From positions 123,447 through 187,446 of the forward strand of contig CALEUW010000018.1 of assembly GCA_937920725.1 (NCBI GenBank): a stretch of 64,000 nucleotides of DNA. The letters run 5' to 3'. Under the pieces are notes generated by a model. The model saw only the letters and a program-made list of their open reading frames with translations. It was not told where the DNA came from and made no database searches. A program made the position numbers and the translations under genes. This document shows, piece after piece, positions 1 through 64,000 of this stretch (position 1 is the stretch's first letter; every line of letters begins with the position of its first letter). This DNA comes from an uncultured Ruminococcus sp. Its GTDB lineage: Bacteria; Bacillota; Clostridia; Oscillospirales; Ruminococcaceae.

Positions 1-571
<571 letters not shown>

Positions 572-585
572 TTAACCTAAAATCA

Positions 586-620
586 GCACAGTCGAGGTTA
601 AGCTTCGGCTGTGTTTTTTT
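586..620 (+). terminator. putative intrinsic terminator after ilvC
   Basis: Imperfect hairpin cacagtcgag...cttcggctgtg followed by a T7 run. Confidence 0.5.
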
Positions 621-713
621 ATTTTCTTATGTTTAAGTTGCTGAAGTTTTAGTCTGATAATGTCGTATTATGTGACGAAAACGTACATTTTATGTGTTAT
701 TTTTTTCATTCCT

Positions 714-743
714 ATTGACATGATAAATGCATATTATGTATAA
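714..743 (+). promoter_or_regulatory. sigma-A-like promoter of the polysaccharide locus (TTGACA-18-TATAAT)
   Basis: ttgacatgataaatgcatattatgtataat lies ~50 nt upstream of the priming-transferase start. Confidence 0.5.
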
Positions 744-794
744 TATTATTCGATAGATAACAATAGCTTGTTTAAAGGGAGGAGTTGCACTTTT

Positions 795-1490
795 ATGGCT
801 GATTTACAAACAGCTTTAATTGAGAGGGTAAGCTCGGTACAAACAAAACCCGAAAGACAGGAAGTACATATAAATAGTTCAAAAGCATATCATTTTGTCA
901 AAAGAGCGTTTGATATAGCATTATCGTTGGTTTCTCTTGTTGTGTTAAGTCCTGTTTTTTTAATAGTATCGGCTGTTATATTTTTGTCTGACTTTCACTC
1001 TCCGATTTTTAAGCAGCAGCGTCTTACAAAGGATTCAAAGTTGTTTAACATGTATAAATTTCGTTCTATGTGCGTTGATGCAGAAGACAGGCTTGCAGAG
1101 TTACAGGAGTTTAATGAGGCAGATGAAGACGGAAAAGCATTTAAGATGACTGATGATCCTAGAATTACTAGAATAGGTAAGTTTTTAAGAAAGACAAGTA
1201 TAGATGAGCTTCCTCAGCTTGTGAATATTTTAAAGGGAAATATGAGCTTCGTAGGGCCTCGTCCTCCGCTTCCGAGGGAAGTTGAAGAATACGACGATTA
1301 TGAACTTCACAGGCTTGATGTAAAATCCGGTCTTACCTGCTATTGGCAATGCTCCGGCAGAAGTAATCTTTCCTTTGATGACTGGGTTGCGCTAGACATA
1401 AAGTACATAAACGAACAATCTTTAAAGACCGACATAATAATATTTTTCAAAACGTTTGGAGCTGTTTTAAAAGGTGACGGAGCGGTATAA
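795..1490 (+). CDS. initiating sugar phosphotransferase (bacterial sugar transferase family, WbaP/CpsE/EpsL-like)
   Basis: One TM helix, then ...KFRSM...DELPQLVNILKGNMSFVGPRPPLPREVEEYD..., typical of undecaprenyl-phosphate hexose-1-P transferases. ATG 795 follows GGGAGG; the ORF track begins at TTG 768. Confidence 0.85.
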   Translation: MADLQTALIERVSSVQTKPERQEVHINSSKAYHFVKRAFDIALSLVSLVVLSPVFLIVSAVIFLSDFHSPIFKQQRLTKDSKLFNMYKFRSMCVDAEDRLAELQEFNEADEDGKAFKMTDDPRITRIGKFLRKTSIDELPQLVNILKGNMSFVGPRPPLPREVEEYDDYELHRLDVKSGLTCYWQCSGRSNLSFDDWVALDIKYINEQSLKTDIIIFFKTFGAVLKGDGAV

Positions 1491-1574
1491 AGATGAAATC
1501 GCATATTTGGTTCGAGCTGTTATTGTTTTCTGATTTGTATTCATTAATATAGTAAGAGTTTTGACGGTGAATTA

Positions 1575-1955
1575 ATGATGTTCTGTAAGACAATTTGCAG
1601 GACTTTGTTTTTTGTAATGGTGATAAATTTGACAAGAAAAGAATTGGTAGATTTTTTTAATACCTTTGAAAATTCAACGGTTGACTGTCCGTTTTCCGGC
1701 GATGATATAAGTTTGGTGGCAAGACACATAAGCAACGGAAAATGGTATGCGCTTGTGATGAAGCTTGATGGCAAGGACATAGTTAATTTGAAATGTGATC
1801 CTTTGCAGTCGCAGTTTTTGAGAGACAATTTTGATGGAATTTACGAAGCGTATCATATGAATAAGGTGCACTGGAACACAGTTGACCTTGAAAGCGATGT
1901 GCCGAGCAATCTTATAAAAGATTTGGTATCTCATAGCTTTGAGCTTACTTTGTAG
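1575..1955 (+). CDS. MmcQ/YjbR-family protein (putative DNA-binding)
   Basis: ...AYHMNKVHWNTV... motif and a size typical of the YjbR/MmcQ family. Confidence 0.55.
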   Translation: MMFCKTICRTLFFVMVINLTRKELVDFFNTFENSTVDCPFSGDDISLVARHISNGKWYALVMKLDGKDIVNLKCDPLQSQFLRDNFDGIYEAYHMNKVHWNTVDLESDVPSNLIKDLVSHSFELTL

Positions 1956-1978
1956 GCTGAAAATAAAAAATGGGATCC

Positions 1979-2011
1979 AGCACCTGCCATAATAAAAGAC
2001 GGTGCTTTTTG
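1979..2011 (+). terminator. intrinsic terminator
   Basis: agcacc...ggtgct hairpin followed by TTTTT. Confidence 0.55.
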
Positions 2012-2101
2012 TATATTATGGTATTTTTGACTTGAAATGTGTCTTAATCTACACACCTTTAGTATGATGTGTAGAAAAAAGAAAAAGCAGTTGTTTTAGC
2101 G

Positions 2102-2130
2102 TTGACATAAACATTTAGTTATGATAAAAT
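2102..2130 (+). promoter_or_regulatory. sigma-A-like promoter (TTGACA-17-TAAAAT) for the fkp-ugd-glycosyltransferase operon
   Basis: ttgacataaacatttagttatgataaaat. An 8-bp palindrome TCTACACA/TGTGTAGA lies upstream at 2048-2075, and a 10-bp-stem hairpin sits in the 5' UTR at 2198-2239. Confidence 0.45.
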
Positions 2131-2258
2131 TTATATAATGTATTCTAGACATAATCGGTAAGTGCAGGTTGGTGAATGCAGGGAAAGAGTAAGTATTAAG
2201 AGCTTTGTCGCATAAACATAAAAGTGCATCAAAGCTCTTAAATAAATAGGAGATTGAT

Positions 2259-5200
2259 ATGGATAAATTTGCACCTTCGTTATTTTTATCTCAATCCTAC
2301 GGGGACGCCTGGCAGGACTATAGAAGAATGTTGACACGTTCGACTTTTGCTTGTTGGGATTATGTCATTTTGACAGCGTCCAATGAGAAGCAAGCAGTGG
2401 GTTTTCGTGCGCAGATTGCCGAGCGTCAGCAAGCAGGCTTTTTACCGTCTAAAACTCATTTTGCAGTTATTCCCGATCCTGAAGGTAAAAGAGTAGGAAG
2501 CGGCGGAGCAACCTTAGGCGTTATTAAGTATATCGCTGAGAGAGAAAAAACTACAGATTTTTCGGATTTGCGGATTCTTGTTATTCACTCCGGCGGAGAC
2601 AGCAAACGTGTTCCGCAGTATTCTGCTTTGGGAAAACTATTTTCTCCTGTGCCTCATGAGCTTCCAAATGGAAGGGTATCGACTCTTTTTGATGAGTTTA
2701 TGATCGGTATGGCTGGCGTTCCGGCTCGAATCAGAGAAGGTATGCTGCTTCTTTCCGGTGATGTTTTGCTGTTGTTTAACCCGTTGCAGATTGATTATTC
2801 CGGCGATGGAGCAGCCGCTGTTTCTTTTAAAGAAAATGTAGAAGTCGGTAAAAATCACGGGGTTTTTCTTCGTGGAGAAAGTGGAAATGTAGTTAGATTT
2901 TTACATAAACAGAGTGCTCAGTCGCTGCGTTCTTACGGAGCTGTCAATGAGCGTGACTGTGTTGATATTGATACAGGTGCGGTTATCTTTTCTTCAAAAA
3001 TGCTTGAAGCTTTGTATGGGCTGATATCCTGTGACGGAAAGCCTGATGAGCTTAGATATAATAAATATGTAAACGAAACTGTAAGATTATCTCTTTATGG
3101 GGACTTTTTGTATCCATTAGCTTCTGATTCTACTTTGGAGGATTTCTATAAGGAAAAACCCGAGGGTGAATATTGTGATGAACTTAGAAATGCCCGTACT
3201 GAAGTTTGGAATGCTTTGCGACCTTTTGGTATGAAGCTTCTTAGACTTGCTCCTGCTAAATTTATACATTTCGGAACAACGAAAGAGATCATGGAATTGA
3301 TGTCTGACAAAATTTCCGAGTATAGTCATCTTGGCTGGAGCAAATGTGTCAACAGCAGTATCGTTCATGAAAATGTGGCAGGCTACAGCAGTGTTCTTTC
3401 AAGTTATGCAGAGTGTGGAAAAAATTGCTATCTTGAGGATAGCTATGTGCATCACGGCGCCGTTGTGGGTGATAATGTCTTACTCTCATATGTTGATATA
3501 CATGATGAAAATATCCCGTCAAACATTGTTTTGCATGGACTGAAACAACAGGACGGACGATTTGTAGTCCGTATATACGGAGTCGAGGATAACCCTAAGG
3601 GGATTTTGGAAGATGGATGCACTTTTTTAGGCAGTCCGTTTTCGGAATTTATAGAGAATAATCAAATCGATATAGATCAGCTGTGGCAGGGTGACAGCAG
3701 TCATTCGTTATGGGAGGCTAAGCTTTATCCGTCATGCGCTACTATTGAAGAAGCACTGGCTGCAGCACTTAACGTTTATGATATGGTTTTGGGAAAAGGT
3801 GATATTAAAGCTTGGGTTGAGTCACAGCGAAAGAGCCTTAAGTCCGGTTTTAATGAAGCGGATCCTAATGCACTTGTTGCGTGGGACAAGCGTATGCAGG
3901 AGCTTGTTCGCATGGACCGATTAGCTAAGCTTATTCACAGCGGCCGTCCTGTCAGTGAAGTAAAAGGCATTTTGCAGACAAATAAGCTTACTCCGATTCA
4001 GGAATCCTGGCTTGAACAACGTTTAGAGCGTGTAGATTACAGCGAAGCAATGCGTTTGCACTATTATGTTGGCTGTTTAATAGGAGATGCTGAAGGCGAG
4101 AAGCATATTGCTGAGAGTTTTAGGTGTATCAGTGAAGCGGTGCTGAAGGGCACTATGGAGAATTTAAAGTTTAATGAAAACTGTCAAATAGTTTCAGATA
4201 AGCATATAGTAAAACTGCCCCTTAGAGTGAACTGGGGCGGAGGTTGGAGCGATACTCCGCCGTACTGTAATGAAAACGGCGGTACGGTACTTAACGCGGC
4301 AATTCTTTTGAACGGAGAGATGCCGGTTGAAGTTACGTTGACAAGACTTGATGAACACAAGATTGTGTTTGACAGCCGTGATATGAATGTTCACGGTGAG
4401 TTTACAGAAATAGAACCGCTGCAAGCTACAGGAGATCCGTATGATCGTTTTGCTTTACAAAAAGCGGCGCTTCTTGCATGCGGTATAATTCCAACGGATG
4501 GAGGCGACTTAGACGAAATTCTGACCAGACTTGGCGGAGGATTTGCCATGCAGACTGAAGTCACAGGAGTTCCAAAAGGCAGCGGCCTTGGGACAAGCAG
4601 TATACTTGCAGCAGCGTGTGTGAAGGCTATATTTGAATTCATGGGAATTGAACATACTGAGGATGATTTATACGGCCATGTGCTTTGCATGGAGCAAATC
4701 ATGTCTACCGGAGGAGGTTGGCAGGATCAGGTCGGCGGTTTGAGCAATGGGATTAAGTACATTACTTCTATGCCGGGATTGAATCAAAGGCTTCGAGTTG
4801 AGCATATAAAAGTGCCTGAAAAGGCAATGGCAGAGCTGAATGAACGCTTTGCGCTGATTTATACAGGTCAGAGAAGGCTAGCGAGAAATCTTCTTCGTGA
4901 TGTTGTTGGCAGATACATTGGTAATGAGTCAGATTCTCTGTATGCTCTCAATGAGATACAGAAAGTTGCTGCATTGATGCGATTTGAACTTGAGCGAGGA
5001 AACATTGCTGCATTTACAGAACTTATGTCACAGCACTGGGAGCTTTCAAAGAAGATAGATTCTGAAAGTACTAATACTCTTATAGATCAGATCTTTTTTT
5101 CCATTGATGATCTTATTGACGGTAAAATGATTTCAGGTGCCGGCGGCGGCGGATTTTTACAGGTAATTCTGAAAAAAGGCGTTACTAAAGATCAGGTTCA

Positions 5201-5264
5201 CAAAAGGCTTAAGAGTGTATTTCAGGATAATGATATTGATGTTTGGGAATGCGAGTTAGTGTAG
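2259..5264 (+). CDS. fkp: bifunctional L-fucokinase / L-fucose-1-phosphate guanylyltransferase (Fkp-like; GDP-L-fucose salvage)
   Basis: The N-terminal region (VILTASNEKQA...LVIHSGGDSKRVPQY...LLLSGDVLLLFN) resembles the fucokinase/GDP-fucose pyrophosphorylase domain. The C-terminus has GHMP-kinase motifs (NWGGGWSDTPPYCNENGG... PKGSGLGTSSILAAA). The ~1000-aa length matches Bacteroides Fkp. Confidence 0.8.
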   Translation: MDKFAPSLFLSQSYGDAWQDYRRMLTRSTFACWDYVILTASNEKQAVGFRAQIAERQQAGFLPSKTHFAVIPDPEGKRVGSGGATLGVIKYIAEREKTTDFSDLRILVIHSGGDSKRVPQYSALGKLFSPVPHELPNGRVSTLFDEFMIGMAGVPARIREGMLLLSGDVLLLFNPLQIDYSGDGAAAVSFKENVEVGKNHGVFLRGESGNVVRFLHKQSAQSLRSYGAVNERDCVDIDTGAVIFSSKMLEALYGLISCDGKPDELRYNKYVNETVRLSLYGDFLYPLASDSTLEDFYKEKPEGEYCDELRNARTEVWNALRPFGMKLLRLAPAKFIHFGTTKEIMELMSDKISEYSHLGWSKCVNSSIVHENVAGYSSVLSSYAECGKNCYLEDSYVHHGAVVGDNVLLSYVDIHDENIPSNIVLHGLKQQDGRFVVRIYGVEDNPKGILEDGCTFLGSPFSEFIENNQIDIDQLWQGDSSHSLWEAKLYPSCATIEEALAAALNVYDMVLGKGDIKAWVESQRKSLKSGFNEADPNALVAWDKRMQELVRMDRLAKLIHSGRPVSEVKGILQTNKLTPIQESWLEQRLERVDYSEAMRLHYYVGCLIGDAEGEKHIAESFRCISEAVLKGTMENLKFNENCQIVSDKHIVKLPLRVNWGGGWSDTPPYCNENGGTVLNAAILLNGEMPVEVTLTRLDEHKIVFDSRDMNVHGEFTEIEPLQATGDPYDRFALQKAALLACGIIPTDGGDLDEILTRLGGGFAMQTEVTGVPKGSGLGTSSILAAACVKAIFEFMGIEHTEDDLYGHVLCMEQIMSTGGGWQDQVGGLSNGIKYITSMPGLNQRLRVEHIKVPEKAMAELNERFALIYTGQRRLARNLLRDVVGRYIGNESDSLYALNEIQKVAALMRFELERGNIAAFTELMSQHWELSKKIDSESTNTLIDQIFFSIDDLIDGKMISGAGGGGFLQVILKKGVTKDQVHKRLKSVFQDNDIDVWECELV

Positions 5265-5295
5265 GAGCTTGTAAGATAGGAGGGAGATATATACC

Positions 5296-6546
5296 ATGAA
5301 AAAAGAATTTAAGATTGCAGTTGCAGGAACAGGATATGTGGGGTTATCTATTGCAACTTTGCTGGCACAGCATCACAAGGTTTTTGCTGTGGATATTATA
5401 CCTGAAAAGGTAGAAATGATTAATAATCGTAAATCTCCGATTCAAGATGAGTATATAGAAAAGTATCTGGCTGAAAAGGAGCTGGATCTGACCGCAACAC
5501 TAGACGCTGAACTCGCTTACAGCAATGCGGATTTTGTTGTAATTGCAGCTCCTACTAATTATGATAGTCATAAAAATTTCTTCGACACGTCTGCGGTTGA
5601 GGCTGTGATCAAACTGGTCATGGAACATAACCCAAATGCAATTATGGTTATTAAGTCTACCATTCCTGTCGGATATACGAAAAGCATCCGCGAAAAGACG
5701 GGCAGCAAGAACATCATCTTCAGTCCTGAGTTTTTAAGAGAATCAAAAGCGCTTTATGATAATTTGTATCCAAGCAGAATTATTGTCGGTACTGATATGA
5801 GCGATAAAAGGCTTGTTGAAGCTGCACACACTTTTGCAGAGTTTCTACAGGAAGGCGCAATCAAAGAAGATATCGATACTCTCTTTATGGGATTTACTGA
5901 AGCAGAGGCAGTGAAGTTGTTTGCGAATACATATTTAGCACTTCGTGTAAGTTATTTCAACGAGTTGGATACATATGCTGAAATGAAAGGGTTGAATACT
6001 CAGCAGATTATTGATGGTGTTTGTCTTGATCCAAGAATCGGTTCACATTACAATAATCCTAGTTTTGGTTACGGTGGATACTGTCTGCCAAAAGACACCA
6101 AGCAGCTTCTGGCCAACTATGAGGATGTGCCGGAGAACCTGATTGAAGCTATCGTGGAGAGCAACAGAACTCGTAAGGACTTTATTGCCGATCGTGTGCT
6201 GAAAATGGCCGGGTATTACGGATACGAGGAAGATAATTTATATAGCAAGAATAAAGAAAAGCTGATTACGATTGGTGTTTATAGGCTGACAATGAAGAGT
6301 AACTCTGATAACTTCCGTCAGAGCAGTATCCAGGGCGTCATGAAGCGCATTAAAGCGAAAGGTGCAACTGTTGTGATTTATGAGCCTACGTTGGAAAATG
6401 GCAGCACTTTTTTCGGAAGTGTAGTTGTTAATAATCTTGATGAGTTCAAGAAAATGACAGATGCGATCATTGCGAACCGTTATGACAAGTGCCTTGATGA
6501 TGTGAAAGACAAGATTTATACTAGGGATATTTTTATGAGGGATTGA
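5296..6546 (+). CDS. ugd: UDP-glucose 6-dehydrogenase
   Basis: [18 protein letters not shown]... [24 protein letters not shown]... [10 protein letters not shown]; near-colinear with streptococcal HasB. RBS AGGAGGGA. Confidence 0.9.
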
Positions 6547-6550
6547 TTTA

Positions 6551-7351
6551 ATGAGAAATGACATTAATTTAAAAAAAATTGATAATGTAAAGGTAATTGA
6601 CTTTATTGGTATACGATTAAATAATATGTCTTCAGAAGAAATATTGAATCATGTTGATTACTGCGTAGAAAGAAAAATTCCTTGTCAGATTGTTGGAATC
6701 AATGTGGACCAAGCTGTTAGGGTTTTAGAAGATAAAAAGTCATATAAAATATTTCAGGATGCGGAGCTTGTATTTACGGATGGACAACCTATTGTATGGA
6801 TGGCCAAGAAAATGAAGCGCCCTATCGTTGAAAAGGTTTCTGGACCTGATTTGATGCTTAAACTGTGTGAGAGAGCAGCCCAAAAGCAGTATAAAGTATT
6901 TATACTTGGTGCAGGACCTAATGTTGCAAAACAGGCAGCAATTAATTTACAAAAAATGTATCCGAATTTTCAGTGTGTTGGAACATATTCGCCTCCATTT
7001 GGATTTGAAAAGGATCCGCAAGAGATGAAAAAGATTATAACGATGTTAAAGGAGTCTGGTGCGGACGAGCTTTTTGTTGGTATGGGATCTCCGAAACAGG
7101 ATGTTTTTATATACGAAAACATGAATGAATATGGAATAGCAGTTTCATTTTCTATGGGAGCAGCGATTGATTTTATAGCAGGAAACGTTAAGAGAGCGCC
7201 CAAATGGATGAGTGATCATGGATTGGAATGGTTTCATCGATTTCTGCAAAATCCCAAGCGTTTGTACAGACGTTATTTTATAGATGACCGAAAAATACTT
7301 AAATACTATAGAGAGTTTGTTAAGAAAGAAAAAGCAGCGGGAAGGCTGTAA
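6551..7351 (+). CDS. WecB/TagA/CpsF-family glycosyltransferase
   Basis: Conserved ...VFTDGQPIVWMAKK...GVGMGSPKQDVFI...HGLEWFHRFLQNPKRLYRRY... Confidence 0.8.
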   Translation: MRNDINLKKIDNVKVIDFIGIRLNNMSSEEILNHVDYCVERKIPCQIVGINVDQAVRVLEDKKSYKIFQDAELVFTDGQPIVWMAKKMKRPIVEKVSGPDLMLKLCERAAQKQYKVFILGAGPNVAKQAAINLQKMYPNFQCVGTYSPPFGFEKDPQEMKKIITMLKESGADELFVGMGSPKQDVFIYENMNEYGIAVSFSMGAAIDFIAGNVKRAPKWMSDHGLEWFHRFLQNPKRLYRRYFIDDRKILKYYREFVKKEKAAGRL

Positions 7352-7365
7352 TCGGGTAAATAGAA

Positions 7366-8462
7366 TGATGAGAGTATTAGTGATTGAAACGACTGTCTTT
7401 GGGTATGATGGAATTTCAAATGTTGTTTTAAACTATTATAAATATCAGAACCATGAAAAAGTATGGATGGATTTGTTAACGATTAATCCGGTAAATGATA
7501 CTTTGAAAAAATTGCTGAATCAAAATAAAAATCAAAACTTCGTTTTACCATGTCGAAATCGTAATCCGTTTAAATATGTAAGACAACTTGTGAAAATCAT
7601 ACGGGAAGGGGAATACGATATTATTCATGTGCATGGATGTAGCGCCACAATGGCTGTTGAGATGTTGGCAGGAAAGTTAGCTGGAGTAGATGTTAGAATT
7701 GCTCATAGTCATAGCACGAAATGCAATCATATGTGGATTAATAGATTTTTGAGAATCTTTTTTAAGCGATGGTGTAATTACGGTTTTGCATGTGGTGAAG
7801 AAGCAGGAAAATGGTTATTTCCTAAAAAAGAGTTTTGCGTGATTCCTAATGGTATTGATTTGGAGAAGTTCAGATATGATGAGGCAATGAGAAACTTATT
7901 CAGGAAAAAAAATAATTTGGATGGAAAGTTTGTCGTTGGTCATATTGGAAGGTTTAGTATGGCGAAAAACCATGAGAAGTTAGTTGATATTTTTGCAAAA
8001 ATCAGCAAACGTGTACCGAACAGTATTCTGGTTTTAATTGGAGACGGAGAACTAAGAGAACAAATTGAAAATAAAGTTAAGACTCTTAATTTAAATGTAT
8101 TATTTGTTGGATTAAGCAGCCAAGTAGAAAAATGGCTTCAGGCTATGGATGTAATGGTTTTCCCGTCTATATTTGAAGGATTGCCGCTTAGTCTTGTAGA
8201 AGCACAGGCTACAGCGTTACCGTGTATGCTGAGTGATTCCATCTCTCCGATGACTAAAATCACAGATCCTGTTCGGTTTGAAAGCTTAGATGCAACTGCG
8301 GAAACGTGGGCTGATGATACTATCTCATTAGTGAAATCGTTTGATAGAAATAAATACAGTAGTGAGGTAAAGGATATGATTAGAAAGGCTCACTATGATA
8401 TAAGAGAGAATTGTGCCGAGCTAGTAAGTCAATACGAAAGAATGGTGAGTGAAAGTAAATGA
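7366..8462 (+). CDS. glycosyltransferase family 4 (GT-B, EX7E motif)
   Basis: ...FPSIFEGLPLSLVEAQATALPCMLSD... The track ORF starts at 7284 and overlaps the upstream gene. ATG 7366 (MMRVLVIE) is the first start after the upstream stop. Confidence 0.8.
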
Positions 8463-9664
8463 AGTATTTAATTTTAGGTGCTGGTCCTGCAGGATTGGCA
8501 TTTGCAAATAAGTTAAAGGAAAAAGGCGAAACTTCATTTTTAGTACTGGAAAAGGAAAAAGAGGCTGGCGGTCTTTGCAGATCAGCCAAAGTAGATGGAT
8601 CCCCTTTTGATATAGGCGGCGGTCATTTTTTAGATGTGAGAAGACCAAATGTAAATGAATTTCTCTTTCAATTCATGCCGGAAGCAGAGTGGAATAAATA
8701 TGATAGGGACAGTCGAATTAAAGTAAATGATAATTTGATCAGCCATCCTATAGAAGCGAATATTTGGCAGATGAAAATTGAGGATCAGGTAGAATATTTG
8801 AAGTCGATTGCAACGGCTGGTTGTAACTTAAAAACTGAGATGCCTAAGGAATTTGTCGCTTGGATTTATTGGAAACTTGGTGATAAAGTAGCAGATGATT
8901 ATATGATACCGTATAACCAAAAGATGTTTGGCGATGAGTTAGATGAGTTAGGAACATATTGGCTTGACAAACTTCCGAATGTTAGTTTTGAGGAAACGTT
9001 ACTGTCATGCTTAACTAAACGTGCATATGGAAAACAACCCGGACATGCTCAATTTTATTATCCAAAAAATTATGGATACGGAGAAGTTTGGCTGCGGATG
9101 GCAGATGCCATTAAAAACAATATTGCATATGAAAAAGATGTTATGCAAATTGATTTTACAGATAATTCAGTTACTGTTTTAGATGGTACGAAATACAAAT
9201 CAGAAGTCATTATTACAACGATTCCGTGGGCAGAGTTTAACAGTATTAAAGGCATGCCAAAAGAAATAAAGGATACTATTAAAGAATTAAAGCATAGCTC
9301 AGTGCAAACTGAGTATTTTCAGGAAAATTTGGATACAAAAGCACATTGGATTTATTATCCGGAAGCTGAGTTGCCATATCACAGAATCTTAGTTCGACAT
9401 AACTTTTGTCCGGGTAGCCGTGGATATTGGACTGAAACAAATTCAAATAGGATATCTATTGACTCTGTTAATGGTAATTTTAAGTATATGAATCAGTATG
9501 CATATCCGTTAAATACCGTAAATAAACCTGAGGTAATGAAAAACCTATTAAGTTGGTGTGAGGAGCATCAGGTATATGGTCTTGGGCGTTGGGGAGAACA
9601 TCAGCATTATAATTCCGATGTAACAGTAGACTTGGCTATGAGGTTAGCAGATCGTTTATCTTAA
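8459..9664 (+). CDS. FAD-dependent oxidoreductase, UDP-galactopyranose mutase (Glf)-like
   Basis: N-terminal Rossmann motif LILGAGPAGLAFA...LEKEKEAGG. The C-terminus (YAYPLNTVNKPEVMKN...GLGRWGEHQHYNSDVTVDLAMRLA) parallels the Glf tail (YYPVN...GRLAEYKYYDM...). Confidence 0.5.
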   Translation: MKYLILGAGPAGLAFANKLKEKGETSFLVLEKEKEAGGLCRSAKVDGSPFDIGGGHFLDVRRPNVNEFLFQFMPEAEWNKYDRDSRIKVNDNLISHPIEANIWQMKIEDQVEYLKSIATAGCNLKTEMPKEFVAWIYWKLGDKVADDYMIPYNQKMFGDELDELGTYWLDKLPNVSFEETLLSCLTKRAYGKQPGHAQFYYPKNYGYGEVWLRMADAIKNNIAYEKDVMQIDFTDNSVTVLDGTKYKSEVIITTIPWAEFNSIKGMPKEIKDTIKELKHSSVQTEYFQENLDTKAHWIYYPEAELPYHRILVRHNFCPGSRGYWTETNSNRISIDSVNGNFKYMNQYAYPLNTVNKPEVMKNLLSWCEEHQVYGLGRWGEHQHYNSDVTVDLAMRLADRLS

Positions 9665-9675
9665 TGGAGGATTAT

Positions 9676-10449
9676 ATGAAAAAATTTTCTGTTATTACAA
9701 TTTCGTATAATGCCGGAGAAGCAGTTAGAAAGACTGTGGATTCTGTATTAAGACAAGATTTGACAGATATTGAATACTTGTTCATAGATGGTGCCTCTAC
9801 AGACAACACTAAGGAAATCATTGTGGATTGTATAGAAAAATTGGAGAATAGGGGAATCAGTGTTAAATTTATATCTGAACCGGACAAAGGAATTTCGGAT
9901 GCATTTAATAAAGGAATTTTGTGTGCAGAAGGAGAAATTATTGTAATTTTAAATGCAGCTGATACCATGATGGAAGGTACACTGCAAAAAGTACAGCACG
10001 AATTTGATCAAGGGATAGATGTATTATACGGAAATGTACTTTTCTGTGATGAGAAAAGGAATCTTAATTGGATTAGAAAATCTCAAAGCGAGAAGGCGTT
10101 AGGAAAACTTAAATATTCGATGGTACTACAGCACCCGGCAACATATATAAGAAAGAGTGCATATAAGGAATATGGTCTGTATGATATTTCATACAGGTAT
10201 TGCATGGATGAAGAATTATTATATAGATTTTTTATTTCCGGTGCCAAATTTAAATATATGGATTATACATGTACCTGTATGCAGGCAGGTGGCGTTAGTG
10301 ACGATCAGGTATGGAAGGTTCTTAAAGAAGGGACGAGAATCCCGCTCATGTATGGCGATCACGCTATAAAGGTTAATATAATCGTTATATTTAAATTTGT
10401 AAGACATCAAATGGCACATTTGTACAGACGTCTGTTCAGAAGGAGATAA
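9676..10449 (+). CDS. glycosyltransferase family 2
   Basis: FSVITISYNAGEAVRKTVDSVLRQ...FIDGASTDNT. GGAGG lies 5 nt upstream of ATG 9676. Alternative start ATG 9664 overlaps the upstream stop (TAATG). Confidence 0.8.
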   Translation: MKKFSVITISYNAGEAVRKTVDSVLRQDLTDIEYLFIDGASTDNTKEIIVDCIEKLENRGISVKFISEPDKGISDAFNKGILCAEGEIIVILNAADTMMEGTLQKVQHEFDQGIDVLYGNVLFCDEKRNLNWIRKSQSEKALGKLKYSMVLQHPATYIRKSAYKEYGLYDISYRYCMDEELLYRFFISGAKFKYMDYTCTCMQAGGVSDDQVWKVLKEGTRIPLMYGDHAIKVNIIVIFKFVRHQMAHLYRRLFRRR

Positions 10450-10450
10450 A

Positions 10451-11656
10451 ATGAAATATGGAATAGTTGCAATCGGTTATAATCGACTGAAGGGACTGGA
10501 AAGACTTCTCAATCAGTTAAACTGTTGCTTTTACGATGAACCAATTGACCTAATAATAAGTCTTGACTGTAGTGAAAATAATAAACTTCATGATTTTGTT
10601 TATTCGTTTAGATGGCCGTATGGTGAAAAAAAAGTAATTATTCATTCGCATAGGTTAGGCTTAAAGGAGCATGTTTTATCCTGTGGTGATTTGCTTAATA
10701 AGTATAGTTTGGATGCAATTGCAGTATTTGAAGATGATGTTTTTCCAGGATATGAGTTTTTTCGGTTTATGAAGCAAGCGGTTGAGTATTATAAAGATGA
10801 TGATAATATTGCCGGAATATCTTTATATCAACATAGAATTTGTGCTAGTGCTCAACTTCCGTTTACACCGCAAAACAGCGAATATGATGTCTACTTTATG
10901 AAGATAGCACAGTCTTGGGGACAGGTATGGACAAAAAAACAATGGATCAGTTTTAAAAGTTGGTATGATGTGAATTCTGCTTTGTGGAACAGCAGTGATT
11001 ATGTTCCGGATAATGTTGCACAGTGGCCCAAGTCTTCTTGGCTTAAATATTATTGGAGGTATTGCGGAGAAACAAACAAATATTTTGTATATCCATATCA
11101 GGCGCTGGTAACATGTTTTGCCGAGGCAGGAGAACATACCATTCGTTCCTCATCTATGTTGCAGGTACCTTTAGTAACCTCGTGGGAAAGAGAATATCAT
11201 TTTGCAGATTTGGATTCGGAAAAAGCAGTAAGATATGATGCCTTTTGGGAAAATGAGGCAGCAGCAGTTTGGTGTGCAAAGAGATGTGCAATTAGTAAAG
11301 ATGATATTTCAATTGATATATACGGAGCTAATAGAAACAGAATGCATAAAAGATATTGGCTTACGCAGAGAAAGGAAAATTATAAAATCATTGCTTCTTA
11401 TGCATTAGAATTAAGGCCTCATGAAATGAATGTATTATTAGGTGTTGAAGGAAATGACATATTGCTATATGACACACAGCAATATGTCAATAATGCACAT
11501 AGCAAGAAATTACGCTATGTGGATTTTATAGAATATTATTTGACGCATATGTTTGGGAAAAAAACAATAAACAAGTTAGTAACAAGTTCATATGTACGTT
11601 CTGTTCAAGATAGAATTAAGACTATTATTTTCAAAATGAGAAAGCGAGGGAGATAA
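10451..11656 (+). CDS. putative glycosyltransferase (GT-A-like, DxD motif)
   Basis: GIVAIGYNRLKGLERLLNQL... and FEDDVFP (DxD-like). RBS AAGGAG. Confidence 0.45.
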   Translation: MKYGIVAIGYNRLKGLERLLNQLNCCFYDEPIDLIISLDCSENNKLHDFVYSFRWPYGEKKVIIHSHRLGLKEHVLSCGDLLNKYSLDAIAVFEDDVFPGYEFFRFMKQAVEYYKDDDNIAGISLYQHRICASAQLPFTPQNSEYDVYFMKIAQSWGQVWTKKQWISFKSWYDVNSALWNSSDYVPDNVAQWPKSSWLKYYWRYCGETNKYFVYPYQALVTCFAEAGEHTIRSSSMLQVPLVTSWEREYHFADLDSEKAVRYDAFWENEAAAVWCAKRCAISKDDISIDIYGANRNRMHKRYWLTQRKENYKIIASYALELRPHEMNVLLGVEGNDILLYDTQQYVNNAHSKKLRYVDFIEYYLTHMFGKKTINKLVTSSYVRSVQDRIKTIIFKMRKRGR

Positions 11657-12520
11657 ATGTCACTTGTCAGCAGAAAATTCAAGTGGTATAGGAATAAAGC
11701 GGTTACTTTGTTTTATCAATTGTATTCCCCTAAGTCAGGCACAATAAGTTCAAATAATACTCCCAGAATTATCGTTACAATGACAAGTTTTACAAAAAGG
11801 TTGGATACACTCTACCTTTGCGTAAAAAGTCTTCTGAATCAAAAAAGAAAACCGGATAAGGTGATTTTATATTTGGGGAAAGATGTTGCGGATAAGATAA
11901 TTCCGGATAATTTGCGAAAATTGGAGAAATTCGGATTAGAAATAAAGACGGGATATGATGATATTAAACCCCATAAAAAATACTATTATGCAATGCAGGA
12001 GTATCCGGAAGACATAATTATTACGGTGGATGATGATGTTATATATCATCGAGATCTTGTTTATGGGCTTATGGAAGCACATCAGTATCATCCGGATGCA
12101 GTCATTTGCAGGCGAGCAAGGAAAGTCCTATATGATGACGAAGGACATCTTCTACCATATAATAGTTGGCCGAAAATAGATAATAATGAAGGACCGGCAT
12201 TTGATATATTGCCGACAGGAGTAGGAGGAGTTTTATATCCGCCGCATTGTCTGCATGAAGATGTGTTTGATAAAGACACTCTGACAGATATTTGCTTAAA
12301 AGCAGATGACATATGGCTTAAATATATGGAAGTGCGAAAGGGAACAAAAGTAGTATTTACGAGGGCTAAGCATGGTGATCCGGGGATAATTCCAAAAACA
12401 TTTTCTTCGGGCTTGTATAACGAAAATGTAAATGAAAACCAAAATGATTTGTATCTGAAAAAAATGTGTGAAAGGTATCATATTGATATTACCGGAAAAG
12501 TGATAAATCAAAGTCCATAA
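11657..12520 (+). CDS. putative capsule/EPS glycosyltransferase (SFxKR...LLNQ...KPDK-type)
   Basis: ...RIIVTMTSFTKRLDTLYLCVKSLLNQKRKPDKVILYL...ITVDDDVIY..., a pattern seen in capsular polysaccharide synthesis proteins. Confidence 0.4.
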   Translation: MSLVSRKFKWYRNKAVTLFYQLYSPKSGTISSNNTPRIIVTMTSFTKRLDTLYLCVKSLLNQKRKPDKVILYLGKDVADKIIPDNLRKLEKFGLEIKTGYDDIKPHKKYYYAMQEYPEDIIITVDDDVIYHRDLVYGLMEAHQYHPDAVICRRARKVLYDDEGHLLPYNSWPKIDNNEGPAFDILPTGVGGVLYPPHCLHEDVFDKDTLTDICLKADDIWLKYMEVRKGTKVVFTRAKHGDPGIIPKTFSSGLYNENVNENQNDLYLKKMCERYHIDITGKVINQSP

Positions 12521-12574
12521 GAGCAATAAAATATTCATTCTTCTATAATTAAATTTTATATAAGGGATGTAAAA

Positions 12575-13159
12575 ATGAATATAAAAAGAATAATATTAAA
12601 AATAAAAAGATTTCCTTCAAAATTAGTTAATAGAGTCATACTGAAAATCAGAAGAATTCAATACGGTGCAAATTTTGTCGCCTACGGTACACTTTTTATT
12701 AGAGGTACAGGTAAGATTTTGATAGGAGATAATGTGACTATCATATCCTGCCGTGAAACAAATCCTATAGGCGGTGACACAAAAACCATTTTACATGCAC
12801 ATGAAAATGGTTTGATTTCTATTGGAAATAATGCTGGCATGTCTAACGTGACAATAGTTTCACGAAATTTAGTTACTATTGAGGATGATGTATTTATTGG
12901 TGGAAGCTGTAAAATATACGATAATGATTTTCATCCATTAAACTACGAACAGCGTATTTCTACCCCTAATGACAGTATTGCTTCAAAGCCTATCACAATT
13001 AAAAGGGGAGCTTTTATAGGTGCACATTCTATTATTTTGAAGGGTGTCACGATTGGAGAGAAGAGTATTATCGGTGCAGGCTCAGTTGTAACAAAGTCCG
13101 TTCCGGATGGCGAAATTTGGGGAGGAAACCCAGCCAGATTTATCAAAAAAATAAATTAA
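12575..13159 (+). CDS. hexapeptide-repeat O-acetyltransferase (maltose/galactoside acetyltransferase-like)
   Basis: Left-handed beta-helix repeats: ...[15 protein letters not shown]...[43 protein letters not shown]. Confidence 0.8.
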
Positions 13160-13184
13160 TTACTCTATAAGTGAGGAAAGAAGT

Positions 13185-13826
13185 ATGCTAGTTAAAAAGG
13201 GACGATTTGCACGGTATGATAAAAAGTGTCAATTTGAAGGAAATAATTATATCGGTAAGCTTGGATGTGCTAAAGAGAGTTTTTTCGGGAGATTTTCTTA
13301 CATAGGTGATTACAGTTATGCAAACAAAATGCATATAGGACGATTTACCAGCATAGCTTCCAGATTGGATATTATTGCGGGGGAGCATCCGTCAAGGGAT
13401 TTTGTTTCAACTAATCCAGCTTTTTTCAAACTGGATATTTTTTTGGGAAAATCTTTTGTATATAAACGAAAGTGTAGTGATTACAAATTTGTCATCGTTG
13501 ATGGGAAAGAGTATTTTTGTTCCGTTGGAAATGATGTATGGATTGGATCAAATGTGAAAATATTGAATGGGGTAAAGATAGGAGACGGTGCAATTATTGC
13601 TGCGGGTGCAGTTGTTGTTAAAGATGTACCATCGTATGCAGTAGTCGGGGGCGTACCGGCAAAAATTATTCGTTTTCGTTTTTCAGAAGATCAGATAGCT
13701 TTTTTAGAGAAATTAAAATGGTGGGAAAAGGATGACCAATGGCTCGAAAGTCATGCGGATAAATTTGAAAATATAGAGGAATTGATGAAGACAGTGACCA
13801 AGGAAGAAGAACTGGCTAAAGATTAG
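13185..13826 (+). CDS. hexapeptide-repeat acetyltransferase (xenobiotic/CatB-Vat-like)
   Basis: ...[49 protein letters not shown]...LKWWE... Confidence 0.75.
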
Positions 13827-13835
13827 GAGCGGCTC

Positions 13836-14918
13836 GTGTTGAATAAGAATGTAAATATGAAAACAGGAATATTAACATTTCATAATGCAAATAATTATGG
13901 AGCAGTTTTGCAGGCATATGCACTGCAGGAAGCTGTTAAAAAAATTTGTCCGGAAGTATCAATTATTGATTATCGATGTAGGGCAATTGAAATGAGATAC
14001 TTTCCGCCAAACCTGCATGAAGGATCGCTGAAACATAGGCTGAGAAGATGTGTTGAATATGGATTTCAAAAAATAAAGTATAAAAAATTTGATATATTCC
14101 GTAAAAACTTTTTTAATTTGGATAAGAAAGAGTTATTGGATAATGATTACTATGACATAATTATCGTTGGCAGTGATCAGGTTTGGAATTATAAATTAAC
14201 AGATTGTGATTGGACGTTCTTCTTAAAGCCTGTAATAAATTCGGTTCAAAAATGTGCATACGCACCAAGTTTTGGACTTTCTAATATTGAACCTATATTA
14301 GAAGAAGAGATTGCGTCTTGTCTTAATAATTTTAAACAGTTGTCCGTACGAGAGGAAACGGGAAGGACCCTTATCAGCAGATTAACTGGGAAAGATGTGC
14401 CGGTTGTAGTAGATCCTACATTATTGTTATCTAAGACTGAATGGATTACAAAAATGCAAATCAAAAAGAAAAGAGAAGAATACATTTTGGTTTATTTGTT
14501 TGGTGTGATTAAAGAAGCAACGGACTATATACACTGGCTGTCAGAGAAAACAAAATTGCCGATAATCGTTATTGACAGCTCATTAAAAAAGGTTATAAAA
14601 GGCAAATATGTCCGTTTTGCTTCACCGAAGAAATGGGTGGAATTATTTGCAAATGCTAAATATGTAGTTACTAATTCCTTTCACGGGCTGATGTTTTCAA
14701 TTATATTTGAAAAAGAGTTTTATATAGCGCCTCTTCAAAAAGAAGTAAAAACAGGTTCAAGAATAGATGACAGTTTGGAGCGTTTAGGTTTGGAGAACAG
14801 AAAGATCAATGGATTCATGATAAAAGAGGATATTGATTATGAAAAGGTGCACGAGCGATTGGAGGAGATGATAAGTCATTCTATGACGTATTTATTGAAT
14901 TCAATGGAGGAAATATAG
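13836..14918 (+). CDS. polysaccharide pyruvyl transferase family protein
   Basis: MKTGILTFHNANNYGAVLQAYALQ...IIIVGSDQVWN... GTG start 13836 sits 6 nt after AGGAG; ATG 13857 is an alternative. Confidence 0.8.
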   Translation: MLNKNVNMKTGILTFHNANNYGAVLQAYALQEAVKKICPEVSIIDYRCRAIEMRYFPPNLHEGSLKHRLRRCVEYGFQKIKYKKFDIFRKNFFNLDKKELLDNDYYDIIIVGSDQVWNYKLTDCDWTFFLKPVINSVQKCAYAPSFGLSNIEPILEEEIASCLNNFKQLSVREETGRTLISRLTGKDVPVVVDPTLLLSKTEWITKMQIKKKREEYILVYLFGVIKEATDYIHWLSEKTKLPIIVIDSSLKKVIKGKYVRFASPKKWVELFANAKYVVTNSFHGLMFSIIFEKEFYIAPLQKEVKTGSRIDDSLERLGLENRKINGFMIKEDIDYEKVHERLEEMISHSMTYLLNSMEEI

Positions 14919-14921
14919 CGT

Positions 14922-16145
14922 ATGTGGAATATTCGTATAAAAAAACACGAGATTATTTTATACATAATTTTAGCTCTTTCTGTTTTAGATATTATACCTG
15001 TTTCTTTTGGAAATTCCTTGCGATACAAACTTATGTTATGTTTGGGACTTGTTCTTTACCTTTATTGCGCAACCGTTGCTTTTAGACGCAGCACGCCGGT
15101 TATAATAAAGGTCGCATATGTAGTGTGTGTCATCAATGCGTTTTCAATTTTAAGTTCGGCAGATAACATATATAATTACATCTATATGTTAATGGAGGCC
15201 GTTCTCTGGATGTTGGTTATGATTGCGGTCTATGGATTGGTAGCAAAATGCAGTAAGCCGCAGGAAATGGGAAGTAATATATATTATTGTATAGGAATTA
15301 TATTTTTGATATGCGGTTTATTGTGTTTTAGACCTAGCCTTATGTCATCTTACAGAGAATGGGTAAGTATGCTATATAAACTGTATTATCCGCTTTGCTT
15401 GCTGCCACTGGTATTGATTACGAAAAAAAGATTTTATCTCTTTAATGGCTATGTTAAATACTCCAAAGTATTCGTAATTTTAATAGTGGGAGTACTGATT
15501 CTGTTGTCATCAAAAAGAGGGGGATTTATCGCCCTTGTTTGTGGAATTGCAATATATTATAGCATAATTATATCTATCACTCCGCAGAGAAGTAAAAGAC
15601 TGACTTATATCAGAAATGTCACAATGATTTTTGCATTGGCGTTAATTGTTTTGATTGTGCTTGAACAGTCCGGAGAATTTGAGATTTTCAATCGTTTGTC
15701 AAGTATTGGCTGGAATGCTGAAGGAACTTCAGGCAGAACTGAGATTTGGAAAGAGTTATTATCTGTATATGATAATGGAACTATAATTCAAAAGTTATTT
15801 GGATTTGGACATAATGCAACGTATAATTATACTACAATTTCTGTTGCCGGTCATAATGATTATATTAACAATTTATTTAATTATGGACTGATTTCTGTTT
15901 CGTTACAGATCGTTATTATTCTTGGCTTGATATTTCGTTGTTTTCGGATGGTAAAAATGAAGAACACAATGGCTCCTGCATTTGGGTGTTCGTTGGCGAT
16001 CTTTTTTGTACTTTCCATGGTTAGTATTTGCATTTCAACATCTGAAATCAGTTTGTATCTGGGATATATCTGGGGACTGGTTTTAGGAAATTCTAACAAA
16101 GAACAGGAGCAGTTGACAGGTCAAAAAAATATTTTGTTAGTTTAA
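14922..16145 (+). CDS. Wzy-like polysaccharide polymerase (O-antigen ligase domain membrane protein)
   Basis: About 10 predicted TM segments with a large loop, typical of Wzy. No strong sequence motifs. Confidence 0.5.
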   Translation: MWNIRIKKHEIILYIILALSVLDIIPVSFGNSLRYKLMLCLGLVLYLYCATVAFRRSTPVIIKVAYVVCVINAFSILSSADNIYNYIYMLMEAVLWMLVMIAVYGLVAKCSKPQEMGSNIYYCIGIIFLICGLLCFRPSLMSSYREWVSMLYKLYYPLCLLPLVLITKKRFYLFNGYVKYSKVFVILIVGVLILLSSKRGGFIALVCGIAIYYSIIISITPQRSKRLTYIRNVTMIFALALIVLIVLEQSGEFEIFNRLSSIGWNAEGTSGRTEIWKELLSVYDNGTIIQKLFGFGHNATYNYTTISVAGHNDYINNLFNYGLISVSLQIVIILGLIFRCFRMVKMKNTMAPAFGCSLAIFFVLSMVSICISTSEISLYLGYIWGLVLGNSNKEQEQLTGQKNILLV

Positions 16146-16171
16146 ATACGGACAGTGAGGACACAGATGTT

Positions 16172-17677
16172 ATGAAAGGAAAGGCTAAAAAAGCAACTGT
16201 TAATATACTTACAGGAATGGGCAGTCAGCTTGTATTAATCATAATGGGAATTATTATTCCCAGGTTGGTTTTAACACATTTTGGTTCAGATGTTAATGGA
16301 GTGCTGTCGACAATCAGTCAGGTTTTTGTGTATGTTGGGTTACTGGAAGCAGGAATCGGACAGGCAACGAGAAATGCGCTATTTCAACCTCTTACAGAGA
16401 ATGATAAGAATTCTTTGTTGCGAGTGATGACTACTTCAAAAAAATATTTTCAGAAAGTCACATCGATTTATATTCTGATCGTAATTGCGATAGCTATTTT
16501 TCTGCCATTTGTGCTTAATACGGGAATGGAAAAAAAAATAGTTTTCTTTATCGTGATTTTAGAGGGATTTTCTAATGCACTTCCGTTTTATTTTACAGAA
16601 ACAGAAAAGCAGTTAATTAATGTTGAAGGTAAGTATTATGTTATAAGCAACATCAACTTAATAATAAGGATGATGATGTATGGCATAAAAATCGTTCTGA
16701 TTATTTTAGGAATGGATATTGTACTCATCCAATTTGGATATTTTATAGTATCTTTATTTCAAGTGTTTCTATATAAATGTTATTTCAAAAGATGTTATGG
16801 ATGGGTCACTTATAAATCAGAGGTGGATGAGAGTTTACTACAAGATCGTAATGGTTATATGGCTTCGGAGTTTGCGTGGACAGTATTTTCTTCAACAGAT
16901 ATGATTGTGCTGTCAATGTTTGCAAGTACTAGTTTAGCAAGCGTATATTCTGTTTATAATATGGTGTTTTCTTATTTGTGCGCTTTTATGGAAGCTGTTT
17001 ATGGAGGGCTTACATTTTTGCTTGGTCAATCTTTTCATGAAAACAAACAAAAGTACATAAAGATTCATGATACTATGGAGCTAGCGATTACTACTATAAT
17101 TTGTGCGGCTATGTCAATTTGTTGTTTCCTTATTATTCCATTTGTACGACTGTATACGAGAGGAGTAACTGATGTTGAATATATTATTCCTTCGATTCCG
17201 ATTTTGTTTGGACTGATTCAGATTTTATCTTGGGCGAGGAAAGTGTGCGGCAATTTGACAGCATTAGCGGGTTATGCAAAACAGGTAGGTAAGATTTCTC
17301 TGATAGAAGCATTTTTAAATATAATATTGTCTATTGTTCTTGTGAATTTCATGGGAATATACGGAGTATTGTTGGCAACGGTGGTAACATTACTTTTTAA
17401 AACAATATACTTGTATATCAAAGCAAACAGAAATATATTAAAGCGAAGTTTGTTACCATCTATGAAAAATCTGGTAGTAAATGTTAGCTGCTTTTTAATA
17501 TGTATTTTTATTTCAAATAAAGTTGATTTGAAAATAGACACTTATTCAAAGTTTTTCATGTGTGCATTATTGATTAGTATAATTATTATAATTGTTTTTG
17601 GAGTCATAAATATCATTACAAATTATAGGCTAATTCATGAACAGTTACGAAAATTGTGCGATAGGCGTAGAAGCTAG
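16172..17677 (+). CDS. Wzx-type oligosaccharide flippase (polysaccharide biosynthesis protein, MOP superfamily)
   Basis: About 500-aa polytopic protein. The N-terminus (...ILTGMGSQLVLIIMGIIIPRLVLTHFG...VGLLEAGIGQATRN...) is typical of Wzx. Confidence 0.8.
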   Translation: MKGKAKKATVNILTGMGSQLVLIIMGIIIPRLVLTHFGSDVNGVLSTISQVFVYVGLLEAGIGQATRNALFQPLTENDKNSLLRVMTTSKKYFQKVTSIYILIVIAIAIFLPFVLNTGMEKKIVFFIVILEGFSNALPFYFTETEKQLINVEGKYYVISNINLIIRMMMYGIKIVLIILGMDIVLIQFGYFIVSLFQVFLYKCYFKRCYGWVTYKSEVDESLLQDRNGYMASEFAWTVFSSTDMIVLSMFASTSLASVYSVYNMVFSYLCAFMEAVYGGLTFLLGQSFHENKQKYIKIHDTMELAITTIICAAMSICCFLIIPFVRLYTRGVTDVEYIIPSIPILFGLIQILSWARKVCGNLTALAGYAKQVGKISLIEAFLNIILSIVLVNFMGIYGVLLATVVTLLFKTIYLYIKANRNILKRSLLPSMKNLVVNVSCFLICIFISNKVDLKIDTYSKFFMCALLISIIIIIVFGVINIITNYRLIHEQLRKLCDRRRS

Positions 17678-17693
17678 TATACAGGGGCAGATC

Positions 17694-18917
17694 ATGACAG
17701 AAAATAAGATTTTTAGAGAAAAACGAGTTTTTTCAGTTGTATTTGTATTGGTTATAGGATTAACTTTTCTTGACAGTTATTATCAGACAGGAAGTCTTAA
17801 AGTAGTTTCGATTGTAGCTGTATTTCTGGCTTGTTGGAAAATAGCAAGAGGTATGGGATCTGACAAGCTAAGAAAACAATTATTGATTTTCATATTACCG
17901 ATTATTTTCTTAATGTTAGTAACAGTTTTGCTGTTTGTATTTTCAGGGAATAAAAGTGGACTGGCATCGTTATTATATGGTGAGAAGAAGCTGCTTTATC
18001 AGTTAATAAGTATATTGGTAGCATGTGCGGCAGTGTTGCTTTTTGGTAAGAGAGCTGTTGTTTTAACTGTTTATGGTATATGCCTTGCAGGAGTAACAAT
18101 TCTGCTGATTTCGTTAAGTAAGTATGGAGTTTCTGCTTCAGCAAGAGCATGTTTGGATCTTATAAATACTTACTTTACCGGAAATCCATCAGTGCATGAT
18201 TTTACGGCTTCCATGGAAATGCATGATTTTACTTTTTCTTTGGGCATGATTTTGATTTACCTATTATTTTACAGAAAGATCGGAATACGTTGCTATGCAG
18301 TTTGGATTTTATTGCTAAGTGTTCTTTTTCTGCTGGGATATTGTAGGATCGCTTTTTTAGCTGTGTTTGCCGGAATTATATTTGAGATTTTAGGAATATT
18401 GTTTAAACGAAAAACAGAAAAGTTTAAGATATTCGGAATCTATGCTGCTTTAGTATTGCTCGGTATTTGTTGTATTATCTTCTTGTGGATTATTTATAAT
18501 GGTGAGTTGAAAACAATTTTTCAAAATACTGATATGACGATTAATGGAAGGGAAATGTGGTTTGCCGAGATAGAAAAAGTTCCATTTGACATAGGCTATG
18601 TGGGAAGTGGCATAGGGTATACATGGAATTTATTTGGAATGGAAATTCATAATGATATTTTACGTCAGTATATTGATTTAGGAGGAGTAGTATTTCTTTT
18701 TTGGCTTTTCGTGCAATTAGTATTGATACCATTTTGCTTGAAAAGATGGATATCATTCAAGTCATTAAAGATATATTGTACTTTTACGATTTTTTTATTT
18801 GTCACTTATTTTACCGATAATTCAATGTTTTATTTTAATTCGATGTATGTATATTATATGCTTTGCATGCAGGGTTGTGTGGATAGTGACAATGAAAATG
18901 GTGAAATAATATGTTAA
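17694..18917 (+). CDS. polytopic membrane protein, possible second polymerase/O-antigen-ligase-like
   Basis: Multi-TM hydrophobic protein with no recognisable soluble domain. ATG 17694 is the first start after the wzx stop. Confidence 0.4.
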   Translation: MTENKIFREKRVFSVVFVLVIGLTFLDSYYQTGSLKVVSIVAVFLACWKIARGMGSDKLRKQLLIFILPIIFLMLVTVLLFVFSGNKSGLASLLYGEKKLLYQLISILVACAAVLLFGKRAVVLTVYGICLAGVTILLISLSKYGVSASARACLDLINTYFTGNPSVHDFTASMEMHDFTFSLGMILIYLLFYRKIGIRCYAVWILLLSVLFLLGYCRIAFLAVFAGIIFEILGILFKRKTEKFKIFGIYAALVLLGICCIIFLWIIYNGELKTIFQNTDMTINGREMWFAEIEKVPFDIGYVGSGIGYTWNLFGMEIHNDILRQYIDLGGVVFLFWLFVQLVLIPFCLKRWISFKSLKIYCTFTIFLFVTYFTDNSMFYFNSMYVYYMLCMQGCVDSDNENGEIIC

Positions 18918-19008
18918 TCAAAAGACAAGTTCAAGATTATTGTGCTGATTAAAGTTATTAAGAAAAAACAAAAAACATATGATCAATTATAGCAATGGAG
19001 GTAGCACT

Positions 19009-20019
19009 ATGGAAGAGAAATTTGTTCGCTTTTCCGGATTTGATATATTAAAATTCTTATGTGCATTCTTGGTTGTATGCATTCACTGCCCGTTTCCGGG
19101 AATTGTTGGTCAGTATTTCACAGCATTGGCTAGAATTGCTGTTCCTATTTTTTTTATGATTACGGGATTTTTTTATTTGGACATAGTAAATAAACACAGG
19201 CAAGGACAACAGATTAAGAAAATTTTCATATATTTTGCATTAGCAAACTTTTTTTATTTGGTATGGAAATTACTTTTAGCGGTGGTTTCCGGCACGGGAA
19301 TTTCTGCTTGGTTTGTTCAAACTTTTTCTGTAAAAAATATTATAAATTTTATAGTTTTTAACGAGTCACCGTTTAATGGCCATCTCTGGTATTTGGGAGC
19401 GCTTCTGTATGTACTTTTGATTATGGTAGTTGTTTACAGATCTAGATTAAATAAAATCTTTTGTGCGATTACGCCGCTTTTGTTACTGGGTGATCTCATT
19501 TTCGGAAAATATTCTTTATTTGTATTACACAGAGAGTTCCCGTATATTGTTGTTAGAAATTTCTTTTTTGTTGGACTGCCGTACTTTTGCATTGGTATGA
19601 TGCTCCGAAAATACAAAGGTATCGTTAAAACCAAGACTTTTCTTTTGCTTTCAATTTTATTTTCGTTGACTACGTTATTGGAAAGATATTTATTAGTCAG
19701 TGCAGATTTAAATGCAACAAGGGATCAGTATATCAGTACTACGTTATTATCAATTACGGTGTTTATGTTTTTCAGGGAATTTTATCAGAAACGCAGTTTG
19801 TCAAAAGTCGAACAAGTATTTGCAAAGGTAGGACGTGAGTATTCTGTATGGGTTTATATCATACACCCTGTTTTCATTACAATATTGTCGGTTCTAATGG
19901 GTAAATGCGGACTATATAATGCATATCAATTTATAGCGCCAATTATTGTATATTTCGTGAGTATTGTGTTTGTGTCAGTAATGTGTATAATTATAAAAAA
20001 GATTAAGCAGGCAGTATGA
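19009..20019 (+). CDS. acyltransferase family 3 membrane O-acyltransferase
   Basis: ...FSGFDILKFLCAFLVVCIHCPFP...RIAVPIFFMITGFFY... GGAGG lies 7 nt upstream of ATG 19009. Confidence 0.8.
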   Translation: MEEKFVRFSGFDILKFLCAFLVVCIHCPFPGIVGQYFTALARIAVPIFFMITGFFYLDIVNKHRQGQQIKKIFIYFALANFFYLVWKLLLAVVSGTGISAWFVQTFSVKNIINFIVFNESPFNGHLWYLGALLYVLLIMVVVYRSRLNKIFCAITPLLLLGDLIFGKYSLFVLHREFPYIVVRNFFFVGLPYFCIGMMLRKYKGIVKTKTFLLLSILFSLTTLLERYLLVSADLNATRDQYISTTLLSITVFMFFREFYQKRSLSKVEQVFAKVGREYSVWVYIIHPVFITILSVLMGKCGLYNAYQFIAPIIVYFVSIVFVSVMCIIIKKIKQAV

Positions 20020-20217
20020 TTTAGAAAAGTCAACAACTGCATCGGCACAGGGTCAGCAGTCAGGGAAGGTTATAAAAAGATAGGTTAATTGAATTAAAAT
20101 TAAAAAAAGAAGATATTTCAGAACGTTATACTAGCTGAATGATAATGAGTATTATCTGACTGATTATAATGTTTATATAATTCATGATAATTATTGAAAA
20201 AGGAGGAGGGCCTTGCG

Positions 20218-21174
20218 ATGAAATGGACAGAACCTAAAGTATACGCTGTAAAGCATAAAGATGCAAGAATACGGGCTGAGTCCAGATCTGGCGGCATTTT
20301 TACTGCTTTATCCGATGAAGTTCTCAAGGAAAACGGTGTGGTTTATGGGTGTGTTTTAACAGATACCTTTCAAGCTGTTCATATTAGGGCAGAAGATGTT
20401 CAGACACGGAATTTAATGCGAGGATCAAAGTATATTCAGAGTAAATTAGGAGATACATATAAAAATGTAGAAGCCGATCTCAAGACAGGCCGAAAAGTAC
20501 TGTTTTCAGGTGTATCTTGCCAAGTAGCTGGATTGCGTGGCTTTCTTGGAAAAGAGTATCCTAATCTGTTTTGTATAGATATTGTTTGCCACGGAGTACC
20601 GAGTCCGGAAGTTTGGAAAGAGTATTTAACATGGCAGGAGAAGAAAAAATCCCAAAAAGTTGCAGCTGCAGATTTTCGAAACAAAAAAGACTATGGGTGG
20701 AGAGAAAGCATTGAAACCTTGACAATGGAAGATGGAACGAAGGTTGACAGTAGGGTATTTAGTACTTTATTTTATAGTCATAATATTTTGCGTCCATGTT
20801 GTTTTGAGTGCCCTTATAAAGCGATAATGCATCCCGGTGATATAACCATTGGTGACTACTGGGGAATTGAAAAAGCAGCTCCGGAATTTGATGATAATAA
20901 GGGAGTATCACTTGTTTTGGTTAATAATGATTTGGGTGCAAGTGCATTTGAACAAGTAAAAATGAAACTAGATTTTAAATCTACTCTTATTGAAGACTGT
21001 CTGCAACTTCCATTGAAAGCACCTTGCCAAAGACCTGAAAGCAGAGATCAGTTTTGGACAGATTTTCAAACGTTGGATTTCTCATGTGTTGCTAAAAGAT
21101 ATGGCGGTTATGGTTTTATGAATGTTATGAGAAGAAAATATGGTGCAGTAAAGATGAGATTACTACATCGTTGA
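20218..21174 (+). CDS. coenzyme F420 hydrogenase/dehydrogenase beta subunit-like (FrhB/FdhB N+C domains) protein lacking the usual N-terminal ferredoxin domain
   Basis: ...VYAVKHKDARIRAESRSGGIFTALS...FSGVSCQVAGLRGF...DIVCHGVPSPEVWKEY... This protein type typically accompanies pyruvyl transferases in polysaccharide loci. ATG 20218 follows AAGGAGGAGGG. Confidence 0.7.
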   Translation: MKWTEPKVYAVKHKDARIRAESRSGGIFTALSDEVLKENGVVYGCVLTDTFQAVHIRAEDVQTRNLMRGSKYIQSKLGDTYKNVEADLKTGRKVLFSGVSCQVAGLRGFLGKEYPNLFCIDIVCHGVPSPEVWKEYLTWQEKKKSQKVAAADFRNKKDYGWRESIETLTMEDGTKVDSRVFSTLFYSHNILRPCCFECPYKAIMHPGDITIGDYWGIEKAAPEFDDNKGVSLVLVNNDLGASAFEQVKMKLDFKSTLIEDCLQLPLKAPCQRPESRDQFWTDFQTLDFSCVAKRYGGYGFMNVMRRKYGAVKMRLLHR

Positions 21175-21188
21175 AAGTGAGTGTTTGT

Positions 21189-21395
21189 ATGAATGATAAA
21201 GATATTCCGATTTTGTATAGCAGAAAAGAGGAGTGCTGTGGTTGTACGGCTTGCTTCGCAATCTGTCCCAAATCTGCTATATCAATGGTAGAAGATAAAG
21301 AAGGTTTTGAATATCCGCAGGTTGATGAACAAAAATGTGTGCGATGCTATAAATGTCTGAATGTTTGTCCTATCAAATTAGTTCGATTGGGATAG
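21189..21395 (+). CDS. 4Fe-4S dicluster ferredoxin-domain protein
   Basis: CCGCTACFAICP ... CVRCYKCLNVCP, two CxxCxxCxxxCP motifs. It resembles the N-terminal domain normally fused to FrhB-like proteins. Confidence 0.6.
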   Translation: MNDKDIPILYSRKEECCGCTACFAICPKSAISMVEDKEGFEYPQVDEQKCVRCYKCLNVCPIKLVRLG

Positions 21396-21554
21396 TTGGA
21401 ATACACTAAAATATTAGAAAACAAGCAAATAAAAAAACAATACACCGTCATACAACACCCTATGAATTTAAGGCAAGTAATTCTTGTTTGCAATATTAGT
21501 TTTTAATGCTAGACTAAGTAAAAAATATTATAACAACGACTATTTCCCCCGCCT

Positions 21555-21618
21555 CTAAGGCTAAGGAGCTAATGCTCGGTCGTTTGTTGAATGACGGGGT
21601 GTTGCCCCTTATCGAAAC
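21555..21618 (+). promoter_or_regulatory. conserved structured 5' leader element, copy 1 (upstream of rfbB)
   Basis: ctaaggctaaggagctaatgctcggtcgtttgttgaatgacggggtgttgccccttatcg, near-identical to 53541-53598. Two hairpins differ from the other copy by compensatory changes (GAGC-UAAU-GCUC here vs GGGC-UUAA-GCCC; GGGGU-GUU-GCCCC vs GGGGC-GUU-GCCCC). Confidence 0.45.
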
Positions 21619-21639
21619 AAAACTTAAGAGGATTTCAAA

Positions 21640-22623
21640 ATGACCATATTAATAACCGGCGGAGCAGGATTTATCGGCTCCAATTTTATTTATTATATTT
21701 TGCAGAAATATCCCGACTATAGGGTAGTTTGCCTTGATAAACTCACTTATGCCGGTAATTTGTTTACGCTTGAAAATGCTTTGAATAATCCCAAATTTCG
21801 TTTTGTGAAGGCGGATATTTGCGATGAATCAGCAGTTAAAATAATTTTTGATGAAGAACGCCCTGGCATTGTCGTAAACTTTGCGGCAGAAAGCCATGTG
21901 GACAGAAGTATCGAAAATCCCGCTGTTTTTCTTAAAACCAATATTTTGGGTGTGCAGGTTTTAATGGATGCTTGTTTAAAATATGGCGTTTCAAGATTTC
22001 ATCAGGTTTCAACTGATGAGGTGTACGGAGATTTGTCGCTTGATAAACCCGATATGCGTTTTACGGAAAATTCGCCTTTAAATCCGTCAAGTCCGTACAG
22101 CGCTTCCAAAGCGTCAGCAGATTTGCTGGTGCTTTCATATTACAAAACCTATGGATTGAGCGTTAGCATAAGCCGCAGCAGCAATAATTTCGGACCGTAT
22201 CAATTTCCCGAAAAGCTGATTCCGCTTATGATCAAAAATGCGCTTGAGAATAAGTCGTTGCCTGTTTACGGCGACGGAAAAAATATTCGTGACTGGATCT
22301 ATGTGACTGATCATTGCAAAGCGATAGATTTAATTGTTCATAGCGGCAGAGTGGGCGAGATTTACAATATCGGCGCAAATAATGAAATGAGTAATATAAG
22401 TCTTGTAAGGCTTATTTGCAAGGAGTTTAACAAGCCTGAAAGTCTTATAAGCTATGTTGAGGACAGGAAGGGCCACGACCGCAGATATGCCGTGGACTCA
22501 TCAAAGCTAAAAAATGAGTTTGGCTGGAAAGCAGAAACGGATTTTTTATCAGGCTTTAAAGATACAATAAATTGGTATTTAAATAATCGTAAGTGGTGGA
22601 TGAATATCGGTGGAAACAACTAA
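21640..22623 (+). CDS. rfbB: dTDP-glucose 4,6-dehydratase
   Basis: MTILITGGAGFIGSNF...VVCLDKLTYAGN...YSASKASADLLV...; RBS AAGAGG. Confidence 0.9.
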   Translation: MTILITGGAGFIGSNFIYYILQKYPDYRVVCLDKLTYAGNLFTLENALNNPKFRFVKADICDESAVKIIFDEERPGIVVNFAAESHVDRSIENPAVFLKTNILGVQVLMDACLKYGVSRFHQVSTDEVYGDLSLDKPDMRFTENSPLNPSSPYSASKASADLLVLSYYKTYGLSVSISRSSNNFGPYQFPEKLIPLMIKNALENKSLPVYGDGKNIRDWIYVTDHCKAIDLIVHSGRVGEIYNIGANNEMSNISLVRLICKEFNKPESLISYVEDRKGHDRRYAVDSSKLKNEFGWKAETDFLSGFKDTINWYLNNRKWWMNIGGNN

Positions 22624-22657
22624 CCCCTTAAAGCTATCAAAAGCTCTAAGGGGTTTT
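22624..22657. terminator. hairpin terminator between convergent rfbB and trpA
   Basis: cccctta...taagggg followed by TTTT. Confidence 0.55.
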
Positions 22658-22681
22658 GTCATATCAAAATGTGTCAATAGC

Positions 22682-23467
22682 CTACATCGCATCTTTTAGT
22701 TTTTTTACAAATTCGCCGACCTTGTCTGCTGAATTTTCGCCAAATTCTTCGATGATCTTTACTATTGCACTGCCGACAATTACGCCATCGCAGTATTTGG
22801 ACATCTTGCCTGCCTGTTCGGGAGATGAAATTCCGAATCCAACGCAAGCCGGGCAGGAAACGTTTTTGTTAATAAGCGAAAAAAACTCATCAAAATTTGT
22901 TTTAAACTCAGTTCTTGTTCCAGTAACTCCTATAGAAGAAACGCAGTACAAAAATCCGCTGCTGTTTGATGCGATTTCCGTAATTCTGTTATGGGAAGTA
23001 GGTGCGACAAGACTTATATTGTAAATTCCGTATTTGTTCGCAGCGTCCAGTATTTCATCTCGCTCTTCATAAGGCATATCGGGAACAATAACTCCGTCAA
23101 TTTCATAATTCTTGCAATTTTTAAAGAACTTTTCTTTCCCGTAAACAAAAATTGTGTTTAAGTACATCATCAAAAGCAAAGGCTTATCTGTTTTTTTGCG
23201 AATACTCTTTACCAAATCGAAGATCGTGTCTAGTGTTGTGCCTTTTGAAAGTGAGCGAAGAGATGATTTTTGTATGGTCACGCCCTCTGCAATAGGATCG
23301 GAAAAGGGAACGCCGAGTTCAACTATGTCCGCACCGTTTTCAAACATAGAAAGTACGATTTTTTCTGTTGATTCCATATCAGGATCGCCTGCTGTTACGA
23401 ATGTAATAAGAGCTTTTTTTCCATTTGACTTAAGAGAGTCAAAACACTTGTCAATTCTATTGCTCAT
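22682..23467 (-). CDS. trpA: tryptophan synthase alpha chain
   Basis: ...[10 protein letters not shown]...[14 protein letters not shown]... Confidence 0.9.
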
Positions 23468-24647
23468 CTATATCAACCTCCCTGTATTTTGCGACAGAGT
23501 ATACGTCCTTGTCGCCTCGTCCCGAAAGATTTATAACTAAAATCTGATCAATCTCCATTGTCGGTGCAATTTTTAATGCTGCCGCAACAGCATGAGCCGA
23601 TTCTATAGCCGGAATAATTCCTTCGGTTTTTGATAAATACTCGAACGCACAAACCGCTTCTTCATCTGTTATATCAACATATTCCGCTCTTTTTGTTTCG
23701 TAAAGATAAGCGTGTTCAGGACCTATTCCCGGATAATCAAGCCCTGCTGAAATAGAGTATACAGGATCAATCTGCCCGTATTCGTTCTGCAAAAACAGCG
23801 ACTTCATACCGTGAAAAATTCCAACGCTTCCCTTTGTTATCGTTGCAGCGTGTCGGTCAGTATCAACTCCTTTGCCCGCCGCCTCTGCACCGACAAGTCT
23901 TACGCTCTCGTCCTTGATAAAATCGTAAAATGCGCCAATTGCATTAGACCCTCCACCGACGCAGGCAACAACGCAGTCGGGAAGCTTGCCTTCGGCCTCC
24001 GTTATCTGGCTTCTTATTTCCTCTGAGATTATCTTTTGAAAATCTCTTACGATCTCAGGGTAGGGGTGAGGACCCATAACTGAGCCTATGCAATAAAATG
24101 TTGAGTCGATGTTTGAACACCAGTCCCTTATAGCTTCATTTATTGCGTCTTTAAGTGTTGCCGTTCCGCTGTCTACACCTGTTACCTTTGCGCCTAAAAG
24201 ATTCATTCTGTATACGTTAAGCGATTGCCTTTTCATGTCTTCGCTTCCCATATAAACCTCGCATTCAAGTCCCATAAGAGCACAAACTGTTGCTGTTGCA
24301 ACTCCGTGCTGACCTGCTCCTGTTTCGGCAATAATTCTCTTTTTGCCCATTTTTTTTGCAAGGAGAATCTGCCCTAGAACGTTGTTGATTTTGTGTGCTC
24401 CCGTATGATTAAGATCTTCACGCTTAATATAAATCTTTGCACCGCCTAGATCTTTAGTCATTCGTTCAGCGTAATAAAGCATAGAAGGACGATTTGCATA
24501 TGTTTTATAAAGTTCTGTCAGCTCATGTTTAAACTCGGGGTCGTTTTTGTATTTTTCATAAGCGTCATTTAATTCATTCACAGCGTTCATTACTGTTTCG
24601 GGAACGTATTGACCGCCGAATTTTCCGTATCTTCCGATTTTACTCAT
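23457..24647 (-). CDS. trpB: tryptophan synthase beta chain
   Basis: ...[13 protein letters not shown]...[14 protein letters not shown]... Confidence 0.95.
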
Positions 24648-25266
24648 ACTTTTCTTCCTTTCTTATTTTTTGAATCAGCTCTTTAATTTTAAGCCTATCT
24701 TTATAACCGTTCGTTTCAACGGAGCTTGAAACGTCAACACAAAATGGTGAAAGCTCATCTATTGCGTCTGAAACGTTATAAGATGATATACCGCCGGCTA
24801 AGAAAAAGGGCTTATTTATTTTTGCTTTTTTTATTATCGACCAATCTGCAATCTTTCCCGTTCCGCCGTATTCGCCTTCCTTATAAGCGTCTATAAGCAG
24901 GTAGTCACAGGGGTAATCGTTAAAGCGTTCTATATCACCATGCCGCCTTGCTCTTATTGCTTTTATGGTTGTTTTTCCGCTTTCTTTCCTAAGTTTCTCG
25001 GCATATTCAAAGCTTTCATCGCCGTGAAGCTGTAAGACGTCCAAATACAAAGCGTAATTAAGTATGCTGTCATATGTTTCGTTTACAAATACTCCAACTT
25101 TTTTAATTTTTGAATCAATGTTTTTGGCAAGGTTTAAAAAATCCTCTTTTGCAACAGTTCGTCTAAAGCCGTTTGAAATAATAAATCCCGCAAAGTCAGG
25201 CAGAAATGAATTTATTATATCAACATCTTCTTTTCGTCTTAGTCCGCATATTTTTATCTTTGTCAT
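24640..25266 (-). CDS. trpF: phosphoribosylanthranilate isomerase
   Basis: [11 protein letters not shown]...LQLHGDES... Confidence 0.85.
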
Positions 25267-26042
25267 ACGCCCTCCGTAAGAGATGAAAAGGTATCTTTTA
25301 TGCTGTCTGAGCGCATCAGGGTTTCGCCTATTAGAACTGCGTCTGTGCCAAATGCTCTAAGCTCTTTCATATCATCGTTAGTTTTTATTCCGCTTTCAGA
25401 TATTTTTATTTTGTCTTTGCCGATTTTAGCAATCAGCCGTTTTGTTGTTTCAAGCTCAACCTCAAATGTTTTAAGATTTCTGTTGTTTATGCCTATTACC
25501 TCAGCGTCGAGCTTCATCGCTCTTTCAAGCTCCGTTTCATCATGAACCTCAACCAGAGCTTTCATTCCGAGTGAGTGTGTAATTTTTAAAAATTCGCACA
25601 GCTTATTATTGTCAAGAGTCGCTGCTATAAGTAAAACAGCAGATGCTCCGAGAACTCTTGCGTGGTAAATCTGATACTCGTCAACAATAAAATCCTTTCG
25701 CAAAACCGGGATTTTTACTTTACTTGCGATTTTTTCAAGATATTCGTTCGATCCTTTAAAATAATGCTCCTCGGTAAGGCATGAAATAGCTGCTGCTCCG
25801 ACCTTCTCGTATTCGATTGCAGTATTTAACGGATCAAAGCATTCGGAAATTATTCCTTTTGAGGGAGAGGCTTTTTTTACCTCGCAGATGAGTTTGAGTC
25901 TATCACCCTTTAAATTTTTCGCAAAGTCATATATTGCTTTGTCTGAAGATTCAGCAAGAGTTTTTATTTTATCTTCGGGAACTTCAGATTTTTCCCGCTC
26001 AAGCTGCTCAAATCTTGTTTTTATAATATCGTCAAGAATCAT
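25263..26042 (-). CDS. trpC: indole-3-glycerol phosphate synthase
   Basis: ...EVKKASPSKGII... Confidence 0.9.
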   Translation of the reverse strand: MILDDIIKTRFEQLEREKSEVPEDKIKTLAESSDKAIYDFAKNLKGDRLKLICEVKKASPSKGIISECFDPLNTAIEYEKVGAAAISCLTEEHYFKGSNEYLEKIASKVKIPVLRKDFIVDEYQIYHARVLGASAVLLIAATLDNNKLCEFLKITHSLGMKALVEVHDETELERAMKLDAEVIGINNRNLKTFEVELETTKRLIAKIGKDKIKISESGIKTNDDMKELRAFGTDAVLIGETLMRSDSIKDTFSSLTEGV

Positions 26043-26043
26043 A

Positions 26044-27684
26044 TTACTGCACCTTATTTGTGTACTCTATAAGCTCGTTTAATTTTTCCATTGCTTTTCC
26101 CGAATCAATAAGCTCGCCTGCAAGCTTTACACCGTCTGTTATGGATTTAGCTTTTCCTGTGACGTATAAAGCACAGCCGGCATTCAGCATAACAATATCA
26201 CGTTTTGCACCTGTATCCTCGCCCTTTAATACAGACAGAGTAATCTTAGCGTTGTCCTCAGGTTCTCCTCCGACAACCTCCGACTTATCTGCTCTCTTAA
26301 GACCAAACTGTTCGGGGCATATTTCGTATCGGATAATATTACCGTTATTTATCTCAACAACGCTTGTTGAATCAGAAATTGAGATTTCATCAATTTTATC
26401 ATTTCCGTATACGACTATTCCTCGCTCAACGCCTACATTTATTAAAACCTTAGCGACCGTTTCCATTATATCTTTAGAGAAAACACCCATTATCATGTAT
26501 TTCGGGGAAGCCGGATTTATAAGAGGCCCTAAAATGTTAAAGACCATTCTGATACCAATTTGCTTTCTTACAGGTCCAACAAGTTTCATGGCTCTGTGAT
26601 AGTTCGGTGCAAATAAAAATGCAATTCCAAGTTTTTTAAGTGTTTTTGCTGCTGACTCGGGAGTGCTTTGTATTTTAACTCCGAGCGCTTCTAAACAATC
26701 TGCCGCTCCGCTTTTTGAGGATGCGCTTCTGTTGCCATGTTTAGCAACTGTTGCACCGGATGATGCAATTACAAAAGAAGAGGTGGTTGAAATATTAAAG
26801 CTGTTTGATAGGTCGCCTCCGGTTCCTACTATGTCAAGCGAATCTTCAAATCCTTTTATTATAGCAGCTTTTTCTCTCATTACTTTAACAAATGCCGTTA
26901 TCTCATCTGCTGTTTCACCCTTTATTGCAAGAGCAGTAAAAAAAGCAGCCGACTGAGCGTTTGTTGCTCTGTCACTCATTATTATGTTCATGGCATCAAA
27001 CGCTTCTGCTTCTGAAAGATCGTTTCCGTCATAAACCTTTTGAATGTACTTTTTAAGCTCATATCTTTGATTATCGGCAAGAGGCTGATTCTCGTCAGTA
27101 TCCGTTTTCAGCCCAATTACGTTATTTAAAAAGTTTTTGATGATAGTCATTCCATCGTTCGTCAGGATAGATTCAGGGTGAAACTGCACGCCATAGGTAT
27201 CATATTCCTTGTGTTTAAGAGCCATGATCTCGCCGTCTGAATCCTCTGCGATAACTGAAAGCTCATCGGGAAGGGAAGATCTTTCTACAATTAAAGAGTG
27301 GTATCTTGCTACGGTTATATTTTCTTTTAAGCCTTTAAATAATGGCGAGCCAGTATTTATTTTAATTATAGAGGATTTGCCATGAAGCTGTTTTTTTGCG
27401 ACAACAACCTTACCTCCAAATGCTTCGGCTATTGATTGATGCCCAAGGCAAACTCCGAGTATGGGAACATTCTTTGCAAATCTTTTTATAACATCAATAG
27501 AAATTCCGGCATCTTTTGGGAAAGCAGGCCCCGGCGAAATAACTATTGCATCGGGATTTAGCTTTTCAATTTCTTGAAGCGTTATCTCATCGTTTCTGAA
27601 AACCTTAATATCGGTATGAAGCTGACCTATATACTGATATAGGTTATAGGTAAAGCTGTCATAATTATCTATCATTACAATCAT
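26044..27684 (-). CDS. trpGD: fused anthranilate synthase component II (glutamine amidotransferase) / anthranilate phosphoribosyltransferase
   Basis: N-terminal GATase (...GVCLGHQSIAEAFGG...) and C-terminal TrpD (...GTGGDLSNSFNISTTSSFVIASSGATVAKHGNRS...). Confidence 0.9.
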   Translation of the reverse strand: MIVMIDNYDSFTYNLYQYIGQLHTDIKVFRNDEITLQEIEKLNPDAIVISPGPAFPKDAGISIDVIKRFAKNVPILGVCLGHQSIAEAFGGKVVVAKKQLHGKSSIIKINTGSPLFKGLKENITVARYHSLIVERSSLPDELSVIAEDSDGEIMALKHKEYDTYGVQFHPESILTNDGMTIIKNFLNNVIGLKTDTDENQPLADNQRYELKKYIQKVYDGNDLSEAEAFDAMNIIMSDRATNAQSAAFFTALAIKGETADEITAFVKVMREKAAIIKGFEDSLDIVGTGGDLSNSFNISTTSSFVIASSGATVAKHGNRSASSKSGAADCLEALGVKIQSTPESAAKTLKKLGIAFLFAPNYHRAMKLVGPVRKQIGIRMVFNILGPLINPASPKYMIMGVFSKDIMETVAKVLINVGVERGIVVYGNDKIDEISISDSTSVVEINNGNIIRYEICPEQFGLKRADKSEVVGGEPEDNAKITLSVLKGEDTGAKRDIVMLNAGCALYVTGKAKSITDGVKLAGELIDSGKAMEKLNELIEYTNKVQ

Positions 27685-27707
27685 TTGTATTTCTTCCTTT
27701 CCTGAGT

Positions 27708-29177
27708 TTAAAGCTCGGCAGCGTCTTTTATTGCGTTTATCACAGCACTTGCCTTGTTACAGGATTCCTGATACTCGTTTTCGCCGACAGAATCTAAAAC
27801 AACTCCGCCGCCTGCCTGAACGTATGCTTTGTTGTTTCTGAAGAGCACAGTTCTTATTGCGATACAGGTATCCAAGCTTCCGTCAAAAGCTATATATCCT
27901 ACTGTTCCGCCGTAAAGACCTCTTTTTGTAGGTTCAAGCTCATCAATTATTTCCATGGCTCTTACCTTTGGAGCACCCGAAAGCGTTCCGGCCGGAAGCA
28001 CAGCAGCCAGTGCGTCAAGCGGATTTTTATCATCTGACATTTCACCGGTGCAGTCTGAAACAATATGCATTACCTTTGAGTATCTTTCTATGTGCATAGG
28101 ATCGTGTACTTTAACTGTACCGAATTTTGAAACTTTTCCTATGTCGTTACGTCCGAGGTCTACAAGCATCGTATGTTCTGCAATTTCCTTTGGATCGGAT
28201 AGAAGCGTTTGCTCATTTTTTAGGTCTTCTTCGTCTGTAATACCTCTTTTTATAGTTCCTGCGATTGGTTTTGTTGTAACGGTTTTTCCGACAACTGAAA
28301 CAAGCATTTCAGGTGAAGCGCCTGCAAAAGCATAATCTCCGTGATCAAAGTAATAGAGATATGGACTCGGATTTGTCGCCCTTAACATTCTATAAACGTC
28401 AAAGCTGTCGGGGGGATTTTCTATTTCAAACCGCTGAGAGGGTACAACCTGAAAAATATCTCCCATTTTGATATATTCCTTAGCCTTTTCAACGTTTTTG
28501 ATAAACTGTTCTTTAGTGAGATTTGACTTCACAGTAATCTCACGCTTTTTATGGGTTTCTTTGGTTTTTGGAGTATATCCCTTTAAAACGGAAATTATCT
28601 CATCTTTTCTTTCGTTAAGCTTGCTGTAGGAAAATTCAAAATCCTCATTTGAATGAATATTTAAAATGATAACTGCTTTGTTGCTGAGATGATCGTATGC
28701 AACTACCTCATCATATAAAAACAGATTTGCATCAGGCATATTCAAATCGTCCTTAGGTGGATTGACAAGCGTTTTTTCTACATATCTCACCATGTCATAT
28801 GAAAAATATCCCATAAATCCTCCGGTGAGCTTTGGACGGTTCGGAAAACGAGGAGATTTATAGTTCTTCAGTATTGCGGATAAAAATGAAACCGGAGAAT
28901 CGCATTTTTCCGTTTTTTTGCTGTCACCGTCAATAATGACTGCCAAATGATCTTTTATGACGATTTCCATTTTTGGATTAATTCCTACAAACGAATAGCG
29001 TCCCCATTGGTTTTTATTGTCAACGCTCTCTAAGAAAAAGCAATTTCTATACTTTTCTCTAAGAGCTTTAAACATTTCGATCGGTGTAAACGAATCAATC
29101 AAAATTTCATAGAAGAAGGGGACTGTTTTATATTTTTTTAGCAGCTCCCTTGCTTCGCCTTTTTCAGGATAAAACAT
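27708..29177 (-). CDS. trpE: anthranilate synthase component I
   Basis: ...LVDLGRNDIGKV...GTLSGAPKVRAMEII... Confidence 0.9.
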   Translation of the reverse strand: MFYPEKGEARELLKKYKTVPFFYEILIDSFTPIEMFKALREKYRNCFFLESVDNKNQWGRYSFVGINPKMEIVIKDHLAVIIDGDSKKTEKCDSPVSFLSAILKNYKSPRFPNRPKLTGGFMGYFSYDMVRYVEKTLVNPPKDDLNMPDANLFLYDEVVAYDHLSNKAVIILNIHSNEDFEFSYSKLNERKDEIISVLKGYTPKTKETHKKREITVKSNLTKEQFIKNVEKAKEYIKMGDIFQVVPSQRFEIENPPDSFDVYRMLRATNPSPYLYYFDHGDYAFAGASPEMLVSVVGKTVTTKPIAGTIKRGITDEEDLKNEQTLLSDPKEIAEHTMLVDLGRNDIGKVSKFGTVKVHDPMHIERYSKVMHIVSDCTGEMSDDKNPLDALAAVLPAGTLSGAPKVRAMEIIDELEPTKRGLYGGTVGYIAFDGSLDTCIAIRTVLFRNNKAYVQAGGGVVLDSVGENEYQESCNKASAVINAIKDAAEL

Positions 29178-29189
29178 AACTTTATACCT

Positions 29190-29520
29190 CCGATAAAAAT
29201 TTGCAATAAAAAAAGTCTATCATCCAAAAAGTCATTAAGACTTTATGGGACGATAGACGAAATCCTCGTGGTGCCACCCAATTTCCCGATGTAAAACATC
29301 GGCTCATAAAAAGTACGCAACAGTAAACTGTATCAATACTCCTTTCCTTTAACGCAGAAAACACACGGCTAAGGATAATTTCAAGAATGATTTCACCAAG
29401 CTCCTCACAAATCCATTCGCATAATCTCCGTATGTATCGGACTTCCACCGCCGCCGACTCTCTGTAACATCGTGAAAAAAGCTACTTACCTTTGTTCATA
29501 GGATTTATTTTATTGACTTA
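29190..29520 (-). promoter_or_regulatory. T-box riboswitch leader (tRNA-Trp-type) of the trp operon, with terminator
   Basis: The minus strand carries AAUUGGGUGGCACCACGAG, close to the T-box consensus AAUUAGGGUGGUACCGCG. A terminator hairpin AAAGUCUUAAUGACUUUUU precedes the trpE RBS. A TTGACA-17-TATAAT promoter lies at about 29528-29556 (minus). Confidence 0.75.
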
Positions 29521-29584
29521 AATACATTATATGACGATTTTTATTATTTGTCAATAGTTTTGCTGAAAATTATTAATGCGGTCT

Positions 29585-30679
29585 TTACTGATTCATAATC
29601 TCAGTCAAAAGTGCTGAGTTTTCTCCTGTGCTTGTAAACATACAGCAAGCAAACAGTACGTCTGTTGCTCCGACGTTCTGACAAAACTCAATAGCATTTG
29701 TATCAAAATATCTTATGTCGCAAACATAAATATGTTCGAACGATTGAGTCAAAAACGGAACTAGTGCGTTTCCGAAGCTGTCTTTAAATATAACAAGCGT
29801 CCTTCCGTTTTGAACGTTAGTATCAATTTTCGCAATTTCTCTGTCATCGCCGAGAAATGTGCTATAAGCGTTCTTCATCTCAAAGTCATCGAAAAACAGC
29901 ATACTTTCAACGGGATTTGTAAAATTGCTGTCATAGTATGTGGTGGTAATGCTTTCTAAATTAGCAGGCTTATAGTAAGTAAACAAATCAGGATTTTGGG
30001 ATAGCTCGTTTGACTTTGCAAATCCCTCAAGCGTACCGCAGAAGCCCTCATAATCTATCTTTGTATATGTCGATAGGTCAGGGAACTGATTTACAGCCGC
30101 TCTTTCGGCGAAAACTTCAGCAGCATAATAAGCTCCTAAAGGCTGCCAGTGGTGATCTGTTCTGAAATAAATATATTCATCCGAGTGCTCAGCAAGTGTG
30201 TTGTAAATGTCAACGTCAATTACATTCTCAAGCTGACTTTGAATATTTCTTATATTCTCATATTGACTTGCATATTCGCTTTCGTATTTAGTCGGAAGAT
30301 AATACGCAAAAGCAGTTGGAATGCACATATTATATACGTTTACCATATCTCCGAGCTTTTCTTTGTATGAGTTAAGAGTTTTGGCATATTCCGATCCTCT
30401 TTCAAAGCTTCCGCCGTAAAGCTCAAGCGCTCTGACATTTTCACCGTTTCCGTTTATCATAACTCCGTTATTTTCCCATGCGTCTACAGCGTCAACTTGA
30501 TTTTTACCATTATCAGGCTCTGTAATCTCATCGGTTGTATCCGTATTTGTTATTTTACCTACATCAGACGAATTGTCAGAATCATTCGGCGTTATTGATG
30601 AAACCTCTCCGCTGTCGCAGCCTGTCATAACAGAAGCGGAAAGGATAAGCGCTGCCAAAAACGAAATTAATTTTTTCAT
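29585..30679 (-). CDS. DHHW-family lipoprotein (AlgX/AlgJ-like SGNH fold, putative polysaccharide or cell-wall O-acylation helper)
   Basis: Lipoprotein signal (...ASVMTGCDS) and a conserved ...TDHHWQPLGAYYAAEVF... DHHW motif. Confidence 0.6.
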   Translation of the reverse strand: MKKLISFLAALILSASVMTGCDSGEVSSITPNDSDNSSDVGKITNTDTTDEITEPDNGKNQVDAVDAWENNGVMINGNGENVRALELYGGSFERGSEYAKTLNSYKEKLGDMVNVYNMCIPTAFAYYLPTKYESEYASQYENIRNIQSQLENVIDVDIYNTLAEHSDEYIYFRTDHHWQPLGAYYAAEVFAERAAVNQFPDLSTYTKIDYEGFCGTLEGFAKSNELSQNPDLFTYYKPANLESITTTYYDSNFTNPVESMLFFDDFEMKNAYSTFLGDDREIAKIDTNVQNGRTLVIFKDSFGNALVPFLTQSFEHIYVCDIRYFDTNAIEFCQNVGATDVLFACCMFTSTGENSALLTEIMNQ

Positions 30680-30753
30680 GATATATTGTCTCCTTTTCTG
30701 TATTTATTTCTCTTATTTTAGTATAGCAAATCAAAAATTCCCTGTCAATGCGA

Positions 30754-31344
30754 TTAGTATGTTAATTTTGCCGTAGCAGGGCGTGTTCCATCACGAACCA
30801 GAGTTTGAGTTGAAGTTGTTTGAACCTTTGAAGGCTCAAGTGCGTTTGCCCGTAAGGTTATGACTGAGCCGTATACAGCTTTTTTTCCTTCTTCGGGTGA
30901 AACTGAAATTACTGAATCGTCACAAGAGCCTTTTTCGCCCTCGTAAACTATTTTAACCTCGAAGCCTACAGATTCCAAAACAGTTTTGGCAACCTGATAA
31001 GTGAATTTTGAAACATAAGGAATCTCTGTGTATCTCGCTCCTTTAGAAACATAAACATCCACTATTGCTCCGGGGGATACCTCCTCTCCGGCCTTAATGC
31101 TTTGGTCAAAGATAACACCTTTTTTGTAATCTGACGAGTAATTCTCAATAGGGTTAAGCTTATACTCTAAAGCGCCTTTTTTAGCTTCCTCTAATGTTTT
31201 CCCTGTAAGATCGGGCATAATATTCTCGGTATATTCAGTTTTTGAAACTGAAAACTCGGGTGTTTTATAAAAAATCTCATCGCATCCGCAGAGCGCAAAT
31301 ATTAAAATTGCGGCGGATAATGCCGCTAAAAATTTTTTTATCAT
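30754..31344 (-). CDS. PASTA-domain lipoprotein
   Basis: Lipobox ...FALCGCDE, then two PASTA-like repeats (MPDLTGKTLEEAKKGALEY...; VSKFTYQVAKTVLESVGFEVKIV...). The start overlaps the udp stop. Confidence 0.55.
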   Translation of the reverse strand: MIKKFLAALSAAILIFALCGCDEIFYKTPEFSVSKTEYTENIMPDLTGKTLEEAKKGALEYKLNPIENYSSDYKKGVIFDQSIKAGEEVSPGAIVDVYVSKGARYTEIPYVSKFTYQVAKTVLESVGFEVKIVYEGEKGSCDDSVISVSPEEGKKAVYGSVITLRANALEPSKVQTTSTQTLVRDGTRPATAKLTY

Positions 31345-32129
31345 TTTCTGTCCTCTTTGATAAGAATTCTTATTGCTTCAACAGCGCACTTGATGGCTCT
31401 TGTTGAATCGTGTGTTATGTTATCCGGAAGTCCTTTATTTGATCTTTCAACGTTCCAAAGCGCCGTCAGAACAGCAGAGCATCTAACCCTTTTTATAATC
31501 CCTAAGGAAAATATTGCAGCACATTCCATTTCACTTGCAAGACATCCGGCTTTTAAATATGCATTCCATCTGCATTTTATATCTGTCGATACGGCAGATT
31601 TGTCAGGTTCGACCTCTCCGTAAAAGCTGTCCTTTGAATGAACAACTCCCAAATGATAGCCGTTTCCGAAATCATCGGACGACAGCTTCAATGCTGCCTG
31701 CTTCAGAGCCGATACAACATCAAAGTCTGCAACAGCAGGGTAATCGGGAGTAAGATATTCGTGACTTGTTCCTTCACCCCTTACGGCAGCGGTAGCAATA
31801 ATCAGATCACCTCCGACAACATTTATATCCATACCTCCGCTTGTACCAACACGAATAAATGTGTCCGCTCCGCATTTTATAAGTTCCTCAACAGCAATTG
31901 CCGACGAAGGTCCGCCGATTCCCGTTGAGCATACAGTGACTTTTTCTCCATCCAAGGTTCCCGTGTAAACGTTATATTCACGGTTATAAGAAACCTGCTG
32001 TGCATTGTCAAGATATACTGCAATTTTTTCTACTCTTCCCGGATCTCCGGGTAAAATTACATATCTGCCTATTTCGTCCTTTGTTGTGTTAATATGAAAC
32101 TGTCTTTCTTGATCCATAATTGATGCCAT
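31341..32129 (-). CDS. udp: uridine phosphorylase
   Basis: ...ILPGDPGRVEKIA...VCSTGIGGPSSAIAVEEL...FIRVGTSGG..., colinear with E. coli Udp. Confidence 0.8.
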   Translation of the reverse strand: MASIMDQERQFHINTTKDEIGRYVILPGDPGRVEKIAVYLDNAQQVSYNREYNVYTGTLDGEKVTVCSTGIGGPSSAIAVEELIKCGADTFIRVGTSGGMDINVVGGDLIIATAAVRGEGTSHEYLTPDYPAVADFDVVSALKQAALKLSSDDFGNGYHLGVVHSKDSFYGEVEPDKSAVSTDIKCRWNAYLKAGCLASEMECAAIFSLGIIKRVRCSAVLTALWNVERSNKGLPDNITHDSTRAIKCAVEAIRILIKEDRK

Positions 32130-32149
32130 AAAGTACCCCCCCTAAGCTG

Positions 32150-33175
32150 TTAAAGCCTTATGATCAGCTTTTCAATGTTTTCTTCCTTGGTGGCCCAGCT
32201 TGTGCAAAATCTATAGACGGATTCACTCTCACTTGTTTTCTGAGAAAGCTCAAAACCGAACTCGTCTTTAAGTTCATTAGCTTTTGAATTGCTTAAAATG
32301 ACAAACTGCTGATTTGTATAAGAATCGGCATAAAGCCTATATCCTTTTTCGATAAAGGCTTCCTTAAGTTTTACCGCAAGCCTTACAGCGTGTTTTGAAA
32401 TATTAAAATACAAACCGTCTGTAAAAAGCTCAGTAAACTGAATCCCTAAAAGTCTGCCTTTTGCGAGCATTCCTCCGCATTGTTTTATCATGTATCTGAA
32501 ATCCGGCTTTAGGTGATCATTTGTAATAACTAGAGCTTCACCGAAAAGCGCTCCGACCTTTGTTCCCCCTACATAAAATACATCACAGAGGTCTTCCAAA
32601 TCGCTTGGAGATATATCGCACTTTTCACTTGCAAGTCCGTAACCAAGCCTCGCCCCGTCGATGAAAAGATATATTCCGCATTTTTTACAAGTTTCGTATA
32701 TATTATTAAGCTCACTTTTTGAATAGATTGTTCCTATTTCTGTAGGAAACGAGATATATGCCATTTTAGGCATAACGGTATGCTCTTTAGATTCGTCTGA
32801 AATGTGAGAATTATAAAGCTCTTGTATTTGATTTGCTGATAGCTTTCCGTCTAAGTTTGGAACTGATATTACTTTATGACCTCTTGATTCAATCGCACCT
32901 GTTTCGTGAACATTGATGTGTCCTGTATCGGGGGAGATGACGCCTTGATACGGTTTTAACACAGAAGATATGACCGTAGTGTTTGTTTGCGTTCCTCCGA
33001 CGAGAAAATGAATATCGCTGTGATTAAGAGAAAATGCGTCTTTGATTTTTTCTTTTGCTTTTTCACAGTATTCGTCCTGTCCGTAACCAATAGTCTGCTC
33101 CATATTTGTTTTTGAAAGTGCGGCTAATATTTTTTCATGGCAGCCTTCTGTATAATCGCTTGTAAATAAAATCAT
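32150..33175 (-). CDS. low-specificity L-threonine aldolase / beta-eliminating lyase family PLP enzyme
   Basis: MILFTSDYTEGCHEKILAAL...GGTQTNTTVIS...DGARLG... Confidence 0.7.
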   Translation of the reverse strand: MILFTSDYTEGCHEKILAALSKTNMEQTIGYGQDEYCEKAKEKIKDAFSLNHSDIHFLVGGTQTNTTVISSVLKPYQGVISPDTGHINVHETGAIESRGHKVISVPNLDGKLSANQIQELYNSHISDESKEHTVMPKMAYISFPTEIGTIYSKSELNNIYETCKKCGIYLFIDGARLGYGLASEKCDISPSDLEDLCDVFYVGGTKVGALFGEALVITNDHLKPDFRYMIKQCGGMLAKGRLLGIQFTELFTDGLYFNISKHAVRLAVKLKEAFIEKGYRLYADSYTNQQFVILSNSKANELKDEFGFELSQKTSESESVYRFCTSWATKEENIEKLIIRL

Positions 33176-34023
33176 TTTTCTGTTTCCTTATCCATTTTCA
33201 TTGATATATCAAAGCATTTTACCGAGTGAGTCAAAGCTCCGATTGAAATTATATCAACGCCTGTTTCGGCAATTCTTTTGATAGTTTCTTCAGTTACATT
33301 TCCGCTTGCCTCAAGCAAAGCTTTGCCGCCTGTTATCTTTACAGCTTCAGCCATTCTTTCGCATGACATATTATCAAGCATAATAAGCTCTGCTCCGACT
33401 TCAAGCGCTTCTTTAACTTCTTCAAGGTTAGTTGTTTCAACCTCAATTTTTACGGTATGGCCCAAATGCTCACGCAATGCGTTCACAGCGTTTGTTATGC
33501 TTCCGTATGCGTCAAGGTGAGTGTCCTTAAGCATCGCACAGTCGGAAAGGTTATATCTGTGATTTTTTCCTCCTCCGACAGTTACAGCGTATTTTTGCAG
33601 GGAGCGAAGTCCCGGAAGCGTTTTTCTTGTATCAGCAACGCTTGCTTTTGTTCCTTTTACAAGCTGGACGCATTTATTTGTTTGAGTAGCAATACCTGAA
33701 AGATGCTGAACGAGGTTTAGCGCTGTTCTCTCTCCCTTCAAAAGCGTCTTTACACTTCCGTGTATAACAGCGATAATATCTCCTTTTTTTACTTTTTGAC
33801 CGTCTTGAATCAAAATCTCATATTTAATAGAGTTGTCCAAAAGCTCAAAAACCCGCATCGCTATTTCAATTCCGCATAAAACGCCGTCGTCCTTTGAAAC
33901 ATACCTTGCACTTGAGGTAAGCTCATCGTCAATGAGATAATCTGTTGTAACATCAATATAGTTTATATCTTCCTTAATGGCTCTTTTGATGATATCGTCA
34001 ATTTCAAATTGCATAGGTTTCAT
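33172..34023 (-). CDS. nadC: nicotinate-nucleotide pyrophosphorylase (quinolinate phosphoribosyltransferase)
   Basis: ...TRKTLPGLR...MLKDTHLD...IMLDNM... Confidence 0.9.
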   Translation of the reverse strand: MKPMQFEIDDIIKRAIKEDINYIDVTTDYLIDDELTSSARYVSKDDGVLCGIEIAMRVFELLDNSIKYEILIQDGQKVKKGDIIAVIHGSVKTLLKGERTALNLVQHLSGIATQTNKCVQLVKGTKASVADTRKTLPGLRSLQKYAVTVGGGKNHRYNLSDCAMLKDTHLDAYGSITNAVNALREHLGHTVKIEVETTNLEEVKEALEVGAELIMLDNMSCERMAEAVKITGGKALLEASGNVTEETIKRIAETGVDIISIGALTHSVKCFDISMKMDKETEK

Positions 34024-34451
34024 GATTCCTATTTCCTTTCTGTTTTGTTTTCTTCTACATATTTTGTTTTTATAATAGTGGGGCGATGCCCATTATTGAA
34101 CAGTCGTCTTTTTTGGACTTTGTTTTTTTATTGCAGAGGGACAATCTGGGAGAAGGGGAAGGATAATAAAACCCACCAAAACCAGAGGGACTCCTCCTCT
34201 TCTCCATTGGTTTTCCCTCTGCACTCCTTTTACAACACCTTATCCCTCTGCCCTCTGTTTTTGAAGTTTGAGGCTAAGGAAAGTTTGAGCGAGCCAAATC
34301 CTACAAGAATTCTGGTTTGGCTCGAAACTTGTGCCGATGCAAAAGTTTTTTACTTACGGAAACTGTACAGTAATGTGTTTTATTATCACAAAGTAATTTC
34401 CAACATCCAAATTAATTACGCATTACGAATTAATTTGTCCATTTTTCATTG

Positions 34452-35600
34452 TCAATTGTCAGTTATAACATCATCGGACTTGCTTTTGTTTTCAAGTCTT
34501 TCGTTTACATGTTCTTTTATGATTTTATATATTGTAGCGGCGAGCGGAACAAAAAATACCATTCCGAAAACTCCGAAAAGACCTCCTCCGACAGTTACAG
34601 CTGCCAACACCCAGATTGAAGGAAGTCCTACTGAATTTCCGACAACTCTTGTGTATATGAGGTTTTCTTCAAGAATTTGTACAACAAGGTAAAAAGCAAT
34701 GAAAATAACTGCTTTCATCGGACTTTCAGTAAAAATTAAAAATGCACCTACAGCAGCTCCTAAGTATGCTCCGACAATAGGAATCCAAGCTGTTATTCCA
34801 ACTACAACACCTGTCAAAAGCGCATAAGGAAATCCCAAAAGCGCCATACTGAGTCCTATTATAAGTCCGAGTATAATAGCGTCTAAGCATTGTCCGATAA
34901 CAAAGCTTGAAAATGTTTTGTTTGCAATTGATAGGTAATGACCAAGCTTTTCGCCTTTATAAGGATTATAAGCTCTTAAAACTTTCTTAAATTGTTGTAT
35001 GAGTGTTTCCTTGTTGGCAAGCAAATAAATTGCAAATATAACAGCTACAACTGTTGTGACTATTGCAGAAACGGTACTTGAAGCAATTGAAAATGCGCTG
35101 TCCAAAAGTCCTGTAGCTCCGCTTGTTATGAACGATGTTATTTTAGGAACAAAATCATCCCAGTTGAACTTAGAAGCTCCTCCTATTCCCGATAAGAACG
35201 TATCTTTAAGGTTTTTGTCCGCCCACTTTGTAAGATCCTCCAAAAAAAGTGGGATCTTTTCGCCTAAAAGAGTAACCGCTCTTACAATTTCCGGAACTAT
35301 TAAAGAAACAACAGCCAATATTATCAATAGCAAAAGCAAAATAGATGCAATAAGGCAAACCGGACGACGTGACTTTCGCACAATATTCTTTTTTGAGGAC
35401 GGAAAATAAATTTTTTCTATTCTCGTTAAAAGAATATTAAGTGCAAAAGCGATTATCAGTCCCAATATAAGAGGAAACACTGCGTCGCAAATTAAAACAA
35501 GTAAATTACCCAGAGGCGTTGAATATTTTATTAAAAGTATTATAAGCACTGCCAAAGCGCCGAATCCTATAAGACGTTTGTTTCTTTTTGAAATCTTCAT
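34452..35600 (-). CDS. AI-2E family transporter (PerM/YdiK-like permease)
   Basis: Eight-TM profile and a conserved C-terminal ...GLPSIWVLAAVTVGGGLFGVFGMVFFVPLAA... region. Confidence 0.8.
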   Translation of the reverse strand: MKISKRNKRLIGFGALAVLIILLIKYSTPLGNLLVLICDAVFPLILGLIIAFALNILLTRIEKIYFPSSKKNIVRKSRRPVCLIASILLLLLIILAVVSLIVPEIVRAVTLLGEKIPLFLEDLTKWADKNLKDTFLSGIGGASKFNWDDFVPKITSFITSGATGLLDSAFSIASSTVSAIVTTVVAVIFAIYLLANKETLIQQFKKVLRAYNPYKGEKLGHYLSIANKTFSSFVIGQCLDAIILGLIIGLSMALLGFPYALLTGVVVGITAWIPIVGAYLGAAVGAFLIFTESPMKAVIFIAFYLVVQILEENLIYTRVVGNSVGLPSIWVLAAVTVGGGLFGVFGMVFFVPLAATIYKIIKEHVNERLENKSKSDDVITDN

Positions 35601-35610
35601 TTTGTTATAC

Positions 35611-37125
35611 CTAATAATTGTTTAACTCATGCTCGACCCAGTCCTGAGTTTTAAGCTCAAGACTTTCCGTAGCGGTTTTGTTTGCTTCTGAAAGAATGAT
35701 ATAAGCGACTGTCGCAAGCGATCTCGCTTCCGTATAGTCCTTGTCAATTACAAAATTTCCGTTTTCAAGCATATCTTTGATTTTTATAATTTCATCAAAA
35801 CCGGAAAACAGCTGTTCAATATTCGGCATTACAAAATAAGCCGACTGCATAATGCTTCTTATATGGGTTCTTATTCCTGCCGGTATATGCTCAGCATTTT
35901 CATTTGCTTTAAATTCGTATTCGCTGAAGCCTCTCTTCATTCCTTTTGCACGTTCGTTTATAACTGTTGCTGCATGTCTTGAGAAAACCAAAGCCTCCAA
36001 AAGGGAATTTGACGCAAGCCTGTTGTTTCCGTGAACTCCCGTGTGTGAGCATTCTCCGCAGGCAAACAGGTTGTCAACAGTGGTTTCTGCCTTTTCGTCA
36101 ACAGCGATTCCTCCCATGAGATAATGCTGACAGGGATATATAGGTATTAAATCCTTAGTCATATCATATCCGGCTTCAAGAAGCTTTCCGTAAATCATAG
36201 GAAATCGGTTTTTTATAAATTCAGGTTCTTTATGAGTTATATCGAGAAAGAATTTATCACTCTTTGTTCTTTGCTCCTCAAAAATTATTGAATGAGAAAC
36301 AACATCTCTCGGAGCAAGCTCAAGTCTGTTGTCATAATCCTGCATAAATCTTTCCTTGAAGCAGTTTTTTAGATATGCGCCTTCTCCACGTACGGCCTCG
36401 GAAATCAAAAAGCATTCTCTTGAACTTTTATCATTAAAAGCTGTGGGATGAAATTGAATATAGCTTAGTCTTGAGATTTTTGCACCCATATTATAAGCGA
36501 ACGCTATTCCATCTCCGGTAGCAATTGATGAGTTTGTCGTGTATTCGTAAACCCGTCCGATGCCGCCTGTTGCAAAAATACTGAAGTGAGAGTTATAAGT
36601 GGTATGGAAACCGCTTCGCAGTACATCAAAAGAAAATCCTGTATGAGTTTTCTTTACGCCGCAAACCAGCGCATTGTCTATTACATCGACATTTTCGAGC
36701 GTCAAGACGTAATTTCTGAGTTTTGTGGTGATTTCATCACCGGTTGCGTCCTTGTGGTGAAAAATGCGGTGCTTGCCGTGACCGCCTTCAAGAGTTCTGT
36801 GGTAATCACCATCGGGCGTTTTATCAAAATCCACACCGAGATTAATTATTTTTTCAATGTCGATATGAGCTTCGTTGACAAGAATAGTAGTCGTTTTAGG
36901 GTTGTTCTCAAATCCTCCGGCAACATAAGTGTCATGCCTGTGAAGCTCCGGGGAATCTTTTGGAGAATCATAAACTCCTGCTATTCCTCCTTGGGCAAGC
37001 GAAGAGTTGCAAAGAGCAAGATCTGCTTTTGAAAGCAGTAAAACACGCAGGTTTTTAGAGAGATTTATCGCTGAATAAAGACCTGCAACGCCGCTTCCGA
37101 TAACTATTACGTCATAATTATTCAT
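35611..37125 (-). CDS. nadB: L-aspartate oxidase
   Basis: MNNYDVIVIGSGVAGLYSAI...AQGGIAGV... Confidence 0.9.
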   Translation of the reverse strand: MNNYDVIVIGSGVAGLYSAINLSKNLRVLLLSKADLALCNSSLAQGGIAGVYDSPKDSPELHRHDTYVAGGFENNPKTTTILVNEAHIDIEKIINLGVDFDKTPDGDYHRTLEGGHGKHRIFHHKDATGDEITTKLRNYVLTLENVDVIDNALVCGVKKTHTGFSFDVLRSGFHTTYNSHFSIFATGGIGRVYEYTTNSSIATGDGIAFAYNMGAKISRLSYIQFHPTAFNDKSSRECFLISEAVRGEGAYLKNCFKERFMQDYDNRLELAPRDVVSHSIIFEEQRTKSDKFFLDITHKEPEFIKNRFPMIYGKLLEAGYDMTKDLIPIYPCQHYLMGGIAVDEKAETTVDNLFACGECSHTGVHGNNRLASNSLLEALVFSRHAATVINERAKGMKRGFSEYEFKANENAEHIPAGIRTHIRSIMQSAYFVMPNIEQLFSGFDEIIKIKDMLENGNFVIDKDYTEARSLATVAYIILSEANKTATESLELKTQDWVEHELNNY

Positions 37126-37309
37126 AAAAATGACACGGCCTTTCTGTGTTAGTGAAAATGATTTTTTTAGTTAGTATTAATAATACCATACTTTTTTAAA
37201 AAATGCCATACTTTTAAAGTTTTTTTATAAAGATTGTGAAAAGAAAACAATTTGAATAAGCGTTTAAAAATATCCAATTATTAAATTAAATACAAAGGGA
37301 GGTCTTTTT

Positions 37310-38449
37310 ATGGATAATTTCAGCTTTTTAGACGCTCATGAACGAATTCTTTCTCCGATGCAGGCTTATAAATTCGGATTGGCTGTCGGTTCATCTGTCC
37401 GCGAAGGAAGTAAGATAGCGGTAGGCTTTTGTAAAAACAGGGGAGCAGATATTTATGCATATTTGATTTCTTCTGCGATTTCCGCCTGCGGCAGTGACTG
37501 CTATTTGATTCCCAAAAGCGAGGTTTTCTTGTCAGCATACGGAGCAGAAGTTATTTCTGCACATTGTTATATACACATTTGTTCAGAAAGCCACATGAGT
37601 GTTTATGCCGGTGGAAAACTTGGAAGCGGACTGGATAAGGATTTTTTAAAAGAGATAACAAAGAGATATCATTCAAACGATTTTGCAACAGTTTTACCGC
37701 ATTTAAGCGGGAGAATCAAAGCCTTAAAAGATATAAAGAGCTTATATGAATCTGATCTCAGCGAGAGCTTCAGAAATATAAATGGCATAAGAGCAACTGT
37801 TAAAACATCATCGGTACTTGTGGCAAATCTGTTTGATGAGATCATACGGAAAAAAAACGATTTGAATGTCGAGGAAACAGTTTTTAACTTCTCGCTTGAC
37901 TGCAAAAAGGTGTCTGCTTACAGTGAGAAAACAGGATATGTTTTTTATGAAACGCTTTTGCTGCTTGCCGCAAAAATACAGCTTGAAAAAGGGGAAGAGG
38001 TTATTGTTCCTAAATTTTTTCCGTCTGCAGCAAACAGACTTTCGGGCAGACTTGTAAGAGCCGAAAGCAGAGAAAGTCTTAAAATAAGCGAAAGCAATAG
38101 ATTTCTTACCGATAGTTTTTATCTAATTATGATGATTTTAGAGTATATGGGTAAAAATAAAATTTCGTTTTATGAAGCTATGCTTGATGTTCCGCGAGTT
38201 TATTTTTCGCAGCGATTCATATACGCCGGAGATGATTCCGAGAAAAAAATAAACAAAATGGTATCGGAAAGATTTCTGAACGAAAGCGGTGAGCTTACAA
38301 ACAAATTCGGAAAAGTGAGAGCGAGCCTTGATAAAACAAAGAAGGGCATACTTCTTTTTGCTGATGCTTTGAGCTTTGAAGCAGCAGGCTCTATTTGTGA
38401 TGAAATAGAGAATTATGTCAAACGAATTAATCTTGACAAAGAGGAATAA
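37310..38449 (+). CDS. hypothetical protein with degenerate phosphohexomutase (PGM/PMM)-like N-terminal region
   Basis: ...AYKFGLAVGSSVREGSKIAVGFCKNRGADIYAYLISSAISACGSDCYLI... follows the PGM/PMM domain-I pattern. ...HICSESHMSVYAGG sits where TASHNP would be. No confident family assignment. Confidence 0.3.
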   Translation: MDNFSFLDAHERILSPMQAYKFGLAVGSSVREGSKIAVGFCKNRGADIYAYLISSAISACGSDCYLIPKSEVFLSAYGAEVISAHCYIHICSESHMSVYAGGKLGSGLDKDFLKEITKRYHSNDFATVLPHLSGRIKALKDIKSLYESDLSESFRNINGIRATVKTSSVLVANLFDEIIRKKNDLNVEETVFNFSLDCKKVSAYSEKTGYVFYETLLLLAAKIQLEKGEEVIVPKFFPSAANRLSGRLVRAESRESLKISESNRFLTDSFYLIMMILEYMGKNKISFYEAMLDVPRVYFSQRFIYAGDDSEKKINKMVSERFLNESGELTNKFGKVRASLDKTKKGILLFADALSFEAAGSICDEIENYVKRINLDKEE

Positions 38450-38700
38450 AGTGGTATAATAATATATAATCTTTATGGTCGGAAAATTTTTAAAAGCGGT
38501 GTGATTTTTCGTGCTTGACACCGCAGAAAATCGGATGCAGCATTTCATCTTTTAACATTTGCCCGAGCCGCTTAAATTTTGTTGTTGATATGGCTCAGGG
38601 CTTTTTTATTAACTTAAACATTATTGATACGCCTCAAAGCGCCGAACGGAAATAATGCGCTGGGGGAACATGACAAACCGGAAAGGAAAGTATTTTTTTT

Positions 38701-40689
38701 ATGAGCAAAAAATTAAATAACGGTAATGCCAAGTCAGAAAGAGTGGCATCGAAAAGAGATCTCAAGCGTTATTCGTGGAGCGGGGTTAAGGACGAAGAGC
38801 TTACAGATCTTTTCACTATTGATGTGCCTGAAAAAAGTAAGTCTTATGAGATAAACAAGACTGCTGAGAAAAGCTCGGCTGAGCCGAAGAGAAAGCAGAC
38901 AAGCAGCGCCAAAAAGCAGACGAGATCGGATTCGCCAAAGCGCAGAACAAGTCGGCAGACAACTGCGGCAAAGACAAAAGCGCCCGCAAAATCTGCACAA
39001 AAGACTCAGAGCGCAAAGGCACAAAGACGCTCTACTCCGCTTAAAATAATACCGCTGGGCGGACTTAACGAGATCGGAAAAAACATGACGGTAATTGAAT
39101 GTGCAAACGATATTTTTATTATCGACTGCGGACTTGCGTTTCCGGATTCTGAAATGCTTGGAGTAGATCTTGTTCTGCCTGATTACACATATTTAGAGAA
39201 AAATGCTCAAAAGATCAGGGGAATTATTTTGACTCACGGTCATGAGGATCACATAGGCGGACTTCCTTATTTTTTAAACAAGATAAACGTGCCTGTATAC
39301 GGAACACGACTTACTATCGGACTTGTTGAAGGAAAGCTCAAAGAGGCGGGACTTTTAGGGAGAGTGACGTTATCTGTTGTAAAACCGGGAGATACAGTTA
39401 AGCTTGGCTGTATGGCTGTTGAGCTTATAAGAGTAAACCATTCTATACCTGACGCTGTAGGCATGGCTATTTTTACACCTGCCGGAATCTTAGTTCACAC
39501 AGGCGACTTTAAGGTTGATTTTACACCTATTGAAGGCGGAGCAATTGATCTCGCAAGATTTGCAGAACTGGGTAACAGGGGTGTTTTGGCTCTTATGTCT
39601 GATTCTACGAATTCGGAGCGTCCAGGTTTTACAATGAGTGAGAGAAAGGTCGGCGAAAGCTTTTCAAAGCTTTTTCAAAAGGCTGACGGGAAGAGAATTA
39701 TAATAGCAACATTTGCTTCTAATATTCACCGTGTTCAGCAAATAATTGACCGTGCTATAAAGGACGGACGAAAGGTTGCGGTTTCAGGAAGAAGCATGGT
39801 CAATGTTATGCAAAAGGGGCGAGAGCTTGGATATCTTAAATGTCCCGATAATATTTTAATTGATATTGATGAAATAAACAGGTATGCGCCTGAGAAGCTT
39901 GTTATAATTACAACGGGAAGCCAGGGCGAGCCTATGTCGGCGCTTACCAGAATGGCAAGAAACGATCACAGGCAGGTTTCCATTACTCCTATGGACTTTA
40001 TAATTATCTCTGCAACTCCTATTCCGGGAAATGAAAAGGGCGTTACAAATGTTGTAAACAGCCTTATGAAACTCGGCGCAGAGGTAATATATGAATCTAT
40101 GTACGATGTTCACGTTTCGGGACACGCTTGCCAGGAGGAGCAGAAGATGCTGCTGTCCTTGGTAAAGCCGAAGTATTTTATCCCGGTGCACGGCGAATAT
40201 AAGCATTTATCACGTCATGCACAAACGGCAAACGCTACGGGAATAGATTATAAAAACATTATTATAGCAGATCTCGGCAGCGTTATTGAAACTGACGGCG
40301 TTGATATGAGGATAACAGGCTCTGTACCGGCAGGAAAGGTTTTAGTGGACGGACTTGGAGTCGGAGATGTTGGAGTTATTGTTCTTCGGGACAGAAAGCA
40401 TTTGGCGGAGGACGGACTTATTATTGCTGTAGCTGCTATAGACAGCGAAAACCGAACAGTTCTTTCAGGTCCTGATATTGTATCTCGCGGATTTGTATAT
40501 GTAAGAGAAGCCGAGGAGCTTTTAGACGGAGCAAAGGAGCTTTTGTATGATTGTCTTAAAAGCTGTCTTGATCACTCTGTTTACGAGTGGAGTACAATGA
40601 AAAATAAAATGAAGGAATCGCTCTCAAATTACATTTACCAAAAGACTAAACGAAGCCCTATGATACTGCCGATAATAATGGAAGTCTAG
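38701..40689 (+). CDS. rnj: ribonuclease J (beta-CASP metallo-beta-lactamase RNase) with ~110-aa basic N-terminal extension
   Basis: ...LKIIPLGGLNEIGKNMTVIE...ILTHGHEDHIGGLPYFL..., preceded by a K/R/S/T/A-rich low-complexity N-terminus. RBS AGGAAAGG. Confidence 0.9.
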   Translation: MSKKLNNGNAKSERVASKRDLKRYSWSGVKDEELTDLFTIDVPEKSKSYEINKTAEKSSAEPKRKQTSSAKKQTRSDSPKRRTSRQTTAAKTKAPAKSAQKTQSAKAQRRSTPLKIIPLGGLNEIGKNMTVIECANDIFIIDCGLAFPDSEMLGVDLVLPDYTYLEKNAQKIRGIILTHGHEDHIGGLPYFLNKINVPVYGTRLTIGLVEGKLKEAGLLGRVTLSVVKPGDTVKLGCMAVELIRVNHSIPDAVGMAIFTPAGILVHTGDFKVDFTPIEGGAIDLARFAELGNRGVLALMSDSTNSERPGFTMSERKVGESFSKLFQKADGKRIIIATFASNIHRVQQIIDRAIKDGRKVAVSGRSMVNVMQKGRELGYLKCPDNILIDIDEINRYAPEKLVIITTGSQGEPMSALTRMARNDHRQVSITPMDFIIISATPIPGNEKGVTNVVNSLMKLGAEVIYESMYDVHVSGHACQEEQKMLLSLVKPKYFIPVHGEYKHLSRHAQTANATGIDYKNIIIADLGSVIETDGVDMRITGSVPAGKVLVDGLGVGDVGVIVLRDRKHLAEDGLIIAVAAIDSENRTVLSGPDIVSRGFVYVREAEELLDGAKELLYDCLKSCLDHSVYEWSTMKNKMKESLSNYIYQKTKRSPMILPIIMEV

Positions 40690-41148
40690 TTTAATTCGGA
40701 ATTATTTGAATTGACAGATTGACAGTGATAATGGACAATTGAATTCAGAAATCAGAATTAAAATTCGATAGAATAAAATGCATTCCTGTACATTACCGTC
40801 AGGAGCTGACTCGAACATACAATATAACTTTCACGCCAAATCTGCTGAGCAGGCGGCCGCCGGTGGCGGAAACAGGGAGTTTGTGAAGGGAAGAAATAAG
40901 GAGAATTTCGATGGCGTAAGCCTACGAAAGGCGACTATATTTCTGACCGTATTACAGAGGGAAAACCAAGGAACGAATTCTTTCAAAACTCTGGGGAAGT
41001 CCTTCTGCTTTTGAGGGGGGTTATTATCCTGCCCCTTTTCCTAGGTTTGCCCTCTGAGAAGCAAGAAGCTAGAGAATTTGTAATCAGCGAGCATTTGAGT
41101 TATTATAAATTATTCGGTACACTTAGTTCCGAATAAGGGAGGTAAACT

Positions 41149-43134
41149 ATGAAAAAGAAAGTGCAGATACCCTTGATTGCAGCGTTTATACTGCTTTGCA
41201 TATCAGCGGTATTCACAGCGATTTATATAATTGCCGGAAACGGTACACGAAACGTTGGAATTGCTGCTTTTGTGATTGACACTATAATGATCGCAGTGCT
41301 TTTGCTTTATTTTGCTGTTACCGAAAACCGAAAGCTTAAATATGTAGCGAAAATGTCGCATGATTTAAAGTATACTCAAAGAGAAACTCTTTATAATTTT
41401 CCGGCACCTGTTTTAATTGTCGATAATGACAGGACTGTAGTTTGGGTGAATGAGCGTTTTTCAAAGGAACTTTATTCAGAAAACGAAGCTTTCGGTATGA
41501 AAGTATCAGATCTGTTTTTTGTAAATTTCGATATGATGTTCCACAAGCAGGGAACAGTTGTAAGAATTCATAACCGTTATTATATAGCTAAAGCTACAAG
41601 ACCGGAAAGAGAAGTAAACGGTCTTATAATGATTTATTTAAACGATGAAACTGAATTTCAGGAATTAAAGAATGAGTATACTCTTTCTCACCCATCAGTT
41701 ATGATAATTTCGGTTGATAACTATGACGATGCGCTTCAAAATTCAAGAGCTAGCGAAAAAAGTACGATCGTCGGAGAAATCGAAAGGCTCGTCGAGGATT
41801 TTATTGATTCTACAACGGGTATTGCAGTAAACATTTCTTCTTCAAGGTTTGTTGTAGTAATTGAAGAAAGACACTTAAGAAGATGTATTGAAAATAAATT
41901 TGATATTTTAAATAAGGCGAGAGATATTTTAGTCGGAGGAAGTCAGCCTATAACACTTTCAATCGGAATCGGAAAAGACGCTGCTACTCTTTCTCAAAGC
42001 GAGGCGTATGCAAGACAGGCTCTTGATATGTGTTTGGGAAGAGGCGGAGATCAGGTCGCAATCAAAAACGAATCGGGATTTGAGTTTTACGGCGGAATAT
42101 CAAAGGGCTATGAGCGAAGAACAAAGGTCAGAAGCCGTGTAATTGCAAATGCTCTTGCAGAGGTTATAAAAGAATCGGACATTGTGTTTATAATGGGACA
42201 CCGAAACGGAGATCTTGACAGTATCGGCTCTGCAACAGGACTTTGTTCAGCGATAAGAAATATGGACAAACAGTCGTTTGTAGTTTGCGATCTTGAACAT
42301 AACCTTGCAACAGTTATGATAAATCACATTAACGCCAATGAAAAGGATACCTACTACATACCGCCGCAAATGGCCATGTCGATAAAAACAGACCAAAGCG
42401 CTTTGGTTATTGTAGATACGCACAATCCGGATATTTTAGACAGCACTGAGTTTTATAAAATGTTTGATAAAGTAATTGTTGTTGATCATCATAGAAGAAT
42501 GGTGAATTCAGTTGAGAACGCAGTTATTTTTTATAATGAGCCGAATGCTTCATCCGCATCTGAAATGGTAGCAGAGCTGGTGCAGTATTTATCCGAGAAT
42601 ACCAGACTTGCACCTCATATAGCCGAGAGCTTGCTTGCAGGAATAATGCTTGATACCAAAAACTTTGTCATGAAAACAGGTGTGAGAACATTTGAAGCAG
42701 CGGCATACTTAAAACGGCAGGGGGCAGATACGATCGCCGTCAAAACAATGTTCGCAACTCCTATTGACACATATCGTGAAAAGTCAAAGCTAATAAGTGA
42801 AGCCGAGCTTTACGGCACATGCGCTATAGCTGTCGGCGACGGCAATAACGATGCGGTTCGTCTTGCGGCGGCACAGGCAGCAGACGAGCTTTTGGGAGTT
42901 TCGGGAATAAAGGCAGCTTTCGTGCTTTATGAAAGCAACGCAATGACCGCAATGAGTGCAAGAAGCATGGGCGATGTAAATGTTCAGGTTATTATGGAGG
43001 CACTCGGCGGCGGCGGACATCACAATATGGCAGGAACGCAGGTTAATATGAATCTGAGTGCAGCTAAAGAAAAGCTTAAAGAAGTGCTTTTAGAGAATGT
43101 CGAGGGTTATTCTGAAATGATTAAGGAGGATTAG
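41149..43134 (+). CDS. gdpP: cyclic-di-AMP phosphodiesterase GdpP (2xTM-PAS-degenerate GGDEF-DHH/DHHA1)
   Basis: Two N-terminal TM helices, ...VVDHHRR... (DHH) and ...[10 protein letters not shown]... (DHHA1). The gdpP-rplI-dnaB gene order is conserved. Confidence 0.85.
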
Positions 43135-43136
43135 AT

Positions 43137-43586
43137 ATGAAGGTTATATTTTTAAAAGATGTAAAAGGTTCAGGAAAAGCAGGAGAGGTAAAGAATGTTG
43201 CAGACGGATATGCAAGAAATCTTTTAATTGCAAAAGGACTTGCCGTTGAGGCTACAAATAAGAATTTAAACGAGCTTAAGGGAAAGCAGGAGTCGATTCA
43301 GCATAAAAAGGACGTTGAGAAATCAGATAACGAACAGATCGCAAAAGCCTTAAGCGGAAAAACAGTGGCTGTTAAGGCAAAAGCCGGAAATGGTGGAAAG
43401 CTTTTCGGTGCAGTTACTCCGGCCTATATATCGCAGGAAATTGAAAAGCAGTACGGGGTAAAGCTTGACAAGAAAAAGATATCCTTAAAGGGCGGGGATA
43501 TAAAAACCTATGGCGACTTTGAGGCTGCGGTTAAATTGTCGCAGGGAGTTTCTTTTTCAGTTCAGGTAACAGTAAGTGAAGAATGA
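43137..43586 (+). CDS. rplI: 50S ribosomal protein L9
   Basis: [31 protein letters not shown]... Confidence 0.9.
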
Positions 43587-43628
43587 TTGAGTGTGCCGAC
43601 AGTATAAATAATTTTAGAGGGTTTTACA

Positions 43629-44972
43629 ATGGATTTTGTATCAGATGCAGGGATTTCTCAGCTTCCTGTTAGCCTGGAAGCTGAACAGACTGTTCTCGGA
43701 GGAATACTTATAGACGCAAAAAGAGCGCTTCCTGTTGTTATCGAGCGTGTAAAGGCTGATTTTTTCTACAGCGAACAGCATAGGGCAATTTTTGCGATAA
43801 TGCAGAGAATGTTTACGTCAAATCAAAATGTCGATATTATCACCGTTGCGAACGAAGCTCAAAGAATGGGTGTATTTGAAACTGAGATAATGGCAAGAAC
43901 ATATCTTAAAGGGATGGCCGAAGGTGTTCCCAGCGTTTCAAATATTGAAAGCTACTGCGATATTTTAGAGGAAAAATACTATTTGCGTTCTTTGATAATT
44001 GCGTCGAGAGAGATAATCGACAATGCCCAAAATTCATCTTTGGACGCTAAAACCTTACTTGACAGCGCAGAGCAGAAAATTTACGATATAAGAAAAGGTA
44101 AAGACGCAGAGGGGCTTACAAAAATCGAGAGCATAATTTTAGATTCGTATCAGCATCTTCAGCAGATAACCGGTGATGATAAGGATAAATATCTAGGTGC
44201 TAAAACCGGATTTTCAAAGCTCGATCAGATTACAAGCGGACTTAACAAATCCGACCTTATTATAGTTGCAGCAAGACCGGGTATGGGAAAATCCGCATTT
44301 GCGCTCAACATCGCTACTAATATGTGTAAAAGAAGCGATAAGGAAGTGGCTATATTTTCTCTTGAGATGGGTAAGGAGCAGATGGTTACCCGTATGCTTT
44401 CCAGCGAATCGCTGGTGAGCAACGGAGTTTTGCGTTCGGGAAGTCTTGAGGTTGAGGACTGGAATAAGCTTGCTGAGGGAGCGGCATCGCTTTCTGAGAT
44501 GCCGATATATATTGACGATACGGCGGGAGTTACTGTTCCTCAGATGAAAGCGAAGCTCAGACGAATGAGAAACCTGGGACTTGTTGTTATCGACTATCTC
44601 CAGCTTATGGAGAGTGCAGGCAAGCATTCAAACAGAGTAAATGAGGTTTCTGAAATAACAAGACAGCTTAAGCTTATGGCTAAAGAACTTAATGTTCCGG
44701 TTATTTGCCTTTCACAGCTTGCAAGAGGACCTGAAAACAGACAGGATCACCGTCCTATGCTTGCCGATCTGCGTGAATCCGGTTCTATCGAGCAGGACGC
44801 AGATATTGTTTTGTTTTTGTACCGTGACGGATACTATAATGAAGAGCTTGAAAATCAAAGCGAGGCTGAATGTATAATATCCAAAAACCGACACGGCGAA
44901 ACGGGGACGGTAAAGCTTGCATGGCTTGGCGAATATACGCTTTTCAGAAGTCTTGACACCACAGCAAGATAA
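43629..44972 (+). CDS. dnaB: replicative DNA helicase
   Basis: ...GILIDAK...Walker A ARPGMGKSAFALNIA... DLRESGSIEQDADIV... Confidence 0.9.
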   Translation: MDFVSDAGISQLPVSLEAEQTVLGGILIDAKRALPVVIERVKADFFYSEQHRAIFAIMQRMFTSNQNVDIITVANEAQRMGVFETEIMARTYLKGMAEGVPSVSNIESYCDILEEKYYLRSLIIASREIIDNAQNSSLDAKTLLDSAEQKIYDIRKGKDAEGLTKIESIILDSYQHLQQITGDDKDKYLGAKTGFSKLDQITSGLNKSDLIIVAARPGMGKSAFALNIATNMCKRSDKEVAIFSLEMGKEQMVTRMLSSESLVSNGVLRSGSLEVEDWNKLAEGAASLSEMPIYIDDTAGVTVPQMKAKLRRMRNLGLVVIDYLQLMESAGKHSNRVNEVSEITRQLKLMAKELNVPVICLSQLARGPENRQDHRPMLADLRESGSIEQDADIVLFLYRDGYYNEELENQSEAECIISKNRHGETGTVKLAWLGEYTLFRSLDTTAR

Positions 44973-45029
44973 ATTTTTACGGCACCGTCTGAATAATTTC
45001 ACTCGGTGTTTCATTTTATAGATAAAGTT

Positions 45030-45216
45030 ATGATTTAAAATTTTGTCGCGTAGGCGGACATGTGCCGACGCAGCGACACTTTGAGAGAAAATCGGCGGTA
45101 CGAGCCGATTTTCGACGAAAAGGGGAGTACCCAGGGAAAAACGCAGAGCAAGACAGGTATCTGTCGCCGTGAGTGTGTTTGTCCCCTCAATGCGTGCTCG
45201 ACTTTGTCGACACGCT
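45030..45216 (+). repeat. ~190-bp structured intergenic repeat, copy A (direct orientation)
   Basis: Near-identical to the reverse complement of 50589-50780. It contains the perfect 10-bp-stem hairpin GAAAATCGGC-ggtacga-GCCGATTTTC and the GTCGAC-ttt-GTCGAC hairpin. Confidence 0.6.
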
Positions 45217-45254
45217 ATTCACTCGGTGCTTAATGTGTTTTAAAAGGAGTTTTT

Positions 45255-46577
45255 ATGCTTTTAGATAAAGTATATGAGTTTTTGTCGGGGAGAGATATCT
45301 TTTCAAAGGGCGACAGAGTTCTTGTGGCGTTGTCCGGGGGTGCAGACAGCACGGCTTTGCTTTCTGCTTTGTGTACACTCAGAGAAAGGCTTGGAATAAA
45401 AGTATCGGCGTTTCATATGAACCATAATCTTCGTGGAGAAGAGAGCATTCGTGATGAGGAGTTTTGCAAGAGCTTATGTAACAGACTTGGAGTTGACATT
45501 AAGGTTGTAAGCGAGGATGTTATGTCGTTTTGCAGGGAGAATTCTTTATCGACCGAAGAGGGAGCAAGAATTTTGCGATATAGAGCGCTTGAGAAAGAGC
45601 CGTATGATAAAATAGCAACGGCGCATACTTTAAATGATTCTTTTGAAACCTGTCTTTTTAATCTTGCAAGAGGAACAGCTTTAAAGGGTTTGACTGGAAT
45701 TTCTGAAAGAAGAGGAAAAATCGTCCGCCCGTTTATTGAGATTACAAGAGCCGAGATAGAGGAGTATCTTCACAGTATAAAACAGGACTACGTCACCGAT
45801 TCAACCAATCTGACAAATGATTATAAAAGAAACTTTATACGCCATGAAATCGTACCTAAAATGATTCAGGTAAACATTTCGGCGATTGAAAATTTTAAAA
45901 ATACTGCTCGTGCTTTAAATAATGACGAAAAATTTCTGGATAATTATTCAAGAGAAATTTTTTATAAGCATGTTAAAAGAGAAAACGGGTATAGCATAAA
46001 AGAGTTGTTAAAACAAAATCCTGCAGTTTTAAACAGAATAGCGGTAATGATTTTAAAGGAAAATAATATAGAAGTAAATACAAAGCGTATAAATGATTTA
46101 AAATACACTATGACCGACGGTAAACAGACAAATCTTTCAAAGGATGTATACTGCTTTATCGGTGACGACGGGGATTTAAAAATAGGCAAGGCAGAAAATG
46201 AAGAATGGATCTCGGTTGAAAAGCTCATAGAGCTTGATAAAAGCGAAACGTTTTTTGATAAGAGAGTTACCATAAAAACAGCTTACAACAATGATTTTAA
46301 TAGATTGTTCACAATGTTTGAGCTTGACTGTGATAAAATTAGGGGTAACATTGTTTTAAGAAACCGAAAAAGTGGTGATAAGGTGAAGCTTTCGGGACGT
46401 CAGCATACCACGCTTCTTAAAAAGGCATATAACAGCAGATTAAATCCGAGAGAAAGAATAAGCAATGTTATTTTGAGTGACAGCGAGGGAATAATATTCG
46501 TTGAGAATTTTTCAGTAGCAGAAAGAGTTAAAGCTGATGAGAACACAAAAAACAAGGCAGTTGTTATAATAGAATAA
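45255..46577 (+). CDS. tilS: tRNA(Ile)-lysidine synthetase
   Basis: PP-loop VLVALSGGADSTALL... Confidence 0.85.
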   Translation: MLLDKVYEFLSGRDIFSKGDRVLVALSGGADSTALLSALCTLRERLGIKVSAFHMNHNLRGEESIRDEEFCKSLCNRLGVDIKVVSEDVMSFCRENSLSTEEGARILRYRALEKEPYDKIATAHTLNDSFETCLFNLARGTALKGLTGISERRGKIVRPFIEITRAEIEEYLHSIKQDYVTDSTNLTNDYKRNFIRHEIVPKMIQVNISAIENFKNTARALNNDEKFLDNYSREIFYKHVKRENGYSIKELLKQNPAVLNRIAVMILKENNIEVNTKRINDLKYTMTDGKQTNLSKDVYCFIGDDGDLKIGKAENEEWISVEKLIELDKSETFFDKRVTIKTAYNNDFNRLFTMFELDCDKIRGNIVLRNRKSGDKVKLSGRQHTTLLKKAYNSRLNPRERISNVILSDSEGIIFVENFSVAERVKADENTKNKAVVIIE

Positions 46578-46727
46578 AATATATAGGGCTGTTAATATCA
46601 TATAATTATCACAATAATGTTTTACATTAGTTAAGAATTACCGAAGTCGGATATGATGTGTTTTCGGCGAAGATGGTATTTTAAAAGCAATTTATGAATA
46701 AATGAAATAGAAAAAGGAGTTGGTAGG

Positions 46728-48620
46728 ATGAAGAGTAACAGAAACAAGAGCTTACTCGCATACCTTTTGGTATCTGCCGCTGTGATTTTCGGACTGGTAT
46801 TTTTGTTGAATAATATCACAGGTACGAATAACAGCAATGTAAAGTATTCGGAGGTTTTATCATATTTTGATAACCTTGAGGTTTCTGAGTTTGAGCTTGA
46901 TCTTGGAAGCGGAGAGCTTAATTATACACTGAAAAGCGACGATACTTCAAAGCTTCGTTCGGGAAAGTATGCTCATAGCTATAAAGTTCCGTCAGTAACG
47001 GCTTTTCATAACAGACTGTTTAATGAGAGCTATGATTATTTGAAGCTGTACAATGCAGAGAATGAAAAAGCTCCGCTTAAGATGAATCTTATTGAAGCTA
47101 AAGACAACAGCTTCTGGATAAGCCTTTTACCTGTAATTTTGATTATCGGATCAACGGTTTTATTGTTCGTTATGATGATGAAAAGTCAGGGCGGCGGAAA
47201 AATCGGAGGATTCGGAAAGGCAAATGCCAAGCAGCATTTAAACACCGGAAAGAAAGCAACATTTGCCGATGTAGCCGGAGCTGATGAGGAGAAAGAGGAA
47301 CTTGAAGAAATAGTAGATTTTCTTAAAAATCCGAAGAAGTTTGATTCTATCGGTGCAAGAGTTCCTAAAGGAGTTTTGCTAATGGGACCTCCGGGAACAG
47401 GTAAAACGCTTTTGGCAAGAGCTGTTGCGGGTGAAGCGGGAGTTCCGTTTTTCTCAATTTCGGGTTCTGATTTCGTTGAAATGTTTGTTGGTGTGGGAGC
47501 TTCAAGAGTTAGGGATCTTTTCGGTGAGGCGAAGAAGAATGCGCCCGCTATCATATTTATAGATGAGATCGATGCTGTAGGACGTCAAAGAGGAGCAGGA
47601 CTTGGCGGAGGACACGATGAAAGGGAGCAGACGTTAAACCAGCTTCTTGTTGAAATGGACGGCTTTGCTGGTAATGAAGGAATTATAGTTATGGCGGCAA
47701 CAAACCGCCGTGATATTCTTGATCCTGCGCTTTTGCGTCCGGGAAGATTTGACAGGCAGATTCTGGTATCTTATCCGGATGTAAAGGGAAGAGAAGAGAT
47801 TTTAAAGGTTCACGCTAAAAACAAACCGTTAGCGCCTGATGTTGATCTTAAAACTATTGCGAAAACAACAGTTGGATTTACCGGAGCTGATCTTGAAAAT
47901 CTTATAAATGAAGCAAGTCTTTTGGCTGCAAGAAAGAACAAAAAAGCGATAACCAAGGAGGATATGGAGGAAGCTTCAATTAAGGTAATTGCGGGACCTG
48001 AGAAAAAGTCGAAGGTAGTTACGGATAACGAAAAGAAGCTGACGTCTTATCACGAGGCAGGACACGCAATCTGCACATATTATTGCAGCTCGCAGGATAA
48101 GGTTCACCAGGTTTCGATAATTCCGAGAGGAATGGCAGGCGGATATACGCTTTCGCTGCCTGAAAAGGATAAGTCCTTTGTTTCAAGAGGTGAGATGAGA
48201 GAAAAGATAGTTGTTTTGCTTGGAGGACGAGTAGCCGAAAAAATCATTTTAGATGATATTTCAACAGGTGCTTCCAACGACCTTGAACGTGCAACCTCAA
48301 CAGCAAGGGATATGGTTACAAGATACGGATTTTCCGAGAAACTCGGTCCTATAGTTTACGGACACGATGAATCACAAGTGTTCTTAGGAAGAGATTACGC
48401 CGGAGGAAATCATTATTCCGAGGCAATAGCAGCTCAGATAGATAATGAGATAAAGAATCTTATCGAGAGCTGTTTTGAGGATGCTGAAAAGCTTTTGAGA
48501 GAGAATATCGACAAGCTACATGCGGTTGCGGCTTATTTGTTTAAACATGAAAAAATTGACGGAAACGAGTTTGAAGCAATTATGCAGGGAACACTTTCGG
48601 CAGACAGCGAAGAAGAATAG
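46728..48620 (+). CDS. ftsH: ATP-dependent zinc metalloprotease FtsH
   Basis: N-terminal TM, Walker A ([23 protein letters not shown]) and the HEAGH zinc motif. Confidence 0.95.
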
Positions 48621-48642
48621 ATTTATTTATTGTTTTAACAGG

Positions 48643-48716
48643 GCGGACAAATGAGTCCGCTTTGTTGTTTAATAAATAAGAGACTGCAACGTCATTTTCT
48701 GAATTCGCAGTCTCTT
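48643..48716. terminator. two tandem hairpin terminators between convergent ftsH and doc
   Basis: GCGGAC...GTCCGC+TTTGTTG, and AAGAGACTGC...GCAGTCTCTT flanked by T-runs on both strands. Confidence 0.6.
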
Positions 48717-48779
48717 TGTATAGCTGATATTTCACTTATATTTTTGTTGCCAATTTCAACGTTTAGCTATGCAGGTCTT

Positions 48780-49157
48780 TTAAATCTGATGATTTATAAT
48801 CCATTTCACAATATTTTCGAAGGAACAATTACTTGACGAAACGCTTAGGATTATATTTGATAATTCTTCTTGTGTATACTCAAGCTCAATACCGTTGAGC
48901 GTGAGGAAAATGAGCATAACATGAGTTCCGATACGCTTATTCCCATCAACAAATGCATGATTTTTTATAAGGCCGAATCCGAGTCTTGCAGCTTTTTGTT
49001 GTATAGACGGAAAGGAATCGATACCATCAAAACTTTGAAACGGTGCATTTAATGCAGAGTCTAAAAGTCCCTCGTCATGAATGCCGTCTATGCCACCTGT
49101 TTCTTTTATCAATTCATGATGGAGAGAAATTATTTGTGCCTTCGTTAATTTTTTCAT
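48780..49157 (-). CDS. doc: Doc (Fic-domain) toxin of a type II toxin-antitoxin pair
   Basis: Fic/Doc motif HAFVDGNKRIGT. The start overlaps the upstream antitoxin stop (ATGA). Confidence 0.8.
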   Translation of the reverse strand: MKKLTKAQIISLHHELIKETGGIDGIHDEGLLDSALNAPFQSFDGIDSFPSIQQKAARLGFGLIKNHAFVDGNKRIGTHVMLIFLTLNGIELEYTQEELSNIILSVSSSNCSFENIVKWIINHQI

Positions 49158-49396
49158 TTTGCAAGCACCTCATAGGCTTGCTTGTTTTTTTCAATAAGAC
49201 GCTTGGAAATAGAAATAACATCTTCATCTGCGGCAACTTGCTCCTGTTCTGCTTGCTCAAACTCCACAATAAGATAACGTGGAACATTGTTTTTTAAAAT
49301 AACAGCAGCACCGTTCTCATCAACAAGTCTTGCAACTTTAGAAAAGTTTTGATTTGCTTCTGTGATAGACACAAGATTTTTTGTATTTACATTCAT
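49154..49396 (-). CDS. phd: Phd/YefM-family antitoxin
   Basis: Small acidic protein immediately upstream of doc and translationally coupled to it. GGAGG lies 8 nt before ATG 49396. Confidence 0.6.
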   Translation of the reverse strand: MNVNTKNLVSITEANQNFSKVARLVDENGAAVILKNNVPRYLIVEFEQAEQEQVAADEDVISISKRLIEKNKQAYEVLAK

Positions 49397-49632
49397 GTAA
49401 AACACCTCCATTTATATTATACACATCAAATAGGATAAATTCAACCTATATTATTAGATTTATAAAAAATTTTTATATGTATTGGAATGATACCATGGAA
49501 TAAGAAATAGAAGTAGCTTAAAAAATATGAGATAATAGTTTTGTTATACGTTAATTTTAGACGAACGGCTTTACAATTTGAAAAAATTGTGATAAAATAA
49601 CAATATTCTTAAAATTGAAAGGAGAGAGGATT

Positions 49633-50550
49633 ATGCCTATCAAAATACCGAATGGACTTCCGGCATATAAAACACTTGTCGAGGACAGAATTATGGTTAT
49701 TGATGATGAAAGAGCGACTCACCAGGATATACGACCGCTTGAAATAGTAATCCTCAATCTCATGCCTAAAAAGATTGAAACAGAAACTCAGCTTTTAAGG
49801 CTTTTGAGTAATACGCCTCTTCAAATTAATATTGAGCTTTTGCAGATGGCGAGCCACGATTCAAAAACAACGCCTCAAGAGCATATGCTCAAGTTTTATA
49901 CAACCTTTGAAAAGATCAAAGACAGATATTTTGACGGTTTGATAATTACAGGTGCTCCTGTTGAACAGCTTGATTTTGAGGAGGTCGATTATTGGGACGA
50001 AATATGTGAAATAATGGAATGGAGCAAATCTCATGTTTATTCAACTATTCACATATGCTGGGGCGCTCAGGCAGGTCTTTTTTATCATTACGGTGTAAAA
50101 AAATATCCGCTCGAGAAAAAGATGTTCGGAGTTTTTGAGCATAGCGTTTTAAATCCAAGACATCCGATTTTAAACGGATTTGACGACAAATTTTTAGTGC
50201 CGCATTCTAGGCATACTGAGGTTAGAAGAAGCGATATTGAAAAAGTTCCTGAGCTTGAAATACTTGCGGAGTCTGATATTGCAGGAGTCGATATTGTGGG
50301 GGACAAGTCGATGAGAAGATTTTTTATTCTCGGTCACAGTGAATATGACAAGAGAACTTTAGCAGACGAATATTTCAGAGATTTTGAAAAAGGACTTCCT
50401 ATAGATATACCTTACAACTATTTTCCTGATGACAATCCGAAAAATAAGCCTTTACATACATGGATATGTCACGCAAATCTAATGTTTTCAAACTGGCTGA
50501 ACTTTATAGTGTATCCGGGAACTCCGTTTGATTTAAATGAAATTGAATAG
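49633..50550 (+). CDS. metA: homoserine O-acyltransferase (MetA family; O-succinyl/acetyl)
   Basis: [22 protein letters not shown]...[23 protein letters not shown]...; RBS GGAGAGAGGA. Confidence 0.85.
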
Positions 50551-50588
50551 AATGTTTGTTGTACAGCCGAATGTTTTTAGGCTGTTTG

Positions 50589-50780
50589 AGCGTGTCGGCA
50601 AAGCCGACAACGCTCCCTATGGGACAAACACACTTACTTCGACAGCTTCGCTCGTCTTGCTCTGCGTTTTTTCCCTAGGAAACCCCTTTTCGTCGAAAAT
50701 CGGCTCGCACCGCCGATTTTCTCTCAAGGTGTCGCTGCGTCGGCGCATGTCCGCCTACGCGACATTATTTTAAAAACATG
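50589..50780 (-). repeat. ~190-bp structured intergenic repeat, copy B (inverted orientation)
   Basis: The reverse complement matches 45030-45216. Same GAAAATCGGC/GCCGATTTTC hairpin, with GTCGGC-ttt-GCCGAC in place of GTCGAC-ttt-GTCGAC. Bracketed by near-duplicate hairpins CAGCCGaatgtttttaGGCTG (50565-50585) and CAGCTGaatgttttttCGGCTG (50803-50824). Confidence 0.6.
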
Positions 50781-50981
50781 CTTTTTCGACAAGCTGACAG
50801 CTGAATGTTTTTTCGGCTGTTTTTTTATGCTATAAAACACAAAAGGCAAAGATAACTTCTTGTATTTTGTAAAAAACCGCCTTTGACAAAATTCTTTAAA
50901 ACACAGGTTTATAATAAAAATAACTTTCCGCATATAAAGAGAAACAGACGGAAAAATTTTATAAAGACAGGTGTGTAAGGA

Positions 50982-53249
50982 ATGTTAAAAATGGAGACAA
51001 CTTTAAAAAACACGGAAAAGCTGCGCAGTTTTTCACTTGCAGGGATAACGATGATTTTAAGCTTTGTGGCAACGGGAGGGGAGCTGTTTTCTTTTCCGTC
51101 GCCGATAAATGTTATTATAGCGGCGCTTTGCGATAACTACGGGATTTTTTCTCTTGCGGCGTCGCTTTTGTCGTACATAATAAACGGAACTGTTTTTGAC
51201 GGGATAATAAATCTTTGTTCGATAGCAACTTTAATCGCTATACGACTTATAGCAAATCGCTCACAAGGTGAAACACATACAGTAACTGCTCTTATGGCCG
51301 CTTCTTCCTATCTGTTGTATTCGGCAATAATAAGTCTTGTTTCAAACAGTGAGCTTGAAGCTGTGCTTTACCGATTATTAAGCGCGTTTTTGATATTTTC
51401 AATTACATATTCAGTAAAAGTGTGTTATGAGAAGTATTCAAATAACGGTATGTTTGAAATGAATGGCAGAATAGGCGTTATGATAGCGCTTATATTTGTG
51501 ATTGCCGTTTCAACCTTAACGAGCGTATCAATTCTTGGAATTAATTTCGGAAGAGCTGTCGGCGTTGCTGTGATGCTGTTTGCGGCAAATAAATATAAGT
51601 ACATAGGAGGAGTTATTTACGGAGCGCTTTGCGCTGTTGGAGTAATCATATGCTCTCCTGAAATGGCGAAGAACACTCTGCTTTTAGCAGTAGCAGGGCT
51701 TATATGCGGAGCTTTTTCCTCCCTTGGAGTTGTTGCTGTGGTGATATCGCTGATAGTGAGTGCTGTAGGCGGAATATTTATAATGGGAACAAATGCTGAT
51801 TCCTTTAAGCTTCTGGCAGATATTATAGTAGGTGCAGTATTGTATTTATGCCTTCCCGATAATAAAATTCTTTCGGCATTCAGACTCGTAGGAGGAAAGC
51901 ATAAATCGCCTGAGCTTTCATGCCAAACGGCCGCTTCAAGACTGGAGTTTGCATCAAAAAATGTAAACGTCATAAGGGATCAGATATTAAGTGTTACGGA
52001 AGCATTGGAAAAGAAAATCGAACCTCCCGACTTATCAAAAGAAGTAAGAGTCTGTGTGTGCAGAGATTGCAGCAGATTCGCTTTATGCTGGGAACATAAT
52101 GCGTCCAGCGTTAAGAGCGCTTTTTTACAGCTTGCGATGCGGGCAAATTTAAACGGAGCAATAACGCTGGAGGACATAAGAAACAAGCATGGCGATTGCT
52201 GTAAAAAAGAGGTGTTGATGAGTTCTTATAATATGCTGTATATGAGTCTTCAGTATGAGCAGGACAGAAAGTATAAAATGAGTGAGATGAGAGAACTTCT
52301 ATGTTCACAGTTAAAAATTATGTCACAGCTCTTTGACGATCTTTCGGACGATACCAGACAACTAAACAAAATCGATGCTATGCTTTCGGACAGTATTGCC
52401 GATATTGTATACAGACAGGGAATTAAAAATGCCAAAATATGCGCTTATATTGATTCGTCAAACAGGCCAAAGGTAGAAATCTATCTTCCGAAAAGCTCTA
52501 AGCCTGATCTTGTAAAGCTTACAGTCGATATAGGAGAGGCAGCTTGTGCAGATTTCGATTTGCCGGTAGTAAGCTCAGCCGAAAATATGAAAAAGCTTGA
52601 GTTTACAACAAGACCGTATTATTCACTTGAGTGGGACGTTTTGTCTACAAGCGCTGTTTTCGGAGATTATTCGGGCGATTATTATGAATTTATAAAAACC
52701 TCCTCCAACAGACAGTTTATTGTTTTATCGGACGGAATGGGAACGGGAAAAAGCGCAAGACTCGATTCAATGTTTACTGTAAATCTTGTGTCAAGACTTC
52801 TTACAGGCGGTGCGTCTGCATCTACTGCCGCCGCATTGATAAATTCGGTTTTGAGGGTTAAAAGCTGGGAGGAAAGCTTCGCTACTCTTGACATAGCCGA
52901 TATAGATTTATCAACCGGAGCTTTAAGCGTTTTAAAGTGCGGAGCTGCTCTGAGCTATATTATAAGAAAGGGGAGCGTAACGGTCCTGGATGCAAAAACA
53001 TTTCCTCTGGGAATTTTATCCGGCGCTACTCCTGAAACTGTAAGCATTAAGCTTGAGAGAGATGATATTTTGCTTATATGCTCTGACGGTATATCAAGAA
53101 GAGAAATAGAGAATGCTGTTTCAAGCAAAAAGTCTGTAAACAAAAGAACTCCAAAAGAAATAATACGAATGATAACAGATGAAATAAGTATGAAAAAGGC
53201 AAATGCTAAACCGGACGATGTAACTGTAATCGCTGTAAAGATAGTTTGA
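50982..53249 (+). CDS. spoIIE: stage II sporulation protein E (membrane PP2C phosphatase)
   Basis: About 10 N-terminal TM segments plus a C-terminal PP2C domain (...FIVLSDGMGTG...DDVTVIAVKI). Confidence 0.85.
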   Translation: MLKMETTLKNTEKLRSFSLAGITMILSFVATGGELFSFPSPINVIIAALCDNYGIFSLAASLLSYIINGTVFDGIINLCSIATLIAIRLIANRSQGETHTVTALMAASSYLLYSAIISLVSNSELEAVLYRLLSAFLIFSITYSVKVCYEKYSNNGMFEMNGRIGVMIALIFVIAVSTLTSVSILGINFGRAVGVAVMLFAANKYKYIGGVIYGALCAVGVIICSPEMAKNTLLLAVAGLICGAFSSLGVVAVVISLIVSAVGGIFIMGTNADSFKLLADIIVGAVLYLCLPDNKILSAFRLVGGKHKSPELSCQTAASRLEFASKNVNVIRDQILSVTEALEKKIEPPDLSKEVRVCVCRDCSRFALCWEHNASSVKSAFLQLAMRANLNGAITLEDIRNKHGDCCKKEVLMSSYNMLYMSLQYEQDRKYKMSEMRELLCSQLKIMSQLFDDLSDDTRQLNKIDAMLSDSIADIVYRQGIKNAKICAYIDSSNRPKVEIYLPKSSKPDLVKLTVDIGEAACADFDLPVVSSAENMKKLEFTTRPYYSLEWDVLSTSAVFGDYSGDYYEFIKTSSNRQFIVLSDGMGTGKSARLDSMFTVNLVSRLLTGGASASTAAALINSVLRVKSWEESFATLDIADIDLSTGALSVLKCGAALSYIIRKGSVTVLDAKTFPLGILSGATPETVSIKLERDDILLICSDGISRREIENAVSSKKSVNKRTPKEIIRMITDEISMKKANAKPDDVTVIAVKIV

Positions 53250-53432
53250 TGTGCTTTTGTTTTAATTAAATCGGTCTTTAAACATCGGCAAAAGCAATAT
53301 ATGTACTGTGTGATTTCGCTCTGTTTTTCTTTGAAAAGCATAAATAGTTTGCTGATTACAAGAAATTGTTGTCATTTTACACAAATTTGCGTGGTAAATT
53401 ATGTGCGATTTGGAAAATATGAATAAAAACTA

Positions 53433-53461
53433 TTGCAAATACTGTGAAAAAGATGTACAAT
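53433..53461 (+). promoter_or_regulatory. sigma-A-like promoter (TTGCAA-17-TACAAT) of the glg operon
   Basis: ttgcaaatactgtgaaaaagatgtacaat. Confidence 0.45.
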
Positions 53462-53540
53462 ATATAACAACGGATATGTCCCCGTCTTTAAGGCGGCGGA
53501 CAACTTAATCTTTAAGTGGGAAACAATCCCCCACTGAAAG

Positions 53541-53598
53541 ACTAAGGGGCTTAAGCCCGGTCGTTTGTTGAATGACGGGGCGTTGCCCCTTATTGAAA
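53541..53598 (+). promoter_or_regulatory. conserved structured 5' leader element, copy 2 (upstream of glgB)
   Basis: actaaggggcttaagcccggtcgtttgttgaatgacggggcgttgccccttattg; see copy 1 at 21555-21618. Confidence 0.45.
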
Positions 53599-53625
53599 GT
53601 GATATAAAAAGTTGGAGGAATGTTC

Positions 53626-55641
53626 ATGTCCGGTAATTATAATGATAATTATGATTTTCCGATGATGCTTTTTCATGAGGGAAAAAATTGTCAGTGCGGT
53701 GATTTTTTCGGTTTGCACGAGGGTGAGCTTGACGGGGAAAAAGGTCATTTTTTCAGAGTTTGGGCGCCTCATGCGACATCAGTAAGTGTTGTCGGTGATT
53801 TTAATAATTGGGACGAAACTAAAAACGTTATGATACGCCTCAAAGACAACGAGGTTTGGGAAGGCTTTGTTTCGGGCCTTAAGGAATACGATTTGTATAA
53901 GTACTGCATAACTGCAAGTAACGGAGATAAGCTGTTAAAAGCCGATCCTTACGGAACGCATATGCAGACTCCTCCTGAAACGGCGTCAAAAGTCTATTCT
54001 ATTGATGGCTTTAAATGGACAGATTCAAAGTATATGAAAGCCAGGGAGAAGAAGGATATATACAAAAGTCCTATGAACATTTATGAGGTTCATTTTAACT
54101 CATGGAAACAATATCCTGACGGTAATTTCTATACATACAGTAAATTTGCTGAAGAAATGATACCATATATGACTGAAATGGGGTATACTCATATTGAGTT
54201 TATGCCTCTGTCCGAATATCCTTATGACGGTTCGTGGGGATATCAGCAGATGGGATATTTTGCACCGACTTCAAGGTTTGGAACTCCGAAGGATTTTATG
54301 GAAATGATAAACGATTTTCACAATGCGGGAATCGGCGTAATTTTGGATTGGGTTCCGGCACATTTCCCGAAGGATGCAGCGGGACTGTCTGATTTTGACG
54401 GTTCTGCGTGTTATGAGTATTCTGATTGGCGAAAGGGAGAGCATAAGTCGTGGGGAACAAAAGTATTTGATTACGGAAAAAATGAGGTCGTTTCATTCCT
54501 GATTTCAAATGCGGTTTACTGGCTTGAAAAATATCATATTGACGGCTTGCGTGTTGATGCAGTAGCATCAATGCTATATCTTGATTATGACAGAAAGGAT
54601 GGAGAATGGCTGCCAAACAAAAACGGCGGAAATGAAAATCTTGAAGCTATTGAGTTTTTTAAAAAGCTTAACTCAGTTGTGTTTGAAAGATTTCCGAATG
54701 CCCTGATGATTGCGGAAGAATCTACGGCGTGGCCTATGGTTACGAAGCCTGCAAACATAGGCGGACTTGGATTTAATTTCAAGTGGAATATGGGCTGGAT
54801 GAACGATATGCTCAAATATATGTCGCTTGATCCTATTCACAGAGCCTTTCATCATAACGCATTGACATTTTCATTTTTCTATGCGTTTTCCGAAAACTTT
54901 GTGCTCCCTATTTCACATGACGAAGTAGTTCACGGAAAGGGTTCTCTTGTAAACAAGATGTTTGGTGATACTGACCAAAAGTTTGCACAGGCAAAGACTT
55001 TTCTCGGCTTTATGATGGCACATCCTGGAAAGAAGCTTTTGTTTATGGGAAGCGAATTTGCTCAGTTCCGTGAGTGGGATTACGAAAACGGTCTTGAGTG
55101 GTTTATGATTGAGGAATATGAAAATCACAGGAATTTCCATGACTTTGTTAAAAATCTGAATAAGTTTTATCTTGATAATTCACCTCTTTGGGAGATAGAT
55201 TTTTCGTGGGAAGGATTTTCATGGATCTCAAATGACGATTATACACAGAGCATTATAGTGTTTAGACGAATTGATGAAAAGGGTAATGAGATTATCGTTG
55301 TTTGTAATTTTGTTCCCGTTTCAAGGGTTAATTATTCATTTGGAGTTCCGTATAAAGGAACGTATACTGAAGTGTTTAATACTGCGTCTTATGACGGAAC
55401 GCCGTATCTTAACAAGAAAACGAAGAGTAAAGCTGTTCCTATGCACGGATATGACAATTCTATAACGATTGATATTCCTGCATATTCGACAATGTATTTT
55501 AAATACGAAAAGCCAAAACGGGGAGCAAAAAAAGCAGTATCTTCGGATAAAAAGACGACAGTCGGCAAAAATAGTAATACAAAAACTGCGGCTAAAAAAA
55601 CGGCTGCAAAGGCAGAAAATAAAAGTAAAAAAATTAATTAA
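53626..55641 (+). CDS. glgB: 1,4-alpha-glucan branching enzyme
   Basis: ...[21 protein letters not shown]...GH13 catalytic core ...[13 protein letters not shown]..., with a K-rich C-terminal tail. GGAGG lies 7 nt upstream of ATG 53626. Confidence 0.9.
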
Positions 55642-55666
55642 TATAAATAACTTAGGCGGTGATCTG

Positions 55667-56875
55667 ATGATTAACAAAAAAGAAATTGTTGCAATGCTTT
55701 TGGCAGGTGGACAGGGAAGCCGTTTGTATGCACTGACAAAGCAGATTGCAAAACCTGCAGTTCCATATGGAGGAAAGTATAGAATCATTGATTTTCCTTT
55801 ATCAAACTGTATAAATTCGGGTATAGATACAGTAGGTGTGCTTACTCAGTATCAGCCTTTGGCAATGAACGACTATATAGGAAATGGTCAGCCTTGGGAT
55901 CTTGACCGAAATAACGGAGGAGTACACATTCTTGCGCCGTATCAGTCGCAAAGAGGTGCTGAATGGTATGCCGGCACGGCAAATGCAATTTACCAGAATC
56001 TTTCTTTTATGGAAAGATATGATCCTGAGTATGTTGTGATTTTGTCCGGTGATCACATTTATAAGATGGATTACAGCGAAATGCTTAAGTACCACAAGGA
56101 GAAAAATGCTGACTGTACGATTGCAGTTTTAGACGTTGACCTTGAGGAAGCTTCACGTTTCGGAATTATGTTTGCAAAAGATGACGGAGAAATATATGAC
56201 TTCGTAGAAAAGCCTAAAGAGCCGAAGAGTACGCTGGCTTCTATGGGAATTTACATTTTCTCTTTTGATGTTTTGAAAAAGTATCTTACAGACAACGAAA
56301 ATGATAAGCGTGAAGACAATGCCAAAGATTTCGGAAAAGACATAATTCCTATGATGCTTGCTGACAATAAACGTCTTTTTGCATATCGTTTTGAAGGATA
56401 CTGGAAGGACGTAGGAACTATAGACAGCTTGTGGGAAGCTAATATGGACCTTATAAATCCAAACATTCCTATAGACCTCTATGATCCTACATGGAAGATT
56501 TATTCAAGAAATCCTGTAATGCCGCCGCAGAGCATCGGAAAGAATGCGAAGATACAAAACTCAATGGTAACAGAGGGCTGTGTTATTGACGGAACAGTTG
56601 ATTTTTCAATGATTTCTGACGGTGTTACAATCGAAGAGGGCGCAACTGTAACTGATTCTATCCTAATGCCGGGAAGCGTTGTAAAGACAGGTGCAGTTGT
56701 TGAATATGCAATAATCGGAGAACGATCTGTTATCAGTGAAAACGCAAAAGTCGGAGCAAGGCCTGAAAATGTTGAGAACAGAGATGAATGGGGTATTGCG
56801 GTTGTAGGACATGAGATAACGATTTCTGAAGGAACTGTTGTTGTGCCTAAGGAAATTGTAGGCGAAAACAAGTAA
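55667..56875 (+). CDS. glgC: glucose-1-phosphate adenylyltransferase
   Basis: ...[45 protein letters not shown]... The track ORF from 55469 is an in-frame upstream extension overlapping glgB. Confidence 0.9.
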
Positions 56876-56889
56876 AGGAGGGGAAGGAT

Positions 56890-58017
56890 ATGTCAATTAA
56901 TATGAAAAATGTTTTGGGAATCGTTTTTGCTAATATGCATGATATGACTGTCGAGTCCCTTACTCAAAAAAGAACGATGGGTTCTATCCTATTCGGCGGA
57001 AGATACAGACTTATAGATTTCCCACTGTCAAATATGGTGAACAGCGGAATTTCAAATATAGGTGTTGTAACAAAGCACAATTATCAGTCGCTTTTAGATC
57101 ATATGGGAAACGGAAGATCATGGGATCTTGCGAGAAAAACAGGTGGACTTCATATTCTTCCGCCGTTCGGTAATAACGAAAGCACACTTTACAGAGGAAG
57201 GCTTGAAGCTTTATACGGAGCAATAAGCTTCATCACTCATGCCCCTCAGGATTATGTTTTAATGAGCGACTGTGACGTAATTGCAAATATAGATTACAGA
57301 CCTATCGTTGATTTTCACGAAAAGAGCGGAGCTGACATAACTGTTGTCACAAGCACAGGCAAGCTTAACTCATACGAAACAAAACAGGGAACTTTTATGA
57401 CAGTTGACAGTCGTGGGCGAGTTCAGGAGGTTCTTATTCATAGTGGTCTTGAGGGAACGGGAGCATTAAACCTCAATATGTATGTTGTTAAAAAAGATTT
57501 ACTTATTGACATCATTATGTCTTATACAGCAAAGGGAATGTACAGCTTTGAAAGAGATGTTTTGCAGGCTAAAAAGAACGAGCTTAAGATAATGGCGTAT
57601 GATTATCAGGGCTATTATAAACAGATCTGCAGTATCCTTTCTTACTATCATGCCAATATGGAGCTTTTAGACGTTAAAAATTCCAAGCAGCTTTTTAATA
57701 TGAATTCTCCGATTTACACAAAGCTAAAGGACAATGCACCTTCAAAATACGGTCTTGACAGCAAAGTTACAAATTCGCTGATCGCTGACGGATGTGTAAT
57801 AGACGGTGAGGTTGAAAACTGCATCTTGTTCAGAGGCGTAAAAATAGGAAAAGGCTCGGTTGTTAAGAATTCTATTCTGATGCAGGATACTGTTGTAGGT
57901 GAAAACGCAACGATTGACTATGCGATAACCGATAAAAATGTTGTTGTAGACGATGAAAGAAGCCTTTCAAGCTCGGAAACTTTCCCTATATATGTAGCGA
58001 AGTATGCAAAAGTATAG
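56890..58017 (+). CDS. glgD: glucose-1-phosphate adenylyltransferase regulatory subunit GlgD
   Basis: ...LGIVFANMHDMTVESLTQKRTMGSILFGGRYRLIDFPLSNMVNSGI... Confidence 0.85.
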   Translation: MSINMKNVLGIVFANMHDMTVESLTQKRTMGSILFGGRYRLIDFPLSNMVNSGISNIGVVTKHNYQSLLDHMGNGRSWDLARKTGGLHILPPFGNNESTLYRGRLEALYGAISFITHAPQDYVLMSDCDVIANIDYRPIVDFHEKSGADITVVTSTGKLNSYETKQGTFMTVDSRGRVQEVLIHSGLEGTGALNLNMYVVKKDLLIDIIMSYTAKGMYSFERDVLQAKKNELKIMAYDYQGYYKQICSILSYYHANMELLDVKNSKQLFNMNSPIYTKLKDNAPSKYGLDSKVTNSLIADGCVIDGEVENCILFRGVKIGKGSVVKNSILMQDTVVGENATIDYAITDKNVVVDDERSLSSSETFPIYVAKYAKV

Positions 58018-58124
58018 TGCCGATCGTTAAATTGAAAATTATCGGCAAAGGCTTCATCAAATACTTGTGTTGATGAAGCTTTTGTGTTATGATAAGGTTA
58101 TCAAATAAAGAAAAGGGGATATTT

Positions 58125-59546
58125 ATGAATATTTTATATACAGCGTCAGAAGCTCTCCCTTATATTGCATCGGGCGGACTTGCAGATGTTGCAGGATCTC
58201 TTCCGGCGGCGATTAATGCACAGGGACATGATTGCAGAGTTGTTATTCCAATGTACGGACAGATAAAGCAGGAGCTAAAGGAAGGCCTTACTTTTTTGAC
58301 TAATTTTACAGTTCCTGTCGCATGGAGAAATCAGTATTGCGGAGTGTTTGTGGGAAATATAAACGGAGTTACATATTATCTGTTAGATAATGAATATTAT
58401 TTCGGAAGAAATGGTCTTTACGGCTTTTATGATGATGCAGAGAGATATGTTTTTTTCTCTCGTGCGGTTTTGGAGCTTATTCGTTATATTGACTTTAAGC
58501 CGAATGTTATAAATGCAAACGATTGGCAGACGGCTTTAGTTCCCGTTTACTACGACATTTTTTACAGATATCAGTCAGGTTACGAGGATATAAAAACGGT
58601 ATTTACAATTCATAACATTCAGTATCAGGGAAGATACGGACTTGATCTTATCGGGGATATTATGGGTATTCCGCTTTATCATACCGACCTGCTTTCTTAT
58701 GACGGTGATGTAAACTTCATGAAGGCGGCAATTGAGGTTTCCGATAAAGTTACAACTGTTTCTCCTACGTATGCTTGGGAGATTTTAGATCCTTGGTATT
58801 CTCACGGCCTTGACAGAGCGCTTGCAGGAAAACAGTATAAGCTATGTGGATTTTTAAACGGAATTGATCAAAATATTTACAATCCGGAAACTGATCCGAT
58901 CATAGCCAGAAATTACGGACTTAATAATAAGATGGGTAAAAAGGTTTGTAAGAGGGCTCTTTGTGAGGAAATGGGAATTTCTGACGGAAAAGAACCTGTT
59001 ATCGGAATAGTTACAAGGTTTGTTTCCCATAAGGGACTTGATCTTATAAAATATGTCTTTGAGGATATTGTTAATTTAGGATATAAATTTGCTATTTTGG
59101 GAAGCGGAGAAAAGGTTTACGAGGATTTCTTTACTGAAATGAGCTATCGCTATCCGGACAGAGTCGGAGTTAAAATAGGATTTATTCCTGCACTTTCAAA
59201 GAAAATATATGCCGGTGCGGATATGTTTTTAATGCCATCGCAAAGCGAGCCTTGCGGACTTGCTCAGATGATTTCTCTCAGATACGGCACAATTCCTATC
59301 GTAAGAGAAACGGGAGGACTTAAGGACTCTATCCAAGACGCAGGAGATCCTAACGGACAGCTCCTGGGCAACGGATTTACATTCAAAACCTACAACGCTC
59401 ATGATATGCTTGACGCCTGTGCAAGAGCGAGAGGATATTATGACAATAAGATGAAATGGGGAAGACTTGTAAACAATGCGTTTAAGCAGGACTTCAGCTG
59501 GGAAAAATCGGCGAAGCTTTATATCGGCTTATACGAAAATATGTAA
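58125..59546 (+). CDS. glgA: glycogen synthase
   Basis: MNILYTASEALPYIASGGLADVAGSLP... Confidence 0.9.
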   Translation: MNILYTASEALPYIASGGLADVAGSLPAAINAQGHDCRVVIPMYGQIKQELKEGLTFLTNFTVPVAWRNQYCGVFVGNINGVTYYLLDNEYYFGRNGLYGFYDDAERYVFFSRAVLELIRYIDFKPNVINANDWQTALVPVYYDIFYRYQSGYEDIKTVFTIHNIQYQGRYGLDLIGDIMGIPLYHTDLLSYDGDVNFMKAAIEVSDKVTTVSPTYAWEILDPWYSHGLDRALAGKQYKLCGFLNGIDQNIYNPETDPIIARNYGLNNKMGKKVCKRALCEEMGISDGKEPVIGIVTRFVSHKGLDLIKYVFEDIVNLGYKFAILGSGEKVYEDFFTEMSYRYPDRVGVKIGFIPALSKKIYAGADMFLMPSQSEPCGLAQMISLRYGTIPIVRETGGLKDSIQDAGDPNGQLLGNGFTFKTYNAHDMLDACARARGYYDNKMKWGRLVNNAFKQDFSWEKSAKLYIGLYENM

Positions 59547-59641
59547 TAAGAATCGGTGAACAGAGAAATATATCGCCGAGGTTTTAAAATTTTATAAAAA
59601 ATTGAATAGTTTAGCTTGCAGTGACAAAACTGAATACAAAT

Positions 59642-59676
59642 AGCCTGAGTTTATCGGGCTGTTTGTATTATTTTTT
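59642..59676 (+). terminator. intrinsic terminator after glgA
   Basis: agcctga...tcgggct hairpin followed by a T-rich run. Confidence 0.55.
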
Positions 59677-59689
59677 AGGAGACGTTTAA

Positions 59690-61405
59690 ATGAGAAAGAT
59701 GTTAAATAGGGCTTTTAGTATTATTATCTCATCGGTTATCGCTTTAACATGGTGCACTGTACTGCCTGTAAATGCGGCTGTCGGCGGAACGATGATAGAG
59801 ATAACAAAAGAAAGTCAGGTCGTAGACACTATGACCTATAACGGAAAAACTGTAAGCGCTTTGTATCATCCGATTGATAAGCTTACAAGCGAAGAGGTGT
59901 TTTCAGACGAAATCTATTCGTGTGCAGCGCTCATAAAAAAGTTTTATAAAACGGTTTTTTCTATTGATATGGATTGGCTTATGCCCGGAAACGATCCTAC
60001 TGCCTTGAATGCTGAATTTGTAAAAACACCTGTTCCTAAGGCAGGAGATATTTATATGTGCAATAACCATTGGGCTATAGTTAAAAAGGTAAGCGGTTCT
60101 ACCGTTACCTTGTTTGAACAAAATTGGTGCTGGCTAGGCGGCGAAAAAGGAACTACAACATATGCTCAATACGGCAGAACAGTAGATACTAAGTCGCTTG
60201 ATAAAAGCATCGGCGAAACATTTTATACGGTCAGTAAAGCTTCAAACTCTGATTTGCTAAAACCGATATCGGCGGTGAAAATGTCGATCGTCGCTAATTT
60301 TAAGGTAGCATCAATAACAGCAGCTAGTGTATGTCTTACTTGGAACAAGGTGATAGGTGCTGAAGGATATATAGTTTATAAATACGATGAACTTAAGAAA
60401 ACTTGGGTGCGGCTGATAAAAACATCCTCAGCGTCCACTACATACACAGTATCTGATCTTAGCAATGCAACCTCTTATAGGTTTGCGGTAAAGGCATACA
60501 AAACCGTAGGCGGAAAGGAAGTAACAAGCACATCTTTTCCAACTGTATCGGCAATAACTGCACTTCCTACAGTATCGGGCTTTAAAACCGCGGCTGTTTC
60601 CGGTGAAGCAGTAAGATTGACATGGAACAAAGTAGGAAGCGCAGACGGATATATTTTATATAAGTATGATAATGCAAAGAAAACATGGGTGAGAGTCGCA
60701 AAGACCGAAACTGCATCAAATACATATACAATTTCAAAATTGAGCAATGCAACCTCTTATAGGTTTGCGGTAAAGGCGTACAAAACCGTAGGCGGAAAGG
60801 AAGTAACAAGCACATCTTTCCCAACAGTTTCGACATCAACTGTACTTCCTACAGTAACCGGCTTTAAAACCTCAGCTGTTTCCGGTGAATCAGTAAGACT
60901 GACATGGAACAAAGTAGGAAGCGCAGACGGATATATTTTATATAAGTACGATATCGCAAAGAAAACATGGGTGAGAGTTGCAAAGACTGAAACTATATCA
61001 AATACATATACAGTTTCAGAATTAAGTAATGCAACTCCTTATAGGTTTGCGGTAAAGGCATATAAAACTGTAGGCGGAAGGGAAGTAACAAGTGCATCTT
61101 TCCCAACTGTTTCAACAACAACTGTACTTTCAAATGTTGTAAATAAAACTGCGACAGTTGGAAAGAATTCCGTTAAGCTAGCATGGAATAAGGTGGGGAA
61201 TGCAGACGGCTATATTGTATATAGTTACGATAACGCAAAGAAAACGTGGATAAGAACTGTAAAAACAACATCACTTAACTATACATACAAAAATCTTTCA
61301 AGCAACACGTCATATAAATTTACTGTAAAGGCATATAAGACGGTAAGCGGAAAAGAGATAACGAGTTTAAGCTTTACTCCTGTTTCCGTTAAGACAAAGA
61401 AGTAA
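59690..61405 (+). CDS. secreted CHAP-like (Cys/His peptidase/amidase) domain protein with four tandem fibronectin-type-III-like repeats
   Basis: Signal peptide. The N-terminal domain has a Cys (YSCAALIKKFY) and a His (NNHWAIVKKV) in a CHAP-like arrangement. Four ~95-aa repeats follow (...VRLTWNKVGSADGYILYKYD...TWVRVAKTE...YRFAVKAYKTVGGKEVTS...). Confidence 0.6.
   Translation: MRKMLNRAFSIIISSVIALTWCTVLPVNAAVGGTMIEITKESQVVDTMTYNGKTVSALYHPIDKLTSEEVFSDEIYSCAALIKKFYKTVFSIDMDWLMPGNDPTALNAEFVKTPVPKAGDIYMCNNHWAIVKKVSGSTVTLFEQNWCWLGGEKGTTTYAQYGRTVDTKSLDKSIGETFYTVSKASNSDLLKPISAVKMSIVANFKVASITAASVCLTWNKVIGAEGYIVYKYDELKKTWVRLIKTSSASTTYTVSDLSNATSYRFAVKAYKTVGGKEVTSTSFPTVSAITALPTVSGFKTAAVSGEAVRLTWNKVGSADGYILYKYDNAKKTWVRVAKTETASNTYTISKLSNATSYRFAVKAYKTVGGKEVTSTSFPTVSTSTVLPTVTGFKTSAVSGESVRLTWNKVGSADGYILYKYDIAKKTWVRVAKTETISNTYTVSELSNATPYRFAVKAYKTVGGREVTSASFPTVSTTTVLSNVVNKTATVGKNSVKLAWNKVGNADGYIVYSYDNAKKTWIRTVKTTSLNYTYKNLSSNTSYKFTVKAYKTVSGKEITSLSFTPVSVKTKK
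60290..61400 (+). repeat. tandem ~285-bp coding repeats (4 copies; copies 2 and 3 near-identical at DNA level)
   Basis: For example tcttataggtttgcggtaaaggc(a/g)tacaaaaccgtaggcggaaaggaagtaacaagcacatcttt occurs at both ~60472 and ~60757. Confidence 0.8.
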
Positions 61406-61422
61406 ATGTGCAAAATAAAAAA

Positions 61423-61458
61423 ACAGACCAATCTTTAATAGCTCGGTCTGTTTTTTTT
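61423..61458. terminator. bidirectional terminator between the CHAP/Fn3 gene and ispE
   Basis: acagacc...ggtctgt hairpin with an A-run upstream and a T-run downstream. Confidence 0.6.
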
Positions 61459-61459
61459 G

Positions 61460-62338
61460 TTAATCTTCTATTGATACTCCGTATGAAACGGGTTCGGCAA
61501 GGCTTACAAACGAAAATTTCTCCTTTAGCTCTTTGTAAGCTCTTTCGGCAGCACTTTTTCGCTTGAAAAGTCCGAAAACGGCACTTCCGCTTCCTGTCAT
61601 TATCGAATCTAATGCACCGTAGTCAAGAAGCGCATTTTTAGCGTCGTCAATCACTTCTCTCGGAGTGATGAATTCCAAAACGTTAAACATATTTTTAGAT
61701 AGCTTTTTTATATTGCCCTGTGCTATTGAGTCTAAAAGCTTGTCCTGCTTGAAGTTTGTGGTTATGTGCATACTGTCAAAGCGTTTGTATGCTGCTTCTG
61801 TAGGGGACAAAACATCTGATTTTATTATTACTGCATGAAAGTTAATAAGCGGAATTAAGGGTGTAAGCTTTTCGCCTATTCCTTCGCATAGAATGGTTCC
61901 GCCGTTTAAACAAAACGGAACATCAGCTCCGACACTTACTCCGATATTTAAAAGCTCCTTTTTTGAAAAGTCTAGGTCATAGAGTTTGTTGAGCGCAATA
62001 AGTGTAGCAGCAGCGTCTGCACTTCCGCCGCCGAGTCCCGCACCGTGAGGAATTTTTTTGGATAAGTGAATTTTAATGCCGGTTAAAATCTCTTTTTCTG
62101 TTGCGTTGAAAAGCTTCATCGCAGCTTTGTATATAATATTTTTCTCATCTGTCGGAATGCTTTCTTCATCACAGGTTATAAAAATTCCTTTGTCCTCACA
62201 TTTTTCAAAGCTTAATGTATCGTGAAGGGAAACGCTCTGCATAATTGTTGAAAGAAGATGATATCCATCATCTCTGATCCCCGTGATGTCAAGCGATAAA
62301 TTTATTTTGGCATAAGCCTTTGCCGTGATTTTGTTCAT
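61460..62338 (-). CDS. ispE: 4-diphosphocytidyl-2-C-methyl-D-erythritol kinase
   Basis: ...AYAKINLSLDI...PHGAGLGGGSADAAATLIALNKLY... (GHMP kinase). Confidence 0.9.
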   Translation of the reverse strand: MNKITAKAYAKINLSLDITGIRDDGYHLLSTIMQSVSLHDTLSFEKCEDKGIFITCDEESIPTDEKNIIYKAAMKLFNATEKEILTGIKIHLSKKIPHGAGLGGGSADAAATLIALNKLYDLDFSKKELLNIGVSVGADVPFCLNGGTILCEGIGEKLTPLIPLINFHAVIIKSDVLSPTEAAYKRFDSMHITTNFKQDKLLDSIAQGNIKKLSKNMFNVLEFITPREVIDDAKNALLDYGALDSIMTGSGSAVFGLFKRKSAAERAYKELKEKFSFVSLAEPVSYGVSIED

Positions 62339-62341
62339 ACT

Positions 62342-63517
62342 TTATTCCTTTTTCAATTCTTCTAAAAACTCTTTGATGCATTTCAAAGCGATTTTCAGGT
62401 GCTTCAGCGAATAAGCATAAGAAACTCTTATAAAACCTTCTCCGCAATCTCCGAAAGCATTTCCGGGAACGACGGCAACTTTTTTGGAAAACAAAAGCTT
62501 TTCGCAAAACTCTTCGCTTGAAAGACCGGTGGACTTTATACAGGGAAATACATAAAACGCCCCCTCAGGCGTAAAACACTCAAGTCCGATTTTGTTGAAT
62601 TCATCAACCACAAATCTTCTTCGCATATCATATTCCGCAACCATCATTTTAACGTCGTTCAGACAGCTTTGAAGCCCTTCTATCGCAGCATACTGAGATA
62701 CGGTAGGAGAGGACATAATAGCGTATTGATGAATTTTTAATATCTGAGAAACCATTTCCTCAGGACCGCATAAATATCCAAGTCGCCAACCTGTCATTGC
62801 AAAGCCTTTGGAGAATCCGTTTATCAAAATTGTTCTTTCTCTCATTCCGTCAATTTCAACAATAGATGTATGCTTTTTGCCGTATGTAAGCTCTGAGTAT
62901 ATTTCGTCAGACAAAATGACTATATTTGTTTCTCTTAATACATCTGCAATCTGTTCCAAATCTTCTCTTGTCATAATCGCACCTGTTGGATTATTAGGAA
63001 AAGGAAGAATAAGTGCTTTTGTTTTGTCAGTTATTTTTTCTCTGAGATCATCAGCTGTAAGCTTAAAGTTATCCTTTTCTTTTGTTTCTATGACAGAAAC
63101 TATGCCGCCGCAAAGCTCAACAATCGGTCTGTAGCACACAAAGCAAGGTTCTACAACTAAAACTTCATCGCCCGGTTCTATCATCGCCCGAATGGATAAA
63201 TCAATTGCCTCCGAGCCTCCTACCGTGACAACGATCTCGTTTTCACTGTTATAGTGTGTATGGACAGTATTCTCTGTGTATTTTGAAATCCCGGCTCTCA
63301 AATCTGCAAGACCGGAGTTTGCAGTATAAAAGGTTTTTCCCTTTTCAAGGGCTGTAATAGCAGCCCGTCTTATAGGCCAAGGAGTCTGAAAGTCCGGCTC
63401 ACCGACGCCTAGAGAAATTGCCCCCTCCATTGTAGCGGCAAGATCGAAAAACTTTCTTATTCCGGAAGGTTTCATTTCACGGGTCGCTTTGTTTATAATT
63501 CTACTGTAATCTATCAT
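62342..63517 (-). CDS. class I/II pyridoxal-phosphate-dependent aminotransferase (aspartate aminotransferase-like)
   Basis: ...MKPSGIRKFFDLA...ISLGVGEPDFQTP...SFSKGFAMTGWRLGY... Confidence 0.8.
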   Translation of the reverse strand: MIDYSRIINKATREMKPSGIRKFFDLAATMEGAISLGVGEPDFQTPWPIRRAAITALEKGKTFYTANSGLADLRAGISKYTENTVHTHYNSENEIVVTVGGSEAIDLSIRAMIEPGDEVLVVEPCFVCYRPIVELCGGIVSVIETKEKDNFKLTADDLREKITDKTKALILPFPNNPTGAIMTREDLEQIADVLRETNIVILSDEIYSELTYGKKHTSIVEIDGMRERTILINGFSKGFAMTGWRLGYLCGPEEMVSQILKIHQYAIMSSPTVSQYAAIEGLQSCLNDVKMMVAEYDMRRRFVVDEFNKIGLECFTPEGAFYVFPCIKSTGLSSEEFCEKLLFSKKVAVVPGNAFGDCGEGFIRVSYAYSLKHLKIALKCIKEFLEELKKE

Positions 63518-63990
63518 GGGCTGACAAACCCTCTCTCATCAACGATTTCATCGCTTAAGTCAACGCCGTTGTCCTTATATTTCTTTAAGACAAAGTGAGT
63601 GGCAGTTGATAAAATTCCGTCAAGAGGCGCAAGGCGCTGAGAAACAAAAAGCGAAACGTCCAAAAGTGTTTTTCCTTTTACTGTAACGCCGAGGTCGTAT
63701 GCGCCTGACATAAGCCATACGTTTTCTACTTCTTCATATTGACCTACTGCTCTGGCAATTGCGTCAAAGCCACTTTGAGCTTTAGGCGAAACCTTAAGCT
63801 CAATATATGCAGTAACAGGATTAGAGTCTGCCTGTTCGTTTAAAACTGCACTGTATCCTTTGATAACGCCTTCTTGCTCGAGTCTTTCAATTTCTTTGTT
63901 TATCTCTTGTTCGGTTCTTCCAAGCAAAACCGCAAGCTCTGCACTCGAAGTGCGGGCATTTCTTTTTAATAGCTTTAAAAGCGAATCCAT
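63514..63990 (-). CDS. Lrp/AsnC-family transcriptional regulator
   Basis: HTH (...LLKRNARTSSAELAVLLGRTEQEINKEIERLEQEGVIKGY...) plus a C-terminal RAM domain. Confidence 0.8.
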   Translation of the reverse strand: MDSLLKLLKRNARTSSAELAVLLGRTEQEINKEIERLEQEGVIKGYSAVLNEQADSNPVTAYIELKVSPKAQSGFDAIARAVGQYEEVENVWLMSGAYDLGVTVKGKTLLDVSLFVSQRLAPLDGILSTATHFVLKKYKDNGVDLSDEIVDERGFVSP

Positions 63991-64000
63991 ATTTATGCCT

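Follow-up and report, generated by a model that had tools for sequence, protein, structure and literature searches.

In Bacteroides, the decoration of surface glycans with salvaged fucose is a textbook colonisation trait, and the fkp gene sits outside the capsule loci. The catalytic and ligand-binding residues of the B. fragilis enzyme (BfFKP; PDB 5YYS, 9IIT, 9IIP), 22 of which were used here, have been defined by crystallography and mutagenesis (PMC11982464). TxFKP of Thermophagus xiamenensis is 51% identical to BfFKP and falls into Clade B of a three-clade FKP phylogeny; the criterion for regarding it as an authentic FKP was the conservation of predicted substrate-binding residues (Smith et al. 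2025, PMC12732313). In this phylogeny the bacterial "Cluster one" of Clade A also contains plant FKGP, and neither the text nor the supplement of the paper mentions Bacillota, Firmicutes, Clostridia or Lachnospiraceae (PMC12732313). Our literature search for experimental work on any clostridial FKP found none; what it yielded were reviews on the Bacteroides enzyme and one metagenomic table of EC numbers. In the colanic acid pathway, steps 2 and 3 attach fucose, and wcaI and wcaE belong to these early steps (PMC12075129).

We analysed a stretch of 64,000 nucleotides (hereafter the window) from an uncultured Ruminococcus sp. The gene under study and its domains are as follows.

2259..5264, + strand: bifunctional L-fucokinase/GDP-L-fucose pyrophosphorylase (FKP family, clostridial clade), 1001 aa, assigned by domains, homology and residues
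2451..3740, + strand: GDP-fucose pyrophosphorylase (fucose-1-P guanylyltransferase) domain, aa ~65-494, from PF07959 and the mapping of residues onto BfFKP D31...K187
4212..5204, + strand: GHMP-type L-fucokinase domain, aa ~652-982, from domain matches, homology and residue mapping

The open reading frame runs uninterrupted from ATG to stop. Thirteen independent metagenome/genome contigs carry a gene for exactly this 1001-aa protein; hence, fkp is a real, intact gene. An earlier note on this DNA had proposed a two-domain Fkp with an N-terminal guanylyltransferase and a C-terminal GHMP kinase, and the Pfam searches bore this out. PF07959 (Fucose_pyrophosphorylase) matched aa 101-494 (E 1.2e-91, 308 bits against a 34-bit cut-off) and PF00288 (GHMP_kinases_N) matched aa 760-825; an HddA-like kinase match covered aa 652-982. 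Since PF07959 was the only significant Pfam match of a nucleotidyltransferase type, the N-terminal domain does not fall into another sugar-1-phosphate nucleotidyltransferase family. The sole other N-terminal Pfam match, LbH_EIF2B, lay far under its cut-off. The top NCBIfam match was the equivalog NF009948 (PRK13412, bifunctional fucokinase/fucose-1-P guanylyltransferase), spanning aa 63-982 with 459.5 bits. This score lies under the cut-off of 721, and consequently curators would not auto-transfer the exact function to Fkp, nor should the protein be filed as "Bacteroides-type", the label that the earlier note had given it.

A phmmer search against the PDB aligned aa 65-978 of Fkp with the BfFKP structures 9iit_A (E 2.3e-68) and 5yys_A (E 2.1e-68), with an identity of ~32% in the aligned blocks; this match over the full length settles the fold. 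Twenty-one of the 22 catalytic or ligand residues of BfFKP are identical in the window protein, every fucose contact included. The single change, R79 of BfFKP to K116, is conservative, and the contact at this position is made by the backbone N. In the pyrophosphorylase domain, the catalytic and GTP-site residues of Fkp are D73, G80, S81, H110, G112, G113, S115, K116, R117, K126, D168 and K217, the BfFKP residues D31, G38, S39, H73, G75, G76, S78, R80, K89, D136 and K187 all being retained. The key residues of the kinase are R656, W663, D665, T666, G778, E812, G820, Q822, D823 and A961. BfFKP R592, E751 and D762 as well as the fucose-binding W599, D601, T602, G759 and Q761 have identical counterparts (R656, E812, D823, W663, D665, T666, G820 and Q822), which are invariant across the clade. 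Throughout 194 clostridial homologues (counting the sequences that cover the positions, down to 51% identity), 21 of the 22 positions hold one residue, and the remaining one, K116, is K in 190 and R in 4. In the third, non-catalytic nucleotide site of BfFKP (K300, N311, N493), a hand reading of a poorly aligned segment gave I368 for K300 and S378 for N311, so that these two residues may have been lost in the window protein. By domain order, full-length homology and residues, the window protein is a member of the FKP family in the broad sense.

The C-terminal GHMP kinase would phosphorylate beta-L-fucose at O1 using ATP, with D823 as the general base, R656 and Mg2+ stabilising ADP, and W663, D665, T666 and Q822 holding the sugar. 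The N-terminal domain would convert fucose-1-P and GTP to GDP-L-fucose, K217 being the predicted catalytic lysine and D73 the residue that reads the guanine. BfFKP-type enzymes also take D-arabinose and L-galactose (PMC12732313), so that the sugar specificity of Fkp is not fixable by sequence alone. The enzyme might therefore activate such a sugar (compare Leishmania AFKP80 and the side activities of BfFKP), leaving the polymer unfucosylated. The documented promiscuity of FKP for D-arabinose (PMC12732313), the NF009948 score under the equivalog cut-off and the low identity to BfFKP would agree with this. However, the BfFKP contacts to O2, O3, O4 and the C4-C5-C6 face of fucose (D762, D601, T602, Q761, W599) are identical and clade-invariant, and close homologues have FucU mutarotase genes as neighbours and, in one case, a GT11 gene nearby, which makes another sugar very improbable. 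Judged by its sequence, the window Fkp most likely turns free fucose into GDP-fucose, ahead of a surface-polysaccharide cluster.

The earlier note had considered such a gene unusual for a Clostridia-like organism. More than 4900 relatives of Fkp were found, the best 120 of these all being at least 70% identical, and the few named entries among these 120 are Lachnospiraceae, Oscillospiraceae, Eubacteriales, Clostridiales or Clostridia. A pattern scan of species-representative genomes yielded 120 stretches encoding Fkp relatives (best match 75% identical), the source species itself not being among them. The titles of the 80 relatives kept of 120 are of the class Clostridia, except for one "Bacteroidaceae" (L047), one "Firmicutes" and three plain "bacterium". 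Fkp is part of an extensive clade of clostridial proteins that is separate from the Bacteroides enzymes. The case is thus an ordinary one, as enzymes of the FKP type are common among gut Clostridia and native to them. Two sporulation proteins, SpoIIE (encoded in the window) and SpoIIP (encoded on its contig), indicate a spore-forming lineage.

Upstream of fkp, the following features were recognised.

715..744, + strand: promoter-like site TTGACA-18-TATAAT (12/12, consensus match only), 5' of the priming transferase
795..1490, + strand: short-form polyprenyl-phosphate hexose-1-phosphate transferase (Bac_transf), the priming enzyme (PF02397, E 1.9e-64; TIGR03025/EpsZ/WbaP-like, under the cut-offs)
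1617..1955 (longer ORF from 1575), + strand: YjbR/MmcQ-family small protein between the priming transferase and Fkp (PF04237, E 3e-21)
2102..2130, + strand: promoter-like site TTGACA-17-(TG)TAAAAT, ~130 nt 5' of the Fkp ATG (consensus match, conserved)
2198..2239, + strand: 10-bp perfect hairpin AAGAGCTTTG...CAAAGCTCTT in the putative 5' UTR of Fkp, ending 8 nt before an AGGAG ribosome-binding site

Public gene calls start the priming transferase at 795; the longest ORF begins at 768 (TTG). The gene order given in the earlier note, with Fkp first after the priming transferase and followed by Ugd and glycosyltransferases, holds as far as these genes are present, but it had missed what separates the priming transferase from Fkp, namely the YjbR ORF and 303 bp of intergenic DNA that carry a promoter-like site of their own. 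In this promoter-like site, GCGTTGACA...TGATAAAAT is kept in three species amid an otherwise diverged spacer. The stem ends of the hairpin are conserved in two sister-species loci (L087 and L088), in which the loop varies. The 126-nt Fkp leader has a minimum free energy of -28.9 kcal/mol (z -3.4), and a search for riboswitches or leaders 5' of Fkp gave no Rfam match in 1..24000 at E up to 0.1.

Sister species with 88% and 86% identical Fkp keep the same left flank. The block ilvBNC-(PGT)-YjbR-Fkp is conserved in them, and the YjbR protein next to Fkp is 80-87% identical in L087-L089. Nucleotide colinearity ends at the Fkp stop codon, stopping at window position 5265. Beyond it, L087 carries LicD, choline-kinase and IspD-type genes and no Ugd, and L088 and L089 carry TagD/TagF-like genes. 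At 42.7%, fkp has the G+C content of housekeeping genes (41.7-42.8% in trpB and the genes for RNase J, DnaB and FtsH); the downstream glycosyltransferase genes have 32-36%. Given the clostridial clade, the housekeeping-like G+C and the conserved left flank with colinearity ending at the stop codon, Fkp is a native anchor gene edging a hypervariable, low-G+C glycan locus, and not a Bacteroides-type import. The horizontal acquisition suggested by the earlier note, in which a Bacteroides-type fkp would have arrived recently with the polysaccharide locus, is contradicted by these data, and we give it next to no credence. Polysaccharide loci are often exchanged horizontally, this one has an atypically low G+C in its glycosyltransferase part and a related contig (L047) is labelled Bacteroidaceae; yet fkp itself lies in the syntenic flank, outside the variable cassette, has a housekeeping-like G+C, is distant from BfFKP in identity and model score, and has closest relatives that, apart from the exceptional titles given above, are all clostridial.

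The locus downstream of fkp comprises the following features.

5296..6546, + strand: UDP-glucose 6-dehydrogenase (Ugd), 31 bp 3' of Fkp, with three UDPG_MGDP_dh Pfam domains
6551..7351, + strand: WecG/TagA/CpsF (GT26) glycosyltransferase (PF03808, E 3.5e-60; TIGR00696 passed)
7380..8462, + strand: GT4 glycosyltransferase (start as in public gene calls)
8459..9664, + strand: FAD/NAD-binding amine-oxidase-like protein, distantly UDP-galactopyranose-mutase-like (Pfam/NCBIfam)
9676..10449, + strand: short GT2 glycosyltransferase, best NCBIfam match WcaE (73.5 bits against a cut-off of 369)
10451..11656, + strand: 401-aa soluble protein with no assigned family
11657..12520, + strand: second GT2 glycosyltransferase
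12575..13159 and 13185..13826, + strand: two hexapeptide-repeat acetyltransferases
13836..14918, + strand: polysaccharide pyruvyl transferase
14922..16145, + strand: Wzy-like polymerase with 11 TM-like segments (PF04932 Wzy_C, E 2.7e-8)
16172..17677 (11 TM) and 17637..18917 (9 TM), + strand: two polytopic proteins, flippase candidates
18979..20019, + strand: Acyl_transf_3 O-acyltransferase
20194..21174, + strand: FrhB/FdhB-like protein; such proteins are repeatedly encoded close to Fkp homologues in related glycan loci
21640..22623, + strand: dTDP-glucose 4,6-dehydratase (RmlB), the last gene of the locus (TIGR01181, 482 bits, above the cut-off of 365)
22622..22655, no strand: 14-bp hairpin between the convergent RmlB and trpA genes, the right-hand end of the locus

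For Ugd, NF011631 was by far the best match (562 bits, under its cut-off of 757), and the TIGR03026 cut-off was passed. The priming transferase (PF02397), GT26, GT4, two GT2 enzymes and the Wzy polymerase are co-oriented and make up the core of a Wzy-type cluster. The two polytopic proteins gave no Pfam or NCBIfam match, the Polysacc_synt/MOP (Wzx) family included. Counterparts of the amine-oxidase-like protein are 75% identical in L087 and 71% identical in L042, where the gene directly adjoins Fkp. For the SDR at 21640..22623, assignment as Gmd or GalE was rejected in favour of RmlB (gmd model, 69 bits against a cut-off of 415). No Gmd or Fcl is present within the window, nor is a recognised fucosyltransferase or fucose transporter, and tblastn with FucU proteins and a GT11 protein from a related locus (L009) gave nothing significant in the whole window. 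The earlier note's view that GDP-fucose is salvaged, not made de novo, may hold, but in 3 of 70 related loci a true Gmd directly adjoins Fkp. The WcaE-like GT2 at 9676..10449 is, by its best though weak family match, a candidate fucosyltransferase; either this enzyme or the GT4 may use GDP-fucose.

The neighbours of Fkp in related loci were surveyed with our own ORF calling (ATG starts only, greedy non-overlap), and as this is crude, the counts are approximate. Immediately 3' of the Fkp homologue we found an RbsD/FucU mutarotase in 11, a GT4 in 14 and a true Gmd in 3 of 70 loci; immediately 5', a GT2 in 9 and a Wzx-type flippase in 6 of 67. GT2s of the type at 9676..10449 lie at most 2 kb from Fkp in 19 related loci, and at least 8 related loci have Ugd beside Fkp or close to it. 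L036 has the arrangement Fkp, FucU, Ugd, the last being 82% identical to the window Ugd. The order in L009 is Wzx, GT11 (a fucosyltransferase family), GalK-like kinase, NTP transferase, Fkp, FucU. The FucU neighbours in 11 of 70 relatives and the GT11 near Fkp in L009 would lend indirect support to an activity on fucose. The Fkp genes of many other Clostridia adjoin genes that are not glycan-related, such as those for AraC regulators, MFS transporters or FucU alone.

Such neighbours would suit a second reading, in which Fkp is a general supplier of GDP-fucose for several glycans or glycoproteins, as in Bacteroides, with no specific tie to the downstream polysaccharide. The break in synteny exactly at its stop codon and the different genes that follow in the sister species likewise suggest that Fkp may serve the cell generally. 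However, the 31-bp gap between Fkp and ugd is free of terminator-like sites and a promoter-like site lies directly 5' of Fkp, which suggests co-transcription with the glycan genes, and in many loci Fkp homologues are set among glycosyltransferase and Wzx genes. We regard a purely general role as unlikely, although the two readings are compatible, as a conserved first gene could feed any variable cassette that follows it.

Our preferred reading, to which we assign a probability of roughly 0.7, is that of a functional clostridial-clade FKP, native to sporulating gut Clostridia, which feeds GDP-fucose to the downstream acidic heteropolysaccharide. Fkp would close a conserved set of genes (ilvBNC, priming transferase, YjbR, Fkp) bordering a hypervariable low-G+C Wzy-type locus. 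The transcript probably begins at the conserved promoter of Fkp itself (2102..2130) and extends through ugd to the genes of the glycosyltransferases. The cell would thereby co-supply UDP-glucuronic acid and GDP-fucose, the latter derived from free fucose, for the synthesis of an acidic heteropolysaccharide with acetyl and pyruvyl groups, colanic-acid-like in composition, and fucose, as the earlier note had predicted, would be part of the polymer.

Annotation of Fkp as a single gene adds nothing to what public pipelines already assign. What matters is that gut Clostridia widely possess, as a native enzyme, an FKP related to but distinct from that of Bacteroides, often encoded beside fucose mutarotase, glycosyltransferase and Ugd genes. 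Tentatively, and with somewhat less than even odds, we propose that the clostridial FKP clade is, in this genus, a conserved anchor marking the recombination boundary of a hypervariable surface-glycan locus and, in gut Clostridia more widely, channels fucose salvaged from host or diet into capsules or wall glycans. If so, the Bacteroides strategy of decorating the surface with host fucose would extend to a second dominant gut phylum, and largely uncultured Clostridia could be labelled with fucose analogues. Should Fkp be active as predicted, many Clostridia would compete for free fucose anabolically as well as catabolically, their surface glycans would be open to probing with alkynyl or azido fucose, and the clade would be a source of new biocatalysts for GDP-fucose synthesis.

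Compared with the known systems, the window Fkp shares with BfFKP the N-terminal pyrophosphorylase with its beta-helix, the helical linker and the C-terminal GHMP fucokinase, an alignment over the full length, and the conserved residues that contact fucose, GTP and phosphate or act in catalysis; both hosts are gut bacteria with variable surface glycans. It differs in its low identity and NF009948 score, in an N-terminal extension of ~42 aa (residue 65 aligns with residue 23 of BfFKP) and in the position of its gene at the head of a putative glycan operon. With TxFKP it shares the bifunctional FKP family and the conserved substrate-binding residues by which that enzyme was recognised (PMC12732313), although the window Fkp is much more distant from BfFKP. 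The E. coli colanic acid (wca) locus resembles that of the window in its priming hexose-1-P transferase, GDP-fucose supply, Ugd, GT4, WcaE-like GT2, two hexapeptide acetyltransferases, pyruvyl transferase and Wzy. Unlike in colanic acid synthesis, GDP-fucose would come from salvage by Fkp and not from ManB/ManC/Gmd/WcaG, and the window locus also has GT26, FAD protein, FrhB-like and RmlB genes. No Wca equivalog cut-off was reached in the window locus (the WcaE score is given above; WcaF, 34 bits against 326; no WcaI match). Its likeness to the colanic acid locus is thus one of functional analogy only, not of membership.

The Fkp open reading frame runs unbroken from ATG to stop over 1001 codons, exactly 2259..5264 on the plus strand, and its product was found 100% identical on 13 independent contigs from JGI, ENA, Logan and NCBI assemblies. 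We therefore regard fkp as a genuine, intact gene. Pfam placed a fucose pyrophosphorylase domain (PF07959, E = 1.2e-91) at residues 101-494 and a GHMP kinase N-terminal motif at residues 760-825 of this single 1001-residue chain; the N-terminal domain is thus not that of another nucleotidyltransferase family. The top NCBIfam model was NF009948 ('bifunctional fucokinase/fucose-1-phosphate guanylyltransferase'), covering residues 63-982, and the C-terminal third also matched HddA-type sugar kinases. A phmmer search of PDB sequences aligned Fkp end to end with the Bacteroides fragilis enzyme, BfFKP (5yys, E = 2.1e-68; 9iit, E = 2.3e-68 over query residues 65-978).

The functional residues of BfFKP have been defined by crystallography and mutagenesis (Lin et al. 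2025, PMC11982464). Asp762 serves the kinase as general base, and neither Arg592 nor Glu751 is dispensable; fucose is held by Trp599, which stacks on its C4-C5-C6 face, and by Asp601, Thr602 and Gln761 at O3/O4, and the phosphate by Gly717 and Ala900 (PMC11982464). In the pyrophosphorylase the guanine is recognised by Asp31, with Lys187 as catalytic lysine, and the GTP site comprises Gly38, Ser39, His73, Gly75, Gly76, Ser78, Arg79, Arg80, Lys89 and Asp136 (PMC11982464). Transfer of 22 such positions through a HMMER alignment showed 21 to be identical in Fkp. The sole change, Arg79 to Lys116, affects a residue that contacts GTP via its backbone N only (PMC11982464). When 194 clostridial homologues with identities down to 51% were aligned by MAFFT, 21 of the 22 positions held one residue throughout the covering sequences, and position 116 was occupied by K (190 sequences) or R (4). 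Over the full length, only 141 of 1001 positions do not vary. The identification of the protein as a bifunctional Fkp is hence borne out by its domains, its alignment to BfFKP and these residues.

The gene stands in a typical Wzy-type glycan locus, and the features of the window are as follows.

Features of the window, in window coordinates
768/795..1490, priming transferase, short-form Bac_transf, upstream of Fkp
1617..1955, YjbR-family ORF, between the priming transferase and Fkp
2259..5264 (+), Fkp
5296..6546, Ugd, 31 bp 3' of Fkp
following Ugd, in order: GT26, GT4, FAD protein, GT2, unknown protein, second GT2
8459..9664, the FAD protein, FAD/NAD-binding and amine-oxidase-like, among the glycosyltransferase genes
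next: two hexapeptide acetyltransferases, pyruvyl transferase, Wzy-like polymerase
then: two polytopic membrane proteins without family hits, Acyl_transf_3 protein, FrhB-like protein, SDR
16172..17677 and 17637..18917, the polytopic membrane proteins, with 11 and 9 TM-like segments
20194..21174, FrhB/FdhB-like protein (like coenzyme F420 hydrogenase beta subunit), in a locus that also has a pyruvyl transferase
21640..22623, the SDR: RmlB, dTDP-glucose 4,6-dehydratase, final gene of the locus, after a 465-bp gap
53620..55641, GlgB-like branching enzyme
58089..59546, GlgA-like starch or glycogen synthase
59690..61405, 571-aa protein with fibronectin type III repeats

The earlier note had placed Fkp directly after the priming transferase. 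A priming transferase does lie upstream, and Ugd and glycosyltransferases lie downstream; however, the YjbR ORF, which that note omitted, and a 303-bp spacer part the transferase from Fkp.

A perfect sigma-70 consensus was found at 715..744, 5' of the priming transferase, and a second strong promoter-like site (TTGACA-17-TAAAAT with an extended TG) at 2102..2130, about 130 nt before the Fkp ATG. Alignment of the YjbR-Fkp spacer from three species revealed conserved blocks, GCGTTGACA...TGATAAAAT and the ribosome-binding site. Just 5' of this site lies a perfect 10-bp hairpin (2198..2239), whose stem ends are conserved and whose loop is variable in two sister species. The Fkp leader is predicted to fold more stably than its shuffled counterparts (z = -3.4) and matched no Rfam family; the hairpin could be an mRNA-stabilising or regulatory element. 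Since a promoter-like site lies upstream and no terminator-like site was found between Fkp and ugd, fkp is likely to be co-transcribed with ugd and the glycosyltransferase genes, as predicted from these signals. The locus ends in a 14-bp hairpin (22622..22655), beyond which lies the convergent trp operon. There, trpA and trpB begin a long run of minus-strand ORFs (22682..~37125); this run and the region 38701..61405 include genes for RNase J, a GdpP-like c-di-AMP phosphodiesterase, DnaB, TilS and FtsH. The host is a sporulating gut member of Clostridia, with SpoIIE encoded at 50982..53249 and SpoIIP on the same contig.

Horizontal acquisition of Fkp, which the earlier note had considered possible, was weighed against base composition and synteny. 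The G+C content of Fkp is 42.7%, like that of trpB, RNase J, DnaB and FtsH of the same window (41.7-42.8%); from WecG through Acyl_transf_3 it is 32-36%. Fkp is 88% identical to its counterpart in one sister species (locus L087) and 86% in another (L088/L089). The left flank is kept in the sister species: SpoIIP (L087), DUF1287, ilvB, ilvN, ilvC, a priming transferase or its remnant, YjbR and Fkp. By blastn, window positions 1..5265 are colinear with L087 (81% identity) and 1619..5265 with L088/L089 (80% identity), and in both cases colinearity ends at the Fkp stop codon. Gene content 3' of Fkp differs between all three. L087 is without Ugd; its WecG and FAD protein are 73% and 75% identical to those of the window, its GT4 and GT2 have diverged (43% each), and after these come genes for LicD, for a protein of the choline-kinase/NTP-transferase kind and for one like IspD. 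In L088/L089 the priming transferase is another one, and there are genes for a 658-aa fusion of GHMP kinase and NTP transferase and for proteins like TagD and TagF. Because colinearity stops at the stop codon and the downstream genes differ, Fkp ends the conserved block and a hypervariable glycan cassette follows it, and its place within the conserved flank contradicts a recent horizontal acquisition. If anything was exchanged, it is the cassette 3' of Fkp and not Fkp. In this genus Fkp is thus a conserved anchor at the cassette boundary, a result that exceeds routine annotation. The 658-aa fusion, two genes after Fkp (L088 9968..11944, L089 8366..10342), is a second bifunctional kinase/nucleotidyltransferase there.

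Several other products of the locus were compared with the related loci. The FAD protein shows a weak likeness to UDP-galactopyranose mutase (48 bits against a cut-off of 304) and may be a sugar mutase or oxidase; a homologue in L042 is 71% identical and directly adjoins Fkp. The two polytopic membrane proteins, which had no match in Pfam or NCBIfam, are probably divergent flippase or polymerase-type components, and weak homologues of the first adjoin Fkp in three loci (L007, L027, L036). FrhB/FdhB-like homologues (33-37% identity) occur within 10 kb of Fkp in L009, L013, L021, L022 and L081. The SDR scored 482 bits against TIGR01181 (RmlB; cut-off 365) and only 69 bits against the gmd model, which rules it out as Gmd. 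No rmlA, rmlC or rmlD was found among the window genes scanned, and the lone RmlB may mean that the polymer has a second 6-deoxy-hexose or that a shared dTDP-sugar pathway is encoded elsewhere.

Neither Gmd nor Fcl was found in the 64-kb window. ORFs were called in 80 related loci and the immediate Fkp neighbours scanned against Pfam, with approximate counts. The gene directly 3' encodes an RbsD/FucU mutarotase in 11 of 70 cases (best E = 1e-44), GT4 in 14 and a true Gmd in 3; directly 5' lie GT2 (9/67) and Wzx-type flippases (6/67). One locus, L009 (Fkp 73% identical), has the order Wzx, GT11-family protein, GalK-like kinase, NTP transferase, Fkp, FucU; GT11 is the alpha-1,2-fucosyltransferase family, and a homologue of this protein is present in L021. 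FucU interconverts fucose anomers. The beta anomer is the form used by FKP (PMC11982464). At least 8 related loci have Ugd beside or near Fkp, among them L036 (Fkp, FucU, Ugd), whose Ugd is 82% identical to that of the window. Such surroundings favour fucose as the Fkp substrate and glycans as the destination of its product. In 19 related loci a short GT2 like that at 9676..10449 is encoded no more than 2 kb from Fkp. When these 19, the window GT2 and the more distant L087 copy were scanned against NCBIfam, all 21 matched WcaE, the model with the best E-value across the set, at scores far under its cut-off. Colanic acid receives its fucose in the early steps of synthesis, in which WcaE and WcaI act (PMC12075129). 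The GT2 at 9676..10449 is therefore a candidate fucosyltransferase, offered only as a lead from sequence similarity, with the GT4 (7380..8462) as an alternative. That the polymer contains fucose, which enzyme transfers it and where it comes from are all inferred. The salvaged, not de novo, GDP-fucose of the earlier note is one possible supply, given that Gmd directly adjoins Fkp in some relatives. A compact module in the cultured Lachnospiraceae Anaerosacchariphilus hominis NSJ-68 (L056 6499..17754), comprising YfhO, an unknown protein, Fkp, GT4, GT2, GT2 and a DUF6056 membrane protein, recurs in L063 and points to wall polymer glycosylation. The repeated company of Fkp with Ugd, FucU and glycosyltransferase genes suggests that gut Clostridia widely put free fucose to anabolic use, a point that likewise exceeds routine annotation.

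The earlier note had read the gene and its setting correctly, but over-read its rarity. Fkp is not of the Bacteroides type: it shares about 32% identity with BfFKP in the best-aligned blocks, and its NF009948 score, 459.5 bits, is well under the curated equivalog cut-off of 721. Nor is it unusual for Clostridia. Among 5.8 billion clustered proteins searched, at least 4977 are relatives with E under 1e-10. The top 120 of these are each about 1000 aa and at least 70% identical to Fkp; where the source is named, they come from Lachnospiraceae, Oscillospiraceae, Eubacteriales, Clostridiales and Clostridia, and are already annotated 'bifunctional fucokinase/L-fucose-1-P-guanylyltransferase'. One genome for each GTDB species was scanned by pattern, which yielded 120 stretches with Fkp relatives, of which 80 were kept (49-75% identity). 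Their titles name Lachnospiraceae, Oscillospiraceae, Acutalibacteraceae, Faecousia, Christensenellaceae, Ruminococcus and others, including one Bacteroidaceae, one Firmicutes and three plain 'bacterium'; three are cultured isolates (A. hominis NSJ-68, Laedolimicola intestinihominis CLA-AA-H132 and Lachnoclostridium sp. An131), whose homologues share 53-54% identity with Fkp. As its relatives are numerous and nearly all clostridial in title, Fkp is a common, already annotated feature of gut Clostridia. The 'Bacteroidaceae bacterium' contig (L047, CAVBJS010000076.1) carries a clostridial-type Fkp, 61% identical to that of the window, and is either mis-binned or the product of genuine transfer into Bacteroidota from Clostridia.

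Our literature search turned up no experimental work on an FKP from Clostridia, and the FKP phylogeny of Smith et al. 2025 (PMC12732313), with a plant/bacterial Clade A and a Bacteroidota Clade B, does not discuss Bacillota. In that work the Thermophagus xiamenensis enzyme, TxFKP, was called an authentic FKP before assay on the basis of residue conservation (PMC12732313), and the same conservation is found in the window Fkp. Judged by its sequence, the latter is an uncharacterised member of a known enzyme family, FKP.

Follow-up and report, generated by a model that had tools for sequence, protein, structure and literature searches.

What two closely similar repeats of some 190 bp, in opposite orientations on either side of tilS, ftsH, a phd/doc toxin-antitoxin pair and metA, represent in the genome of an uncultured Ruminococcus is a question to which several answers have been offered: recombination sites that allow the segment between them to invert, a repeated small-RNA gene, or a small mobile element. 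In the 64,000 nucleotides of DNA analysed here (that whole stretch being the window) and in related genomes, the evidence is best explained, with a probability that we put at roughly 85%, by two independent insertions of a MITE of about 210-230 bp which has ends of an IS1182 clade and a conserved folded interior.

That the repeat pair is real, far beyond chance, is confirmed by the alignment of window positions 45000-45240 with 50589-50774 in reverse complement, which covers 187 nt and is 85.6% identical (E 4e-53 by blastn and 1e-37 by nhmmer), and the near-identical inverted repeats described in the original prediction at 45030-45216 and 50589-50780 are present with the hairpins and the patch listed for them. 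One hairpin differs between the copies by a compensatory pair, GTCGAC-ttt-GTCGAC in copy A versus GTCGGC-ttt-GCCGAC in copy B, and the divergent patch is AGTACCCA in A and TTTCCTAG in B. A and B are two copies of one element of ~210 bp, 86% identical overall, and the true boundaries are slightly wider than first reported because a degenerate left end of ~20 bp was missed. A search for a third copy across the 64-kb window found none besides A and B; a candidate at 39670-39685, which is inside a coding region, was rejected as a chance match. Pfam assignments give the gene order gdpP, rplI, dnaB, copy A, tilS, ftsH, doc (-), phd (-), metA, copy B, spoIIE and glgB, with the genes earlier named as lying between the copies where they were said to be. 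The window sequence is identical to that of JGI metagenome contig L001, and the nearest named relatives of its TilS are from Ruminococcus sp. MAGs. From left to right the features of the two sites are these:

44983..45008, + strand: terminator-like hairpin of dnaB, CACCG-TC-TGAA-taat-TTCA-CT-CGGTG, the target of insertion A
44998-45008, + strand: left target-site duplication of insertion A, TTCACTCGGTG, which is the 3' half of the dnaB hairpin
45009..45217, + strand: copy A, 209 bp
45009-45027: degenerate left end of copy A, TTTCATTTTATAGATAAAG versus consensus CAGTCTGTCGAAAAAG
45045-45077: helix P1 of copy A
45087-45113: helix P2 of copy A, a perfect 10-bp hairpin, GAAAATCGGC...GCCGATTTTC, present in copy B too
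45126-45133: variable patch of copy A, the 5' strand of the long-range helix P3, broken in this strain
45134-45190: P3 to P5 of copy A
45192-45215: right-end hairpin of copy A
45218..45228, + strand: right 11-bp target-site duplication of insertion A, TTCACTCGGTG, after which comes the original downstream sequence CTTAATGTGTTTTAAAAGGAG, with the start of tilS at 45255
50563..50587, + strand: first copy of the metA terminator, A-CAGCCGAATGTTTTTAGGCTG-TTT, with CAGCCGAATGTTTTTAGGCTG at 50564-50584
50588..50797, - strand: copy B, ~210 bp
50616-50589: right-end hairpin of copy B, the last base of the element (right end ...CACGCTC) being at 50588
50762-50615: folded core of copy B
50764..50792, - strand: promoter-like site TTGTCG-17-AATAAT, 9/12 matches, just upstream of P1 of copy B
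50796-50781: left end of copy B, CAGCTTGTCGAAAAAG
50798..50829, + strand: second copy of the metA terminator, CAGCTGAATGTTTTTTCGGCTG (50798-50819), with the original T-run

The duplicated terminator-like hairpins that had been noticed around each copy are thus borne out, with TTCACTCGGTG twice at site A and CAGCCGAATGTTTTTAGGCTG and CAGCTGAATGTTTTTTCGGCTG at site B, where the first metA terminator copy is slightly decayed (two substitutions and a 1-nt deletion) and the second is the sole strong intrinsic-terminator match in the region. The suggestion that they reflect target duplication on insertion into a terminator is upheld by empty sites with a single hairpin in sister species. Four sister species, with TilS 81, 80, 74 and 63% identical to that of the window, have the same gene order and neither copy. 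Copy A is missing from the orthologous dnaB-tilS spacer in all four, that spacer being 282 bp in the window versus 11-62 bp in the sister species, and copy B is missing from the metA-spoIIE spacer of L105 and L107 (431 bp in the window versus ~205 bp in sister species). Site A is empty in L102, L104 and L105, where the single dnaB hairpin is followed directly by CTTAATGTG; the empty-site sequence is CACCGTCTGAATAATTCACTCGGTG^CTTAATGTG, with the window element at the caret and the 11 bp of TTCACTCGGTG repeated. Site B is empty in L105, which has one metA terminator, CAGTCGAGATTTTTTTCGGCTG, and then TTTTTTT; in the window the metA hairpin is on both sides of the reverse-oriented element, with ~22-26 bp duplicated.

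These sites bear on the idea that the pair serves as a switch for site-specific inversion, or as a composite unit mobilising tilS-ftsH-doc/phd-metA. Inverted copies 5.4 kb apart are what such a system would have, and inverted pairs are also present in L007, L035 and L042. Yet each copy has a separate and different target duplication, the two are only 86% identical, Pfam analysis of the window shows no recombinase among the neighbouring genes, the genes enclosed are core housekeeping ones, and the same gene order is found in sister species without either copy. The orientation of ftsH, metA, copy B and spoIIE is also the same in all ten strain contexts, and copy B is fixed, with few SNPs, in 7 strain contexts. 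An invertible or jointly mobile segment is scarcely credible in these circumstances. The link to the toxin-antitoxin pair is incidental: doc (48780-49157, -) and phd (49154-49411, -) are missing from all sister species examined and from L093, L095 and L097, which retain copy B and have ~260 bp of unrelated sequence in place of doc/phd between ftsH and metA, and the pair is a strain-level insertion or deletion that varies independently of both repeats. A and B are independent insertions, neither a local duplication nor an inversion switch, and the feature of the locus is explained as two ordinary independent transposon insertions, removing inversion control of tilS-ftsH or of the toxin-antitoxin pair from consideration.

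A scan with the junction motif of the element, one genome per species, yielded 42 loci of which ~30 are true copies by nhmmer, dispersed rather than locally duplicated, and all in MAGs of uncultured Clostridia, Eubacteriales, Ruminococcaceae or Oscillospiraceae. CAUHFD01 carries at least 11 loci and CAAEOA01 at least 5, and four MAGs from rabbit gut have 2-3 apiece. The element has a size of 209-235 bp; copies aligned with their flanks delimit it as ~215-235 bp, with a left end CAGTCTGTCGAAAAAG... and a right end ...GTCGACTTTGTCGACACGCTC. The reverse complement of the right end, GAGCGTGTCGACAAAG, matches the left end at 12-13 of 16 positions in elements like those of the window, an imperfect terminal inverted repeat. 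Although short ORFs run across the element, no reading frame survives the indels between copies, so that protein coding was rejected and the element is shown to be without coding capacity. Neither the 64-kb window nor the 8-kb loci carrying mini-elements yielded an IS1182-family transposase, no recurrent protein that could be a partner was found beside the copies (the top cluster consisted of spurious ORFs across the element), a search for tRNA or tmRNA gave none, and annotated plasmids and phages gave no blastn match to it.

A further scan, of metagenomes with the left-end motif, gave more copies and new interiors, as well as the longer element L076 considered below. At least four different folded interiors are now known with the same ends:

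type 1: that of the window
type 2: L035:7020-7202 (-), also L049, L053, L057, L059, L072 and L073; type-1 left end and right-end hairpin around a different and very stable interior (z = -10.5), multi-copy and duplicating terminator hairpins
type 3: L074, left end at 562, - strand; near-perfect inverted ends
type 4: L109, L113:8780-8950 (+) and L114 (- strand), on IMG/VR 'viral' contigs; near-perfect inverted ends in L113 and L114, and the exact P1 apical sequence AGGCGGACATGCGCCGCCG kept

More than 15 copies are bracketed by a direct duplication, of 9-55 bp, that is nearly always an entire terminator-like palindrome, and the target sequences are mutually unrelated. The duplication is 27 bp for L031 and L016, 28 bp for L022, L053 and L059, and for the type-4 element L114 it is a hairpin of 37 bp. 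At site A only half of the hairpin, 11 bp, is duplicated, and a few family copies are without a clear duplication. For the IS1182 family ISfinder gives direct repeats of 0-60 bp. The elements at L016:1140-1363 (-) and L059:~900-1080 (-) occupy the same orthologous terminator, AGGGCAGCCT..GGCTGCCCT, in syntenic flanks 83-84% identical over ~1 kb on each side, and the former is of type 1 and the latter of type 2, in opposite orientations; different cargo types in the same terminator imply independent hits on one target.

Some flanks have additional features. The loop of the duplicated hairpin is inverted between the two copies in L187 (TTT versus AAA), as is that of the downstream duplicate of L053 versus that of L064 (AAAAATTT versus AAATTTTT), which may be due either to template switching after insertion or to a trace of the insertion mechanism. 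At L045:4081-4409 a second left end, a partial one (CAGTTTGTCAAAAAAC), comes after the downstream duplicate, and L036 and L038 have a common 35-55-bp repeat that is separated from the left end by 17 extra bases; these atypical flanks suggest remnants of nested or tandem insertions.

The ends of the mini-element, CAGNCTGTCGAAAAAG, match the terminal inverted repeats of full-length insertion sequences of the IS1182 family. L076, an element of ~1.8 kb, is bounded by perfect terminal repeats of 16 bp (AGACTGTCGAAAAAGT) and encodes a transposase in two frameshifted ORFs (NF033551, E 1.6e-66 and 6.9e-20; Pfam DUF772 and DDE_Tnp_1_6). Homologues of its protein are in elements of ~1.79 kb with these ends, which are present at both termini for 13 of 14 loci, and (C)AG(A/C)CTGTCGAAAAAG is at the termini of L076, L078-L086, L088-L091, L142 and L187, with L087 having it at the left end only. 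L142 and L187, found by scanning viral contigs, have left ends that are identical to those of the mini-elements and abut hairpins. L142, of 1,593 bp, encodes an intact 497-aa protein that matches NF033551 over the full model length with 407.7 bits (cutoff 270; E 7.3e-122). L187, of 1,509 bp, has a 23-bp hairpin, AGGTTCGCGCnnnGCGCGAACCT, on both sides (AGGTTCGCGC-nnn-GCGCGAACCT), from which it follows that the footprint is no different for relatives that have these ends and a transposase. L142, L187 and L076 come from hosts other than the carriers of mini-elements. Judged by sequence, the ends of the mini-element are those of an IS1182-family clade.

In the relatives of L076 (L078-L091) there are conserved flanks beyond the 16-bp repeats, (C)TAACG on the left and CAACNNGNNNCTCAA on the right, at different sites, either because the true ends are further out or because insertion is into a conserved target. 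No obvious hairpin duplication was seen in this L076/P0020 clade (L078-L091), and it was left out of the inference of mechanism.

Small size, no transposase, terminal inverted repeats, target duplications, empty sites and dispersed copies are what characterize a MITE, and all are observed here; the non-autonomous mobile element that the original prediction had offered as one option is accordingly multi-copy in other genomes and has the terminal inverted repeats of the IS1182 family. The competing notion of an ordinary immobile small-RNA gene, locally duplicated, draws on the structured core with its covariation (see below) and on the presence of two copies within 6 kb. It is highly improbable in the face of terminal inverted repeats shared with insertion sequences, target duplications with empty sites, dozens of copies at unrelated loci in other genomes, and the finding of different cargo types in the same terminator in related genomes. 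A search of the literature, as far as it is searchable, for an IS1182-derived MITE or for the end sequence found no description of either, and the element family appears to be undescribed, yet it belongs to a known kind.

IS1272, a member of the IS1182 family, targets terminator stem-loops without sequence specificity and deletes them (PMC4923244, PMC5678879). Its cruciform model has 3' ends attacking the 5' feet of stem-loops with, as one outcome, whole-stem-loop duplication (PMC5678879), though the mechanism of the IS1182 family is still listed as unknown (PMC6199540). By analogy, an IS1182-family DDE transposase supplied in trans would bind the ends of the mini-element, and the target would be recognised by its shape, as an extruded cruciform or stem-loop, instead of by its sequence. 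Gap repair would then copy the whole palindrome to both sides, which is pathway b of the model (PMC5678879). The upstream gene would keep its hairpin, and an intact terminator would come after the element.

Comparison with known systems is instructive in this regard. With IS1272, which like TnSha1 is an IS1182-family element of staphylococci, the mini-element has in common that its targets are stem-loop or terminator palindromes of no fixed primary sequence, and the ends CAGNCTGTCGAAAAAG are identical or nearly so in L076, L142 and L187. IS1272 deletes the stem-loop and makes no duplication, whereas the mini-element and L187 duplicate it in the manner of pathway b; in contrast to IS1182-family insertion sequences, the mini-element has no transposase and its interior is an unrelated folded core. 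Such whole-stem-loop duplications had only been predicted for the IS1182 family by the IS1272 model, and here natural examples, with empty sites, are available for mini-elements and also occur in a full-length element. IS1630 of Mycoplasma fermentans, of the IS30 family, both targets and duplicates terminator inverted repeats, with a variable duplication length of 16-26 bp (PMC2853133, PMC3317919). The insertion footprint is the same as that of the mini-element, a resemblance in working and not one of membership, as IS1630 has an IS30 transposase and other ends and is autonomous.

Among bacterial MITEs, Correia, ERIC, RUP/BOX/SPRITE, bcr1 of the Bacillus cereus group and QMITE of Coxiella are small, intergenic, multi-copy and transposase-less, with predicted RNA folds and, in some cases, small-RNA products or motifs resembling terminators (PMC10969869, PMC3184786). 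Their duplications are short and fixed (TA or TTTAT, for example), whereas the mini-element duplicates the target palindrome itself. They are mostly one long hairpin formed via the terminal repeats, unlike the multi-helix mini-element with its strand-specific covariation, and a further difference is that the mini-element has several unrelated interiors on one set of ends.

The interior of the element is a conserved multi-helix fold, comprising P1-P5 and the right-end hairpin, with compensatory changes on one strand only. The two window copies have fold energies of -74 and -77 kcal/mol, with z about -5, and fold ~10 kcal/mol better than their complements. The consensus structure from 29 aligned cores has 44 pairs, 15 of them with double (compensatory) changes, and 96.7% of cells are paired versus 44-51% (~48%) when the partners are slid; none of 500 shuffles reached the observed values of covariation. 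On the strand that is + for copy A and - for copy B there are 126 G-U cells as against 10 A-C cells, and the 96.7% pairing there compares with 87.6% on the complement. G-T pairs, it should be kept in mind, are also tolerated in folded single-stranded DNA.

The patch where divergence is concentrated, which might seem hypervariable, is the 5' strand of the long-range helix P3 and covaries with its partner:

most copies: 5' UCGGGGGA, 3' UCCUUCGA
other copies: 5' UUGGGGGA, 3' UCCCCCAA
window copy B, intact: 5' CCUAGGGA, 3' UCCCAUAGG
copy A of strain L004: 5' UUGAGGGGA, 3' UCCCCUCAA

In copy A of the window strain P3 is broken (AGUACCCAGGGA) and, with its left end also degenerate, this copy looks partly decayed, copy B being intact. 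Strain L004 is of the same species, 99.35% identical overall, and its patch at L004:77-85 differs from that at window 45126-45133 (TGCATTGAG versus AGTACCCA) by 7-8 clustered differences in 9 nt, which looks like a single multi-base replacement as distinct from point mutations; the L004 patch gives a perfect 9-bp P3 helix and the window patch breaks the helix.

The strain-variable 9-nt patch had brought to mind the bridge RNA of IS110 and the omega RNA of IS200/IS605, which are structured non-coding RNAs of ~150-200 nt tied to an insertion sequence, as the core of the mini-element might have been. The idea was rejected: the patch is the 5' strand of P3 and covaries, and long duplications are present, whereas those systems make none and read the sequence of a target, and the targets of the mini-element share only shape. 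No IS110 recombinase, TnpB or IscB was found near the copies in the window or in the mini-element loci.

With moderate confidence, and from comparative sequence analysis, the interior can be taken to be a passenger in the form of a structured RNA. Its transcription would depend on weak left-end promoters or on read-through out of the upstream gene, and its 3' end would be at the right-end hairpin and the duplicated terminator. The passenger interpretation is favoured since P2-P5 are dispensable for transposase-bearing relatives, yet are kept paired and G-U-rich, even in copies with decayed ends. The duplicated host terminator is co-oriented with the element in most copies, the window copy B being an exception; that copy runs antisense to metA, and no U-run follows its last hairpin. 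Promoter-like boxes with at least 9 of 12 matches are in only 3 of 29 copies (L013, L025 and copy B, whose -35 box is the terminal repeat of the element), at differing positions, and they are inconsistent between subfamilies, with some placed so that transcription would start inside helix P1. A dedicated sigma-70-type promoter is therefore not claimed. The proposal of a repeated small-RNA gene has partial support, from the strand-specific covariation, any promoter and terminator of its own being putative.

It is possible, with odds clearly short of even, that the fold acts instead as DNA, with one strand folding, when single-stranded or as extruded hairpins, and so aiding transposase assembly on the ends or donor choice, in which case the covariation would reflect selection for mobility and not for RNA. 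The enzyme of the IS1182 family evidently does read DNA shape at the target (PMC5678879). In addition, P1 and the right-end hairpin are common to all four cargo types and have almost no G-U, the apical AGGCGGACATGYGCCGCCG is conserved at the level of sequence, in full-length relatives too there is a hairpin close to the left end and one joined to the right end, and no dedicated promoter is evident. Yet L142, L187 and L076 are entirely without P2-P5, so the transposase can do without P2-P5; the G-U-rich helices P2a, P3 and P4 are strongly one-stranded, as the 126 G-U versus 10 A-C cells attest; and the core is still paired in copy B and in the decayed-end copies L010, L013 and L020, which suggests selection after insertion.

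Another origin for the fold, as a relic of the untranslated leader of a parent insertion sequence where it might, for instance, have controlled transposase translation, is unlikely. The mini-elements would then have been derived by internal deletion, and it is in the parents that the covariation would have come about. MITEs commonly do derive from a parent by internal deletion, and different deletions of related parents would give cargo types that have both ends and P1 in common around different middles, as these do. But no part of P1-P5 is in any recovered full-length relative (none was found in L142, L187 and L076 by nhmmer and sequence inspection), where what is present is a small hairpin immediately internal to the left end and, on the right, a terminator hairpin joined to the end repeat; the leaders of these relatives are only ~100 nt, and scans of genomes, metagenomes and viral sequences revealed no core-bearing parent.

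The interior is also modular. A recognisable P1 hairpin is common to types 1, 3 and 4. Types 1 and 4 conserve the apical sequence of P1, AGGCGGACATGYGCCGCCG, and types 2 and 3 have a related one. For type 2, with only 5 distinct sequences, covariation is weak: one double-change pair, and 17 G-U versus 2 A-C. A speculative extension, on which we would not wager heavily, is that the IS1182-type ends are a generic 'chassis' that spreads unrelated functional structured RNAs via terminators. Were that so, the duplicated terminator would give each new RNA gene a 3' end while the host gene stayed terminated; the cargos, kept by selection after insertion, would be trans-acting or transcript-stabilising RNAs or cofactors of the shape-reading transposase; and gut Clostridia would have mobile small-RNA cassettes. 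The structured, covarying and modular interior is an unusual cargo for a MITE and is the part that is worth following up, as it provides a tractable lead on whether bacterial MITEs disseminate functional RNAs.

The presence of these elements in the terminators of core genes (dnaB and metA) of abundant gut Ruminococcaceae also has a practical side, as they can confuse the annotation of terminators, small RNAs and repeats in MAGs. When the whole window was searched with Rfam 15 at the gathering threshold, the element was without a match, and for both copies a permissive search gave only unrelated families with a best E above 0.2, with cargo type 2 faring likewise. The only Rfam family that reaches its gathering score in the window is RF00230, as a T-box leader at 29243-29508 (-) with 102 bits and E 2e-21.
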